From positions 21,328,001 through 21,392,000 of the forward strand of contig CM059440.1 of assembly GCA_030390025.1 (NCBI GenBank): DNA of 64,000 bases, written 5' to 3'. The translations under genes and the position numbers were made by a program. Under the pieces are notes generated by a model that ran no database searches, was not told the origin of the DNA, and saw only the letters and a list, made by a program, of their open reading frames with translations. Shown here piece after piece: positions 1-64,000 of this stretch. Within the stretch, counting starts at the first letter, position 1, and every line of letters starts with the position of its first letter. This stretch comes from Squalus acanthias. Taxonomy: Eukaryota.

Positions 1-354
1 CTATCTAAACTTCGAGAGTTACAGAAAACAGAATGAAAGACTCACCTTGCCCTCAATGGATGTGCAAACTTCATTTCCCTTATATTATAATTGAGAAGCC
101 CAGGTGAAAGGGCGAGGCCCACAGTGCAACACTCACCAAGGCGGACAGTGGGAGAGAAGACCAGGGAAAGGCAGCGCGCCAGTTTCTAAACAATCTCAGA
201 CAAGTCCTCGACCAGCAGCTTTAGTCACATTCCTCAGCATACTAACAGACGATTTGTTTTCAATCACCTTAACCCCATGCCCCCTCCTCTAGGCTGTCAT
301 ACTGATGGCAAAAGGTGACTCTGCTATAATTACAGCTACTAAGAAATCAAAGGC

Positions 355-396
355 TTTATTTGGGGCCTCGTTACACTAATTCCAATACAATTTATT
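355..396 (-). terminator. Candidate CLCN6 polyadenylation signals (AATAAA at 360-355 and 396-391)
   Basis: Two TTTATT hexamers on the + strand about 1.1 kb past the stop codon. Usage cannot be verified from sequence. Confidence 0.3.
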
Positions 397-1447
397 TCAG
401 ACCTGCCATTGATTGTTCTCTTGAATGTGATCAGAGATCAACTATATTCTTTACTGTAGTGGTGTCATGCAATACATTATTTGCACTGATTGGGGGAGCT
501 GTACATCCCAAGTTATAACCGAAACCATGTTTCCATGGAGATCACAGCAAGGGTATCACTGCAAGGCTCAGACAGAACTGTAGTGGTTACTAATGGCAAC
601 AAAAACTCCTCCCACCAGGAGTGTCTGCCGTTCTGAAACAGAACAAACCGCCAATGCTGGAAATACACAGTAGGTCCTTCAGCAGACAGGTCACTGTTTG
701 GGGTGAAGATCCTATCGTTGCTCCTTTCAGTTGGGGACTACGTATTTCCAGCATTTTCTGTCTGTACCTTTCAAACCAAAACCCCAGGTTTGTGCCCATG
801 AACAGATTAACCTGCTGAACTGCAATATCCAGTGATTCTGTCTGCAGATTTAGTGTTTGAACAAAACGCCAAAGAAACAAAAGAACAATAGTGTCAGACT
901 GTTACCTATTTCTCAACGACTCGGTTAGTGAGTTCCTCTGATTTTGCCTTGTTAGTGCTTTCATGTTTTGTGCCTTTTCCAGACCTGTCCTTTTGATACT
1001 GATCTGACCGACCATGAGCGCTGTGCAAAGTCAACCAACTGCAAAACTCAGTAAAATGTTCGAATGACTTCACTCACTGCAAAACCCTCGGACTGCTGGA
1101 GGCCCAACTGCAGTAGCTTATCTAATATAAAAGGAACCGCTCCCTTTCACTGCTGCCCTGTCTCACATGAATACAGACATACAAACACCGCAGTTAGTTC
1201 CACAATTAACAAAATCAGCCACCGACTACTTTAAACAGGGGCGAGCAGTGCTGCGAATTATAGACTAACGTCAGGGGCCGAGGTCCTTCAGTGGCTGTCG
1301 CTTGTTAATTCGGCGCCAGTTTGGCAGGTGGAAGAGGAGTGGGACTGGCACCAAGGAATGTCCTGCCTTTTTAGATGGCCCCTGAAAATCAAAGTCATCG
1401 CAGTGCAGGGCAGAAGGTTCTGGAATGTTGCACTGTGAGGAAGAGTA

Positions 1448-1528
1448 TCAGATCGTCATGTTGTGCTGCCGCAGTTTCATCAATAGAAAATCGTGGCTCA
1501 AATTATGTCGTGTGATGATTCCAACAAT
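1448..1528 (-). CDS. CLCN6: CLCN6 exon 23 coding part ([26 protein letters not shown])
   Basis: 81 nt ending in TGA at 1450-1448. Confidence 0.96.
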   Translation of the reverse strand: MVGIITRHNLSHDFLLMKLRQHNMTI

Positions 1529-4500
1529 CTAAAGCAAAGGAATAATAAAAATAGATTCAGATGACAGAATTTCATCGAACTCCACAAGCGCACATGCTCA
1601 GCACAGTTCCCGAAGTTCCCTCCCTCCTATTTTTATTTTGTTAAACTTGTCATTGAATCAGAACCATTTCCTTAACTGAAATGGTTTTCATTAACATAGA
1701 AACATAGAAGCATAGAAACTAGGAGCAGGAGTAGGCCATTCGGCCCGTCGAGCCTGCTCCACCATTCAATACGATCATGGCTGATCATCCAAATCCAGTA
1801 CCCTGTCCCTGCTTTCTCACACAGAATCCCCATCGAGCCTGCACCGACACATATCCCACCCTATCCCCGTAACCCCACGTATTTAATTCCCCCTAACATA
1901 TCCCATCCTATCCCTGTAACCCCACATATTTAATCCCCCCCTAACACTAAGGGTCAATTTATCATAGCCAAATCAACCTAACCCGCACGTTTACTGATAT
2001 GAGATCATTAATCACAGGGGAACTCCCATGAGGAGAATCCGATAAAATTCCACCTCAATCCCTGAAGGTAATCAGGTAAAACCCGCATGAAACCGATCAA
2101 TTGCTGCCCTGTCAGTTCCATTTCACAGAAAGGATTCCAGCATCTCCAGCTATCGTGATCCACAGACTATTCGATTATCTGGGTCTGATCCTACCCCAGA
2201 TATTGATGTGAGGACAGAGTAAGAGCCCAGAACCTTGCTGGAGGTTCAGGGTGAGCTGGGTTATACTCTTGAGTAAGGCAGCTAACAGCAAAAAGGAAGT
2301 GGAGCTGAACTGGTAAAAATTAAAATTGCAGTTTGTCCATTTCAAATCCTCCCTGACCTAAAGAAACTCACCGGTGTTGGTACAAATGGATCGCATTAAA
2401 ATCACAGAACTAAGGATCCCTATAATGGAGCCCTCAGGATTTCATTAATAGTGCAATTTAAAATGGTCATTAAACATGTCTGCCTGACTGGCTGTAATAA
2501 ATCATTTCTTTCAACTGCAGCAGCACGTTCAGCATTAATCAGGCTCCGACTCACAATCCAAACTCAAAATATTTGGTAAGAAGTGTGCAAAGCAGACACA
2601 TCAGAATCAGAGATTGCCCATCAATCCCTGGGATCCCACCTGTTCTCATTGTGCATCTGTTTTTACTAATATTTCAGAGAAAGCAGAATAGGAGACAGCT
2701 GCACCTGGGATTTCAGAAAAAGTGGGAAACATTTTCAGGAAAATAACGAATTGGAGAGTGAGCACAGGTCAGTAATAGAAAAAACATGTGCGCTGAACTC
2801 AGTTACAGCCTCCGCTGATCTCCCGCCCACCCTTCCACCCCCGTGCTGATCTCCCGCCCACCCTCCCACCCCTGTGCTGGCCCACCCTCCCACCCCCGTG
2901 CTGATCTCCCACCCCCGTGCTGGCCCACCTTCCCACCCCCGTGCTGATCCACCGCCCACCCCCGTGCTGATCCACTGCCCTGACCCCCCCACCAATCCCA
3001 TGTCCAGTCAGGTGCTTCCCCCGTCCCTAACTCACCTCTCCCACAGCGTTGACCACTGGCAGGTGTCTCAGTCCCATGGTGCGGAACAGGTTGAAGACCT
3101 GAGACACGTGAGTGTTTGGCGAGACGGTGTACGGACAGGGATTCATGTACGGTGTAATATCCTACAGCAGAGACAAGACAACTGGTTCAACTCATGGTAA
3201 CATACCAGACCTTAATCAGGAGACAGCAATTTGCAAAGTAAACCATCATCACCCTCTTTTATATATTAACTAGCCAGGAGCACTACTCACAAACCTGTTG
3301 CCCATACACAGAACACTCCAATAGTCCTGTGTTGACCTTTTAAACAAACATTAGTGTCCACAGTAGCCCAGTGGGTAGCACTCTCACCTCTGAGTCAGAA
3401 GGTTGTGGGTTCAAGTCCCACTCTAGAGACATGAGCACATAATCCAGGCTGACACTCCCAGTGCAGTACTGAGGGAGTGCTGCACTGTCAGAGGTGTGTC
3501 TTGTGGATGAAACGTTAAACCGAGGCCCCGTCTGCCCCCTCAGGTGGATGTAAAAGATCCCACGGCACTATTCGAAAAAGAGCAGGGGAGTTCTCCCCAG
3601 TGTTCTGGGCCAATATTTATTCCCCAACCAACATCACTAAAAACAGATTAGATCATCATCATATTGCTGTTTGTGGGATCTTGCTGTGCACAAATTGGCT
3701 GCCGTGTTTCCTACATTACAACAGTGACTGCACCCCAGCTCCCCATGTGGTGCAGCGAGCGGGTTCCAGCTCCCTGTGCCACAAGGGATCTTACTTAAAG
3801 CTCAGGGTGATGTGTGCATTAACATGCTTGATTTGAGCAGATACTGCATGGGACTGAAGACAGGTAGAGGCCAGTCACAGCACTCGGGCTAACCCCTGCT
3901 CCTGGGTAAGCAGGCCTGGCCAGTCACTGCGTACTGTACCTGACTGACGCTGGACCAGCAAGTTTGAGCCTTGGGGATTAAAGACATGACACCTTCTGTG
4001 ACCATGACCGTGGGGCTTTATCCTTCCTCATCCCGGACATTCCTGCAACGTGCAATGCAGTTTATCGCATCACCTTCCCACATCACCTCTTATCCATCAT
4101 TCTGCCCCATGGGACTGCCAGGGAGCCGCACCCCAACACAGCTGGCATGTAGAGGCAGCCCGAGACTACCAGGGAACCGTACCCAGAGACTGCCACAGAA
4201 CGCACCCCAAGGATCTATCCTTGTCCCCTCTTTTTTGACATGATCTGCAGGATTGGGATCAGCTTTCACACAGATGCTAATTATACCCAGGTCTGCCTTT
4301 CCAGCACTTCATCCAGCTGCCGCGATGCCATCAGACTGCTTGTCTGACATCCACTCTCTGCTTCTCCAGCTCAACATCAGGAAGACTGAAGCCATCGTCT
4401 TTGGCCCCCCCTCCTCTGCCACTGATCCATCCCCTTCCCCAGCCACACACTCAGGCTGAATATGACTATTATCTTGGCATCCTGTTCAACCCCGAGCTGA

Positions 4501-7500
4501 GCTTTAAACACATCCTATCCACCTCTGCAACGCTGCCCCATGCCTTACCTCAGCTCCTCAGTCACTGAAAACCTAATACATGCCTTCATCATCTGCAGTC
4601 TCAACTACCCTAACACGCCCCTTGCTGGCAGTTTCCACCTGAAACGTCAACTCTCTTTCTCTCTCCACGGATGCTGCCTGGCCTGCTGAGTTTTTCCAGC
4701 GTTTTCTGTTGTTATTCCATAAACTACAACTTGTCCAAAATGCTGCAGTCCATATCCTGGAGCTGGAGAAAAGAGAATGGAATTCCTAAACTGTGTTCAG
4801 GACTCCTTCCTGAAACAATACAATAGTCAGCCTACGAGGGTGGAGGTGTTACTAGATCTGGTTATGAACAATTAAATAGATCAGGTAGATGAGCTAAATG
4901 TGGGTGAGCACCTAGGGAAGAGTGACCATTCTATGAGAAGGTCCAAGGTCCAACTAGAAAGGGGAAAAATGTCAATACAAAAACTAGAACACCAGATTGG
5001 ATTAGGGCAGAATTTAGAAAGATGAGGAGTAAGCTAGCTGAGGGGAGGTGGAAAGAGAAATGATCACAAAGGACTGTAGAGCAACAGTGGGATGGTTTTT
5101 GAGAGAGATTGCAAAGGTACAGAATAAGTATATTAATTAAAACAGGAAACTGCTAGTAATTTTAGGATGCCATGGATAGATAGAGAGGTCAGAAACCAAT
5201 TAAAATTGAAGAGGGCCCATGAAATGTCACTTAAAAATCTCTCATTAACCTTTAACACATCTCCAAAAATACCCAGTACATTTACGGAACTGATTGAAAT
5301 TGGGAAACCAAACTATAAGGTCAAGGTCATTAATGCAGAATGGAGTAACGAGAAGGCAAATTAGGAAATAGTGATTAGCTAATGCCACAGGATTTAAAGT
5401 TTCCTCTGCCTATTTTAGTGCAGAAATGTTCCAACAGTTTTTAACGGGTTAAAGGATGACTCCAGTCCCCCCCTGATATGGAAAGGCGGGTGGGTGTATC
5501 CAGTAAGTCACCAGCGACAAGCATACATCAGGCTGCTGCAAGAGTCCAATGCCAGCGTATTATATCCCCAGACACAGTAAAACAAAACCGTCAACCCAGA
5601 GAAAATAAACAGATTGCAGTCAGTCCCAGGGCTGGGCAGCAGATTCATTGCCAGAATCCCAACCTTGGCTGGAGGTACAGAGCACCCCGCCCCCCCACCC
5701 CGCGGCAGGGAAGGAGAGCAAGACTGGGTCAGCGTGTGCCTCTGGGCTGCAATTACTGAGCAGGACTGGCAGACTCGAGGAAAGAGGAGGTTACTCACTT
5801 CCCCCCGCCCCCCCCCGGGTCAGACTGCGTGTTATGGAGGGAGGGGCCGTAGGAGTGAGAGAGAAACTAAATCTAACTCATCAGAAATGGTGCATCCAAT
5901 GAGTGAAGGCCTCAGACACACGTGACTATAAAACAAAACACTCCACTAAAATACTGGGAAACTATTTTAAAGGAACTTAATTCCACAAAGTATTCGATTG
6001 CAGCTTTAATTTAATGCACCCGCTTTGTTCCCAAGGCTATTTAAAATAAAGTTTTATCATTTATTTTTTTGAAGGGTTGGAAAATGTCTTCTTTGTTCTG
6101 TCAGTGAGCAAGAGTTGAACCTCATAACCCAAGTCCTGAAAATCCCAGATAAACCCCACAGGAGGACCACCAACAGCCAGATACCCGAATGTTTTTATTT
6201 CTCTGCTTCTAATGAGTTTCAATACACTGTACACTTTACACAAACCCAAATTAAAGCAGCTTTGGGTGGAATATGCTTCATTTGTTTTTCGCATTTCTCA
6301 GCCAGAGGGTTTAGTATTTTATTGCACGATGATGATACACAGATTAATCCTTAAACTATGTGCCAAAGTACAATAAGGTATCAATCTCTGATTGAGCAAC
6401 GTGAGGAATGAAGCACGGGCCAGCTCTGTCCGACTCCAGCTACAGTAACATTTGGCTTTGGAAGGCGTTTTCATGCAGGAAAGCTGCTTCAGTATCAGGG
6501 CAAGATTGGACTTACCCCACAAATCGCAATGTCCTGATTAAATAGGGACTGCGCGGGAGAGCCCATTTTCATTAATTAGTGTACTGCACAGTGCCTAGGA
6601 GACAGCAGTTTCTCAGCTCGTTTACAATCATATTAACAATGGTATTGCTGCTCCATCATGCACATATTGTTACTTAATGGATTAAAAGCTACAGAATCGC
6701 ATTATTTCCAAGTTTACTGCCAGTGACAACAAATTAAAGCAGGTCTCTATTAAATCAAATTCACTTCTGCTTTCTACCCTGGTCCAGATGACAATTACTT
6801 TTTCCTAATTAATCAACAACTTCCTTTTATACAGCGCCTTTGACATAGTAAAACATCCCAAGGCACTTCACAGGAGCGTTATCAAACAAAAATTAACACT
6901 GAGCCAAAGGAGGAGGTATTTAGGCGGGAGACTATAAGCTTGGTCAAAGAGGTAGGTTTTAATGAGTGTCTTAAAGGAGGAGGGAAAAGTGGAGGGGGTT
7001 TAAGGAGGGAATTCCAGAGCTTAGGCCTAAATGGCTGAAGGCACGGCTGCCAACAATGGGACGAAGGAAGTAGGGGATGCGCAAGAAGCCAGAGTTGGAG
7101 GGACGCCGAGTTCCTGGAGGGTTGTAGGGCTGGAGGAAGTTGCAGTGATATGGAGGGACGTGATGAGGGAGCAAGACTTGGTGCAAGTTAGAATGCGGGC
7201 AGCAGAGTTTTGGTTGAGCTCAAGTTTATGGAGAGTGAAGATGGGAGGCCGGCCAGCAGCACATTGGAATAGTTAAGTCTGGAGGTAACAAAAGCATGGA
7301 TGAGGGTTTCAGCAGCAGATGGGCTGAGGCAGTGGCAGAGATGGGTGATGTTACGGAGGTGAAAGTAGGAGGTCTTGGTGAAGAGGAGGATATGGCATCA
7401 ACAGCTCAGCTCAGGGTCACACAGGACGCCAAGATTGCAAACAGTCTGGTTCAGCTTCAGGCAGTGGCCAGGGAGAGGGATTGAGTCGGTGGCGAGGGAA

Positions 7501-10500
7501 TGGGTTTGGACAATGGCTTCAGTCTTCCCAATATTTAATTGGAGGAAATTTCTGTTCATCCAATACTGGATGTCGGACAAGCAGTGACACAAATCAGAGA
7601 CAGTGGAGGGGTCGAGAGAGGTGGTGGTGGTGAGGTTGTGTCGTCAGCGGACATGTGGAACCTGACATCGTGTTTTTGGAGGATGTCGCCGCGGGGCAGC
7701 TGTAGATGAGAAACAGGAGGGGGGGGAGGGGGGGCGGTCAAGGATAGATCCTTGAGCAGTCTCACCCAGCTAGACGATGGAGGAGCGGTGTTGGAGGACG
7801 ATGGTGTGGTCAACCGTGTCGAAGGCTGCGGACAGGTGGAGAAGGATGAGGAGGGATAGTTTACCACGGTCACAGTCACAGAAGATGACTTTGATAAGGG
7901 CCGTTTCAGTGCTGTGACAGAGGTGGAAACCTGATTGGAGAGGTTCAGACATGGAGTTGCAGGAAAGTTGGGTACAGATTTGGGAGGCGTCAACCCGTTC
8001 AAGGACTCTGGAAGGGAAAGGGAGGTTGAGATCGGGCGGTAGTTTTAAAGGACAAAGGGATCAAGGGTGAGTTTTTTGAGGAGGGGGGTGATTTGAAGGC
8101 GAGGGGAACAGTACCTGATGAGGAAACTTATCAGCTAACATGGGGTGCAGGAAGGAAAGTTGGATGGTCAGCAGTTTAGTGGGAACAGGGTCGAGGGAGC
8201 AGGAAGTGGGTCTCATGGACAAGATGAGTTTGGAGAGGGCACGAGGGGAGACAGGAGAGAAACGAGAGAAGGATGCTGGTTCAGGGCTAGGGCGGCGGGG
8301 TGGGGGGTGGGAGAACCTTAGAGGAAGGTTGGCTTGGTGGTCTGGGGAAGGGAGGGAAGTGGCAGAGGCGTCTGAACAGAAGGTCTCAATCTCAGTGACA
8401 AAGTCATCCATGAGCTCCTCGCACTTATTGTTGGAGGTGAGGGTGGAGGGGGCCAGGGAAGAGGGGTTTAAGGAGATGGTTGGTGTTGGAGAAGATAACC
8501 TTTGCAATCCAGGATGATTTTGGAATAGTGAGCAGTTTAGGCAGAGGAGAGCAGGAACGGATATGTGGTTCAGCCAGATCTGGCAATGAATGGCTAAATC
8601 AGTTTTACGCTATAAACGTACAAGAAAGAGAGCAAATAAACGAGCTATAGTGTGAGCGAATTTAGCAAAGTGCAAAGCCTGCAGGAGTAGCCAATGTTTG
8701 GTACGAAGCAGCCACTTTGGGCTCATGTTCAGCTGCTAGATTAAGGCTCTAATGCCCCCCAATGGCCAATAACAGAATCTCGTGTAAACCAACAGCAATA
8801 ACAGGACTGGTAATGGGGGGGGAAATCGACCACCTTCAACAACGCAAAACTGCACCTGCTGCTCCGCACAAGCCAGGCCCCCCCCATGTTACATAAATGT
8901 TGCCAGCGTCAGACCAAGCTCTCTGTGCACTGCGACACAAAACCAATCGACCAGGTCACGAGCAGCTGTTGGTCCCCACTCCACTTACACCCGCGGCCCC
9001 AACAAACACTTACCACAATCATACGCGGGTTGAGGAGGGTCAGATCGAGGTCATGAATGTCAGGGTATCGCGGATAATCTTCGGTCATCTCCGAGTAGGA
9101 CAGCCGTGGTTGAGTCGAACTCTGAAACAGTGAGAGCGAGACTTAAGTGACGAGCAGTCCAGTAGCTTCCACAGTAAAAGAGAAATGACCAACACAAGAT
9201 AATTACGGAGGAGAGGGGCTATTCGGCCCATCTTAGGTCATTCATCCAGAATGACCCCAATGTCTGCCCATTGCTGCATCTAATTGTTTCTCAAACGAAC
9301 CCAGGGTTTTCCCTCCCCCACACTGCCCGGGAGTCCATTCTGTGCGAAGAACGTCCTAAATCTTCCTGTTACTAGTTTGAGGCTGTGTCTCCTTGTCTTA
9401 TTCTCTATTTAATTTGAAGCGATACTCCACATTTACTTATTCCATGCCGTTTACTATCTTGGATCTCTCCCAGATGCCTCCCTCAAAGGCTCAAAATACA
9501 AAGTTTCTCCTCATAACTCAGACCTGTGACCCTGGGGATCAGCTCCACGGCTCTTGTCTGCACGCCCCCCAGCGCTTCAACGTCTCCCTTGCATCTCGGT
9601 GATCAGAATTAAACACGAGGTGATCTGACCAGAGCCTTGTACAGTCTGATCAGGACTCCTTTGGACATACTCAGTGTTGGCTACATAGTTCAACATTCTT
9701 TTGGCTTTACTGATTGCTGCTCTCCATTGGCTGGACACGTTCAGTCTACTAAGACTCTTAAGTCTTTCAACTTCATCTTTGGCTATTTCAGTACCATTCA
9801 TGGAGCGTGTCCTCCTTCAGATCTGTATTTTTCCTCAACATTATTCCTTTAAAGATGTTACGCTTGTCTTCTACTGATGTGCTGCTGAACAACCTCCCCC
9901 AATTAATATACTTTGTTGTTCCCTCATGCTTTTTTGGAATTAACCCTTTTAAAGTTATATACCTGGCTCCTGGTCCTTGGCTTCTGAATCCCAGATAATG
10001 TTGAATTTGACTATCCTGTGGTCGTTGTTCCCCAAGGATGTCACGACCTCCATTTTCTGTCTTTTGTCTGAGTCATTCACGAGTACCAGGTCAAGATCAG
10101 CTGCCTCTCCTGGCTCCCTGACACATGGATCATGAAGCAGTCATGCATTATATTTACCAACTCTCAACTATTTGGGTTTTATCAAAATATATGTGCCCAA
10201 TTGAAGTTGCCCATTAAAATAACTCTCCTCTTCTCTCAAACCCTTATCTTTCCTCAGGACAAATCATCACCCTTTCTATTTGGCCCTGGTTACCTAGGGT
10301 TAAGCTTGGAGTTTTGTACAGTAGCAACATCTAACAAGAGTAGTTCATTGCGTAGCTTTTTACCTTCTACAGGATCAACTTCACTTACCTCCCAGGAGTC
10401 CCTGATGTATCGGGCTGCACCACCTCCTTTTCTGAAGACACTCCAGCCAATTACATTCAATACCATACTTTGGATTTAGCCATGTTTCTGATACTCACAC

Positions 10501-13500
10501 TACCATCGTAGCTCCACAATGCAACAAATGTCACCAAGTGCATAATTTTATTTCGAATGCTTTTACCATTCATGGATTTAGCCATGTTTCTGATACTCAC
10601 ACTACCATCGTAGCTCCACAATGCAACAAATGTCACCAAGTGCATAATTTTATTTCGAATGCTTTTACCATTCATGCATAAATATCTTACTGCAAATCTG
10701 CCTCTTTATGGCCCCGCCTGGCTGTCTTTGCTGGTAGCCAGCTTATGTCTGTCTCTGCACCCTCCTGTTGCCGATCTTCCCTATGAACAGTGCTATCTGG
10801 GATCCAATTACCTATCTGCCCACACGCCATCTATCTAGTTTAAAGGATTTTTGATTGCTGTCTCAATGCTACTCGCAAGTCTCTTTGCTCCCACTTGGTT
10901 TAGCTGTGGTAGATCCCTCAAACACCAGTTCTCACAGGTGCACTGCCAGTCACTTGTTTCTATCCTCAATTCTCCTGGTGAATTCACCTCGTATCCCAAA
11001 CAACGGGAATATACCGGAAAATATTACTTTGTATTCCCTATCTCTGTTACCCATCGCCAGCCACCCCGTTACCCGTCGCCAGCCCTCCAGTTACCCGTCA
11101 GCCCCCCGCCCCAGTTACCCGTTGCCAACCCCCAGTTAACTTCACAGGGTTCCTTACTGTTCTTGCAACTTTTACCAACCTTTTTCCATCCAGTAACTCC
11201 AATTCCTTACGTATAATTGTTCCTGGGAACCTGCCCATTTGCCCCAATCTCCAGCTATGATCTGATTCACTCGAGGTTTATTGCAAGCCCGATCGGTTCA
11301 CTAAGCTGTGCCAACTCAGCTACTGACTTCAGTACATCCACCCGCTCTTGATAATCCCGCCACTTGTATTCTTGTACCTTCAGCTTTTTCCACTGACAAT
11401 TTCTTTGTCTTTTAACTTTCTTGTTGTACCACAGAGTTGAACCTTTATTCAATCCTTATACCAATCTCTCCAGATTTTCTGCAAACATTATTCAAGTCAG
11501 TCAATCACTCAGACCAATGTTCCCTCTTTAACGGGGATCGTGACAGGGGAATTCTGTGGGTGCTCATCGTGTTGAGCATAAAAAGCTCACAAAATGATTA
11601 GGGCCGTCTCAATACAATTCCAAATGAATGCTCTGTATCTAACCCGTGCTGTACCTGACCTGGGAGTGTTTGACATCTGACACTGGGAGGTGTTCCATTG
11701 CCCAGAAAAATATTCTTCACTTTGATAAGCACAAAAATTCACCATGAATAATAAAATGCATATGCTGGACTTTAAGAAATAAAGAGAAAGGCAAAGTTTT
11801 TTTCAGACACTTACTGAATGGGTCTCAGAGTAGCTAACCCCACGCACAAGCAATGTAACCAGCTGCGATCTCAGAATGAGGCCATGAAAGGTTAAAGGTC
11901 GGAAGCGCTCCTCCATTGTCCATTCTTCACTGGGAGACTGGTCGGGATAAAGGTTTGGGTAGGGGGCATGTCTGTACAAACAGGAGGGAAGTCAGTAACT
12001 GAGTGAGCACACGCATACAACAGTGAATAGGACAGTAACAAACAACCTAAATATGTGCGCGCTTGGATATGAATGTGAACAAGATGACGGTTAAAGGCGT
12101 CTTAATGTACACATGTAAATATCAAGCTTTCAGTCAGATAAATCTCAAACACCAGTGGAGCTCCATTACTCCAAAGCACTTTCCTGCATCACACATACAT
12201 CTTCCACAAATCCTCATACAGCCCAGGTTGTGAACGCTTTCTTCAATCCACTACTACAGAAATTAAATAACATTTCTTCAAAAACAATTTTAAAATTATT
12301 TTATTTGCAGTGAAATTGGCCTAGGCTCCGCCTTAAACATCCCGGGACTAGCAGATAGTTCATCAGGCCACTTGGCACTGAAGTAATTTTGGCATCACGC
12401 AGGATGAAGGTGAAAGAGAACGTGATGCTCACCCAGCATTTCTCACTTACATCGTCACCCAGTGTTACAGCACCCAGCGTCACAGCAACAGCCGACCCCT
12501 CAACGTCACAGTAACAGCCGACCCCCCAAGTGTCACAGTAACAGCCGACCCCCCCAACGTCACAGTAACAGCCGACCCCCCACAACGTCACAGTAACAGC
12601 CGACCCCCCCAACGTCACAGTAACAGCCGACCCCAACGTCACAGTAACAGCCGACCCCCCCAACGTCACAGTAACAGCCGACCCCCCCAACGTCACAGTA
12701 ACAGCCGACCCCCCCCCCACGTCACAGTAGACCCCCCCAGCGTCACAGTAACAGCCGACCCCCCCAACGTCACAGTAACAGCCGACCCCCCCAACGTCAC
12801 AGTAACAGCCGACCCCCCCAACATCACAGTAACAGCCGACCCCCAGCAACAGCCAACCCCCCAGCGTCACAGTAACAGCCGACCCCCCCCCCCCAATGTC
12901 ACAGTAACGGCCGACCCCCCAGCAACAGCCAACCCCCCCAACGTCACAGTAACAGCCGACCCCCCAGCAACAGCCGCCACCGCCAGCCCAGAGCTGCTCT
13001 ATTTGCTGCACTTTCAGAGGAGAGACCCTAACACCGTAAGGTTGAGGCTGTTTAGGTTTTGCTGGTTACTATAATAGGTCTGAGTGTCAGAGGTACAGAC
13101 CCCCCACTCTCTATCAATAGGTTAGATTAAAGTTACATGTTCCTCCTGCATGATTCCCTGGAATGGGGAGAGGGCAGGGAGATGATTAGATTTGTTCTCC
13201 CGCTGTTCAGTCTCTTACAGACGTGCAGGCACGGCACAGCCCATGGAAGCACATTCCCCGAATGTCACTGGCTCCCTGAGGACACGCTCCTCACTCACTC
13301 CCTGCACTAAATGAGCTGTAGTATCTGGAGCTGCTGAGTCACCAAAACAGCCCACCGGCCGGCACCTCACCGGACAACGTGTTTAAATAACCTGCAGCTC
13401 GCTGACTGGGTGAAGCAGAGAGACTGACCGCTCGCACACCGACCTGCGCTCCAGCATCTGTTGCAACATGTCCTCTCCGTCCTCAGCAACCTCAGTGTTC

Positions 13501-16500
13501 ACCAGCTCGTCGCACACGTTCCTCAGCTCACTGGACGGGTAGGATTTCATCGACTGGCTCCGCTTGTGCTGCTCCCCGGCTCGAGTCAGGATACTCGATT
13601 TCTGCAGCGACAGAACAGACTGTGAGGCCCAACACACAGAGAAACAGGCAAAGTAACTGGGAGCCTCGAACCCCCTATGGTGCCGGGGGCCGCAACCCCC
13701 GACCATGCCGTCACCCCTGCGCAACCCCCGACCTTGCCGGGAGCCTCGACCGTGCTGGGGGGGCGCGACCCCAGAATGCGCTGGGAGCCATGAATCCCCC
13801 GAGGCAGAGTTTAAGTTTTATTTCAAGTTGGAGCGTATATTTAACTATTCGCAGTTACCGATGCAACTGAGCTGCTGGCTGCAAGATGGAATGTCCAACA
13901 CCACAACAATTCGCAGTTATACAGCAACTTTAACATCGTAAAACATCCCAAGGCATTTCATAGGGTCATCATTGACACCGAGCCACACATCACTAAGAAA
14001 CAAATTATCTGGTCATTATCACATTGCTGGGAGCTTGCTGTGCACAAGTTGGCTGCCGTATTTCTTACATTGCAACAGTGACTGCATTTCAAAAGTACTT
14101 AATTGGCTGTAAAGTGCTTTGGGATGTCCTGAGGTCGTGAAAGGCGCTATAGAAATGCAAGTCTTTCTTTCCCTGTATCAAGCTTATTTTGATGTAATGT
14201 TGCAAGTTTTGTCAGTTACAGGCTGGAGAGAGAAACAAACTGAAACAATGCCTTGCGATTGGTTCAGCGCAGGTCCGACGGTTCCTTTTAAAATTTTAGT
14301 GCTGGGATATTCAAAATCCAGGCAGTCCCAGTAACACTTTTCAAGGATATTCAAATCAAAGGGTCTATTTGACAATCTCAAAGAAACCAATTTGTTTGAA
14401 ACTGCTGAAAAATTATTTTGAATTTCCATGAAACAGTTTAATTAGGTTTCTACAGTGGGAAGAAATTCTATAAAAAGAAACACTATTATTTATAAAAGAT
14501 TAGCTAAGATCGTGGAGCTGCAATCTTTTTATTTTGTCCACTGACAGGTGTAAATATACAACCACTAATAGGTAAATATATACCTATAAATACGCAAATA
14601 TATAACTACATTTTATAATGTTCCTTATGTGCTTGCTCATCCTTTGATATGACTGGAGTGAGAGTTCATTGAGCCAGAGGGTAATTCCAGTTGCAAAAGC
14701 AATTATCAGACGGGGTTTGCTGTTCATTTACTGGGCGCATTACCCAAAGCTTAGTTAAATCTCAAGGCAAGGAGAGGCACTGTCGAAGGGTTGGGGTGTT
14801 GGGCCTCACGGTGAGAGCGATGCAAGATACAAGAGCGGAAATAATCTATGGTAAGAAGGTTAGAAAAGACCTAGAAACATACCAGCCATTATAAAATTCC
14901 AAGTTGTTGCTTTCAGTTACTCATTAACAGGAACAAAAAAAATCAAAGTAAAATAATAAACATGTAACTGAACAAACGACCACACTGACAAGACACAAAA
15001 AGTGCGAGTAATTGCAGAAGTGTGAACTTCAATTGCAGGGAAAGGTTAGAAAAACGTCAGAGTAGATCACAGGCGCACTCCGGTGGCTGTCGCCACTACT
15101 GCAGAGAATTGGAAACATACAGGTTAATGAAAAGAGGCCACCGACACCACAGGCTTTATCCTAGCAGAGTCAGTAAGATAGCGTGCGTGCTCAGTATTGA
15201 GTACAGCCCAGTGACTGGTCACTTCAGGGTCAGTTATTGGATACACGGAGTACAGCCCAGCGACGGGTCACTTCACACCTTGGAACTGTGGCTGATGACA
15301 AGTCATTTGGAATAAAAATTTACTCCTCAACCAACAGCACTAAAACAGATCATTTGGTAATTTATCTCATCGCTGTTTGTGGGAGCTTGCTGTGCTCCAA
15401 TTGGTTGCCGTATTTCCTACATTACAACGGTGACTACACTTCAAAAGTACTTCACTGGCTGTAAAGTGCTCGGAGATGTCTGAGGTTGTGAAAGGCGCGA
15501 TAGAAATGCAAGTTATTTCTTTATTTTCTTCATTATTCCACAACGCAAAAGGTGATTTGACCCAGTGTGTCTATCAGCTCTTCACTCGAACAATCTAAAT
15601 GTAATCCCACTGCCCAGCTCTCTCCCCATATCCCTGTATCTTCTTCAGTTTCCCACTGCCATCCCACAGCCAGGGGGAGCCCTAGTCATTGCCTCAGACG
15701 CTCTCGGGGACATACTCCAATTAGCGGAGAGCGATCATGCTCCACAGCATCATAGCTTCAGTTGGCATCACTTGCGCCGTGCTCTGTTCAATGTGTTGAT
15801 ATTACACTGGCGTAGATTTACCTTAAACTTAATGTTGTTGCTGATGAGGATGTTTCCCTTCATGAACTCCTTCTCATTCCCTCGGTTCTCCGTGACGACA
15901 GGGTAGGCATGATGTGCTGTGGTGCGCAGAATACTGACCAGTGATTGGATTCGGGTGTGAGGATAGACATAGGTTAGATTTGGCTCCATGATATCGCTGG
16001 CTGTCAGTCTGGGATTGAACATAAATATAATCAAACTCCAGTCTTTGAGACATGGTTTAAAACAATGTTCCCTGTAAGCTCCAGGGATCCCGTGCAGCCA
16101 GCTCTTCAATACAAAAACTGCGCACGCGCTGTATTTTGAATGGCCATCGCCGCATCTTAAAGGGTCCGCGCAGGGCTAAACAAAATTAGAGGGAAGTTCT
16201 GACGAAGGGTCATCGACCTGAAACGTTAACTCTGTTTCTCTCTCCACAGATGCTGCCTGACCTGCTGAGTATTTCCAGCATTTTCTGTTTTTATTTCAGA
16301 TTTCCAGCATCTGCAGTATTTTGCTTTTGTAAAATTAGAGGGAACACTGGTTTAGAAGTACTTTTACAATGTTTCCCTCTCAGCCTCACCGAGTGGCCAG
16401 CCTGGAGCCACTGCACAATCTCAACAGTTACTCTTTGCCCAAAGTGGAATCGCAGAACTCCGTTTCTGACCCGGGGAGGGAATCCCCCAGGACAACAACC

Positions 16501-19500
16501 CAGACATTCAGTGACAAACTATCAAACCTCTGGCACACCAGCAACCACTAGAGAAGAGTCTGAATAACCGGTGCAAGTTCTGTCTCTCTGCACCATCACT
16601 TAACTCTCTAACACTCAGATTATCAAACCATTTAAATACTGAAGTAATGAACTGCAACAAGGAGCAGACCAGAGGGATTCAGCAAAGATGAAGGATTTAG
16701 TTTCCGAGAGGAAGGAGCCCTGGGCATTGCCAGACACTGCTGCTCTGTGCAATGTGTGTCTCTCAAATGCTGATTTCAAATTAAATCTAATCAATGGCTA
16801 ATTGATTCACTGATAACACTGATCAATTATCTGGCAAGCTTAGACAGGATAGCTGCGCGAGTCAAAAACGATAAACACCTACTTATCCATTTCAGCCTCA
16901 GTCTCCCACTCGAGTAACGGGACACCACGGAGCCCTACATGCAGGTCGTAAATCCCTTTATTGAAGAAATCGCCCGTCCACTTCGCCACCTGGTGAAACA
17001 CAGAGAGGAGAGGGATGGAATTCTCGGATAAAACGCACCCGACAGCGACAGTCTGAGGCACTTAGCACCGTGCACGTATCGAATGTGAACTTTACCCTGC
17101 CCCTCCTGGAGCTGCGAGGCACCTCACTGGGCACTGAAACATCAGCTCTGGGTACTCCAGCCACTCTCAATTCACTAAAAGGGCAGCTGTAATCGGGAGG
17201 GCACAAATTTACAGACAATTCTAGCACAACCCCAGGATCGTCACATTAGTACCTCATCTCGGCGTTGTCCCTTAATCTCAGCATTTAACACAATAACTAC
17301 ACGTTCATCGGCATTTCATTGCCTCCCACGTGGGCAGAGACACCAAGACAGACACAGACACATACCATCAGTGTGACCATGATGGGCAATCCATATGTGA
17401 TTTCATTGGTAGATTCAATAAGAATGACAGTGAGACTGATGGTCATACGGACCACCCCACCGAGGAACGCAGCCGCTCCGACCAGAGCAAAGGTCCCGGA
17501 ATAGATGTGAGTCATCCCGATGAACCTGGGACAGATTAAAAAAAGTTAAAAGCTGTTGCCATCCCCAATGCCCCCCAACCCCACCGGCCCCCGTTCTCCA
17601 CCCCCCGCCCCAACCCCAGGGTGTGAAACGCAGAATCTCACAGTTGGCGACTGCTGCTTTGGATACGAATGCCTGTCCACGCTCACTGCACTTCAACATT
17701 TGCACAATCTCAGACAAATGGCAGTCACCTCGGGTGGAGGGGGGGGGTGCGGAAACCAACCACACGGAACTCATTCCCGCATCACTCACGTTTTCAGAAC
17801 GTTTGCCACGAGTCGGCCGTAGGCAGCTCCGCAGAGGAGCGAGGGCACGAAGAGCCCGCTGGGGACCGACACACCGTACGTCCAACAGGCCAGAATAAAG
17901 TAAAGAATAAAGAAAATGCTCAGAGTGACCGGACTGAAGGTTCCTGCAGAAACAAGAACAGTAAAACACTTCAAAACAACAAAAGAGCAAAATCTTTCAG
18001 TAGATCCAACAATTGCACTAAAATCATAGGATTATTGTGTGTTGTGTGGGACAGGCTGGCTGGACCAGTCGGTCTTTGCCGTAGTTCGAATAAACATCTG
18101 GACCAGATAGACAATTACAGCAATCTCAACTGCCTAAATTACCCAAATTGGAGAGTATTCTCCTGATTTGTGACCGATAAAATGACCAAAGTCGTGACCG
18201 ACAAGTGGAACCAGACCCCAGTGAGGGAGCATAGGAACAGGAAGCCATTCAGCCCCTCGAGCCTGTTCCATCATCCAATTAGATCATGGCTGATCTGTAT
18301 CTTAAGTCCATCTACCTGCCTTGGTTCCATAACCTTTAATACACTTGCCCAACAAAAATAATCAATCTCAGATTTGAAATTTTCAATTGACCCCCAGCCT
18401 CAAGAGCTTTGGGGAGTGGGGGGCGGACAGAAGTGTTCCAGATTTCCACTCTCCGTATATGGCACCAGACCCCGGTGAGGGGGTCAGCGCCCGTGGCACC
18501 AGACCCCGGTGAGGGGGTCAGCGCCCGTGGCACCAGACCCCGGTGAGGGGGTCAGCGCCCGTGGCACCAGACCCCGGTGAGGGGGTCAGCGCCCGTGGCA
18601 CCAGACCCCGGTGAGGGGGTCAGCGCCCGTGGCACCAGACCCCGGTGAGGGGGTCAGCGCCCGTGGCACCAGACCCCGGTGAGGGGGTCAGCGCCCGTGG
18701 CACCAGACCCCGGTGAGGGGGTCAGCGCCCGTGGCACCAGACCCCGGTGAGGGGGTCAGCGCCCGTGGCACCAGACCCCGGTGAGGGGCTCAGCGCCCGT
18801 GGCACCAGACCCCGGTGAGGGGCACAACACAACAGGAATTAATGCAAAAAGGAACTGTATAAAACCAAACCTGCTGTGACTCACCGTCCTGGTGGAAGAG
18901 CTGGAGAATGGCAGTCTCTTGTGGGTTGAAGAACAGTGTGGCCATGTCATTGTAGGTTTGATTGGGACAGAAGAAGGTTTTGATGCTGGAATTTATATTC
19001 CCCTCAGATAGCTGAGTGAAAAAAGCCAAGAACAATAAAAACACACTGCACAGCGACAAGATTCAATCGCACAGTCACAGGAACTGTTGTACGTGAACAA
19101 GATCAGCCTCTTCAGACACCCATTTATAACACGCAGAGTTTTACTTTTCATACAGCGAATGAGGCAAAGTCTCTAACTCCCAGGGATGGCTAGAACAAGC
19201 CGATCTCTCACCCCTACACTGACACACAGTAAACATTTAAAGGACAAACTTGTGAACAGATCACTGAATTCAGGTCACTTCTGACACAGCTACTAGTCTC
19301 AATATAGAAAAACAAACTCGCGTGTGTGGTGTGTGTCGCGCGCGCGTGTTTTTCTCTCTCTCGCCCACAGCGCAGGATTCCTGCAGCCGTCCTGCCCAGC
19401 GCTAGGAATTGTTCAAGACTCATCCTGGGAAGTCGCTCTCCGACCACCCCACCCTTCATGTGGGCAAAGACTTGGTCTCTCTCCAAATCTCGCGAGCACC

Positions 19501-22500
19501 AGAAAATTGCCACACCAAGGAGTGTGACCACGAACCGGGCAACCCCTCCTCAGTGTACACTGCACAACATCTTTCACCAATTGTACCCGTACACACTCAT
19601 CCCTCCATCTGTACAGTGCTGGGGCACCACAGTACTCAGCATTTATACCCACTGCACTGTGAAGCACAAGATCAGCAGAAGTTGTTTGGGGCAATTTAGC
19701 TTTTTAATAGAAAAAAAATATCTTGCAATAAAAGCAACACTTTGACTCAAGATGCTCTCAGAGATTGTGATGTCAGCAGACAGCTATAATCTTGTATATA
19801 CATAAAAGAAAGGCCTCTTCCTTGCTCTGCTTGAACCTCACTGCTGGCTGTTAGCCTGATGCGATTCTTGTTGGAAGTACAGACAGCAGCAACAAGCGAG
19901 GGCAGGAGCGGAACAGAAGTGATTGTCTCCATCAAATCACTTGGATACAAAGTAAAATGAGTGAAGACAATACATCTCCTCCCCTGACAATCATTGCACA
20001 ACAAAGCCAACAAGTCTACATATAAGATTCTGAGGGGGATTGACAGGGTAGGTGCTGAGAGGTTGTTTCCCCTGGCTGGAGAGTCTAGAACTAGGGGGCA
20101 TAGTCTCAGGATAAGGGGTAGGCCATTTAAGAGATGAGGAGGAATTTCTTCACTCAGAGGGTTGTGAATCTTTGGAATTCTCTGCCCCAAAAGGCTGTGG
20201 ATGCTGAGTCGTTGAGTATATTCAAGGCTGAGATAGATAGATTTTTGGACTCTGGGGGAATCAAGGGGTTCCCAATGGAGTTGAGGTCAAAGCTCAGCCA
20301 TGATCTTATTGAATGGCAGAGCAGGATTGAAGGGCTGTATGGCCTACTCCTGCTCCTAATTCTTATGTTCTTAAAAAGTTTCAAAACCCCTCCGGTGATT
20401 GCGAAAGCGTGAGTGACACCCTCACCTGTAGTGTTGCGTTGTTGCTGTGCGTTTGCGAAGGGATCTCACGACATTCTCCTAGTGTCATGGAGGCTATAAA
20501 TATTACCATTGTTGTCACCATGGCAACCAGCAGACTCTCCAGGACCCTGAGGACAGGGAGATAGAGACAACGGTGAGACACAAACAAACCCGGAAATAGT
20601 AGAGAACCAAGGCTCCAGCGAGAATGAGGAACTGAAAGAAATTAGTATTAGTAAAAAGTTAGGACTGGAGAAATTAATGGGACTGAGAGCCAATAAATCC
20701 CCTGGACCTGATGGCCTACATCCTTAGGTTTTGAAAGAGGTGGCTATAGAGATAGCGGATGCATTGGTTGTCATTTAACAAAATTCCATAGATTCTGGAA
20801 CGGTTCCCGCGGATTGGAAGGTAGCAAATGTAACCCCACTATTTAAGAAAGGAGAGAGAAAACGTGGAACTACAGACCAGTTAGCCTGACATCAGTAGTA
20901 GGGAAAATGCTAGAATCTATTATTAAGGACGTGGTAACAGCAGTTAGAAAATAATAACAGGATTGGGCAGAGTCAACACAGATTTATGAAAGGGAAATCG
21001 TGTTTGACAAATCTGTTGGAGTTTTTTGAGGTTGTAACTAGCAGAATAGATATGGGGAAACCAGTGGATGTTGTGTATTTGGATTTTCAGAAGGCATTCG
21101 ATAAGGTGCCACACAAGAGGTTATTAAACAAAACTAGGGCTCATGGGATTGGGGGTAATATAACTAGCATGGATTGAGGACTGATTAATGGACAGAAAAC
21201 AGAAAGTAGGAATAAATGGGTCATTTTCGGGTTGGCAGGCTGTAACTAGTGGGGTACCGCAAGGATCAGTGCTTGGGCCTCAGCTATTCACAATCTATAT
21301 CAATGATTTGGATGAGGGGACCAAATGTAATATATCCACGTTTGCTGATGATACAAAGCTGGGTGGGAATGTGAGAGATTGGGAAATGTTGGCGTTCAGA
21401 GGGACCTGGGTGTCCTTGTACACAAATCACTGAAAGTTAACATGCAGGTACAGCAAGCAATTAGGAAAGCAAACGGTATGTTGGCCTTAATTACAAGAGG
21501 ATTTGAGTATAAGAGTAAAGACATCTTATTGCAATTATATAGGGCCCTGGTGAGTCCACACTTGGAATAGTGTGTACAGTTTTGGTCTCCTTACCTAAGG
21601 AAGGATATACTTGCCATAGAGGGGGTGCAACCAAGGTTCACCAGACTGATTCCAAGGATGGGGGGGATTGTCCTACAAGGAGAGATTGAGTAGACTAGGC
21701 CTATATTCTCTGGAGTTTAGAAGAATGAGAGGTGATCTCATTGAAACATACAAAATTCTTACAGGGCTTGACAGGGTAGGTGCAGGGAGGATGTTTCCCC
21801 TAGCTGGGGAGTCTAGAACCAGGGGTCACAGTCTCAGAATAAGGGGTCAGCCATTTAGGACTGAGATGTGGAGAAATTTCTTCGCTCAGAGGGTGGTGAA
21901 TCTTAGGAATTCTCTACCCGAGGGCTGTGGAGGTTCAGTCGTTGAGTATATTCAAGACAGAGATCGATATATATGTTTGAATATTAAGGGAATCAAGGGT
22001 ATGGGGATAGTGCAGGAAAGTGGAGTTGAGGTAGAAGATCAGTCATGATCTTACTGAATGGCGGAGCAGGCGCGAAGGGCCAAATGGCCGACTCCTGCTC
22101 CTATTTCTTATGTTCTTAAACCTTCACATGACTTTTCAACTTAAATAGAACGTAAATGGATACGATGAGCCTCACTGTTGCAGGCAGGTTACATCTAATA
22201 GTTGAGGCATTTGCATCACTGAGACCGGATTTGAGGTGACATGCAGAAAATACCAAGTTTACACCCAGCTCCCAGAGAGGGCTGCGCACAGTTGCTGACC
22301 TCAGGCAGGTACAGCTTCTGAGGGGTGCAGTTGCCGACTCAGGACGTGGGGGAGGGGTGGAAAATCAGCCAGGGCCCCCCCAGTCCTGGTCCAGTGACGC
22401 AGGCTGGAAGACATACTTTGAACATTGTTTGAGGCCAGGAATGGACTCAACTTGTGATGCCTCTCGTATAGAATAGCCTGCTGACACTCAACCATCCATA

Positions 22501-25500
22501 CAGCATGAGGCATTGGGGGGGCAACCTGTGGAACTGTACCCCAGCAAGAGTCAGCGTCATCAGGAAAGATGGGAAAAAAGGTTGCTAGCTTAAAAAACAA
22601 TTAGGAATACGATCAGAGTTTAATATGTGGATGCTGTGAGTTTGAGGAACACTCTCCCAGCCACACTAGCTCTGCTCACTTACCGGACAAACTTGGCCTT
22701 GGGGTGCACATTGCGCATGCGGTACTTCGCCAGCCTCCTATTCAGACAGTTAAACATTGCTCCCAGGAGTCCACCAATCACACCCATGATGATGAAGAAT
22801 GTCAGGTCCACCACTGTCCACAAATGACACTTCTTGTCTCCGTCTGCACACTAACACACAATGACATCAGCAACCGGTCGAGACTGGCTTAAACCAAGAA
22901 CTAATAAAACCACCAGATCCTACCTGACACGGCTCACGTGGGCGCTCTCCCCCTCGCTCCGCCTCTCCCCTCCGCCCCCCCTCCCCCGCTCCGCCTCTCT
23001 CCCCCCTCGCTCCGTCTCTCTCCCCCCCCTCGCTCCGCCTCTCTCCCCCCCCTCGCTCCGCCTCTCTCCCCCCCTCGCTCCGCCTCTCTCCCCCCCTCGC
23101 TCCGCCTCTCTCCCCCCCCTCGCTCCGCCTCTCTCCCCCCCCTCGCTCCGCCTCTCTCCCCCCCCTCGCTCCGCCTCTCTCCCCCCCCTCGCTCCGCCTC
23201 TCTCCCCCCCTCGCTCCGCCTCTCTCCCCCCCTCGCTCCGCCTCTCTCCCCCCCCTCGCTCCGCCTCTCCCCCCCTCGCTCCGCCTCTCTCCCCCCCTCT
23301 CTCCCCCCTCGCTCCGCCTCTCTCCCCCCTCGCTCCGCCTCTCTCTCCCCCCTCGCTCCGCCTCTCTCTCCCCCCTCGCTCCGCCTCTCTCTCCCCCCTC
23401 GCTCCGCCTCTCTCTCCCCCCTCGCTCCGCCTCTCTCTCCCCCCTCGCTCCGCCTCTCTCCCCCCTCGCTCCGCCTCTCTCTCCCCCCTCGCTCCGCCTC
23501 TCTCTCCCCCCTCGCTCCGCCTCTCTCTCCCCCCTCGCTCCGCCTCTCTCTCCCCCCTCGCTCCGCCTCTCTCTCCCCCCTCGCTCCGCCTCTCTCCCCC
23601 CTCGCTCCGCCCTCGCTCCGCCTCTCTCCCCCTCGCTCCGCCTCTCTCCCCCTCGCTCCGCCTCTCTCCCCCCCGCTCCGCCTCTCTCCCCCCTCGCTCC
23701 GCCTCTCTCCCCCCTCGCTCCGCCTCTCTCCCCCCTCGCTCCGCCTCTCTCCCCCCTCGCTCCGCCTCTCTCCCCCCTCGCTCCGCCTCTCTCCCCCCCT
23801 CGCTCCGCCTCTCTCCCCCCCCTCGCTCCGCCTCTCTCCCCCCTCGCTCCGCCTCTCTCCCCCCTCGCTCCGCCTCTCTCCCCCTCGCTCCGCCTCTCTC
23901 CCCCCTCGCTCCGCCTCTCTCCCCCTCGCTCCGCCTCTCTCTCTCCTCCCCCTCGCTCCGCCTCTCTCTCTCCTCCCCTCGCTCCGCCTCTCTCTCTCCT
24001 CCCCTCGCTCCGCCTCTCTCTCCCCCCCTCGCTCCGCCTCTCTCCCCCCCTCGCTCCGCCTCTCTCCCCCCCCTCGCTCCGCCTCTCTCCCCCCTCGCTC
24101 CGCCTCTCTCTGCCTCTCTCCCCCCGCCTCGCCTCTCTCCCCCCCTCGCTCCGCCTCTCTCTCTCCCCCCCTCGCTCCGCCTCTCTCTCCCCCCCCTCGC
24201 TCCGCCTCTCTCTCTCCCCCCCTCGCTCCGCCTCTCTCTCCCCCCTCGCTCCGCCTCTCTCTCCCCCCCTCGCTCCGCCTCTCTCTCTCCCCCCCCTCGC
24301 TCCGCCTCTCTCTCTCCCCCCCCTCGCTCCGCCTCTCTCTCCCCCCCTCGCTCCGCCTCTCTCTCCCCCCCCTCGCTCCGCCTCTCTCTCTCCCCCCCTC
24401 GCTCCGCCTCTCTCTCTCCCCCCTCGCTCCGCCTCTCTCTCTCCCCCCCTCGCTCCGCCTCTCTCTCTCCCCCCCTCGCTCCGCCTCTCTCTCTCCCCCC
24501 TCCCACATCCCTCACAGTTGGACATTGGAGCGAGGGGGGTAGCGGGGCCGGGAGCGAGACAGAAAGATTATGAAAATGCAACTTGCTTTTATATAGCACC
24601 TTTCACGACTGTAGGTCATCCCAAAGCCAATTTGCGCACAGCAGGATCCCACAAACAGAAATGTGAAAATGACTAGATAATCTGCTTTTAGTGATGTTGG
24701 TTGTGGACAGGGCACCACGGAGAACTCCCCTTTTCTTCGATAAGAGCACTGGGATCTTTTACAGTCACCTGTGAGGGCAGACGGGGCCTCGGTTTAGCAT
24801 CTCATCCAAAGACAGCACCTTCAACAGCGCAGCACTCCCTCAGTACTGCACTGGGAGGTCAGCCTAGATTATGTGCTCAAGTCTCTGGAGTGGGTCTTCA
24901 CTAGAACAATCCAATAATTTAATAAGTCTAAATTTTCAAACAATAAGAAAGGTTAATTTCTACTAATTGTGCAACTGATCTGCAACAGCAAGAATTACTG
25001 AATCAGCAATACATCGGAACAAATCACCTCACTCATTTTGTCAGACTAGGGAATCTCTAATAACGATACCAGCTCTGCCCAAGGACTGGTTCAAACACCT
25101 CAAAACTATTAGTCGTCGTTTTTTTAGTTGAGAAAGTTAAGGCCGTTACAGAAAGTGTCACCAAATCCATAGAATACCTTGAACTCGCCAAAGTTGAGCA
25201 GCCCAGGCAGCTGGAAGGACCCCCAGCTCCCATAGCGAATCCCCGATCGGAACAGATTCAGCGTGAAGGTGGCAGACATTGAGCAGAAGAGCTGGAAAAG
25301 AGCAGAGTGGAAACCGATTGAAGGGCAGATCTACACCTGATCACAGAACCCCCCACTCCAGCCAAACTACTGCACCGCCCCACACACAGCCCACCCCCAC
25401 CATCCCAAACTATTGCACCGTCCCACACACAGCCCAACCCCCAGCCCAACTACTGCACCGTCCCACACACAGCCCAACCCCCAGCCAAACTACTGCACCG

Positions 25501-28500
25501 CCCCACACACAGTCCAACCCCCAGCCAAACTACTGCACCGCCCCACACACAGTCCAACCCCCAGCCAAACTACTGCACCGTCCCACACAGCCCAACCCCC
25601 AGCCAAACTACTGCACCGCCCCACACACAGCCCAACCCCCAGCCAAACTACTGCACCGTCCCACACACAGCCCAACCCCCAAACTACTGCACCGCCCCAC
25701 ACACAGCCCAACCCCACTCCCCCAGCCAAACTACTGCACCGTCCCACACACAGCCCAACCCCCACCAAACTACTGCACCGCCCCACACACAGCCCAACCC
25801 CCACCAAACTACTGCACCGCGCCACACACAGCCCAACCCCCACCAAACTACTGCACCGCCCCACATGCAGCCCCCACTTCCCCACCGCACATACAGCATC
25901 ACCCAGCAAAAGTAACACACACACATACCCATACACCCCCATTGTGGTTAATAGCCTTACTCACCACTTTCCACGTTAGCGCCTGGTTCCAGAATGAGGA
26001 TCCCTCCTCCAGACTGAACAACGTCCCTCCGATTGGAGCCCCGAAGGCCGCCGCAACTCCTGCTGCTGCTCCTGCCGACACAAAGTCCCGCTTGTCCCTG
26101 CGAACCCAACAGAGCCTCTGAGTTATCGTGTCACAGAATCCCACTGCAAACACCAACACTCCAGGTCTCAGCCGCTGAAATAAAACAAGTTGAATACTTT
26201 TCCAGCTACTAGGTTCCCCCTAAATAAAAACCTGACAGCACACAAGAATCCAATCCCGGATTGAATATTCAAATTCAAAGGGGGAATTTTAATCCCGCTC
26301 CACCGACCCAAATCTGCCTCCAATCCGCCCACTTCCGATTTTATCGGAGGCGATTTGTGGGGGCTGCCCTCCAGAGGCGGCCCATCATTTCAATATAGTG
26401 CGGCTGCGTGGCTCAGATTTTAGGACAGTTTTGAATTTAACGGCTGCAGGCCTTATTTCCCAGGGCTCGTGAAACCCGGCAGCTGAAGGGAGGCGAGAAC
26501 AGCCGGATCCAACAGGCAAGTGCCTTTCCAGCACTGCTAGTGGGCCAGGAAGAACAGGAGTGCTTCCCTCCCGGCCCCCCAAGCTAACTTGCTTTCATCC
26601 CCCGCAATCGGACACCACCGCCCCCCCCCCGCCCAATCTCCTCCTAACCCACAAACTCTCCTGTCCTTCCCTCCCTCCTCTCCTCAGCTGCACCCTGGTG
26701 CCGCAGGCTTTCCCGCCCGACAGCCAGCCAACCAGCATCTCAATATGCTAGCTGCTGGCCGGGAAACAGTCAAAAAATTTAAAATGAGGTCCTGCCATTA
26801 AATTCGGCAGGATTCTGGGAAACCAGCATTTCCAGGTTTCCCGGCCGCTACACCTGCACCCCACCCCCAGCCCCACAAATATCAGGGCCAAAAATCCTCC
26901 CCTCCCCCATCAAACAGTTACAATCTGAATCGGTTGAATCTTAATAACCGGTCACTGTATCGAGGTGGAGCGTGCTGTATTCCGCATGTCTCTCGGGGGG
27001 GGGGGGGGGGAATTCTCTCTCAAGGGTTAGCATTAAACCTGGAGTCAGAAAATGGCAGCAATTTTTAAGGTGCAGTTGAGTGACTGCTTCCTTCATTCTC
27101 CCCGACTCCATAAATCACTGGTTCAGATCGAGAGTATGTGATCTGTTCCCGGGCTCCTGTCAGTGATACTGCGAGATCAGTCGCTGAGCTGCCAGAGAAA
27201 CCAAGGCCCTTCCTCCCTCCCAGTGGAGGTTCTGGCCTTGTCCTGTCCCTTCAGTGGAGACCGTGCAGCTCAGTGTGCAGAGTCACGCGTGCGATTTGTT
27301 ATGAATCAAAACTGCTTCCCACAAACACAATTTTCAATGCGCTTTTTGAACAGGGGCCCCAGCTCTACTGTGCTGTCCATGGTTACGTGCCCAGCACTGT
27401 ACACTCAGACAGTGCAGACACCACAGCAGAACTAACCCCTGTTCCACAGAATGTTGTTAAGACACTCCATATACGTGAATGATGCAGTAAAGTGCACTTT
27501 CTACTGTTCGGTTTCCAAACACATCGGCCCAGCTCACCCTGCATTTGTCAAATAGTTCCCTGAAATTCTTCTAAAAGCAACATGAATCAATACGCTGACT
27601 CCATCAGTTAAAATTAACAGGCCACTAACTTACAGCGACTGATCAAGTCAGACTTGCTTTTACTATATGGGATTCCACGACATTTACCGGTATTTTCAGA
27701 ACTATGTACCACAAACCCTGTCCACTTTTCTCATAGCCCAATAACCCTTCAAGGCTGTTGCATTCAGCACCAAACTTAAAACATCCAACTTTCGTTTCAC
27801 AGTTCTTACCCTGAATGCAATAAATTAATAAATCATTACTAGTTCTCTGGATATTTTTTCCAGTATTGTATTGATAAACCACATCTTCAAACATTTAACA
27901 TAACTCAGCTTTATACAACGGTGGCAACAGAAATGAGCACCTTTCAGCGATTTCAAACAGTCTTGGTCCTCAAATGGTTCATAACCACCTGAATGAGCGA
28001 AAATGAAATGATTCAGCTCCCATTTGATTAAGGATGGTTACATACAGCAGGCGGTTTTGAGGCTCTGCAAGTTTAAACTGATAGAAGAGGAACTGATTAC
28101 ATTTCAGTAAAATCCAGGATTTGGAGACGCGAAGGGTTCCTACCTGTCGCTGCGGAAATACGGGAAGTTGAACTGGATCTTGTGGAAAGTGATGCTCTGA
28201 AACTATTCCAGGGGAGGCAAAAAAGCGAAGCAAGCATCAGACACGAAGCAAAACACTGCAACACGCAGAAACCCGCTCTGCCCCACACACACCCCACCCA
28301 GCCACATGCACCCCGCTCCGCGAGCCCCAAAAAACTCACTCTGCCCCGCCCCGCACAGACTCAGTAGTTTCTTTGACTTCTGCATCTTTGTAACAAAATT
28401 AAAATCCTGAAAGATTTGCCATGGTTTTATTTTAGTCAAAAAATATCACAAATCCCAAACAGCGCTAGATATTTACAGAACTCCTCACCACACACTAAGA

Positions 28501-31500
28501 CATTGGACAGATTCACAAACTCTGGAATATGGGAAAGAATGGGTGAAAGCTGGAACCTTGCAAATCACTGCTGCAGCATTCCCAAGCTCATTCTGTAATA
28601 GTCAGTGTGCTTCCTGCACCCCAGGACTCCCGCAGTGCTGGACTGCGCCACACGGTGGTTAGTGTTCTGAACAAGGCCTGGTCCAACAACACACACAGCA
28701 TTAACTCAGCTGAAGGCAGGAACAAGGTGAGTTCAGTTAACTGAGCATGGAGCCGGCTCGGTACCACACTGGGCCAGTTACCCAAACAAACCAGGAGGAG
28801 GGGGACTTCTAACCAAAGATCCAGTAAATTTATTGTACCACCAGGCAAGATCCTCAAAAAATGACTGGGGTGGGGGGATTTTTTTTGGGGGGGGGAGGGA
28901 GAGAGAGATCTGCTTGAAGGGTATCCGGTTTGAGGGGAAACCTGGTTTTGGTGGTGGGGGGGGGGGGGAACATTGGGTAACGTGACTTAATGCAACTACT
29001 TTAAACGCTCCATAAATCAATATTTTAAGCTTAACTACAGAACCAAAAGAACCTCAGGAGTAACTAACCCGACAATTTGGAGGCACAAATGATTAAAGAG
29101 AGTCACATCCCAAACACATTACATGTAAACGCAGATACATTCCGTTACCTGCCGGCTCCGCTCACTCACCTGGGGCAGCCCTGCTCCCACCACTGCTCCA
29201 CTGTGAATCATCGGGCCTTCCTTCCCCACAAATAGTCCTGGAAAACAAAATCACATAAAAAAGTTTGTACGGGGAGCACCAGACACTGCCCGAGACAGCG
29301 GGGCGAGAGGCAGCACCCACTGGCGAGGGAAACAGCCTCACACCAAGAGAATTGAATCAGCTCAAACTACAGCAGGACAAGAGGTGACCAAGTGCCTGCT
29401 CATAGTCAGGAAACCTGGGAAATACTGTTTCTGCTACACTCCAGGAACTCATGATAATTAAAAACCCACTGCATTTCCACATTGAGCTCCCAGGTCCAAT
29501 AAAAACAAAATCTGTTGTATTTAATCATGTGTCAGCGATCCCTACAAACTAGAAAAGAAGCAATGTATTGACACAGTATTTTTTTTTTTTTTTTTTTAAA
29601 AACAGTGGCATGCATTAAAATGCACCTCAACTTGAAACTGTTCCTGCTCAGTTTACACACAGCACACGCGACTTAGTGGAGGAAATCAGGAGGCTTTTAT
29701 TATGGGTCTGTAATTGAATCGCAAGGAGCAGAGAAAGTAAAACCCAACCACTACAGCTTGCCGACTCGCCACACGTGATCCTTCTATCATTTGTATTTAG
29801 CATCATTAAAATGAAACCAACACCTTACTGAGCACCCCGTAATAAACGCACTGCGGGGATGGGTGGGCAGAAACCGATCCACCAACAGTGGCAGCGGGTA
29901 TAACCGAACAGGGGAGCAGAGCGAAGCGACCAAGAGCTTGTTTATTGCACTTTGAGTAACTGGGTAATTCCTGTACAGATATAATTTTACCGCCTGAACT
30001 TTTTAATAATTTACTTTGGTAAAAGCCTGAGCTCCATTAGCACCAAATTAAGTAGAATAAGGAAGGGCTGATAGCGGTCAGCACATTATAAAGCTTGCAG
30101 ATGTCACTCGGGCAGAACAGCAGCATGTCAGACCCACACCAACACAGTGGGAATAAAAGATAGCTTATTTCTGATAAAAGGCCCCACCCAAAATATCAAG
30201 CCGCCTTTATCTCTTGGATTCTGATCAATCTGCTGCATATTTTCTGTATCGTTGCATTTGATGGGGTTGCTTGTGATTGTGATGAGGTTTAGCACATTTC
30301 CCCGAGCCCTGCATCAAACACAGAAACAAACCCGTGCTGTCCTTTACCTCCAGCCACGCAAAAGAGCACGCCCACTGCTTTACAGACCAGGGTCCGCAGC
30401 CTCACGATCCCAGGGATCTTCACCCCATTTAGGTAGCATTTGATTTCAGGAATTCCAGATCCTGCTGCAATGGGCTGTGAAGCAGAAAGACATTTTTCAA
30501 AACAAAGCGATGCCCTCCCCAGCCCTGGCCAAATGACGAGAGCAAGAACAGAACACAGACGGTCATAACCAGCCTGGCCCCTGCAGAGACCACGCAAAAC
30601 TTCTTTGAAGTTTTTGTGCAGGGAGACGGTGACGTGCACTGCCATCAGCAATGCCTGGGCTGAGCAGCAGATAGCGAGAGCAGTGCCCCACTATCTAGGG
30701 ACGCACCAGTGCCCAGGAGACATTGAACATCATTGCTGCCCTGTTATCATTTAACAGTTACATTATTTTTTGATGTAAAACACAAAACAAGCCCAATGTG
30801 GTGGAAACACGCTTGCGATTCTTACCTCAATCAGCACCAACAGGCTGGCCAGGAAAATGAAACCCATGTTGAATGCAAGGATCTCGAGGAGGGAGAGTGC
30901 AAGACAGCCCCGCTCACTGCAATCTTCCACCGCTGCAAGGCATGAAATCAGGGAAAATACACGGCACACAACAGTCAAAATACCTTTGGGATCACAGGTT
31001 CCCTCTACGACCACTGCACTCTCACAATAATCTACATAAACGCACTACCGAAAGCAGAGCAGGGAGACAGCTGGGGTGAGGGGACGAATCAGGGACGCCA
31101 CATTAGAGCAATTCAAAAACTTTAGAAAAACAACCAGGCAGAATTGTCAGGAAAACGTGGGACTCTTGGAGAGGACAGCGAGAACCAACACATCTTCATC
31201 AGAGGGCAATTCCCAGCACTTTCATCATGGGGAGGAGAAATAATCCTATCCTCTCCGTTCCTCGCTCCACACTTCTTTTATTCATTCATTCCTGGGATGT
31301 GGGCGATGCTGGCAAGGTCAGCATGGTGTGTGACTTGGATGGTCACTTGCAGGCGGAGGTGTTCCCATGCTGCCCTAGTCCTTCTAGGTGATGGAGGGAG
31401 TTGATTTGGGAGGTGCTGTCGAAGAAGCCATGCAGGTGCAGCAGGCAGTTAAGAAGGCAAATGGTATGTTGGCCTTCATAGCAAGAGGATTCGAGTACAG

Positions 31501-34500
31501 GAGCAAGGATGTCTTGCTGCAGTTGTACAGGGCATTGGTGAGACCACACCTTGAGTATTGTGTGCAGTTTTGGTCGCCTTATCTGAGGAAGGATGTTCTT
31601 GCCATGGAGGGAGTGCAGCGAAGATTCACCAGACTGATACCTGGGATGGCAGGAATGACGTATGAAGAGAGATTGGGTCGATTAGGCTTATATTCGCTAG
31701 AGTTTAGAAGAATGAGAGGGGATCTCATTGAAACTTATAAAATTCTAACAGGACTAGACAGACTAGATGCAGGAAGGATGTTCCCGATGGCAGGGGACTC
31801 CAGAACCAGGGGTCACAGTCTAAGGATAAGGGGTAAGCCATTTAGGACTGAGATGAGGAGGAATTTCTTCACCCAGAGTGTGGTGAACCTGTGGAATTCT
31901 CTACCACAGAAGACAGTTGAGTCCAATTCATTAAATATATTCAAGAAGGAGTTAGATATATTTCTTAAGGCTAAGGGGATCAAGGGATATGGGGAGAAAG
32001 CAGGGACAGGGTACTGAATTTGGATGATCAGCCATGATTGCATTGAATGGCGGAGCAGGCTTGAGGGGCCGAATGGCCTACTCCTGCTCCTATTTTCTAT
32101 GTTTCTATGCTAAGTTGCTTCAGTGGTTCCTGTTGATGGTACACACTGCAGCCATGGATAATGAAGCTGGTGGATGGGGTGCCGATCAAACAGGTTGCTT
32201 TGTCCTGGATGGTGACGAGCTTTATGAGTATTGTTGCAGTTGCACTCGTGCAGGAAATTGGAGAGCATTCCATCACACTCCTGACTTGTGCCTTGTAGGT
32301 GGTAGAGAGGTTTTGGGGGAGTCAGGATGTGAGCCACTAGTTGCAGAATACCCAGCCTCTGATCTGCTCTAGTAGCCATGGCATGTGTGTGGCTGGTCCA
32401 GTTTATGGTCAATGACGACCCCCCAGGATGTCGATGGGGGTACTCCACGATGGTAATGTCAATGAATGTTAAGGGAACATAGGCACAGGAGTAGGCCATT
32501 CAGCCCCTCGAGCCTGTTTCGCCATTCAAATTGATCATGGCTGATCTGTATCTTAACTCCATCTACCTGCCTTAGTTCCGTAACATTTTCTGAGGAATTG
32601 CGAATGGAGCTGAACACTGTGCAATCATCAGCGAACATCCCCACTTCTCACCTTATGATGGAGGGAAGGTAATTTATGAAGCACTGAAGATGGTTGGGCC
32701 GAGGACACTGCCCTAAGCAACTCCTGCAGCAATGTCCTGGGGCTGATGTGATTGGCCTCCAATGACCACAACCATTTTCCTTGTGCCAGGTATGACTCCA
32801 GCCACTGGAGAGATTTCCCCCTGATCCCCACTAACCTCAACTTTACTAGGGCTCCTTGGTGCCACACTCGGTCAAAAGCTGCCTTGCTGTCTAGGGCAGT
32901 CACTCAACTCCAGCTCTTTTCTCCATGTTTGGAACAAAGCTGTAATGAGGTCTGGAGCCAAGTGGTCCTGGCAGAACCCAAACTGAGCATCAGTGAGCAG
33001 ATTATTGGTGAGCAAGTGCTGCTTGATAGCATTGTCGATGACACCTTCAATCACTGTGCTGATGATTGAGAGTAGGCTGATAGGGCGGTAATTGGCTACA
33101 TTGTATTTGTCCTGCTTTTTGTGGACAGGACATACCTGGGCAATTTTCCACATTGTTGGCTGGATGCCAGTGTTATAACTGCACTGGAACAGCTTGGCTA
33201 GAGGCACGGCTAGTTCTGGATTACATTCCAGCTGTAACTCCCTCCTGGCTATCGGTCATTCTATATTCTCTCTCTCTTACACACTGATTCTCCTCGAGTC
33301 ATTCTCCAGGTCCTGACATTACTGCAAGTGAAAGGATACATTGCCCAATAATTTGGTACTTGAGGTCTGAGAAGAGATGAACAAAGTAATCGATGAAGAG
33401 CCCAACCTGAAACAAAGCAGAGTGAAATAGTCATTTAAAAACAGTTAATGAAATCCAATCACCACAAGCGGTGGCTGGCAGTTTATTATCTGTCTCCGAA
33501 CACCCCTCAGTGCCTGACCCTTTAACAGAAAAGCTGTGTCAGATTGGCTCAGTTTGTAGCACTCCTGTCAGAGTCAGAAGATCATGGGTTCAAGCCCCAC
33601 TACAGTACTTAATCACATAATCCAGGCTGACACTCCACTGCAGTACCGAGGGAATGCTGCATGGTTGGAGGTGCTGTCTTTCGGATGAGGCATCAAGCTC
33701 TTCAAGTAAATATTGAAGATCCCAGGCAGTCTTCCTGATGTCCCGGCCAACATTCCTCCCTCAACCAACACCACAAAGAGCAAATTAATTGGTCACTCAG
33801 CTCATTACTGTTTATGGGATTTTGCTGTGTGTTGCCACATTCACCCGCATTTCAAAGTAATTCACTGTATGTGAAGCACTTTGAGAAGTATCCCAACATT
33901 TGAAAAGCAGGATAAGGTGCTATATAAGGCGCTATAGAGTAGGACCTGTGGGGACTGGTGTGAGATGATGTTCAGGACAAATGCTCTTAGCTGAACACTG
34001 TGCAAATGGGAATGTTAGCACCTCAGTTAACAGCAAATCCTTACTTACATATTTCATTTATATTAACACAAAACAACTTGCATTTATATAGCGCCTTTAA
34101 CATAGTAAAACATCCTAAGGCGCTTCACACCAATTACCAAACAAAATTTGACACCAAGCCACATTAGGAGATATTAAGACAGCTTGGTCAAAGAGGTAGG
34201 TTTTAAGGAGCGTCTTCAAGGAGGAGAGAGAGGCGGAGAGGTTTAGGGAGGGAATTCCAGAGCTTAGGGCCCAGACAGCTGAAAGCACGGCCACCAATGG
34301 TGGCGTGATTAAAATAGGGGGTGCGCAAGAGGCCAGAGTTGGAGGAGCGCAGAGATCTCGGAGGGTTGTAGGAGGTTAGAGAGATAGGGAGGGGCGAGGC
34401 CATGGAGGGATTTGAAAATAAGGATGAGAATTTTAAAATTCAAAACAAATGTATAACAAACATAACCACCAACAATCTGTAGAAACAATAAGTGACAAAT

Positions 34501-37500
34501 AATGATGTATAATACACAGGAATTCTGCACTCCCACAGAGGAATAATGATAGCATCCTTCCCCAGACTGGGAGGCAAATCACCCCAGGCCAACAGGGGCC
34601 ATGTCTGCCCAGAAAGTTCACAGTTGTGAAATACAAAGGGTGGAAGGATGAGGCTGATGACTGTGATCATTACCCAGGGTTAGCAGCCCAGTGCCCGCTC
34701 GGTCTGCCCCATGCCACAGCAATGCCATTCTCCCTTTGATACCAGGAGAGTCAAAGTCAGTTGGCCAACACTGGGAAGGTGAGGCATTCCATTCAACAGA
34801 AACACCGACCTCCCAGAAGCAGCCACTCAAACTGCCAGTGATTGTCTTGCTCTTAGTTTATATTAAACACATATTTGCAAAGTGACACCAAGAACTCACT
34901 CACCAAACCAGTGCAGGCACCGATACAAAATACTAGCATCCATTTCACCAGCTCGTATCTCCTGACTCTCTGTTTAAATGAAACAAAGTTAACGACAGCA
35001 GCCACACACAGTGATCAAAACAAACTGAAAGCAGACTTAACAGTAGAGGGGTGGGTTAGTGTGGCAAAAGGGAAGTATTTTTGTCTAATTTTAGTTTGGT
35101 AGCAAGAACAAAAAATGGTGAAAACACTCAGCCAGTCAGTCAGCATCTGTGGAGGGAGAAACAGTTAATGTTTCAGGTGTGCATCAAGGGGTCTGTACCT
35201 GGAATGTTAACCTGTCTGTTCCCTCCACAGATGCTGACTGACCTGCTGAGTATTCCCAACATTTTCTGTTTTTGCTTTGGTTTATTTAGTTTGGTAATAT
35301 TTAATTCAATCACAATACTAAAGGGTTGATGTCAGCAAGCAGTTCGTCACACAAAGGGTAGTGGAAATCTGAAACTTTCTCCCCCAAAAAGCTATTGAGG
35401 CTGGGGGCAATTGAAAATTTCAAAACGGAGATTGATAAGATTTTTGTTTGGCAGGGGTATTAAGGGTTAAGAAACCAAGGCAGGCAAATGGAGTTCAGAT
35501 ACAGATCAGCCAAGATCGAATTGAATGGCGGAGCAGGTTTGAGGGGCTGAATGGCCTCCTCCCGTTCCTAGTTTATAAATATTCCTTGAGCGCAGCTGAC
35601 TGGATGCATCATGGGAAATTAGGTGCCCTGCACACGCGCTCAGGGTGCATGCACGCTTCAAATGCAGATTTAGGCAAAAATATCAAGTCTAAGCTCAAGC
35701 TTTTGAGAGAGGATGAGGCCTCCAAATTAAACACATTAGTGAAGGTACTAAAAGGTACAAATACTATCCCACGGATAAGGTTAATCATGTTATACTGAAA
35801 TGTGTCACTTCTGATTTGTTTCTAAGGTTTCTTTAAACCCTTATTTTGGATTGTAGAAATTTCAGTTACTGAGGAAAAATAAATAAAATCACAAATCAAC
35901 TTTTCAGAGTGATTTGCGGAGAAAAAGAATACAGCGTCAGCGGTGTCCCGGGTGCAGAAATAAACCTCCATTTATACAGCCTTTCACAGCCTCAGGATGT
36001 CCCAAAGTGCTTCACCGCCAATCAAGAACTTTTGAGTTTAGTCACTATTGTAATGTAGGGAAAAAATGCAGCCAATTTTCACACAGCAAGATCCCACAAA
36101 CAGCAATGAGATAAGTGACCAAATAATCTCTTCCAGTGCAGTTGGTTATGGGATAAATTTTGGCTGGGACACCAGGAGAACTGCCCTGCTCTTATCTGAA
36201 CAGCGAGAGGGGATCAGCTGTCCACTTCAGGGGGCAAAGGGGCCTTAGTTTAACCTCTCATCCGAATATCCCCACCTCCAACACTCCCAATGCCAGCCTA
36301 GATTCTGCGCTCAAGTCTCTGGAGTGGGGCTGTAACCCATGACTTTCTGAATCAGATGCAAGAGTGCTCCCACTGAGCCAAGACTGGCACTGTTTATAGA
36401 GGTGGTTTTTATTCTAATTGGGGACATAGGGATTTATAATGGGAAAACGATGACACAAAAGTGTAGCAAAAAGTAAGGCTTTGTAGACAGGAAATGCAAA
36501 AGATATTAAGATGTAATAGATATGGCCGCTGTTCAATAAATTTACTTGAGAGTTATTGCCTGAAATGAGGTTTGATGTAAATGCTCTGCTGCTTTCCAAA
36601 GACAACGCCTGAGGATAGATCCATGAGCCAAGGAAAATTTTAAAGAAAGGCTTTCTGTTCATTATCCTGGGCAAATTAACTAAATATACACAGATATCTG
36701 AACCAGTGAAAGTGCTGTCAAGGCAGTGAGGTTGCAAAATCTAAGTTCAGGATAAGAAAAGCACAAAAAGTGCAACAGCAGTTTCTCAGTGTACCTTGTT
36801 ATCCAGCGTTTCCAGCACCTCCAGGTATGGCTCATTGATGCACTTATCATAATCCAAACTCTGCCAAGAAAAGAGAAACCATCAGCACACCAGAAAGAGA
36901 ATGCTTAGAAAGAAAGATTCCAACAGGGGCGGAACAAACTGGGAATCCACTGCAACTGTGCTGTCATTTCACTACAATCATGAAACTTGCCGTGAGGATT
37001 CCATCTGGAGTACGATTAGGGAGCAGACAGTGAGCCACTGCCAGCACCAGGGCTGGCCAAAATCAGAATCAAAATACCTGCATACAATGTAATCATTAAT
37101 ACTATACATAATAATATAAAAAGCAGCAACTCACTTAAAAATCATGATTTAATCTTGGGGTTCAAGTCATTTATAAATCGCTTGATAGCCTTAGCCATGA
37201 AAGTGATGACTGTGCTCATTCCGGGCTATGTTATTCTATATGTAAACCACTCGAACCCCTCGATTAGATCCCAGCCTGCAACTCACATCTCGGGTATCTG
37301 TTATTGTGTATATATACACACACCACTCAAAGACTTCAATTAGATACCAGCCTGTAACTCACTCCTGGGTATTCTATCTGTGAACTATCAGAACACTCTG
37401 TTTCCGGGTTACGTTGTTGCACAGTATAAATGTACCAATTTATCGTGGCTCCCTATTGCTGCTCTTCTGAAATCACTGCCGTAATGTGATGACTGTGTGA

Positions 37501-40500
37501 CTCCTAAAGACAGTGTTCAAGGGGAACTTCCAGCTATAACAAAGCCTGTCTTCCAGATCTACTGCAATACCAGTCACACACAGCACTTCTGGCAATGTGA
37601 AGATTAGAATTGCAAATGCAAATTCAGGTTTAAACAAGAGTTTCTCCGTATTCAGATTGCAATATTGTACACCAGCAGATTTAACAAGGGTAACTAATCT
37701 ATTCAAGACAGCATGTGCCAGAACTCCTTCCCCATGGATATAAGATGAGGCCGGCGGGAGTTTGAAAGAACATCTGTTGAGCAAAGAGGGAGCTGCCAGC
37801 TGACTTGAGTTTTATTAAAACATTAAACCATTTGGTCTTTGAACAGACACGTGTACGGCCTAATGGTACCTCAAAAATCTCTCTTGGACTGAGCTTTGTG
37901 GCACAGCAGAAGTGTGGGAGCAGTTAGTCTGTCTGAGCTCCCAGCTGATGACAGTGCGCGGCTGGGGAAACTCAAAAATGGAGGGAAGAAAATGAATGAT
38001 AAAAAACAGTTGCCGGTTCCCTCCCTCCCCCAGAGTATATGTAGCAGATGTGCAGCACACAGGAACAAATGATGGTTGGATGCACACTTCCCCTGCACCA
38101 GTTCACTTTTATACCTCATAATCTTTCCGTGGCAGAATTTCATCCTCTTCCTCCTGTGTCTCTCCCAGAATAGTCTGTCACAAATAAAGAGAGTTTTGCA
38201 TTAATTCCAGTCCAGTTAAATACCAGTCAATCAAGAGCCCAATAACTGGAATATCAGCTTTGCTTTCTCTTCTCAAAGGGCCTGACATAAATTGATGAAT
38301 TCCGATGATAGCAGTTGTAGAAATATAAAGTTTTACAGAAACTGAACAGCTGACTCACAACAGACTACACGTCCCCTCCTCACCATTGCATTATCCCCAT
38401 ATAAACCACCACCTATATAATGCTGGGAGTCAGCTGAAATTTGCGAGTCTGAGATCGTTAGATATTTTTTGGGTAAGGGTATCAAGCGATCTGGGGAAAA
38501 GGCAGGTAAATGGAGTGGAAGTACAGAACAGCCATGATCTAATTGAACAGGCTCAACGGGCTGAATGGCTCACTCCTCCCATGTACCCTCAGCATGACAC
38601 TCTGTACTCACTACCCTTGTTCTTTCTTCCTTATTTCCATTCAGAATCATCACAGCATCATGGTCAGTGGCCAAATTGCAGCAGGTCAAGAATAAACAAA
38701 CACAGGAAATGTTCACTATCTACCATCAGTCAGGGCACTGACTGGAGCACTGTGATCTCACGATCAGTCAGCTGCAGCCTTTCAACCCCCGCTGACCAGG
38801 GGCTTTAACGCTCTGCTACCCGCCCCCACCCACCCTGTTGACCGGGGGGCTGTAACCCTCCAATACCCTCCCCACTGACTAGGGGCTGTAACCCTCCGAT
38901 ACCCACCGCGCTGACCAGGGGCTATAACCATCCAATACCCCCCTCCCCGCTGACCGGGGGCTATAACCCTCAGATGCTCCCCCACCCTGCTGACCTGACC
39001 AGAGGCAGTAACACTCCGAAAACACCCCCCCCCCTCCCACCCCACCCCGCTGACGGGGGGCTGTAACCCTCCAATGCTTCCCCCCCCGGGAGCTATAACC
39101 ATCCGATAACCCCCCACCCCGCTGACCAGGGGTTGTAACCCTCCGATACCCGCCCCTCCCAACCCTGCTGACCAGGGCTTGAAGCCTTCAATACCTCCCC
39201 AACACCAAGTTTGGAAATATTACATCACTAATCCACTATCCTCCTGCAACAAACCCATTCCATCTCTGAGCCCGGGAACATTGGAAACGTTACCCATTAC
39301 TCTCCTCACTCAGGTCCCTGAGGAGTTACCACAGTTAACGCTAAACATCACATTACGTGCGGACTCACTCGGAGTTTCATTAGTGGCTCAGAAAAAAAAA
39401 TTGGAAAACAGATAGACAAGAACATAATAAATAGGAGCAGGAGTAGGCCATACAGGCCTCTTGCGCCTGCTCAGCCATTCAATAAGATCATAGAAGCATA
39501 GAAGATAGGAGTAGGCCATTCGGCCCCTCGAGCCTGCTCTGCCATTTAATGAGATCATGGCTGATCATCCAAATTCAGTACCCTGTCCCTGCTTTCTCCC
39601 CATATCCCTTGATCCCTTTAGCCTTAAGAAGTATATCTATCTCCTTCTTGAATATATTTAATGAATTGGCCTCAACTGCCTTCTGTGGTAGAGAATTCCA
39701 CAGATTCACCACTCTCTGGGTGAAGAAATTCCTCCTCATCTCAGTCCTAAATGGCTTACCCCTTATCCTTAGACTGTGACCTCTGGTTCTGGACTCCCCC
39801 GCCATCGGGAACATCCTTCCCGCATCTAGTCTGTCTAGTCCTGTTAGAATTTTATAAGTTTCAATTAGATCCCCTCTCATTCTTCTAAACTCTAGCGAAT
39901 ATAAGCCTAATCGACCCAAAATCTCTTCATACGTCATTCCTGCCATCCCAGGTATCAGTCTGGTAAATCTTCACTGCACTCCCTCCATGGCAAGAACATC
40001 CTTCCTCAGATAAGGCGACCAAAACTGCACACAATACTCAAGGTGTGGTCTCACCAAGGCCTTGTACAACTGCAGCAAGACATCCTTGCTCCTGTACTCG
40101 AATCCTCTCGCTATGAAGGCCAACATACCATTTGCCTTCTTAACCGCCTGCTGCACCTGCATGCTTACCTTCAGCGACTGGTGCACAAGGACTCCCAGAT
40201 CTCGTTGCACTTCCCCTTTTCCCAATCTATTGCCGTTCAGATAATAATCTGTCTTCCTGTTTTTGCCACCGAAGTGGATAACCTCGCATTTATCCACATT
40301 ATACTGCATCTGCCCAATCACCCAACCTGTCCAAATCATACTGGAGTTTCTCTGCCTCCTCCTCACAGCACACACGCCCACCCAGCTTTGTGTCGTCTGC
40401 AAACTTGGAGATATTACATCTAGTTCCCTCATCTAGATCATTAATATATATTGTGAATAGCTGGGGTCCTAGCACCAATCCCTGCAGTACCCCACTAGTC

Positions 40501-41918
40501 ACTGCCTGCCACTCGGAAAAAGACCAGTTTATTCCAACTCTTTGCTTCCTGTCTGCCAACCAGTTCTCTATCCAAATCAGTACCTTACCCCCAATCCCAT
40601 GTGCTTTAACTTTGCACGCTAATCGCTTATGCGGGACCTTATCGAAAGCCTTCTGAAAGTCCAAATACACCACATCCACTGGTTCTCCCTTATCTATTCT
40701 ACCAGTTACATCCTCAAAAAATTCCAGTAGATTAGTCAGGCATGATGGCTGAACTTCTACATCAACTCCACTTTCCCGCACTATCCCCATATCCCTTAGT
40801 GCCCAAAAATCGATCGATCTCTGTCTTGAATATATGCATCCACAGCCCTCTGGGGTACAGAATTCCAAAGATTCACACCCTCTGAGTGAAGAAATTTCTC
40901 ATCTGTCCCATCACTTAACCGGTCTATAACACTTTGCAGCCTCCTCACAGCTTACTTTCCCACCTAGCTTTGTATTATCAGCAAACTTGGATATATTACA
41001 CTCTGTCCCCTCATCTAAGTCATTGATATAGATTGTAAATAGCCAACGCCCAAGCACTGATCCTTGCGGTGCTCCACTAGTTACACCCTACCATCCAGAA
41101 AATGACCCTTTATTGCTGCTACTCTGTTTTCTGTCCATTAACCAATTCTCAATCCATGCTAATATATTACCCCCAATCCCATGAGTCCTAATCTTGTGTA
41201 ACAACCTCTTGTGTGGCACCTTATTGAATGTCTTCTGAAAAGATGACCGTAACACCCCACTACCTGCACCGAGGGCTCAATGGATAAATGCACAGCTATG
41301 GGGTGGCACAAAGCCATATCAAGCAGGACAGTCCCAGGTCTCTGCTAAATTAGCTAACCTTATCTGGCACAGAGATGGGGGGGAAGGGGAGAAGTACAAT
41401 TGGTCACAGCACCCCTGAACAAGGGAGGGGAAAAAATCAGCCTACGTTCAATATCCAGTTAACCCTGTGTGGACATGGGGGTTAGAACAATGTCAGGTTT
41501 CGCAGTGATGCGCCCCACAGCCGAACAGCCAGAATTAGACAATGGTAGGTGGTGGGTGAGGAGGGAACAGGGCAAGACAGCTAACAAGAAAACGGATACG
41601 ATGGATAAAGAACAGGGGGCCGGCGAGGAGAACGAACGGGTGAGAGAACTGGGGTGGAGAGGAGCGGGAGGCGGAAAAGGCGAGAGACATGAAGGGGGCG
41701 CGGGTCCAAGGTGCGCTGACACGGCCGGGAGATGAGAGTTCCCCCCACAGGACCGGTTCCGTGAGTGGGGAAGAGGGGCGGAACAGGGCCCGGAGCCTGT
41801 GGTAAACCCAAGAAAACTCGCAGTGAGACGCCCGGCCCCCGCTCACCAGCTCCTCCGGGCTGCGGCCCTCTCTCTCCCCGCAGCAGCAACAACACCGCGG
41901 AACTCGCCTGCTCGCCAT
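1448..41918 (-). CDS. CLCN6: CLCN6 gene span: late-endosomal 2Cl-/H+ exchanger ClC-6, 23 coding exons, 2592 nt CDS, 863 aa
   Basis: Spliced exons translate continuously into a ClC-6 protein with GSGIP, GKEGP (gating Glu), SLEEG (proton Glu), GLFVP, GIYD and two CBS domains. All introns are GT-AG and phases are consistent. Confidence 0.98.
1694..1992 (-). mobile_element. CR1 3' end plus SINE-like fragment
   Basis: (CATAGAAA)n tail and AGGAGTAGGCCATTCGGCCC as in the other CR1 ends in this window. The remainder resembles a shark HE1/V-type SINE (from memory). Confidence 0.6.
2814..2995. repeat. C-rich minisatellite (~20-30 bp, CCCACCCCCGTGCTG..)
   Basis: Visible tandem units. Confidence 0.8.
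3036..3161 (-). CDS. CLCN6: CLCN6 exon 22 (CBS2: [42 protein letters not shown])
   Basis: 126 nt, AG/GTGAGT flanks. Confidence 0.97.
3358..3732 (+). mobile_element. tRNA-derived Deu-type SINE
   Basis: A/B-box-like head (..GGTTCAAGTCCC), core GCAGTACTGAGGGAGTGCTGCA and L2-like tail. Homologous copies occur elsewhere in the window. Confidence 0.7.
4250..4758 (+). mobile_element. Decayed L2-like LINE fragment
   Basis: [14 protein letters not shown] peptide remnant, homologous to the 6815-8600 element. Confidence 0.6.
4637..4716 (+). mobile_element. 5'-truncated family A copy inside an L2 fragment
   Basis: CCTGAAACGTCAACTCT...CTCCACGGATGCTGCCTGGCCTGCTGAG is homologous to 16217-16296. Confidence 0.65.
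4760..5220 (+). mobile_element. Decayed CR1 ORF2 fragment (end of the endonuclease region)
   Basis: PTR..LLDLV..HLGKSDH-like remnant with stop codons. Confidence 0.6.
6815..8610 (-). mobile_element. Decayed L2-like LINE with RT remnants
   Basis: Peptides [39 protein letters not shown] and [10 protein letters not shown] in broken frames. Confidence 0.8.
9014..9121 (-). CDS. CLCN6: CLCN6 exon 21 ([36 protein letters not shown])
   Basis: 108 nt, AG/GTAAGT flanks. Confidence 0.96.
9200..11480 (-). mobile_element. Old CR1-like LINE remnant
   Basis: Degenerate endonuclease (NGKSIRNK) and RT C-terminal remnants with many stop codons. Confidence 0.55.
10471..10676. repeat. Exact 102-bp tandem duplication
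   Basis: Units start at 10471 and 10573. Confidence 0.9.
11815..11971 (-). CDS. CLCN6: CLCN6 exon 20 ([26 protein letters not shown]...YSETHS)
   Basis: 157 nt, AG/GTAAGT flanks. Confidence 0.96.
12474..12976. repeat. ~27-bp minisatellite (CGTCACAGTAACAGCCGACCCCCCCAA)
   Basis: Tandem units with a variable C-run. Confidence 0.92.
13444..13601 (-). CDS. CLCN6: CLCN6 exon 19 ([28 protein letters not shown]...QQMLER)
   Basis: 158 nt, AG/GTCGGT flanks. Confidence 0.95.
13990..14170 (+). mobile_element. SINE 3' fragment
   Basis: Tail homologous to 3630-3730 and 60720-60900. Confidence 0.6.
15320..15522 (+). mobile_element. SINE 3' fragment
   Basis: Same tail family as the 13990-14170 fragment. 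Confidence 0.6.
15822..16008 (-). CDS. CLCN6: CLCN6 exon 18 (CBS1: [11 protein letters not shown]...ISNNIKFK)
   Basis: 187 nt, AG/GTAAAT flanks. Confidence 0.97.
16195..16231 (+). ncRNA. Minimal type-I hammerhead ribozyme motif (family A)
   Basis: AGTT-CTGACGA-A-GGGTC(ATC)GACCT-GAAA-CGT-T-AACT: helix I AGTT/AACT, 5-bp helix II, palindromic helix III ACGT. Confidence 0.75.
16196..16330 (+). mobile_element. 135-bp Penelope-like non-autonomous insertion (family A) with 14-bp TSD
   Basis: Direct repeat AAAATTAGAGGGAA at 16182-16195 and 16331-16344. The insertion begins with the hammerhead motif. Confidence 0.75.
16883..16989 (-). CDS. CLCN6: CLCN6 exon 17 ([35 protein letters not shown])
   Basis: 107 nt, contains the central Tyr motif GIYD. 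Confidence 0.97.
17366..17525 (-). CDS. CLCN6: CLCN6 exon 16 ([14 protein letters not shown]...[13 protein letters not shown])
   Basis: 160 nt, AG/GTATGT flanks. Confidence 0.97.
17790..17943 (-). CDS. CLCN6: CLCN6 exon 15 (GTFSPVTL...[23 protein letters not shown])
   Basis: 154 nt, contains the GLFVP motif. Confidence 0.97.
18230..18455 (-). mobile_element. CR1 3' fragment
   Basis: CATAGGAACAGG..GCCATTCAGCCCCTCGAGCCTG 3'-UTR signature. Confidence 0.65.
18460..18822. repeat. Near-perfect 34-bp minisatellite, ~10.5 copies (GTGGCACCAGACCCCGGTGAGGGGGTCAGCGCCC)
   Basis: Period 34 (units at 18493, 18527, ...). Confidence 0.95.
18885..19011 (-). CDS. CLCN6: CLCN6 exon 14 ([42 protein letters not shown])
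   Basis: 127 nt, AG/GTGAGT flanks. Confidence 0.94.
20020..20372 (+). mobile_element. CR1 3' fragment
   Basis: [17 protein letters not shown] peptide, ends in TCTTATGTTCTT. Confidence 0.85.
20426..20546 (-). CDS. CLCN6: CLCN6 exon 13 ([13 protein letters not shown]...SNNATLQ)
   Basis: 121 nt, AG/GTGAGG flanks. Confidence 0.94.
20588..22117 (+). mobile_element. 5'-truncated CR1 LINE (RT), internally deleted near 21370
   Basis: [34 protein letters not shown] and FADDTKL, with stops and frameshifts. Confidence 0.92.
22684..22850 (-). CDS. CLCN6: CLCN6 exon 12 ([16 protein letters not shown]...[10 protein letters not shown])
   Basis: 167 nt, AG/GTAAGT flanks. Confidence 0.96.
22943..24500. 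repeat. 1.56-kb pyrimidine-rich minisatellite (CTCGCTCCGC(CT)nCn)
   Basis: The + strand is essentially free of A across the array. This is the source of the >500-aa ORFs. Confidence 0.97.
24575..24900 (-). mobile_element. Deu-type SINE
   Basis: Reverse complement of the 3358-3732 family. Confidence 0.7.
25178..25291 (-). CDS. CLCN6: CLCN6 exon 11 ([38 protein letters not shown])
   Basis: 114 nt, AG/GT flanks. Confidence 0.96.
25350..25870. repeat. ~40-bp minisatellite (CCCCCAGCCAAACTACTGCACCGCCCCACACACAGCCCAA)
   Basis: About 13 tandem units filling most of CLCN6 intron 10. Confidence 0.92.
25965..26097 (-). CDS. CLCN6: CLCN6 exon 10 ([45 protein letters not shown])
   Basis: 133 nt, contains the proton-glutamate motif SLEEG. 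Confidence 0.97.
28144..28202 (-). CDS. CLCN6: CLCN6 exon 9 ([19 protein letters not shown])
   Basis: 59 nt, AG/GT flanks. Confidence 0.96.
29170..29237 (-). CDS. CLCN6: CLCN6 exon 8 ([23 protein letters not shown])
   Basis: 68 nt, contains the GKEGP gating-glutamate motif. Confidence 0.97.
30348..30474 (-). CDS. CLCN6: CLCN6 exon 7 ([17 protein letters not shown]...VLFCVAG)
   Basis: 127 nt, contains the GSGIP selectivity motif. Confidence 0.97.
30826..30932 (-). CDS. CLCN6: CLCN6 exon 6 ([36 protein letters not shown])
   Basis: 107 nt, phase fits exon 5, donor GTAAGA. Confidence 0.96.
31270..33230 (-). mobile_element. Decayed CR1-clade LINE of a different subfamily, hosting nested CR1 insertions
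   Basis: [24 protein letters not shown] and FADDCT peptides in broken frames. Confidence 0.8.
31430..32109 (+). mobile_element. Young CR1 3' portion nested in the older LINE
   Basis: Open RT C-terminal frame ([15 protein letters not shown]...RNFFTQ) with a (TTCTATG) tail. Confidence 0.92.
33340..33406 (-). CDS. CLCN6: CLCN6 exon 5 ([22 protein letters not shown])
   Basis: 67 nt, followed by the U12-type donor GTATCCTTT. Confidence 0.95.
33537..33935 (+). mobile_element. Deu-type SINE
   Basis: TGGCTCAG..GGTTCAAGCCCC head and the shared core. Confidence 0.65.
34071..34440 (-). mobile_element. L2 3' fragment
   Basis: [15 protein letters not shown] peptide. Confidence 0.75.
34904..34969 (-). 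CDS. CLCN6: CLCN6 exon 4 ([22 protein letters not shown])
   Basis: 66 nt, AG/GTGAGT flanks. Confidence 0.95.
35104..35277. mobile_element. Older, degenerate palindromic copy of family A
   Basis: Inverted arms CTCAGC..TCAGCATCTGTGGAG..GTTAATGTTTCAGG / CCTGGAATGTTAAC..CTCCACAGATGCTGA..GCTGAG are homologous to 16217-16300. Confidence 0.65.
35960..36390 (-). mobile_element. Deu-type SINE
   Basis: Reverse-complement similarity to 3358-3732. Confidence 0.6.
36795..36860 (-). CDS. CLCN6: CLCN6 exon 3 ([22 protein letters not shown])
   Basis: 66 nt, AG/GT flanks, completes the ESLDY motif. Confidence 0.96.
38115..38174 (-). CDS. CLCN6: CLCN6 exon 2 ([20 protein letters not shown])
   Basis: 60 nt, AG/GT flanks, matches the ClC-6 N-terminus. 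Confidence 0.96.
38785..39190. repeat. Degenerate ~33-40-bp minisatellite (CCCGCTGACCAGGGGCTATAACCCTCC..)
   Basis: Visible tandem units. Confidence 0.8.
39412..41240 (-). mobile_element. Cluster of nested CR1 LINEs (main copy ~39490-40745)
   Basis: RT peptides in ORFs 40299-40868, 39971-40432 and 39575-39946, plus several stacked 3' ends. Confidence 0.9.
41847..41918 (-). CDS. CLCN6: CLCN6 exon 1 coding part ([24 protein letters not shown])
   Basis: ATG at 41918, Cys cluster followed by GERE..PEEL as in ClC-6, donor GTGAGC. Confidence 0.93.
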
Positions 41919-42049
41919 CGCCGCCCCATGTGACCCCGCCCTCCCCACGTGACTGCACCAGCCACCCAAACACGGGTCACGTGCTCGTGATCTGCCAATC
42001 ACCCGAGGGGCGGGGCCGAGCGCCGCGAGCGCGAGCCCGGCTAACGTCA

Positions 42050-42116
42050 CCCGCGTGCTTCCGGATGAATGGATTGTGGGGGACGCGGGAGCGCGCTCAG
42101 GGCATTGGAAGCCAGG
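42050..42116 (+). other. MTHFR: Putative non-coding first exon of MTHFR (start uncertain)
   Basis: CAGG|GTTAGG donor just downstream of the promoter motifs. The first coding exon has an acceptor (TTGCAG, 49440) 10 nt before the ATG, which implies an upstream exon. Confidence 0.4.
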
Positions 42117-42185
42117 GTTAGGTCGCGGGGCCGCGCAGTTCCGCTTCTGTTACCTTTGATGTAAAGTGTCGGACGCATTGGGGAC

Positions 42186-42590
42186 CGGAGAGCTGCCTGT
42201 CTGCTGGTGACCGGGGGCTGTCCTGCTCGGGGCCAGGAACTGTCTGTCTGCTCGGGGTTGCCTGCCTTCTGGGGGCCGGGGGCTGCCTGTCTGCTGGGGG
42301 TTGGGGGTTGTCTGCTGGGGGCCGGAGAGCTACCCGTCTGCTGGGGGCTGCCTGCAGGGAACTGGAAAGCTGCCTGCCTGTCTGCTGGGGGTTGGGGGCT
42401 GCCTGTCTGCTGGGGGTTGGGGGCTGTCTGCTGGGGGCCGGAGAGCTGCCTGTCTGCTGGGGGTTGGGGGCTGCCTGTCTGCTGGGGGCTGCCTGCAGGG
42501 GACTGGAAAGCTGCCTGTCTGCTGGTGACCGGGGGCTGCCTGTTTGCCTGCTGGGGGCTTGGGAGCTGGTTGTCTGCTTGGGGGGGCCGC
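42186..42590. repeat. G-rich minisatellite (GCTGCCTGTCTGCTGGGGG..) next to the promoter
   Basis: Visible tandem units. Confidence 0.85.
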
Positions 42591-42903
42591 CGCTGGCCGA
42601 GCCCATTCATTCGGCCCTGGGTGGGTCTGCATTCTTAATGAGGCTGCGAAGTTGGCTCTGTGCAGGGCAAAGCGATGCGTCTGGAGCCGGGCGAATTTGT
42701 AGATCATTCGGGTGATCACTGGAGCTGGGGATAAATGTGGCGACTCTCTGATTCCACTACTCTGATCCCGTTTTCAAGGAGGCGGTGATTCTATTCCAGC
42801 CAGCAGTGGTAATGGAGTGAGACTCGCGGACATCGGAATTAGGACAGTATCCAGTGTCGGCGTCAAGCGTTTCCAAGTCAACTAACTATTCCACAGGTAG
42901 GTT

Positions 42904-43200
42904 AGAGTAAAGCTCCCACTACACTGTCCCATCAAACACTCCCAGGGCAGCTACAGCACGGGTTAGATACAGAGTAAAGCTCCCTCTACACTGTCCCATC
43001 AAACACTCCCAGGGCAGCTACAGCACGGGTTAGATACAGAGTAAAGCTCCCACTACACTGTCCCATCAAACACTCCCAGGGCAGCTACAGCACGGGTTAG
43101 ATACAGAGTAAAGCTCCCTCTACACTGTCCCATCAAACAGTCCCAGGGCAGGTACAGCACAGGTTAGATACAGAGTAAAGCTCCCTATACAATGCCCCCA
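42904..43200. repeat. 67-bp tandem repeat, ~4.4 copies
   Basis: Units at 42960, 43027, 43094 and 43161. Confidence 0.92.
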
Positions 43201-43279
43201 CAATCTCCTAATTCCAATCTGTGATCACTTGTTTTAGTGCCAGTGTGAATATTTCGGTTTGTGACTTATGAAAAACTCT

Positions 43280-43632
43280 GAAATGTAGTAAACAATGAGG
43301 AGGATAGTAAGACTTCAGGAGGACATAGACAGACTGGTGAAATGGGCAGACACATGGCAGATGAAATTTAATGCAGAGAAGTTTGAAGTGATACATTTTG
43401 GTAGGAAAAATGAGGAGAGGTAATATAAACAAAATGGTACAATTTTAAAGGAGTGCAGGGACAGAGACCTGGGGGTGTATGTACACAAATCTTTGAAGGT
43501 GACAGAACCAGTTGAGAAGGCTGTTAAAAAGGCATAGGGGATCCATGGCTTTATAAATAGAGGAATAGAGTACAAAGTGAGGAAGTTATGCTAAACCTTT
43601 CTAAAACACTGGTTAGGGCCCAGCTGGAGTGC
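43280..43632 (+). mobile_element. CR1 RT fragment
   Basis: WQMKFNAEKFEVIHFG-like remnant. Confidence 0.75.
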
Positions 43633-44629
43633 TGCAAGATTCTGAGATTCATTTCTCACATGATCTGTACTTGTGGGTCTGAGTGTGATTGTGCAGCGGT
43701 TTGTTTTGTGATGTCGCTGCTCAGAAGTAAATTGAGCTTCAAACTTCTTCATTCAGACTCTGGGATTTAGTCCTGCTCTTGGCGCTCTGTCCCGACAGGT
43801 GGTCAAACTCACGAAAATCCAACACAATCTCAGATCGGGGTACTAAATGTTACAGATAATATATTAATATTGTGTGGACCCAGTAATGAAGATCAGAACA
43901 TTACAACAGATGAAAACCGAAACCTTAAAAATATGATTTCCGTGAACCACGCCGATATCGCAAACACTTGTTTTCAGAAGGACGGAGTTAGGTTTAAACT
44001 CACTTGAAGATGTAACCTTCGGTAGTCCGTTAACTAAATATCCACAATGTGATTTCACGGCTGGCGGGGATAAGTCAGTTTATCGGCGCTAACCCGCACC
44101 TCGAGGATTTTCGCTTCTCCGGTAACATTTCTTAGTTACTTTCGCCAGTTTGTAACTTGTATTGTGTGTGAATATCGTTGTATCGAATCTACCTGTAGTT
44201 GAGCACATTTCAAATACCGTTTGAATTGTAACTTTCTCTTTCCTCAAACCACCAACAGGACAAAGTGTTCCATGGAATGAAGGTACTCGGTGTAGAATCA
44301 GAGGTTCATCCTTGGCTACTGGTTCAGATGGGCGATGTTACAATGGCTGCTTTAAATGTTTGGCTGCGAGTCTGGGTGTATCGGCCTTTTTATAAATGGG
44401 AGATCGCTGCCAGGCCGTGGGGCTTGTTACCGGGACAGTCCGATATAAAGGACCGTGTCTCATCCATGCCTTTGTTACTTCTAGACTTGACTATTCCAAC
44501 TCACTCCTGGCTGGCCTCCCACATTCCACCCTATGTAAACTTGAGGTGATCCAAAACTCGGCTGCCCGCGTCCTAACTCGCACCAAGTCCCGTTCACCCA
44601 TCTCCCCTGTGCTCGCTGACCTACATAAG

Positions 44630-44840
44630 CAAAAGTGAGAAGTCGCACAACACCAGGTTATAGTCCAACAGCTTTATTTGAAATCACAAGCTTTCGGAGC
44701 GCTGCTCCTTCGTCAGGTGACGAAGGAGCAGCGCTCCGAAAGCTTGTGATTTCAAATAAAGCTGTTGGACTATAATCTGGTGTTGTGCGACTTCTCACTT
44801 TTGTCCACCCCAGTCCAACACCGGCATCTCCACATCATGG
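44630..44840 (+). mobile_element. Palindromic Penelope-like insertion (family B), 86-bp arms plus 37-bp unique tail
   Basis: Arms 44630-44715 and 44718-44803 with 1 mismatch. Direct repeat CTACATAAGCAA at 44621-44632 and 44841-44852. Inserted in an L2 fragment. Confidence 0.8.
44684..44720 (-). ncRNA. Minimal type-I hammerhead ribozyme motif (family B)
   Basis: Minus strand TCAC-CTGACGA-A-GGAGC(AGC)GCTCC-GAAA-GCT-T-GTGA: helix I TCAC/GTGA, palindromic helix III AGCT. Confidence 0.75.
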
Positions 44841-45409
44841 CTACATAAGCAACGCCTCGATTTCAAAATTCTCATCCTTGTTTTCAAATCCCTCCATGGC
44901 CTCGCACCTCCCTATCTCTATAATCTCCTCCAACCCCACCGAGATATCTGCACTCCTCTAATTCTGCCCTCTCGAGCTTCCCTAGTTATAATCGCTCAAC
45001 CATTGGTGGCCGTGCCTTCTGTTGCCTAGGCCCTAAGCGCTGGAATTCCCTGCCGAAACCTGTCCACCTTGCTTACCTCTCTTTCCTCCTTTAAGATGCT
45101 CCTTAAAACCTACCTCTTTGACCAAGTTTTTGGTCGCCTGCCCTAATTTATCCTTATGTGGCTCGGTGTCAAATTTTTTGTCTTTTAATACTCCTGTGAT
45201 GCGCCTTGGGACATTTTATTACGTTAAAGGCACTATACATACAAGTTGTTGTTGTGTCCTGCGGGCCTGAATCCTTCGTGAGGCAAGAGTGGAGCTGGAG
45301 AGAGAAACATGAGGCTCGTCATTTCCAGTAATTGGTCCTATATTTTGAAGAATTCTGCTACAGAATCAGAGTGAGAGATTAGTATAGATGCCTTTGACCA
45401 AATAATAAC

Positions 45410-45826
45410 GAGATAGGAGTAGGCCATTCGGCCCTTCGGGCCTGCTCCGCCATTTAATAAGATCCTGGCTGATATTCTACCTCAACTCCCCTTTCCTGCA
45501 CTATCCCCATATCCCTTGATTCCCTTCGTATCCAAAAAATCTATCGATCTCAGTCTTGAATATAATCAACGACTGAACATCCACAACTCTCTGGGGTAAA
45601 GAATTCCAAAGTTTCACAATCCTTTGAGTGAAGACATTTCTCCTCATCTCAGTCCTAAATGGCCGACCCCTTATTCTGAGACTGTGACCCCAAGTTCTAG
45701 ACTCCCCAGTCAGGGGAAACATCCTCCCAGCATCTACCCGATCAAGCCTTTAAGAATTGTATATGTTTCAATGAGATCACCTCTCATTCTTGTAAACTCT
45801 AGTGAATATAGGCCTAGTCTACTCAA
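45410..45826 (-). mobile_element. CR1 3' fragment
   Basis: ORF 45501-45722 peptide and 3' UTR signature. Confidence 0.85.
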
Positions 45827-46441
45827 TTAAATATACAAAGTCTGTCCCTATCTGGGATCCAGGTGTATAATAGTTAATCTGTGAAGCCTCCCAGAGGTCC
45901 CTAGGTTCCTTGCTGCATGAATTCACCAGCCATATGTATGAGTTGCAATTCAACAGGGCCAGAAGCACCAATCCAACCAAGGGCACTTTTATTTGGCACT
46001 TTTCTGGAACAGTACTGGTACCAGAAACATGACTGCAAAACCAAGATTCAGGTCCCCTTTAAATCAGGACTGCAGCCTCTGTCATCATAGCTGTTTGTAA
46101 CATACCTGCCTCTTCAGTCAGCAAGTTGTGGGTTTAAATCCCACTCCAGAAGTAAAGTACAACATCTAGGCCGACACCCCAGTGCAGTACTTTTGGATGA
46201 GGCCTTAAAACAAAGCCCTCTTTAGTGGTTCAGCTGGATGTTAAAGATCCGAAGCAGAGTCCTTGTATCCTGGATGGTCTTTTTTCTTGTGATATTTGAT
46301 CTCTCTCTGGCAGATGCTGTAGGGCACCATTTGTTGCCCTTACAAAGTACTGGCCTAAGAGTGAATCTTGTGGTGTGGGATTGGAGTCACATGTAGGCCA
46401 GACCAGGTGGTCTGGCAGGTTCTTTTCACAAGGACATTACT

Positions 46442-46790
46442 ACAACAACAACTTGCATTTCTGTAGCACCTTTAATGTAAAGAAATGTCACAGAGGTGTC
46501 ATTTAAAAAAAATAGACTGAGTCAAATAAGGCGATATGAGGAGGGGTTACCAAAAACCTGGTCAAAGAGGTGGATTTTTCAGGAGAGGAATGTTGAGGGT
46601 TTTAGGGAGGGTATTGCTGAGCATAGGGTCTAGGCAACTGAAGGCATGGCTAGTAATGGTGTGCTGATAGGACAAGGGGTTGCACAAGAGGGTAGTTTCA
46701 GAGGAACCGAGAGTTTGGGTGGGTTGTAGGGCTGGAGGAGGTTACAGAGATGGGAGCAGAGAGGCCACATGAGATGGCAAGATCGATGGG
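46442..46790 (-). mobile_element. L2 3' fragment
   Basis: (CAA)n tail, similar to 34071-34440. Confidence 0.6.
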
Positions 46791-47310
46791 GTGGCTATGA
46801 ATATGGGTCAGAGAATTTATATAGAGGAAGAGATTTATGGAGGACAGTGAATTCAGTGGGAAGAAGACAAGGGGAATTGAGATGGAGATCGAAATCACTG
46901 AGGATGAGCAGTCACGCAGTGCCGATGCTGAACCAGCTGTTTCTTTATTAATAATCCAGCAACTTTTCATGATTAATCTTCTGGTGTCAGCCCACAAATT
47001 ACCAAATTTATTGAATTCAGTTTTACAACTTGCCCTGGTAGAAATCCCACCACCTCTGGGTTACGAGTTCAGGATACCATGAATGTTCATCACTCAACCT
47101 ACACCACTAGAAACATTCAGCTGGTTGTTGATTGTGGGACTTGCTACCCAACAGTGAGAGCCTTTCGAAATGGATTGGTTGTGAAGTACTCCGGGGCGTT
47201 CCGAGGACCCGGTGGGGCCCATGTGTAAATATAAGTTCTATTTGAGAGGGAGCTGAATGGTGACCTGAATGTTGCTGGCACAGTTCAGCAGTGGTACATA
47301 CCCAGCACTC

Positions 47311-48960
47311 ACCAGCGAGAATGAGGAACTGAAAGAAATTAGTATTAGTAAAAAAAAAGTACTGGAGAAATTTATGGGACTGAAAGCCGATAAATCCCCT
47401 GGACCTGATGGCCTACATCCTAGGGTTTTGAAAGAGGTGGCTATAGAGATATTGGATGCATTGGTTGCCATTTTCCAAAATTCCATAGATTCTAGAACGG
47501 TTCCCGCAGATTGGAAGGGAGCAAATGTAACCCCACTATTTAAGAAAGGAGGGAGAGAGAAAACGCGGAACTACAGACCAGTTAGCCTGACATCAGTAGT
47601 AGGGAAAATGCTAGAATATATTATTAAGGACGTGGTAACAGGGCACTTAGAAAATAATAATAGGGTTGGACAGAGTCAACACGGATTTATGAAAGGGAAA
47701 TCGTGTTGAAGAAGTTTTTTGAGGTTGTAACCAGCAGAATAGATAAGGGGGAAACCAGTGGATGTGGTGTATTTGGATTTTCAGAAGGCATTCGATAAGG
47801 TGCCATATGAGGTTATTAAACAAAATTAGGGCTTATGGGATTGGGGGTAATATGCTAGCATGGATTGAGGATTGGTTAACAGACAGAAAACAGAGAGTAG
47901 GAATAAACGGGTCATTTTCGGGTTGGCAGACTGTAACTAGTGGGGTATCGCAAAGATCAGTGCTTGGGCCTCAGCTATTCACAATCTATATCAATGATTT
48001 GGATGAGGGGACCAAATGTAATATATCCAAGTTTGCTGATGATACAAAGCTCGGCGGGATTGTAAGTTGTGAGGAGGATGCAAAGAGGCTTCAAGGGGAT
48101 ATCGACAAGCTAAGTGAGTGGGCAAGAACATGGCAAATGGAATATAATGTGGAGAAATGTGAAGTTATACACTTTGGTAGGAAAAAATAGAAAAGCAGAG
48201 TATTTTTTAAATGGTGAGAGATTGGGAAATGTTGGTGTTCAGAGGGACCTGGGAGTCCTTGTACACAAATCACTGAAAGTTAACATGCAGGTACAGCAAG
48301 CAATTCGGAAAGCAAATGGTATGTTGGCCTTTATTGCAAGAGGATTTGAATATAAGAGTAAAGACGTCTTACTGCAATTATATAGGGGCCTGGTGAGACC
48401 ACACCTGGAGTATTGTGTACAGTTTTGGTCTCCTTACCTAAGGAAGGATATACTCGCCATAGAGGGAGTGCAACGAAGAGTCACCAGACTGATTCCTGGG
48501 ATGGAGGGATTGTCCTATGAGGAGAGATTGAGTAGACTAGGCCTATATTCTCTAGAGTTTAGAAGAATGAGAGGTGATCTCATAGAAACATACAAAATTC
48601 TTACAGGGCTTGACAGGGTAGATACAGGGAGGATGTTTCCCCTGGCTGGGGAGTCTTGAACCAGCCGTCACAGTCTCAGAATAAGGGGTCGGCCATTTAG
48701 GACTGAGATGAGAAATTTCTTCACTTAGAGGGTGGTGAATCTTTGGAATTCTCTACCCCAGAGGGCTGTGGAGGCTCAGTAGTTGAGTATATTCAAGACC
48801 AAGATCAATAGATTTTTGGATATTAAGGGAATCAAGGGATATGGGGATAGTGCAGGAAAGTGGAGTTGAGGTCGAAGATCAGCCATGATCTTATTGAATG
48901 GCGGAGCAGGCTCGAGGGGCCGAATGGCCTACTCCTGCTCCTATTTCTGATGTTCTTATG
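47311..48960 (+). mobile_element. 5'-truncated CR1 LINE (RT)
   Basis: [28 protein letters not shown] and FADDTKL, with frameshifts. Same subfamily as 20588-22117. Confidence 0.92.
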
Positions 48961-49450
48961 AGAAGGTTTGGCGAGGTTCTACTGGGAAGCTACCCTGAAC
49001 TACAGATCGTGAAACCAAACAATATGTTGAGGGTAGTCTGTCTTGTCAGCTGATCAACAATAACCAGAATCTCTCCCGACGGAGATTGGGAGCTTCTGAA
49101 TCTTTTTATTCAAGTACAATAGTACTTATACAACGCATCAGTTACATAGTAAACCATTACATTCATTGATGATTGGGAGCTTCTGGCTTTTTGATTCTGT
49201 CTTGGCGAATCTTGGCTCCTGTCCAATATGTAAATTATGGAAACGGCAGGCTCACAGCCAACAGGCACATGGGTGGGGAAGAGCGAGAGGGGAAAGAGCT
49301 TCAGAACCTTAACCATTAGACAATGCAGCGGCCTCGACATCACCAAACTAGTTCTGGGCTCGGGCGCCGTTCCCTAATATAGCGTGTTGGTTGGAATCTG
49401 CAGGTCCAATTCATTCAAACGTTGAACTTTCTGCTTGCAGGTAACTAGTG

Positions 49451-49668
49451 ATGGTGAACAAAGAGCAAAGCGGCAGCGGGCGGGCGTCCAAGACCACTGA
49501 TAGTTCTAGTGATGGTTCCCGGGCGAGTTCCCGCAGTTCAACTCCCGGCCCCGACTGCGACCGACTCCAGGAAAAGATGCGCCGGCGTATTGAATCGGGA
49601 GACAAATGGTTCTCCTTGGAGTTTTTCCCTCCACGAACCGCCAGTGGTGCCGTTAATCTGATCTCCGG
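49451..49668 (+). CDS. MTHFR: MTHFR coding exon 1 (MVNKEQ...SSTPG...[19 protein letters not shown])
   Basis: ATG at 49451, donor GTAAGG, 218 nt. Confidence 0.95.
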
Positions 49669-52600
49669 GTAAGGCTGGTAATACTGAGCAGCAATGAATG
49701 GCCGGGTGCACTGAAGCCCAGCAGGAGGATGGGGTTGTTGTGCTCCATTGACTGGGCCAGTAGGATTGCTGTGAGGTGGAGAGGAGCTGACTAGCATCTT
49801 AAAGTGGGGGAGGGAATGAGGAGAAATACTGTTTTATAAAGTAAATAGTCCCTCAAACTGGATCTCACAAGTTGTTCTGTCGTTGGGTGTTGGTTATTCT
49901 CTATAATCATAGCCTTGCTTAGAACTAAACATAACCCATACTTTATTCAGACCTGCCTGCTTTTGTTTGTTGGAAACAGGAGTGTGTGATTTATAGAATT
50001 ACATATCTTACTGGTTTATTATATAGACATATTGTCGAATGTAGTGGGATGGCTGCATCACTTCTGAAATGATGGACTGTTGGTGCTGGAGCGGCGCACT
50101 GGAGTCGGAGCGGGGTGTGGCGGTGCTGGAGCTGGAGCGGGTGCCGGAGTGGGGTGGGGTGTGGTGGTGTCGGAGCGGGTGCCGGAGTGGGGTGGGGTGT
50201 GGCGGTGCCGGAGCAGGTGCCGTGAGCTGGAGTGGGGTGTGATACAGTGGTGCCGGAGCGGGTGCCGTGTGTAGTGTGCCAGAGTGGGGGTGGTGTTGGA
50301 GCCGGAGCGGGGGCGGTGTTGGTGCCAGAGCGTGTGCTGGAGCTAGTCCACTGCCTCACTGGTTGGCGGCCGTGGCTCCCCACAACGTGAATTTCCAATC
50401 GCTCGGGGAGATCAGAGGAACAGATCTATCTGCAAGAAACTAGCTGGAGTGGAATAGCAGAAGCTGAGGGATAAATTATTCGGGCGGTGAGAGGTGCATG
50501 TCACAAGGGAAAACTGAAAGGTGTGTTAGAGATGAGCAGCGGAATTTTCCAGAGAGTACGTCAATGTCCCGGAATAAATGTGGACAGAATCAACCTAAAT
50601 TTCAAGGGACCAGGCTGGTTTGATACTGACTCCTGTGTCCTCCTGTTAACATCATCAAAATAAATGCACCTAACACAAGGTGGCCACACGGTTCTCGCTG
50701 ACTGTCCAACCCCCTCTCTCTTGTGTGGTTGTGGCTGGTTTAATGCTTGCAGTCATTTTTTAAGTTCTCCTGTCAAGAGTCCTTCCCCTGAAGGTACTGA
50801 CCCGGGCTGGGTCTAGTTCCACAGGTCCTGGCCTTTCCTGAAAGTGATGGTTCTTGCTGAGTTACAAATCCTTCAGTCGTTTATCAAAATACAAACCTAG
50901 ACACATGTTGGTGGGAACATCACAGCTGAACCTAACGCTCACTGAGTCACTGGAATAGGACCAGGAGTGAACCCTGGCCTAGTGAATTTTTTTTGTTTCC
51001 TCAGTAACATGGGGGTACTGAGGCCAACTGCCGCACTTCTAATCCAGCCCCGGTGCAGATCAGCTAACCTGGTACAGACTAAGTAACTTCCTGATTTTAT
51101 GGCTCACTGGTTAAACTTGCTGAACCATTGGAGGGGCCAAACTTGGGATTTGATTCTATTGTGCAGTGAGATGTTTTGTTGCGAGTTGCTGACTGTGGCC
51201 TTTGTTTGGTTAGGTTTGACCGTATGGCTGTCGGTGGGCCGCTCTTCATTGATGTGACCTGGCATCCAGCTGGGGACCCAGGCTCTGACAAAGAGACTTC
51301 CTCCATGACCATAGCCAGCACAGCAGTAAATTACTGCGGCCTGGAGACATTGCTGCATATAACCTGCTGTAACCAGACCAAGGATCAGATCACACAGCAC
51401 CTGCATAAGGCTCGTAGCCTGGGGCTGAAGAACATACTCGCACTCCGTGGTGGTGAGATACTGATCAGTGTTCTACTTCTAACCTCCTCCCTTTACATGT
51501 TTCTCTCTCTTGCTGCCCCCCAACCCTCAGGGATGCTCCTGGTTCTTGCTTCATGTCTCTGAGCTCAGTGTGTGGGCGAATCCACTCCCCATCACCTACC
51601 TCAATTATAACATCCATAGACATGGGGAGGATGATGATCAGAAGGAACTTGGATTCATGTTGTGAGAATCAAAGGGCCATCGGCAAGTCCCTCTTGTTCT
51701 ATTGCAGGAATGTCCAAATGTCGCATCCCTGGAGTCGCGAGGGACACAAATAAAATTTAAACCTGAAGTTTTTCTATTGGGTTTACTGGGGTTCAACACC
51801 AGTGAATCTGGCAAAATTATTCCAATTACCACTGGCCTCAAAAACCATGCAAATAAACCAGTGCCCTGAGAACCCAACTCAGGCCAACATGAAAACCATC
51901 CAATGAATCTATAGATCTTGGATTGCTGATGTTAACAGATCTCAGTTTTCTGATTTAAATATATTCACCATGAGCCAACCATACCAAGAATGACCCTTTT
52001 CAAAGCTCCTGGTCTACAATATTCAAACAGGACTATTCGGCGAGTAAGAAATATAAACACAAATGTAACTGAGGTTTCTGGGCTTGGCTACTTCACACCG
52101 CCGGTCTCATCAGCTTTCCAAGAGAATATCCTGGTATGTCTAAATAAGTACTTAAAATAACATGGGGGAGAGGAAGGGCAAAGATGCGTGGCACTCATTG
52201 ACCTGAAATATTGACACCTTCCTGTACATAATAACATCATAGTAAAACACTGTTTGGTGCAGGGATGAGGGAGAATCTATAAACCATTCTCAACCCATCA
52301 GCCTCACATTGATTAATTTGAATGTGGTACAGTCTATTCTATACTTTTCCACATTATCCAAGTACGCTGGGGACGGAGGCAGGAATGAGATGGTGGGAGG
52401 TGCTGTTCAGTGCTCTGATGGGATGTGTGAGCCTTTAACAGAGGCTGTTATTTTGCAGATCCCATGGGTGATGAGTGGAAGACTGAAGAAGGAGGATTCA
52501 GTTATGCCAGTGATTTGGTCAAACACATTCGCTGCGAGTTTAACGATTACTTTGACATCTGTGTCGCTGGTAAGCTCAGCTCTGCAAACCCAGTTTCTTT

Positions 52601-55600
52601 GCATCCCATTCTCTACGTCTTAAACTAGGCAAGGTGCTGATTTCAATCTTGTTTCCTTGCAGGTTACCCAACAGGGCACCCAGAGAGTGACAGTTACGAG
52701 GAGGATCTCAGACACCTGAAGGCAAAGGTAGATGCCGGCTCAGACTTTATCATCACCCAACTCTTCTTCAAACCTGAAACCTTCCTTGCGTTTTTCAAGG
52801 ACTGTCGTGCAATTGGAATTACTTGTCCTATTCTGCCAGGAATCTTTCCCATTCAGGTACGTATGAACAGAGGCCTGGAGGCATCCCTGATCCCAGGTGA
52901 GCATCCTATACTGAGGTGACATGTCTTGTGGTGTAGGCCTTGCACTGGAGCAGTAACTTCACCAAGTTTCCTGTAGGAAGAGAGTGCTCCTCACTCCTTG
53001 TGCTGATGCAGTTCAGGTTATTGACATCAATCTCATTTTCCCTTATCCTGTGGCAGGGGTATCACTCATTGCGACAGCTGATCAAACTCTCCAAGCTACA
53101 GGTGCCACAGGAAATCAAAGACATCATTGACCCAATCAAGGATAATGATGCTGCTATTAGGAATTATGGTATTGACTTGGCCACTGACATGTGCAAGGTT
53201 CTGCTGGAATCGGGGCTGGTGCCAGGGCTCCACTTCTACACCCTGAACAGAGAGATGGCAACCATAGAGATTCTGAAACGACTGGGACTGTGGACCGAGG
53301 ACCCTAGGTGGGTTTGAACAGATAATATAACTACGTACACAAGTACATGATCTCTGCAATTCACTAGACCAGGACTAGCAGAAATCTTAATGATACTAGC
53401 TGGCCAATTAGCGTCATTTTGTTTAAATTCTGGATGTACCTGCCTTTCCCTTATTTATTGATTAACTTGCATCACTATATTGGTGTAGGACATGATATTA
53501 CTTAATCCCAGAAAGGAGATTATTGGTTTACAGTGGCTGTACTGTAACTGTGATCTATAAGAGTCCAGGAATTCAACGTTTGAATATTTCCTAGCTTTGT
53601 ACCATTCTTTTAGAAAGCTGTCATGGAGTCGGGTGTGTCTAACCTTTTAATAGTCTCTTTCTCTCCCCTCCCCCAGACGATCCTTGCCGTGGACCATCAG
53701 CGCCAATCCAAAGCGAAAGGTCGAGGATGTCCGACCAATATTCTGGGCTTCGAGGCAGAAGAGTTACATCTACAGAACCCAGGATTGGGATGAATTTCCC
53801 AATGGAAGATGGTACAATCTTTAAATCATTACTGGTGTTTAGACCATGAACTATTGTGTAAAGGTGCAGTATGAGAGCAGCTCATCACACTCGTAAGTTT
53901 ACAATTGTAAATGTTTGGCCTGCTACTAGTGTTGCCAGTTGGGTTTCGTTAGTGTGGTGTGTGGAATTTTCATGCTATATCCACTTCAACTGTGGAAAAA
54001 TACCCAGGAGCACAATTCTTGATTCAGTCCTTCCAAACTTGGGTTGTGTCTGGAGCGAGCGTTTTGAGCTGTGTAACACCAGGTTCAAGTGCTGGTGTTT
54101 ACAGGTCTCTCATCGTCAATTTGAGGGGATGAATATGGAGTATTCCAACATTAAAGTATATTGGCTAAAGTGTGGATTTATTTTCTCTCTTGTATATTGG
54201 TACCAATTCACTAAATAGATCCAATGGCAACACTGGAGAGTTTGTTTAATTTCCCGAGCCCCTAAAGCTTGCAAACAATTGTACAGAAGATATTTACAGA
54301 TAAAATCAAGTTGAACTCGATTGGTGGCTTTGCCCTAAACTAGTTGATCAGTGTCTAGATTCTGTGTGATTTTATATTCGATGTTTTAGGGGGAACTCAT
54401 CATCTCCTGCATTTGGTGAGCTGAATGATTACTACCTCTTCTATCTGAAGAATAACTGTCCCAAGGAGGAGCTGCTGACGATGTGGGGGGAGGAGCTGGT
54501 AGATGAAGAAAGCATCTTTGAGGCCTTCACGACGTATATCACTGGGCAACCCAACCGCAACGGGAAAAAGGTAATAGAACTAGTGACCAAGTAAAACTGT
54601 GCTAAGAAGTTGCTGTAATATTTATTGTAACTAATTCATAAGACAAGAGTTAAGTTACCAATCCTGTAGCAGTTTATGGAAACTTAACTTTAAGTTAAAA
54701 ATGTCATTTGATGCTCATTTCTGACTTGCCCAATTCAGTGTTTAGATACAGCTGCTACCAGGTGAAGTTACACCGTGCAGGAGAATGAGGCTTGAGGCTT
54801 GAAAACTTCAAACGGGTGACATTGCTGATTAATGTCAAGATATTTCAATATTCAAGCTCTCTTGACATATTTATGTCCTATAAATGTAAATGTATATGGA
54901 GTTGTCAAAGTCCAGAACCTCCAGTGCAAGCCTTGGGGTTTCTGTGCTACTCGCGCCTCCATTGAGAGTTAGTCGGTATTTCAGACAGCCACAGTCTTCC
55001 TGTACAACACAATTTGCCAATTTAACTAGCACCATCTGTCGAGCTGGTATTAGCAACTGTTTTTGATATTGTCTTGTTTCCCAGCAAGAGCTCCAGCAAC
55101 ATCCACAACAGTGACCGTCATTCTTCAATACTGTGATTCCTCATCCCTCTGACTTGTAGCAACATGATGCGGAGATGCCGGTGTTGGACTGGGGTGGACA
55201 AAATTGAGAGGTCGCACAACACCAGGTTATAGTCCAACAGTTTTATTTTAAATCACAAGCTTTCGGAGTTACAACTCCTTCGTCGGGTGAACACTTCACC
55301 CGACGAAGGAGTTGTAACTCCGAAAGCTTGTGATTTAAAATAAAACTGTTGGACTATAACCTGGTGTTGTGCGACCTCTCAATTTTGTAGCAACATGTCA
55401 GATGATCTGGTCTTATCTGATCTTCAGGTTGGGGATCTATATCCAAAAAATATTTAATTGAATCATCTTACAAATATCTGGATAAATGAGAACTTTCCCC
55501 TTGTGTGCTAAAGAATTTCAGGATAAAGGAGTTTTTTTCCTGGCCAGTATATCTGGAAATTGTTCAGTAAACTTGTTTTGAACTTGAGAATCTACAGAAG

Positions 55601-58313
55601 AACCAATTCTAACGGAACAGACACTAGATTCTGGGACCTTATGGCAAATGTTTTCACCGACTGTCTTCCAAAAAGAAAGCAGTAGCAATCGCCCAACAGT
55701 GACTTGCTCGTGACTCAATGTTCCTCTCTCTCCCGCTATCCCCGGAGATGGAACATGCATCCTGATGGCAGCTAGTGGACTGTGAGCTGGCACAACTTGA
55801 CCAGCTGAAGTAAACCACTTTGGGCCTGGCAGCCTCTGGCTTGGAGTCCAGGGCTCAAGTGCTTGAACAACCAAACCAGCCCTGTTTTTAAACAATGTGA
55901 CTTCTGGTTTGTGTATTCTCAGGTAACCTGTCTGCCCTGGAATGACGAACCTCTGGCACCAGAAACATCCCTGATGAAAAAGGAACTAGAGAAGGTGAAT
56001 CAGATGGGAATTCTCACTATAAACTCCCAGCCCAACATCAACGCTAAGCCATCAACTGACCCCATCGTGGGCTGGGGGCCAGAGGGAGGCTACGTGTTCC
56101 AGAAGGTAAGAGTAACTAGAATACTAGGAGAGTAAAGAGAACCTATTGGGGGTTCAGAACTCCCTGGTTTGGAATCTAGGGCAAGTGAGGATAGGCCATG
56201 AGGGAACATATGTCTTTGCTCTGTGCCTGAATCTTGCTCTTCCTGTTCCAGGCCTACCTCGAGTTTTTTACATCCTCTGAAAATATATCTACTCTACTCA
56301 AAGTTCTGAAGAAATACAAAACACGAGTGAACTACCAGATCGTAAATGTGAAGGTGAGGACTCATCAGTCATGGTTGGGACCGCGAGTCCTGCAGTAAAG
56401 GAGGTAACTGAGTTTCACTTGTACTGTAACGAAAGGTGCTAGAAGATGAAGAGTTCCACTCTGTCTATCTCTAGTCTGTTCTTTTGTTTCTCGGTCAGTT
56501 GCAGGTTGCTAGGGATTCACTGATGCCTGTTAACTTTCATCAGGAGATTGAGTGTGAATTTTCTAACTCTGTTGGGCCTGGGGAGGGGCTTGTCATACTC
56601 AATAATTATTTCTAAGAGCCTGTTGGTGAAAAGCCAACATATATCCACCCCAACCTCAGGCCTGCATTTAAAAGGATGCTGTCTGTGCGCTAACACTTCC
56701 TAGTCATTCGACAATATGGCCGCGTCTGCAGGCTGGAGTGAAGAAGTCCACTAGCTGCATTTCCTCAGTCATGCGTTACTACTTATCTGAACTGCACTCC
56801 CCTGCGGCGATCAGCAGTGGAGCCCAAAGTGATGGATATATCACAGGGTGGGATCGGCAATGGAGCTCTCAGTGATGGGTGTATTGCAGGGTGGGATCGG
56901 CAGTGGAGCTGTGACGGGTGTATCGCAGGGTGGGACAATCTCTCCTCAATGCTCACACTGCTACAGGTGACCATCTCCAGCTTCAACATGCCTGGGGCTC
57001 GGATGGAAAGAGCCGTTATGGGGGTGCTTTACTGCCTTCTGGACTACATAGGGCACTGGAATGGCCCCAGGGAGACCCCAGCAGTCAGGGCATGGCTGCA
57101 AGGTGACATGACCAGCCCCTCTAGTCTTCCACTCAGATGATAACTGCAAACAAGCATTCAACCCGGCAAAAGGAGGCTGACTGTTCCCTCAGTCCCAAGA
57201 GGCCCCCACTGAGACCCAGCAACCAGCCTGACTTGCACCTGCCACTGGAGGAGCAGCGAGAAGCCGCCTCACGTTAGGTTCGGCAGCATACAAACTCACC
57301 AAGGAGACTAAATGGGCAACAATCCACTTTATGGAACACAAGCAGATTGGGTTTCAGACTGAGTTACTCAGATCTTGTATCCAACCTAATATGGGCATAA
57401 GTGAGAAATTGCAGCTGTTTTCAGCACTGATTCATAAACTAACCTTGAACCTTTTCTAACCTGTTGCAGGGTGAAAATATAAATAATGCCTTTGACCTGC
57501 AGCCGATTGCAGTTACGTGGGGGATCTTCCCTGGACGTGAGATAATTCAGCCCACAGTGGTCGATCCCATCAGCTTCATGTACTGGAAGGTAATGGGAAT
57601 CAAACCTTGTGCAGAATAAAATACAATAAACTCCTGGGTGGCTTTGTAAAGAAGTGACAGTAGATGAATTTCGTAACTGTTCCATTTCCTTCCCCCCGCA
57701 ATGGCTCTGAACACATCGATCCTCAGTCCTCCTGCCTGTATGTGTGGCAGCTCCCAATATGTTGCTCTTGGATTCCTGTCTGCTACTTTGTGCGGTCAAC
57801 TATTCAAAGACCTGGTACAGCCCCCTTCCATTCAAAAAATCAACAATGGAATTTCTTACCAACACTTGCCCTAATATCCCAGTGCGCGCACTGCTTTATC
57901 TGACATCAAAGGGAGAAATACATTTGGTCTGTAGAGAGGGGAATAGTCAGAGTGTGTGGGGGGGGAGGGCAATAGTCTGTGTGTGTGGGGAGAGCGGGGC
58001 AGTCTGTGTGTGTGTGGGGGCGGGGGGAGATAGTCTGTGTGGGGAGCAGTCTGCAGACTCTAACGCTGTGATTTGTTCTCAGGATGAAGCCTTTGCCCTG
58101 TGGATTGAGCGATGGGCGAAATTGTACCCGACAGGATCTCCCTCTCGGCAGATAATTCAGGACATTCACGACCACTATTATCTGGTCAATCTCGTGGACA
58201 ATGACTTTCCATTTGAGAACTGTCTCTGGCAAGTTATTGATGACCTCTTCACGTTAAAAGCGTCTGAAAAGACTTGTGCTTCTCCAGCTTGTGACCTGCC
58301 TGTAGAACCTTGA
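49451..58313 (+). CDS. MTHFR: MTHFR gene span: methylenetetrahydrofolate reductase, 11 coding exons, 1965 nt CDS, 654 aa
   Basis: Spliced exons give the Ser-rich N-terminus (STPG), the catalytic barrel ([29 protein letters not shown]), the linker and the SAM-binding regulatory domain. All introns are GT-AG. Confidence 0.98.
50080..50345. repeat. G-rich low-complexity repeat (GGTGCCGGAGCGGG..)
   Basis: Visible degenerate units. Confidence 0.7.
51214..51452 (+). CDS. MTHFR: MTHFR coding exon 2 (FDRMAVGGP...KNILALRG)
   Basis: 239 nt, AG/GTGAGA flanks. Confidence 0.97.
52459..52569 (+). CDS. MTHFR: MTHFR coding exon 3 ([37 protein letters not shown])
   Basis: 111 nt, AG/GTAAGC flanks. Confidence 0.97.
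52663..52856 (+). CDS. MTHFR: MTHFR coding exon 4 (GYPTGHPE...[13 protein letters not shown]...PGIFPIQ)
   Basis: 194 nt, AG/GTACGT flanks. Confidence 0.97.
53057..53307 (+). CDS. MTHFR: MTHFR coding exon 5 (GYHSLRQL...[10 protein letters not shown]...WTEDP)
   Basis: 251 nt, AG/GTGGGT flanks. Confidence 0.97.
53677..53811 (+). CDS. MTHFR: MTHFR coding exon 6 ([44 protein letters not shown])
   Basis: 135 nt, AG/GTACAA flanks. Confidence 0.96.
54390..54570 (+). CDS. MTHFR: MTHFR coding exon 7 ([11 protein letters not shown]...QPNRNGKK)
   Basis: 181 nt, AG/GTAATA flanks. Confidence 0.96.
55167..55388 (-). mobile_element. Palindromic Penelope-like insertion (family B), 94-bp perfect arms plus unique tail
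   Basis: Arms 55198-55291 and 55295-55388 with a 3-nt spacer CAC. Direct repeat TTGTAGCAACATG at 55154-55166 and 55385-55397. The tail is the reverse complement of the tail of the 44.6-kb copy. Confidence 0.8.
55253..55333. ncRNA. Back-to-back hammerhead motifs (family B, CCGA core variant) on both strands: + 55296-55333, - 55290-55253
   Basis: TCAC-CCGACGA-A-GGAGT(TGTA)ACTCC-GAAA-GCT-T-GTGA is present in each arm of a perfect inverted repeat. Confidence 0.65.
55923..56105 (+). CDS. MTHFR: MTHFR coding exon 8 ([11 protein letters not shown]...[12 protein letters not shown])
   Basis: 183 nt, AG/GTAAGA flanks. Confidence 0.97.
56252..56353 (+). CDS. MTHFR: MTHFR coding exon 9 ([34 protein letters not shown])
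   Basis: 102 nt, AG/GTGAGG flanks. Confidence 0.96.
57470..57589 (+). CDS. MTHFR: MTHFR coding exon 10 ([40 protein letters not shown])
   Basis: 120 nt, AG/GTAATG flanks. Confidence 0.97.
58083..58313 (+). CDS. MTHFR: MTHFR coding exon 11 ([11 protein letters not shown]...LVNLVDNDF...DLPVEP*)
   Basis: Acceptor TCTCAG at 58082, stop TGA at 58311-58313. Confidence 0.96.
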
Positions 58314-59324
58314 AATCTTGCAGGACGACAACAGGTTCCTAATCTTCTTGTATAACGGCAGCTAGACTTTGCATAAGAGGAACACCTCATCCCAGCCTCC
58401 TGTGGGCTAACCAGAATGTTTCTTACGAGTGGAATAGATTTTTAATGTAGTGTTTGGCGCTGTGATTCTCATTGAGTGAGGTCATTGTTCAGGTTGAGCT
58501 AGTTAATAGGAAGATTATCCGTTTATTATTTTTCTGTATCCCCATGATTCCATGGAGCTGCTTGGGGTCTGGTCATGTGCCAAATGGCCATTATTCATGT
58601 GGAGATAATAGTGAGTCTTGGCAGGACCAAGCAGGAAAAGGGAATCACACCTGCAGCCCAATAGCCAGATGTGTGTCGTCCAGCAGACACTGGACGAATC
58701 AGAGCAGGAACGCTGTGTGCTTGTGTATCTCCCCATCACCCTTCAGCACACATCTGGCACTTGTTGAACTGGGCAGTGACTGAGACACCAGTCTGTGTTT
58801 GTGGTAGCCAGAAATCCTCTTCATAAGAAGTAATCTCACTCCAAGGGCTAGAGAATGGACGATTGACACGGGCAGCAGAGGCAGGTTTCCTGGGTAATGG
58901 GATGATGTGGCCCACAGTCCCTGTTTGCCAATACTGGGCCCTCTCCATTCATTGCACGAGATGAATCTGAGCTAATGCTGATGTCTCGCTATAAACCATG
59001 TAGTGTGGAGTTCAGTGGTGAGGTCAGGGGGTGGGGCAGAAGATGAGAAGTTTAAGTGGAACAAAAACTTCTACAAAGTCCAAGTGGCAGAAACTTTTAT
59101 ACAGCTAGTGATTTTCAGTCTCCAGGAGAACAGCTGGCTCCAGCTGTTCACTTCTTGGGTAACTCTGATCTCTTCCTGTTTTCAAACTTGTCTCGCTTTG
59201 AAATGTGGTAGAAACTAGTAAAATACTTGGTGTCTTTTCCTGCAGTGACCATGTGTTGAATTTTTAGGTATCCATCTGTTAAATAACACTTTAAACCTTG
59301 ATTTAAGCTAAGTTTAGGATCAGA

Positions 59325-60072
59325 CCTTTGGAGGGACTAACAAGGCAAGGGAATACACAATGAATGGTAAGACCCTAGGCAAGACGGAGGGTCAGAGGGA
59401 TCTTGGTGTGCAAGTACACAGATCCCTGAAGGCGGCGGAACAGGTGGATAAGGTGGTAAAAAAGGCATATGGGATACTTGCATTCATTAGCCGAGGCATA
59501 GAATATAAGAGCAAGGAGGTTATGATGGAGCTGTATAAAACACTGGTTAGACCACATCTGGAATACTGTGCAGTTCTGGTCGCCACACTACAGGAAGGAT
59601 GTGATCGCTTTGGAGAGGGTGCAGAGGAGATTCACCAGAATGTTACCCGGGCTGGAGTGCTTCAGCTATGAAGAGAGACTGGGCAGATTGGGTTTGTTTT
59701 CCTTGGAGCAGAGGAGGCTGAGGGGGGACATGATTGAGGTGTACAAAATTATGAGGGGCATAGATAGGATGGATACTAAGGAGCTTTTTCCCTTAGTAGA
59801 GGGGTCTATAACAAGGGGGCATAGATTCAAGGTAAAGGGCGGGAGGTTTAGAAGGGATTTGAGAAAGAACTCACTGCCTGAAAGGGTTGTGGAGGCAGGA
59901 ACCCTCACAACATTCAAGAAGCATTTGGATGAGCACTTGAAATGCCATAGCATACAAGGCTACGGACCAAATGCTGGAATATGGGATTAGATTAGACAGG
60001 GCTTGATGGCCGGCGCTGACACGATGGGCCGAAGGGCCTCTATCGGTGCTGTATAACTCTCTGACTCTATGA
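59325..60072 (+). mobile_element. CR1 3' portion
   Basis: LVRPHLEYC and LEQRRLRGD peptides with a (GACTCTAT)-like tail. Confidence 0.88.
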
Positions 60073-60454
60073 CCTTAGCAGCAGTTAGTGCTAAGATTGA
60101 TCTGTCTCAACTTAGCTGTTAATTAATGTTGTGGCAAAGTAACTTGTAGCTGGGAGCTGAGACGTGGTAAAGATCTGTAGTGACAGTATAAGATCTGTCC
60201 AAGGGTCAGCATAAGTATGACCGCAAAGTTCAGTAATGTTCCTCTATCTAAATTTTATCCACGTGCTGGGACAATGAGAACAATCGGAGCAGCTCCTGGG
60301 CACGTGGACAGCTCGGGCTTGGGGAATTGCAGAACCTGGTTTCCCGGAGCCTGTGCTGTGGATCAGAGGAAGTTGTGGTACAAGTGGCTGGAGGCGGAAG
60401 AAGCTTGTTTTCTGGCTAATGTGGAGTGATTGAACATTCAGGGCACCTATAAAG

Positions 60455-60900
60455 TGTCAGCTTGGCTCAATGGCGGCACTCCCCTCTGAAGCATGAGCTT
60501 GCAGGTTCAAATCTGCAGGATTTGGGCACATAATCCAGGTGGACACTGCGGGACTAGGAGTGCTGCTGAGTGTGTCGTCTTTCAGATGAGATATTAAATT
60601 GAGGCCCCCCTCTCACCCCTATACAGGTGGATGTAAAAGATCCCATGACACTATTCGAAGAGCAGCAGGGGAGTTCTCCCGGGTGTCCTGGCCAATATTT
60701 ATCTCTCAACCAATGTCGCTAAAACAGATTATCTGGTCATTTATCTCATTACTGATTGTGGGAATGCTGTGCGCAAATTGGCTGCCGCGTTTCCCTAAGT
60801 TCCAACAGTGACTACGCTTCAAAAGTAAATCGGTGATTGTAAAGTGCTTTGGGAAGTCCTGAAGTTGTGAAAGGCGCTATATAAAGGCAAGTTCTTTCTT
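60455..60900 (+). mobile_element. Deu-type SINE
   Basis: TGGCTCAA..GGTTCAAAT head with the shared body and tail. Confidence 0.7.
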
Positions 60901-62474
60901 TATCATGCTGGGGACTGTAATGAGCAAGATGCCAAGGATTCATTGGCAGGGAGCCCAAGCACCAGGAATTAGCAAGTTGTCTCGGAGCAGGTTTCTGCTT
61001 GTATGAAGCATGAACTGGGGTTTGATTTTGAGCGGAAATCTGGCAATGCCCCCATGGGATTACTGGTCTCATAGCATTTAGTGACTACGGTAAGTAACTT
61101 TAGTTGGGCGGATGGGGGTTTACCGTGAGGGGTCGTGCTGCCCCATGGATTCCTTTTGACATCTGATACATTTTCTGCATCATTAACAAGCTCAAGTTTT
61201 AAATTTCCATACTGCGGTTGAACAGACATGGGATGGGGGAGGTGCAGAGGATAGAATGTGCAGGATCACTGTGTGAAAGGTCAGCCTCCACCGGCTCTTT
61301 TAGAAACACCAACTACAAATAATTCTCAAATGCCTTTCTGCAGTCTTTGACATTTAGTAGAATATTCATACGCTACCTCATAACATCTTAATGGGTCAAG
61401 GTCAAGCTCCTGTACGAACATATACAAAAATAACGGAAAGGAAAACACCTACTTTACTGGTCCATCCAGCCTGTCCCACCCAGTCGTGATCCCTCACGCA
61501 GATATTTCCCCACCCACCCAGAGCCGCCTCATACAGATTTTGTATTATGTTAACTATCTGCTGAAACAAGGCACCAGCAGTTTAACAAGCATTCACTTCC
61601 ACAGTGCAACTTGTTTCAGGGGCACCTTGAAGAAGGTATGGCTCCTGTATTTCCATTTTGCATTGGCTCACAGTAACACTCAGTTCTGTTATCCTATGAA
61701 TATATGAAAAAGGGCAAGTAAAGACTGGCTGATCCATCAAGTCTGCCCTATCCTGACTGGTTCAACGTCTGCCCACCATCACCTGCCACCCACACAATCT
61801 CCTGGGAGAGGCAAAAAAACAGAAATAAACTTAGGTCAATTTCGGAAAAACTCCAGATCATCAGTGATGGTGACACAGCCCCCAGTAAACCACCTATTGT
61901 CTATATAAAGATATCTCGGCCACTCTCAGCTCATCCAGCTCCCATCTGAGTGCCGCAGTCACTCCCTGAGATGGCAATTTGCTCTAGAGGTCAATCACCT
62001 CAGATCTAACCTAGTTCTATGTTTACGTAACTTGTACTTTTGTCCCCATGTCCTCCCCGGCCTATCGAGCTCGAATAGCCTGCCCACTTGGATCCAGTCT
62101 AATCCTTTCATTACTTCTAAGATCTAAAATCCAATCTCCTTGAAGCTTTTCTAAAATACAACAGTCTATCCTGGTAACTGAGGGCCTTTAAACTAGGAAT
62201 CGATCTAGTGGCCTGCTCGGCTCCTTTCCCAGGGCCTGTACACCACCCACCGTGTGAGGGGGTCAAAACTGGACACAGTATGCTGGACGTGCCCTGACCA
62301 AGGCCTCAGACAGGAGGTTGTTCCTTGTTTATATTTAATTGTTTTGACAATACATCCTGATGCCCTTGCAGCACAGCTCATGGACTTTCAGTAACTCGTA
62401 CACAATAACCCCCAAATCCTTCTCCCACTCGGCAGCCTTGAGCATCCACACTGCATGATGTACATACGCTCAGA

Positions 62475-64000
62475 AATAAATGGGTTTGATTTAACCGCCA
62501 TTACCGAGACGTGGTTGCAGAGTGACCAAAGTTGGAAACTAAATATTCCAGGATACTTTTAGAAGAGACAGGCAGAATGGAAAAGGAGGAGGGATAGCCC
62601 TGATGATAAAGGAGGGAATAAAGACAGTAGAGAGAAAGGATCAGTTTGAACGGAGCTAAGAAACAACAAGGGGCAGAAAACACGAGTGGGAGTAGTCTAC
62701 AGGCCCCCTAACAGTGGTTGTAGTGTCAGGCAGAGTATAAATCAGGATATTAGACATGTATGTAACAAGGGTAATACAGTAATCATGAGGGACTTTAACT
62801 TTCATATCGACTGGGCAAACCAAATTTGCAGAAATAGTGCAGAGGAAGAGTTCATGGAATGCATTCAAGATAGTTTTCTAGATCAGTATGTCAAGGAACC
62901 TACGAGGGAATTGGCTATTTTTGATCTAGTACTGTGCAATGAGACAGGGTTAATTAATAACCTTGTAGCAAAGGAGCCTCTGGGGAGCAGTGGTCATAAT
63001 ATGATAGAATTTTAGGTTGGGTTTGAGTGTGATTTAGTTAAGTCCGAGACTAGGGTCCTAAACCTCAACAAAGCAAATTACGTAGGTATGAGAGGCAAGT
63101 TGTGGAGTACCACAAGGATCAGTGCTTGGGCCTCAGCTACTCACAACTATTTCAATGATTTGGATGAGAGGACCAAATGTAATATATCCAAGTTTGCTGA
63201 TGATCCAAAGCTCGGTGGGAATGCAAGTTGTGAGGAGGATGCAAAGAGGCTTCAAAGGGATATAGACAAGCTAAGTGAGTGGGCAAGAACATGGCAGATG
63301 TGGAGACATGTGAAGTTATCCACTTTGGTAAGAAAAATAGAAAAGCAGTGTATTTTTTAAATGGTGAGAGATTGGGAAATGTTGGTGTTCAGAGGGACCT
63401 GGGAGTCAGTGTACACAACTCACTGAAAGTTAACATGCAGGTGCAGCAAGCAATTAGGAAAGCAACTGGTTTGTTGGCCTTTATTTCAAGAGGATTTGAG
63501 TATAAGAGTAAAGACGTTTTACTGCAATTATATGGGACCCTGGTGAGACCACACCTGGAGTATTGTGTACAGTTTTTGTCTACTTACCTAAGGAAAGATA
63601 TACTTGCCATAGAGGGAGTGAAACGAAGGTTCACTAGACTGATTCCTGGGATGGGGGGTACTGTCCTATGAGTAGACTAGGCCTATATTCCCTAGAGTTT
63701 AGAAGAATGAGAGGTGATCTCATTGAAACATACAAAATTCTTACAGGGTAGGTGCAGGGAGGATGTTTCCCCTGGCTGGGGAGTCTAGACCAGGGGTCAC
63801 AGTCTCAGAATAAGGGGTTGGCCATTTAGGACTGAGATGAGGAGAAATTTCTTCACTGAGGGTGGTGAATCTTTAGAATTCTCTACCTCAGAGGGCTGTG
63901 GCGGCTCAGTAGTTGAGTATATTCAAGACAGAGATCGATAGATTTTTGAGTATTAAGGGAGTCAAGGGATATGTGGATAGTGCAGGAAAGTGGAGTTGAG
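62475..64000 (+). mobile_element. CR1 LINE (endonuclease part joined to RT part by a large internal deletion near 63100), runs off the window
   Basis: AITETWL, GVVYRPP and DFNF, then FADDPKL and LVRPHLEYC. Confidence 0.9.

Follow-up and report, generated by a model that had tools for sequence, protein, structure and literature searches.

Has a short insertion that begins at a hammerhead motif moved on its own, as a ribozyme-headed mini-element, or is it a piece of something larger? The insertion in question spans 135 bp at positions 16196..16330, on the forward strand of the window (the whole stretch of 64,000 nucleotides of Squalus acanthias DNA that was analysed), and the preliminary description placed it in one of at least two mutually independent families of hammerhead-bearing mini-retroelements, another being termed family B. 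On comparison with other copies in the genome, the insert is found to be a piece, dead and copied only once, from the end of a Penelope-like retrotransposon, running from the hammerhead to the tail of what is probably a Neptune-type Penelope-like element (PLE).

A hammerhead-headed insertion beside CLCN6

The insert is nested in a MITE (16063..16349; 138 bp without the insert) with 11-bp TIRs and an 8-bp TSD, GTTTAAAA at 16055-16062 and GTTTAGAA at 16350-16357, the two copies of which differ by one mismatch. Short TIRs and an 8-bp TSD agree with the hAT MITE proposed earlier, the hAT label being given by TSD length only. Among 20 fetched loci of the MITE family, both TIRs were recognised by exact motif in 9, which measure 134-172 bp and have 8-bp TSDs with 0-2 mismatches. 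A second MITE of the same family (L176, about 1330-1520) likewise harbours this PLE end, near its own 3' end. Additionally, 21 of the first 100 listed MITE 3' ends cluster at G000:C6:55.0-57.5 Mb, 20 of them on one strand, which suggests a tandemly duplicated region. The MITE lies 55 nt from the acceptor of a CLCN6 coding exon (15822..16008, minus strand) that matches residues 599-660 of human CLC-6 with an E-value of 3.7e-34. Both the distance and the antisense orientation are as previously proposed; since the neighbouring exon is on the minus strand, the hammerhead, within an intron of that gene, is antisense to the CLCN6 pre-mRNA. Nearby, at 15600-15643 of the window, there is a very high-copy short repeat with a periodicity of ~38-39 nt, which is found in contigs of all four of four sequencing runs.

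The sequence AAAATTAGAGGGAA is present at 16182..16195 and again at 16331..16344, identical at 14 of 14 positions and with 135 bp between, which bears out the 14-bp TSD claimed for the insert; the right copy overlaps the right TIR of the host MITE. A 22-mer from the MITE 3' end has 239 exact copies in the genome, in which the duplicated 14-mer is single, and because the MITE family carries it once, the duplication was made by the insertion and is a true TSD. A search for the empty site in sequencing-run contigs gave no empty-site joint among 15 joints listed (196 further). Two other organisms have contigs in which the final 23 element bases lead into the unique flank, with 20 differences over ~594 bases; this overlap is shorter than the 31 bases of the bridging rule, so that the insertion is not formally bridged. 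There are hints, then, of an old insertion that is common to other organisms.

At its head the insert forms a minimal type I hammerhead (16195..16231, forward strand) with a predicted cut after 16227 (GUU). The core CTGACGA (16199-16205) is followed by an extra A (16206), helix II as GGGTC/GACCT (16207-16219), GAAA (16220-16223) and the palindrome ACGT (16223-16226), and helix I is formed by AGTT/AACT. The described architecture, comprising the core, helices I and II, the extra base and a palindromic helix III, is all present, together with an NUH triplet, and it is correct that all three helices differ in sequence from those of family B and yet pair. The pairing of helix I also stands, although its first A (16195) is formally the last base of the left TSD; the element itself has an A ahead of GTTC as well. 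In helix II, the closing pair (the G10.1-C11.1 position) is G-U in the window copy and A-U in sister copies, rather than the usual G-C. An Rfam scan of the window returned five hits at E≤1, none of them at the insert locus and none to a hammerhead family. In 835 kb of fetched DNA, where many loci had been chosen because they carry the motif, a hammerhead descriptor matched 223 times, as against 0 after shuffling, which exceeds chance.

The active dimer fold has a predicted energy of -8.5 kcal/mol, compared with -22.9 kcal/mol for the predicted cofold and -18.2 kcal/mol for two monomers, so the active dimer is not the favoured fold unaided. Since a lower stability is predicted for this fold than for the alternatives, and since the G-C closing pair is absent, the window copy is likely to be inert. 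Dimeric PLE hammerheads have reportedly been treated by Lunse et al. in 2017. A short open frame is predicted from an ATG within the insert (16250..16330, forward strand); in copies that span a pLTR-ORF junction, this frame stops after ~30 codons, upstream of the main ORF. Judged by its sequence, the insert is a retroposed, TSD-flanked and hammerhead-headed one, with a putative ribozyme of minimal dimer-type architecture and with Penelope/Neptune affinity.

Continuation into a Penelope-like element

Exact copies in the genome (3.7 Gb) number 4,989 for a 38-mer that spans the hammerhead (control, 0) and 9,285 for a 47-mer lying 3' of it in the element, with only 115 for a 28-mer from the ORF N-terminus, a pattern of 5' truncation. 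We compared 100 copies, taken as the first listed exact matches of the hammerhead 38-mer, all on one contig; among them, one locus is present in triplicate (L012-L014) and one pair (L069) enters the count twice. In 79 of these 100, the sequence extends upstream into a pyrimidine-rich 3' UTR common to them, and 41 of the 100 reach coding sequence (at least 291 nt upstream) of a GIY-YIG ORF of Neptune type. Conversely, of 30 loci that contain the ORF start, 14 have part or all of the 135-bp segment directly ahead of it, the segment being nearly complete in L136, L141, L142 and L155. The pLTR is therefore seen both after and before the ORF, in different fetched copies, and no intact full-length element was found among the fetched loci. 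Adjacent inverted copies and 5' truncation are both present in the family, and the window insert has one difference from the majority of long copies over 93 compared positions. It is almost certainly the terminal segment (pLTR and tail) of an autonomous-type PLE. The reading as an unrelated, independent mini-retroelement has to be abandoned in view of the upstream continuation of 79 copies and of the short copies, which have no private or diagnostic variants (13 short copies and the window copy against 77 long ones, a small sample).

The upstream ORF displays DKG, RT motifs (DVQSLYT, QxxGxxMG and YIDD), a C-x4-C-xx-C linker and GIY-YIG; the RT and GIY-YIG motifs were seen in L007/L031, L091 and L093, with the RT recognised by motif only. 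The Pfam GIY-YIG family (PF01541) was matched at E-values of 0.006 and 0.025, both below the curated cut-off, a Pfam search of the RT half of the ORF detected no RT family, and a PDB sequence search with a 532-residue piece of the ORF gave no match. According to the available text of one study (PMC8557442), a CX2-5CxxC linker points to Neptune or Nematis, the motif being common to both, and the accessible part of a preprint gives Neptune and Poseidon as the only clades in vertebrates. From its C-x4-C-xx-C linker motif, the family likely belongs to Neptune. A candidate 95-nt GT-AG intron at L141:1657-1752 (minus strand) spans both tail ends, and its removal would bring an upstream ATG into the reading frame of the main ORF; no joint for it was present among 15 joints listed (28 further) in four runs guessed to be RNA. 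The window also contains two relatives of this PLE end that are older and diverged: a solitary piece at 4634-4719, with its start within the hammerhead and with a GUC triplet, and a head-to-head pair at 35104-35273 that has no hammerhead core.

The copies of the family end 3' near +95-101 and near +130-140, about 35 nt apart, and short and long copies end at the same two points. Loose ends at 16295-16296 and 16328-16331 were observed in contigs of 4 of 4 sequencing runs. The ~35-nt segment between the two preferred ends (16296..16330, forward strand, from 3'-end mapping) is an optional PLE tail, absent in 45 of 77 long copies and present in 32. In a lizard PLE, the tail lies between two internal start sites of reverse transcription, as stated in the available text of PMC11167929. 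One locus (L119, about 1400-1560) combines a 14-bp TSD, an inverted tail-only copy and a hammerhead-start copy without tail, and a few inverted bases occupy the same position in L080 (tail bases) and L072 (ORF bases). These structures fit priming from both cut strands or tail ends.

Family B, whose hammerhead 36-mer is found 13,179 times in the genome by exact match, shows the same pattern of two 3' ends; head-to-head pairs are numerous in it, and its longer copies have TATATA upstream. On anchoring 217 nt upstream, the end of a GIY-YIG ORF was found in 7 of 24 loci, L227 also having the hammerhead. By sequence comparison, family B is the end of a second, related GIY-YIG PLE family, and with its own junction to such an ORF the notion of two independent mini-retroelement families falls. 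The endonuclease regions of the two families are 34% identical over 130 aa, and hence their common hammerhead layout reflects two related PLE families. The cleavage triplet of family B, given earlier as GUC, was found to be CUU. Head-to-head palindromic copies of family B are located at 44640-44793 and 55211-55375 of the window.

Copies that start at helix I

Amongst the 100 copies, 21 have their 5' ends at -5..0 of helix I, where 1.2 would be expected from the 5'-end rate in the next 120 nt (binomial P 4e-20); the ends are scattered over ~6 nt, with a noise of 1-3 nt from local alignment. Thirteen of these copies are solitary, and the other 8 lie next to an inverted copy. Because the first sample required an intact hammerhead, a second sample of 30 loci was anchored in the 3' part of the element (three of them overlap the first sample and two are one locus). 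Here 6 copies start at -5..0; the 7 that start at +1..+45 all belong to head-to-head pairs, and the predicted cut site (+31) is the start of none of the 30. TSDs of at least 10 bp were detected in 7 of 13 solitary short copies, the remaining 6 having none, against 8 of 65 long copies (Fisher p 0.002; 12 of the 77 long copies, which have no mapped end inside the locus, were left out) and 0 in shuffled flanks. Divergence is similar in short (4.2%) and long (3.4%) copies. Long copies have TTAAAAA ~30 nt upstream of helix I and CCAGTTC at the boundary, which we take to be TATA- and initiator-like, both being weak consensus matches; the upstream promoter-like motif is absent from short copies, the window copy included. 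A cap-derived extra G was looked for in the two bases before TTCTG of 22 hammerhead-start copies, and these few copies have AG in 11, GG in 5, TG in 4 and other bases in 2.

The best explanation, which we hold to be very probable, is that such an insertion is a terminal PLE segment copied from the front tail site by run-off. We infer both the transcript start and the run-off; the step of running off at the RNA 5' end is, taken singly, moderately probable, and the start point common to about one copy in five likely marks the start of the PLE RNA. A transcript from a pLTR-ORF-pLTR locus would begin at helix I, ~30 nt after TTAAAAA, at the initiator-like CCAGTTC, and would therefore contain two tail sites. 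From the rear one, priming would yield ordinary 5'-truncated copies of any length, and from the front one a fixed cDNA of ~100 or ~135 nt, ended by run-off at the RNA 5' end. A front-primed copy would be complete and would therefore be sealed more often with a clean TSD. For the lizard PLE, the available text of PMC11167929 describes a protein by which AT-rich DNA is nicked and reverse transcription is begun at internal positions, the two tail ends, with uncleaved RNA as template.

The same pile-up could come from a truncation hotspot in the rear pLTR, with the RT stalling or jumping at the hammerhead structure or the upstream pyrimidine run and with no transcript start, the insert still being a PLE end. 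A stable hairpin (-9.1 kcal/mol) is indeed predicted over the hammerhead core, the boundary comes after a T run, and head-to-head junctions are also concentrated in the helix I region. However, a stalling RT should stop before the hairpin (~+30) and not just after it, and solitary copies ending in +1..+45 number 0 among the 30 tail-anchored loci; premature truncations, moreover, carry TSDs less often than hammerhead-start copies (the 8 of 65 and 7 of 13 given above). We consider this hotspot unlikely. It is more doubtful by far that the upstream CTTTTTCCAG acts as the acceptor of an intron reaching to helix I, which is the arrangement in Drosophila Penelope, and that the short copies derive from spliced or branch-cleaved RNA. 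Long copies do have a pyrimidine tract and CAG exactly at helix I, and the D. virilis intron ends at the 5' end of helix I according to the accessible part of PMC4209133, but upstream exon sequence is not common to the 13 solitary short copies, several of which retain AG, CAG or CCAG that splicing would have removed, and no matching joint was present among 15 joints listed (28 further) in the four putative RNA runs.

The earlier reading, in which the insert is a self-propagating, non-autonomous, ribozyme-headed mini-element or a retrozyme monomer, now appears highly improbable. It would account for the 13 of 100 copies that are solitary, unit-sized and hammerhead-started, 7 of them with TSDs, and a preprint (10.64898/2026.07.22.740005), in its available part, derives non-LTR retrozymes from PLE pLTRs. 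Yet the short class, besides having no variants of its own, is not younger, and the promoter-like motif upstream is missing from it. Head-to-tail arrays were not observed; a second hammerhead on the same strand is present in 4 of 101 loci, three of which were viewed and are separate insertions (the fourth being L014). Copies also start before the ribozyme and not at its cut, with no cut-to-cut ends. Returning to front-tail priming, we put at slightly better than even the fuller proposal of a 'strong-stop-like' class of PLE insertion, consisting of the complete first 100-135 nt of the RNA, primed at the front tail and ended by run-off; it would make up about a fifth of family copies, map the transcription start to helix I and show that uncleaved RNA is the template in vivo.

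Relation to known elements and significance

Endonuclease-positive PLEs of the Neptune clade, as described in the available text of PMC8557442 and PMC3846280, resemble the shark family in their RT and C-terminal GIY-YIG ORF with CX2-5CxxC linker and DKG, in the pLTR at both ORF ends with an optional tail of 30-40 bp, and in inverted 5'-truncated head-to-head partners and TSDs of variable length. The pLTR of the rotifer PLE Pen2a_Av has TATA- and Inr-like motifs (PMC3846280, same portion), a pair similar to that in the shark long copies. The window copy is unlike Neptune PLEs in that it comprises the hammerhead-to-tail part only, is solitary and has a clean TSD. In these two papers, as far as their accessible text extends, solo pLTRs are ascribed to recombination or deletion and no 5'-end peak at the hammerhead is described. 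Our literature search gave no paper on a hammerhead-start 5' peak, while Repbase/Dfam, subscription papers and supplements may already describe the family or the peak; 'strong-stop' was found together with 'Penelope-like' only in one paper on Copia elements, and no paper on shark Neptune elements was retrieved.

The minimal PLE hammerheads (min-HHR) of PMC4209133, in the part of that paper available, are alike in type I topology, 4-bp helix I, an extra nucleotide after A9 and a palindromic 15.2-16.2 pair, with several families per genome and mostly single motifs from truncated PLEs. The window copy differs in its helix II of 5 bp and in a G-U closing pair where the conserved pair is G-C. Several hammerhead families per genome with such a layout are thus already described there, with no shark named in that part. 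Poseidon_Ac of the green anole (PMC11167929, from its accessible text) shares two 3' ends that define the tail, an AT-rich target and insertion for which hammerhead cleavage is not needed; it differs in belonging to another clade and in an ORF that starts inside the hammerhead, whereas the main ORF of the shark element starts downstream of the tail. Non-LTR retrozymes, as far as the available portions of PMC7229834 and 10.64898/2026.07.22.740005 describe them, are likewise short, non-coding and akin to PLE pLTRs, with a type I hammerhead, and they form tandem arrays with at least two hammerheads that are processed cut-to-cut into circles. In contrast, the window copy is dispersed and single and starts upstream of the cut, and its family is continuous with PLE upstream sequence in most copies.

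Taken alone, the insertion is an ordinary fossil of a known class of transposon. It serves mainly as a caution, as PLE stumps can pass for independent mini-elements with a ribozyme as long as the flanks of different copies have not been set side by side. Only the hammerhead-start peak deserves specialist attention, and this population pattern of 5' ends is of some use to PLE specialists, the PLE transposition cycle being still unsolved. Hundreds of hammerhead-start copies provide a testable prediction of where transcription would start, and they support the in vitro result that insertion needs no ribozyme cleavage.

Follow-up and report, generated by a model that had tools for sequence, protein, structure and literature searches.

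Head-to-head stubs of a Penelope-like retrotransposon in Squalus acanthias probably join two reverse transcripts

How does a retrotransposon come to insert as a mirror image of its own beginning? A 64,000-nt stretch of Squalus acanthias contig CM059440.1 (hereafter, the window) raises this question at positions 44,621–44,852, where a short palindrome carries a hammerhead ribozyme motif. Inverted pLTRs, a one-sided tail of 30–40 bp and a minimal hammerhead are published features of Penelope-like elements (PLEs; Arkhipova et al. 2013, PMC3846280; Craig et al. 2021, PMC8557442; Cervera and De la Pena 2014, PMC4209133). The mechanism by which Penelope elements give rise to head-to-head repeats, and the RNA strand involved, are treated as open questions in PMC3846280 and in Frangieh et al. 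2024 (PMC11167929). The head-to-head structure is already in print; what is added here is the proposed origin from two cDNAs of capped RNA. The locus itself is ordinary repeat DNA, and the interest is carried by the mechanistic record that its family has left.

Anatomy of the insertion

The insertion lies within a 12-bp direct repeat (44,621–44,632 and 44,841–44,852), its target-site duplication, the left copy of which shares its final 3 nt with the left end of the element as a microhomology. Between the repeats stand two 86-bp palindrome arms (44,630–44,715 and 44,718–44,803) with one mismatch (44,657/44,776) and a GG spacer, and a 37-bp tail (44,804–44,840, plus strand) is present on one side only. 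The tail-bearing arm (44,718–44,803, plus strand) is clipped at +1, counted from C3 of the hammerhead core; G replaces C3 and helix I is absent. The tailless arm, with the GG spacer and a TCA/TGA microhomology included, spans 44,630–44,720 on the minus strand and copies the 5′ leader of the element from −4 (C3 at 44,716) to the upstream reverse-transcriptase (RT) start. It holds an intact minimal type I hammerhead motif (44,684–44,720, minus strand) made up of helix I TCAC/GTGA, the core CTGACGA with an extra A, helix II GGAGC/GCTCC, GAAA and GCTT, with a palindromic AGCU; its features are those of PMC4209133, and cleavage is predicted between 44,688 and 44,687. The tail ends on an ATG (44,837–44,839) that opens the element open reading frame (ORF) in two longer copies (L079 and L102), and the 4 nt after the tail match element and target alike.

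When the element and one of the repeats are taken out, the flanks (checked over 44,480–45,000, plus strand) translate as the ORF2 end, followed by the 3′ region, of what we take to be an L2-type LINE fragment. In this fragment 12 nt, or four codons, are missing precisely within the later-duplicated target at 44,621–44,632, a gap spanned by 12 of the 15 alignments shown against other L2-type copies; because most aligned copies carry the missing nucleotides, the deletion at the site predates the insertion. A sequence-only reading of the window had already given the arms, spacer, tail and direct repeat, the intact minus-strand core beside a clipped plus-strand copy, and the insertion into an L2 fragment, and our measurements agree with it throughout.

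The computed fold of the palindrome lies far beyond chance (z −25), and the minus-strand hammerhead in isolation folds as a hammerhead with a z of only −1.46. An Rfam search of the stub gave no match at the gathering score; the sub-threshold matches were generic hairpins, those to microRNA families reflecting only the long hairpin. The 44-kb feature is a Penelope-like retrotransposon stub, two 5′ leader copies placed head to head inside a 12-bp duplication.

Family and parent element

The stub is one of thousands of small mirror-image insertions of one Penelope-like retrotransposon. The 3.7-Gb genome contains 6,129 exact matches to the tail and 61,004 to a loose hammerhead pattern; the reversed control of each gave 0. 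We sampled the first 90 exact-tail matches, all on one contig and biased to young copies. Sixty were head-to-head pairs; the 30 without an adjacent inverted arm were dropped, as was L038 as a duplicate of L037, giving 59 copies with a median target duplication of 12 bp. Copies L001–L030 were left out of junction counts, their query having favoured the junction of the 44-kb stub. L037 and L038 (about 3.97 and 3.98 Mb on one contig) are identical in both insertion and flanks and lie 17 kb from each other; they are either a segmental duplication or an assembly duplicate.

The design common to the stubs is a minimal hammerhead leader followed by the optional 37-bp tail. In copy L117, a parent ORF of 551 aa holds an RT domain (PF00078, E 1.1e-09, 38.7 bits against a cut-off of 29.6) and is directly followed by the start of the same pLTR; other longer copies run upstream into the ORF end with its cysteine linker and GIY-YIG-like motif. 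As the upstream sequence is the ORF end and the ATG of the tail is the ORF start, each arm copies the 5′ leader of the element. The linker between RT and endonuclease, CHGNLCKTC in L117, reads CX4CX2C and falls within the Neptune/Nematis definition CX2-5CxxC (PMC8557442); the linker is of Neptune type. At the C terminus, a VVYLIRC...WYIG motif was recognized by eye, with no Pfam match there at E 0.01, and a solved-structure search with the parent ORF gave no match. Of the marks of an EN+ PLE, an RT ORF, an inverted pLTR with its 37-bp tail and a hammerhead within the pLTR are present.

The PLEs of PMC3846280 and PMC8557442 share with this family the head-to-head inverted pLTR, one-sided tail and target duplication, the TATA-like and TCACT initiator-like motifs, and an RT with a Neptune/Nematis-type cysteine linker and, here as a candidate, a C-terminal GIY-YIG-like domain; here, unlike there, most sampled copies are ORF-less stubs of ~210 bp. 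Two other assignments were rejected. In non-LTR retrozymes, hammerhead-bearing units follow one another as tandem direct repeats, whereas the 44-kb stub is a single inverted pair; and a MITE or other DNA transposon does not fit repeats whose centres differ between copies and one end of which has a tail outside the repeat. The retrozymes (10.64898/2026.07.22.740005) are nevertheless alike in being non-coding, PLE-derived and equipped with a type I hammerhead.

Hammerhead conservation and a second stub

The sequence-only reading had held that the ribozyme fold is under selection in the source elements; that it is conserved there is borne out. Among 140 motif matches from the loci and the window (56 distinct), loop II takes 12 forms and the stems remain paired. 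We aligned 35 distinct motifs, leaving out one added window motif and 21 of the 56, most of these being clipped at the junction. In this alignment 96.2% of cells pair; C-G to U-A changes occur in helix I in 9 of the 35 motifs and in helix II in 3, with G-U wobbles elsewhere. Covariation holds: the paired fraction was reached by 0 of 500 shuffles, but the number of covarying pairs was reached by 203 of 500. The rows are related, and the covariation in helices I and II is two inherited events, not a statistic.

In L044, L051, L058, L060, L089, L215, L218, L239 and L242, the two arms disagree in one-base insertions at the loop of helix II. Discordance is much commoner for such insertions than at other polymorphic sites, and the helix II hairpin is perhaps an RT error hotspot.

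A second stub of a different subfamily lies at 55,154–55,397 on the minus strand, matching the first in the opposite orientation and with the same design: perfect 94-bp arms, a 3-nt spacer, the tail on the left and a 13-bp duplication (55,154–55,166 and 55,385–55,397). Its helix II reads GGAGT/ACTCC against GGAGC/GCTCC at 44 kb, as had been noticed before; absent from the earlier description was that both arms carry a CCGACGA core, with U4 changed to C. The helix II change is a real subfamily trait, found in 1,070 arms genome-wide, and by-eye counting found the CCGA core in 74 of the first 100 of these, with the U4C state concordant within nearly all close pairs. The core boxes, covarying helices I and II and palindromic helix III of a minimal type I hammerhead are together in the minus-strand copy at 44 kb, and are broken in the plus-strand copy by the loss of C3 and in the 55-kb copy by U4C.

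Since a U4C-bearing subfamily still spread, catalysis need not be what is kept. A canonical hammerhead core is not required for mobility, in line with the anole Poseidon element PAc, whose hammerhead core mutants insert normally in vitro (PMC11167929). The hammerheads of PMC4209133 resemble ours in the short helix I, the extra base before helix II, G10.1-C11.1 and the palindromic 15.2–16.2; ours differ in a 5-bp helix II and in the U4C subfamily. In that study, monomers of comparable minimal hammerheads failed to cleave. In the stubs the ribozyme appears to be a passenger. The study also describes hammerhead pairs on opposite strands, 100–700 bp apart; its available text gives no mechanism for them.

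Junctions and the start of the RNA

The inversion junction had been said to fall repeatedly at the 5′ edge of the ribozyme. The pattern holds, with 81 of 118 arm ends in the 59 copies lying between −12 and +7 from C3; the cause is probably another, the boundary itself lying at an initiator A at −7, outside the fold. On this single base, the A of TCACTTC, 23 of the 118 ends fall, and in long copies it stands 30 nt below the first T of a TATATAT, the spacing of a TATA-initiator promoter. Genome-wide, where counting required two non-native bases upstream and so omits from the −7 class the common copies with T at −9, we found 244 starts at −8, 1,019 at −7 and 1,292 at −6, with ~45 of 100 of the −6 starts read, by our interpretation, as one four-base microhomology class. 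Counted by eye over 100 listed starts of each class, G precedes the −7 start in 78 and the −8 start in 44. Full-length LINE-1 insertions likewise bear an extra G derived from the cap (PMC11702581). Against this, the partner arm can account for most of the Gs in front of −7, a lone C/G spacer might simply be the base native to −8, and an extra G is found in only 3 of 8 partnerless copies.

The boundary points to RT run-off at a capped RNA start, as read from the DNA alone; its likely cause is transcription starting 7 nt upstream of the core, together with microhomology, rather than the ribozyme. As the D. virilis Penelope promoter is TATA-less (PMC2377424), the TATA/initiator type is not general. 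A splice acceptor at −7, an idea taken from the D. virilis intron, was rejected because the native upstream sequence has no AG.

Self-priming on an antisense transcript, the published reading of head-to-head palindromes in rotifer Penelope elements (PMC3846280), would also make a palindrome, and TATATAT reads both ways. Here the arm ends map to one base after G, at a sense-strand initiator, a stop for which an antisense template gives no reason; PMC3846280 and PMC8557442 invoke antisense self-priming or endonuclease resolution instead. We regard antisense self-priming as highly improbable.

The ribozyme could instead set the junction itself, through RT stalling or a cleaved RNA, with host selection then keeping the intact copy off the sense strand of genes. 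Junctions do adjoin the core, and the predicted cut site has 385 starts, compared with 293 and 129 for its neighbours, controls that themselves hold point-mutation and deletion classes. However, ~62 of 100 cut-site starts belong to a GTGA microhomology class, and the site is not a clear run-off point. Added to the boundary at −7 and to the uncleaved monomers of PMC4209133, this leaves the ribozyme-and-selection account improbable; its second half is taken up with the host gene below.

One cDNA or two

The main competitor to two cDNAs is a single cDNA that folds back, or is closed into a hairpin, and copies itself, endonuclease resolution then leaving the tail at one end only (for the tail, see PMC8557442). 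It is favoured by the many junctions on short self-complementary words, that of the 44-kb stub included, and by the agreement between arms: at site +44, the A/G pairs agree in 52 of 55 copies and differ in 3, against ~26 expected under random pairing, so that arms are nearly always of one subfamily. This concordance fits copying of one arm from the other; two cDNAs would need RNAs from one source or gene conversion, and events with two sources must be a minority, about one in eight by the +44 count.

Junction geometry speaks against folding back. Both arms reach −7 at 515 loci, and the first 50 of these include 29 with a single C/G, 8 with no spacer, 1 with a single A/T and 5 that read C..G; in 38 of them, therefore, the spacer is 0–1 nt, too short for a snap-back loop, and the 5 have one extra base per arm. 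At the 44-kb stub, the GG spacer belongs to the tailless arm, so that this arm cannot have come from fold-back of a tail-primed cDNA, and a tailless cDNA cannot supply the tail. Among the 59 copies, the tailless arm reaches farther 5′ in 21 and the tail arm in 26; the former class, to which the 44-kb stub belongs, cannot derive from fold-back of a tail-primed cDNA.

Differences between arms point the same way. Insertions in the loop are confined to a single arm, which may be that of either side; L037 and L109 have arms that differ at two sites; and L227, flanked by one 13-bp duplication, unites arms of two subfamilies that are distinguished by four linked sites. Because either arm can be clipped and some copies have arms of two subfamilies, two independent cDNAs are likely, and we consider fold-back unlikely.

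The outer ends lie at fixed places, about +83 without the tail and +121 with it. At the two ends, microhomology with the target averages 1.6 and 1.8 nt, against 0.41 and 0.47 in shuffled controls (n = 51, after exclusion of 8 of the 59 copies with duplications <10 bp), which could also come from end joining. What fits best is a pair of priming events on RNAs that usually stem from the same source locus.

Proposed mechanism

We propose that the stub probably consists of two independent reverse transcripts of capped sense RNA, primed by both strands of one staggered cut and joined head to head. The structure, the family, the parent ORF, the target duplication and the positions of the ends are shown by the sequences; the steps that we infer would run as follows. 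A TATA/initiator promoter in the pLTR would give rise to a capped RNA whose first base lies 7 nt before the hammerhead core. The RT-endonuclease, probably as a dimer, would cut both target strands ~12 nt apart; aided by a few nucleotides of pairing, priming would take place from one target end at the inner site (~+83, without the tail) and from the other target end at the outer site (~+121, tail included). As these sites would be only 90 and 130 nt from the RNA 5′ end, both cDNAs would reach the cap and run off, often gaining a C opposite it. Their 3′ ends would then be joined bluntly or through 1–4-nt microhomologies (TGA with TCA in the 44-kb stub), and joining would trim one arm, so that one hammerhead is clipped at random. 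Full-length copies would require a longer-than-unit transcript.

Much of this parallels PAc in vitro (PMC11167929), where two RT start sites bound the tail, both target strands are cut and extended from them, hammerhead cleavage is not needed and the protein is predicted to dimerise. The systems differ in that the PAc ORF starts inside the hammerhead, whereas ours starts at the end of the tail, and in that PAc primes without homology, whereas both ends here show 1–2 nt of microhomology. Joining of the two extended PAc products is not addressed in the main text of that report. LINE-1 twin priming (PMC11702581) is also alike, in that both target ends prime, the internal junction is end-joined and a cap-derived G is found; it copies two parts of one RNA, whereas the two arms here are copies of a single leader, drawn occasionally from two subfamilies. 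Compared with the tandem direct repeats of the retrozymes (10.64898/2026.07.22.740005), the pairs here are inverted and their centres vary by copy.

More tentatively, PLEs might in general insert by a two-RNA, double target-primed reaction with an RT dimer and joining at cap ends, the hammerhead mainly pairing RNAs rather than cutting them; we think this possible, though doubtful. Such pairing may rest on the palindromic AGCU and a strand-swapped helix I, in the manner of a retroviral dimerisation signal. If true, it would explain together the inverted pLTR, the one-sided tail, the concordance of arms and the spread of U4C.

Joining of two cDNAs at capped 5′ ends would account for a structure of PLEs that has long been puzzling, and in the literature searched, which covered few subscription journals, we did not find a capped or two-cDNA origin for PLE palindromes. 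The thousands of young stubs record the likely 5′ end of the RNA, its likely cap base and occasional two-template chimeras, and give base-level predictions that can be tested in the existing in vitro system.

Host gene context

The exons of the MTHFR domain lie at 51,209–53,287 on the plus strand, with the first coding exon starting at 49,441 behind a splice acceptor. Head to head with this gene, a CLC-family gene occupies about 17,800–41,950 on the minus strand; its coding region begins near 41.9 kb, next to GC-rich sequence that contains tandem repeats (42,179–43,198). From its motifs and synteny, this chloride-channel gene is likely CLCN6. The 44-kb stub is probably in MTHFR intron 1; contigs of related organisms over the first coding exon did not locate the non-coding exon or the RNA start.

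The earlier reading had also proposed that the strand read during MTHFR transcription carries the disabled copy. The clipped plus strand of the 44-kb stub fits this, and tandem retrozymes are reported to be depleted in Xenopus introns (10.64898/2026.07.22.740005). Against it, the intact arm varies among the 59 copies (both arms in 19, tailless only in 18, tail only in 12 and neither in 10), both arms of the 55-kb copy carry a changed core, and whichever strand is transcribed, the RNA is predicted to fold as a single 86-bp hairpin (−168 and −172 kcal/mol) that buries both motifs. The strand claim is not supported: selection cannot be read from a single plus-strand copy that is clipped.

Two further repeats were seen in the window. 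At 16,199–16,223 (plus strand, opposite to that of the CLC-family gene) lies a hammerhead-like core of a different repeat family, with a helix II unlike that of the stub. A 657-bp inverted pair at 31,429–32,085 and 39,507–40,163, 96% complementary and 7.4 kb apart, is probably two young LINE 3′ ends.

Follow-up and report, generated by a model that had tools for sequence, protein, structure and literature searches.

A young palindromic insertion with hammerhead motifs in an MTHFR intron of Squalus acanthias, very probably a truncated Penelope-like element

Copies of Penelope-like elements (PLEs) have been described with inverted pLTRs, a 31-bp tail on one of the repeats, target-site duplications of 8–10 bp and palindromic head-to-head junctions (PMC3846280). 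A tail of 30–40 bp, often at one end only, is given in PMC8557442, and active PLEs of Chlamydomonas leave very short, 5′-truncated insertions with a median length of 128 bp (PMC9977147). The minimal type-I hammerhead motif of PLEs (min-HHR) did not cleave as a single unit and cleaved weakly as a dimer; motif pairs located 100–700 bp apart on opposite strands were also described (PMC4209133). The route leading to inverted, one-tailed PLE copies is called undefined in PMC8557442, and the suggestion put forward for inverted copies in PMC3846280 needs an antisense template. A PLE protein assayed in vitro was able to cut both strands of the target and to extend them, with RT starting at two sites spaced by the length of the tail (PMC11167929). 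The literature covered contained neither shark PLE hammerhead palindromes nor a two-primer model for inverted pLTRs; these absences are weak evidence, as most subscription papers, among them those that first described PLE structure, were outside the coverage. The layout of the insertion presented here is already known for PLEs; the useful addition is a hint, taken from its junctions, at how such copies arise.

The window, i.e. the whole 64-kb stretch of DNA that was analysed, contains this insertion at 55.2 kb. It consists of the following features:

55154–55166, + strand: left copy of the 13-bp target-site duplication, of which the last 4 nt are shared with the element just past the tail start site
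55167–55197, − strand (element sense): one-sided 31-nt tail, PLE-type 3′ extension, with 30/31 nt identical in the 44.6-kb tail
55198–55291, − strand: long arm, which bears the tail and is antisense in the MTHFR pre-mRNA
55253–55290, − strand: minimal type-I hammerhead motif with U4C; cleavage predicted between 55257 and 55256
55292–55294, unstranded: 3-nt spacer and palindrome axis, 5–8 nt 5′ of the hammerhead core
55295–55388, + strand: short arm, which lacks the tail, is sense in the MTHFR pre-mRNA and contains AATAAA at 55339
55296–55333, + strand: minimal type-I hammerhead motif with U4C at 55301, predicted cut between 55329 and 55330
55385–55397, + strand: right copy of the 13-bp target-site duplication, of which the first 4 nt are shared with the element at its tail-less start site
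54571–55922, + strand: host MTHFR intron, 1352 nt, GT-AG, with flanking exons matching Pfam MTHFR_C

The two arms are exact reverse complements of each other (94/94) around the spacer. In the control, for which the longest perfect inverted arm was scored in eight base-shuffled 64-kb windows, the arms reached 8–11 nt. The flanking direct repeats are perfect as well (13/13), the right copy overlapping the final 4 nt of the right arm, and the unpaired tail occurs on the left side only. An earlier interpretation of this DNA, made from the letters alone (the sequence-only reading), had described the 94-bp palindrome, its 3-nt spacer, the one-sided tail, the 13-bp direct repeat and the location in an MTHFR intron, and all of these were confirmed. 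In the sense arm, AATAAA is followed by a GU-rich stretch (55339–55375), a possible poly(A) signal of the element that is masked in the predicted hairpin.

MTHFR (49.4–58.3 kb, + strand) and a CLCN6-like gene (25.9–41.9 kb, − strand) are arranged head to head, an order which we take to be the same as in human. A very GC- and CpG-rich tandem repeat with all six frames open was observed at 22.9–24.7 kb (GC 0.76 and CpG o/e 1.5 at 23–24 kb).

The relative at 44.6 kb was found to be a head-to-head palindrome too, with the same architecture as the 55.2-kb copy, which goes beyond what had been noted before. Its features are:

44621–44852, unstranded: same-family sister insertion with a 12-bp duplication (44621–44632/44841–44852)
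44630–44715 and 44718–44803, unstranded: arms of the sister insertion, 86 bp with 1 mismatch and a 2-nt centre
44804–44840, unstranded: tail of the sister insertion, 37 nt, on one side
− strand only: hammerhead of the sister insertion, with intact CUGA

A profile search of the window yielded only four arms of this family, meaning that two of two insertions are palindromic; both have a similar palindrome size and the same short-arm end. The copies differ from each other in 10 columns of the arm and one of the tail. Both arms at 55.2 kb share all of the arm differences from the relative (10/10), including the core change from CUGA to CCGA (U4C), as the sequence-only reading had stated. The sister copy is nested in another dispersed repeat (44621–44852) and lies between the CLCN6 start (approximately 41.9 kb, CpG-rich at 41.5–43 kb) and the first MTHFR coding exon (approximately 49.4 kb), possibly inside an intron of the MTHFR 5′ UTR. 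On the + strand, its arm end and tail (44790–44840) resemble a 3′ splice site with a pyrimidine run and CAG, followed by an ATG at the end of the tail; this could be the intron end and ORF start of the parent element.

A second hammerhead family in the window is unrelated to the first, nothing being alignable beyond words of 7–9 nt. It comprises:

16182–16344, + strand: solo copy with an intact CUGA min-HHR at 16199, antisense to CLCN6, with a 14-bp duplication and a 5′ end 3 nt before the core
35090–35296: decayed head-to-head palindrome with a 12-bp duplication, in a CLCN6 intron
4634–4719: fragment with a breakpoint inside stem II
645–773: weak possible head-to-head pair (E-values of 5e-4 and 0.04)

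The arms at 35.1 kb match in 65 of 80 columns and have private variants in common.

In the + motif at 55.2 kb, stem I is formed by 55296–55299 and 55330–55333 and the core by 55300–55306, followed by an extra A; stem II (55308–55312/55317–55321) is accompanied by GAAA, the self-complementary AGCU and U17. Every part of the hammerhead layout that had been claimed for each arm was found in this way. A descriptor that was composed after the motif had been seen, and that permitted U or C at core position 4, matched four times in the window (55300 +, 55286 −, 44716 − and 16199 +), compared to a mean of 0.025 and a maximum of one in 40 simulated windows. The motif at 44.6 kb agrees with the PLE min-HHR consensus (Fig. 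S3 of PMC4209133) at every position, while the core at 55.2 kb departs from it by U4C in both arms. Of the features of this class, helix I, helix II, the GAAA box, the extra nucleotide, the G10.1-C11.1 pair, the palindromic helix III and the NUH site were found; an intact CUGANGA core is absent in both arms at 55.2 kb and present on the − strand at 44.6 kb. Taken in isolation, the motif is predicted to fold into stems I and II.

A search with hammerhead models, which had been proposed together with the first interpretation, was run with Rfam. It gave no hammerhead match, either in the whole window at the gathering score or in the 55.2-kb and 44.6-kb copies down to E = 10. The Rfam models probably do not cover the minimal forms, as the sister copy with CUGA was missed too. 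Matches to miRNA-precursor models were far below the gathering scores and were rejected as generic matches of long hairpins.

In its architecture and type of ribozyme, the 55.2-kb insertion agrees with published PLEs, and we have little doubt that it is a recent, heavily 5′-truncated PLE insertion with two hammerhead-bearing 3′ ends placed head to head. The PLE features present are head-to-head inverted 5′-truncated copies (2/2 family insertions), a tail of 31 and 37 nt at one end (known range 30–40 nt), target duplications of variable length (13 and 12 bp) and a hammerhead motif in the terminal repeat. The Penelope-type origin suggested by the sequence-only reading is thereby upheld; membership rests on non-coding features because the autonomous partner was not reached. 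The insertion has no ORF, and no full-length copy, which in PLEs would be flanked by direct pLTRs in partial tandem, is found in the window. The Pfam scan covered 139 ORFs, i.e. 137 of the 159 ORFs of at least 85 aa plus two shorter ones, with 22 low-complexity tandem-repeat ORFs omitted. It returned MTHFR, CLC/CBS and LINE-like fragments with five RVT_1 domains and one APE-type endonuclease, and no GIY-YIG domain among the 139 ORFs. A search of the peptide in the arm-tail frame against longer proteins gave no matches, which is a weak test; one match of this peptide (4818 aa, 15 repeated stretches, 46% identity) was rejected as too long and too repetitive for a PLE ORF. The autonomous partner with RT and GIY-YIG that had been looked for was thus found neither among the 139 ORFs of the window nor by the peptide searches.

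Being short, non-coding, palindromic and flanked by a duplication, the insertion could also be taken for a MITE or for a fold-back DNA transposon whose terminal inverted repeats are long. However, one end extends 31–37 nt past the inverted repeat, the length of the duplication (12 and 13 bp) and the centre vary, and a PLE-type hammerhead is carried, which leaves this origin extremely improbable. The same holds for a fold-back artefact of the assembly, a reading hardly worth entertaining: it would account for the 0 mismatches between the arms, but on either side the flanks are unique and the MTHFR exons follow in their order, and there is a target duplication, a tail typical of the family and an independent sister copy whose centre differs.

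The perfect arms (94/94) and duplication (13/13) bear out the proposed young age. By simple arithmetic, 0 mismatches in 94 bp correspond to an arm divergence of less than approximately 3% (95%). The claim of a young non-autonomous element holds only in its first part, as a truncated dead-on-arrival copy fits equally well as a self-propagating non-autonomous element. The arms had also been proposed to be copied from one template or homogenised later; we retain the single source, while homogenisation is not needed, since older palindromes decay (1 mismatch in 86 bp between the 44.6-kb arms, 65/80 matches between the 35.1-kb arms). Most likely, the arms were identical at birth.

For an older insertion homogenised later by hairpin-mediated gene conversion, one can cite the difference from the sister in the arms (approximately 10%) next to that in the unpaired tail (1/31). 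As a test of homogenisation, this comparison (10/93 vs 1/31, Fisher p 0.29) is not significant, and it does not tell variants of the source from changes that came later. Against later homogenisation stand the perfect target duplication, the mismatch between the sister arms and the 35.1-kb palindrome, which has decayed despite private variants shared by its arms; we regard it as very improbable. The 35.1-kb arms themselves were born alike and then decayed. One of the 10 arm differences is a compensatory change from a C-G to a U-A pair in stem II, which suggests that the variants derive from the source lineage or subfamily, although the pair could stem from templated mutation in a DNA hairpin instead.

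In both copies of the family, each 3′ end of the target, at the end of the duplication, runs into antisense element sequence. This defines two fixed antisense start sites, which are separated by the tail. Target and element overlap by 4, 4 and 3 nt at three of three testable joints, the fourth joint being outside the test; the joint chance of these overlaps is approximately 3e-7, assuming fixed, target-independent junction points. At the centre of the 44.6-kb copy, the two central bases are sense-derived on the tail-first strand, and fold-back of the tail-primed cDNA alone is therefore ruled out. The same centre fits two cDNAs annealed through a 3-nt overlap. This argument applies to the 44.6-kb copy only, as assigning the strand origin of the 55.2-kb centre needs upstream family sequence.

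Based on the two family copies, the end-to-end joining of two target-primed cDNAs appears to be the most likely route, a view that we hold with modest confidence. The RT-endonuclease of the element would introduce a staggered cut and thereby leave two 13-nt 3′ overhangs, each of which would pair over 3–4 nt with sense RNA and prime a cDNA. One cDNA would begin at the tail start site and the other at the tail-less start site, approximately 31–37 nt upstream. The templates would be either a single RNA, copied with strand displacement, or sibling RNAs from a common source, and the arms would thus be born identical, U4C included. Both cDNAs would halt just 5′ of the hammerhead core and then join end to end. 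We infer both the PLE enzyme and the two primings.

Self-priming and trimming models have been voiced for head-to-head copies (PMC3846280; PMC8557442). Applied to a PLE insertion at this locus, the antisense strand would prime itself at the junction mini-palindrome, and one tail would be trimmed as the endonuclease resolves the intermediate. Besides this published argument, the centre of the 44.6-kb copy on the + strand forms a perfect hairpin of antisense sequence with 3 bp and a 2-nt loop, as self-priming would leave. Such a route, however, requires an antisense template, and target overlaps at both fixed start sites are not expected from it alone; in vitro, priming on sense RNA took place from both strands of the target (PMC11167929). 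We therefore consider it unlikely.

The two palindromic copies, with their similar size and common short-arm end, could also be ascribed to a non-autonomous palindromic element, in which read-through RNA of an existing palindrome is copied by a single priming event as one unit that comprises tail, long arm, loop and short arm; identical arms would follow directly. Still, the centres differ between the copies, which implies at least two separate origins, and an exact stop of the short arm without parental flank or random truncation is not expected. In addition, the second, unrelated family has both solo and palindromic copies. A palindromic master is improbable on these grounds. Taken together, PLE origin, joining of two target-primed cDNAs and the consequences for the host described below form the best overall explanation, in which we have moderate confidence.

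The palindrome axes at 55.2 and 44.6 kb are located at the 5′ edge of the hammerhead, where the solo 16.2-kb copy starts as well, and the breakpoints at 35.1 and 4.6 kb are inside the hammerhead motif. The stop looks position-defined, as all breakpoints are at or inside the hammerhead though long and short arms differ by the tail. A tentative and doubtful proposal is that the dimer-only PLE hammerhead acts as an RNA clasp more than as a cutter. Two transcripts would be held together by pairing in the palindromic helix III and in a crossed helix I; from each overhang of the staggered cut, one cDNA would be primed by a dimeric RT-endonuclease, and the cDNAs would meet and join at the clasp. If true, the clasp would explain one-tailed head-to-head copies, the axis at the hammerhead, poor cleavage and the tolerance of U4C in a mobile lineage. 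The proposal draws on five loci only, and an RNA 5′ end or ordinary truncation nearby accounts for the axis equally well. In addition, the hammerhead dimer has no advantage in predicted folding energy over two monomers (−16.7 vs 2 × −8.8 and −19.1 vs 2 × −10.0 kcal/mol); in the lowest-energy dimers of this nearest-neighbour prediction, the two stem-II hairpins pair instead.

U4C considerably lowered hammerhead activity in vitro and still supported viroid infectivity (PMC3088659). For the Anolis Poseidon element PAc, cleavage required the protein of the element and was dispensable for insertion (PMC11167929). The 55.2-kb ribozyme is most likely inert: it is expected to be inactive because it lacks a same-strand partner, carries U4C and belongs to a group in which the one PLE tested depends on protein.

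The + strand of the insertion has a predicted fold of −187 kcal/mol (z −29.9). With the hammerhead stems forced, the energy is −124 kcal/mol, i.e. a cost of approximately 62 kcal/mol, and the predicted probability of arm-arm pairing is at least 0.97 across the motif. When prefixes were folded, the hairpin zipped once the sense arm emerged. Folding thus predicts what had been suggested for the MTHFR pre-mRNA: a 94-bp dsRNA in which the antisense arm is transcribed first and traps the ribozyme. The notion of a self-silencing insertion does not survive as anything special, given that the antisense arm comes first in every head-to-head copy, whichever strand is read, and that the ribozyme is expected to be inactive anyway.

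The insertion was also named as a candidate substrate of ADAR or Dicer. Access of Dicer to a nuclear intron is unlikely. The role as an ADAR substrate has precedent in the heavy hyper-editing of lizard Penelope repeats and palindromic Harbinger repeats of frog, and the brain of elephant shark is also hyper-edited (PMC5625713); A-to-I editing of the 55.2-kb copy is plausible by analogy. Within the CLCN6 span, two LINE-like fragments (31429–32109 and 39489–40163) are 95–96% identical over approximately 660–680 nt, inverted and 7.4 kb apart, and represent a longer potential dsRNA than the 55.2-kb palindrome.

The predicted hairpin would mask the ribozyme together with the intronic AATAAA, which could be read as a regulatory or self-silencing device that is under selection in MTHFR. 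The insertion, however, is very young, and each splice site is over 500 nt away; masking results from the geometry of any head-to-head copy, and the second family retains a solo copy in an intron of CLCN6, albeit one that is antisense to this gene. A device of this kind has almost no probability in our view, and a selected silencing function is not needed. The effect on the host is probably nil apart from possible A-to-I editing. The locus is ordinary in being one of several PLE-type scraps within 64 kb, and is probably neutral. If abundant, such copies would rank among the major sources of the intronic dsRNA available to ADAR in this lineage.

As a cleanly preserved trace of an integration step, the 55.2-kb insertion bears on the open question of how inverted, one-tailed PLE copies arise. 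Palindromes that are young, very short and abundant would allow a genome-wide count of polarity, of target overlap, of the strand from which the centre derives and of where the axis lies.

Compared to the truncated copies of endonuclease-containing PLEs (PMC3846280; PMC8557442; PMC8969392), the insertion features the same head-to-head repeat, tail at one end, duplication, palindromic junction and strong 5′ truncation. The duplications of 12–13 bp are longer than those of the rotifer examples (8–10 bp) and, in contrast to the published truncated PLEs, only approximately 95 nt of the 3′ end are left per arm, with no ORF. The hammerheads share the 4-bp helix I, the extra nucleotide before helix II, the G10.1-C11.1 pair, the palindromic one-pair helix III and the AU-rich 3′ flank with the minimal type-I hammerheads of PLEs (PMC4209133; review PMC6765202). 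The two motifs at 55.2 kb are only approximately 13 nt apart, whereas the pairs in PMC4209133 are separated by 100–700 bp, and U4C is found in none of the 56 representative motifs in Fig. S3 of that paper, a figure without a shark motif.

The in vitro data on Anolis Poseidon PAc (PMC11167929) feature the same two RT start sites, a tail length apart, and the use of both target strands. The ORF of PAc starts inside the hammerhead and spans the tail, whereas here stops follow the hammerhead in all three frames. Priming by PAc is reported to proceed without target homology, unlike the overlaps observed here. Non-LTR retrozymes (bioRxiv 10.64898/2026.07.22.740005) are likewise non-coding and PLE-related and carry a type-I hammerhead, but form head-to-tail tandem arrays in which cis dimers are possible, while the 55.2-kb copy is head to head. 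An assignment to this group was rejected, as head-to-tail hammerhead units are absent and the copies are inverted, on opposite strands. In the hyper-edited palindromic repeats of the frog Harbinger and lizard Penelope elements (PMC5625713), a single copy folds into a tight dsRNA in the pre-mRNA, and the same is predicted for the insertion in MTHFR.
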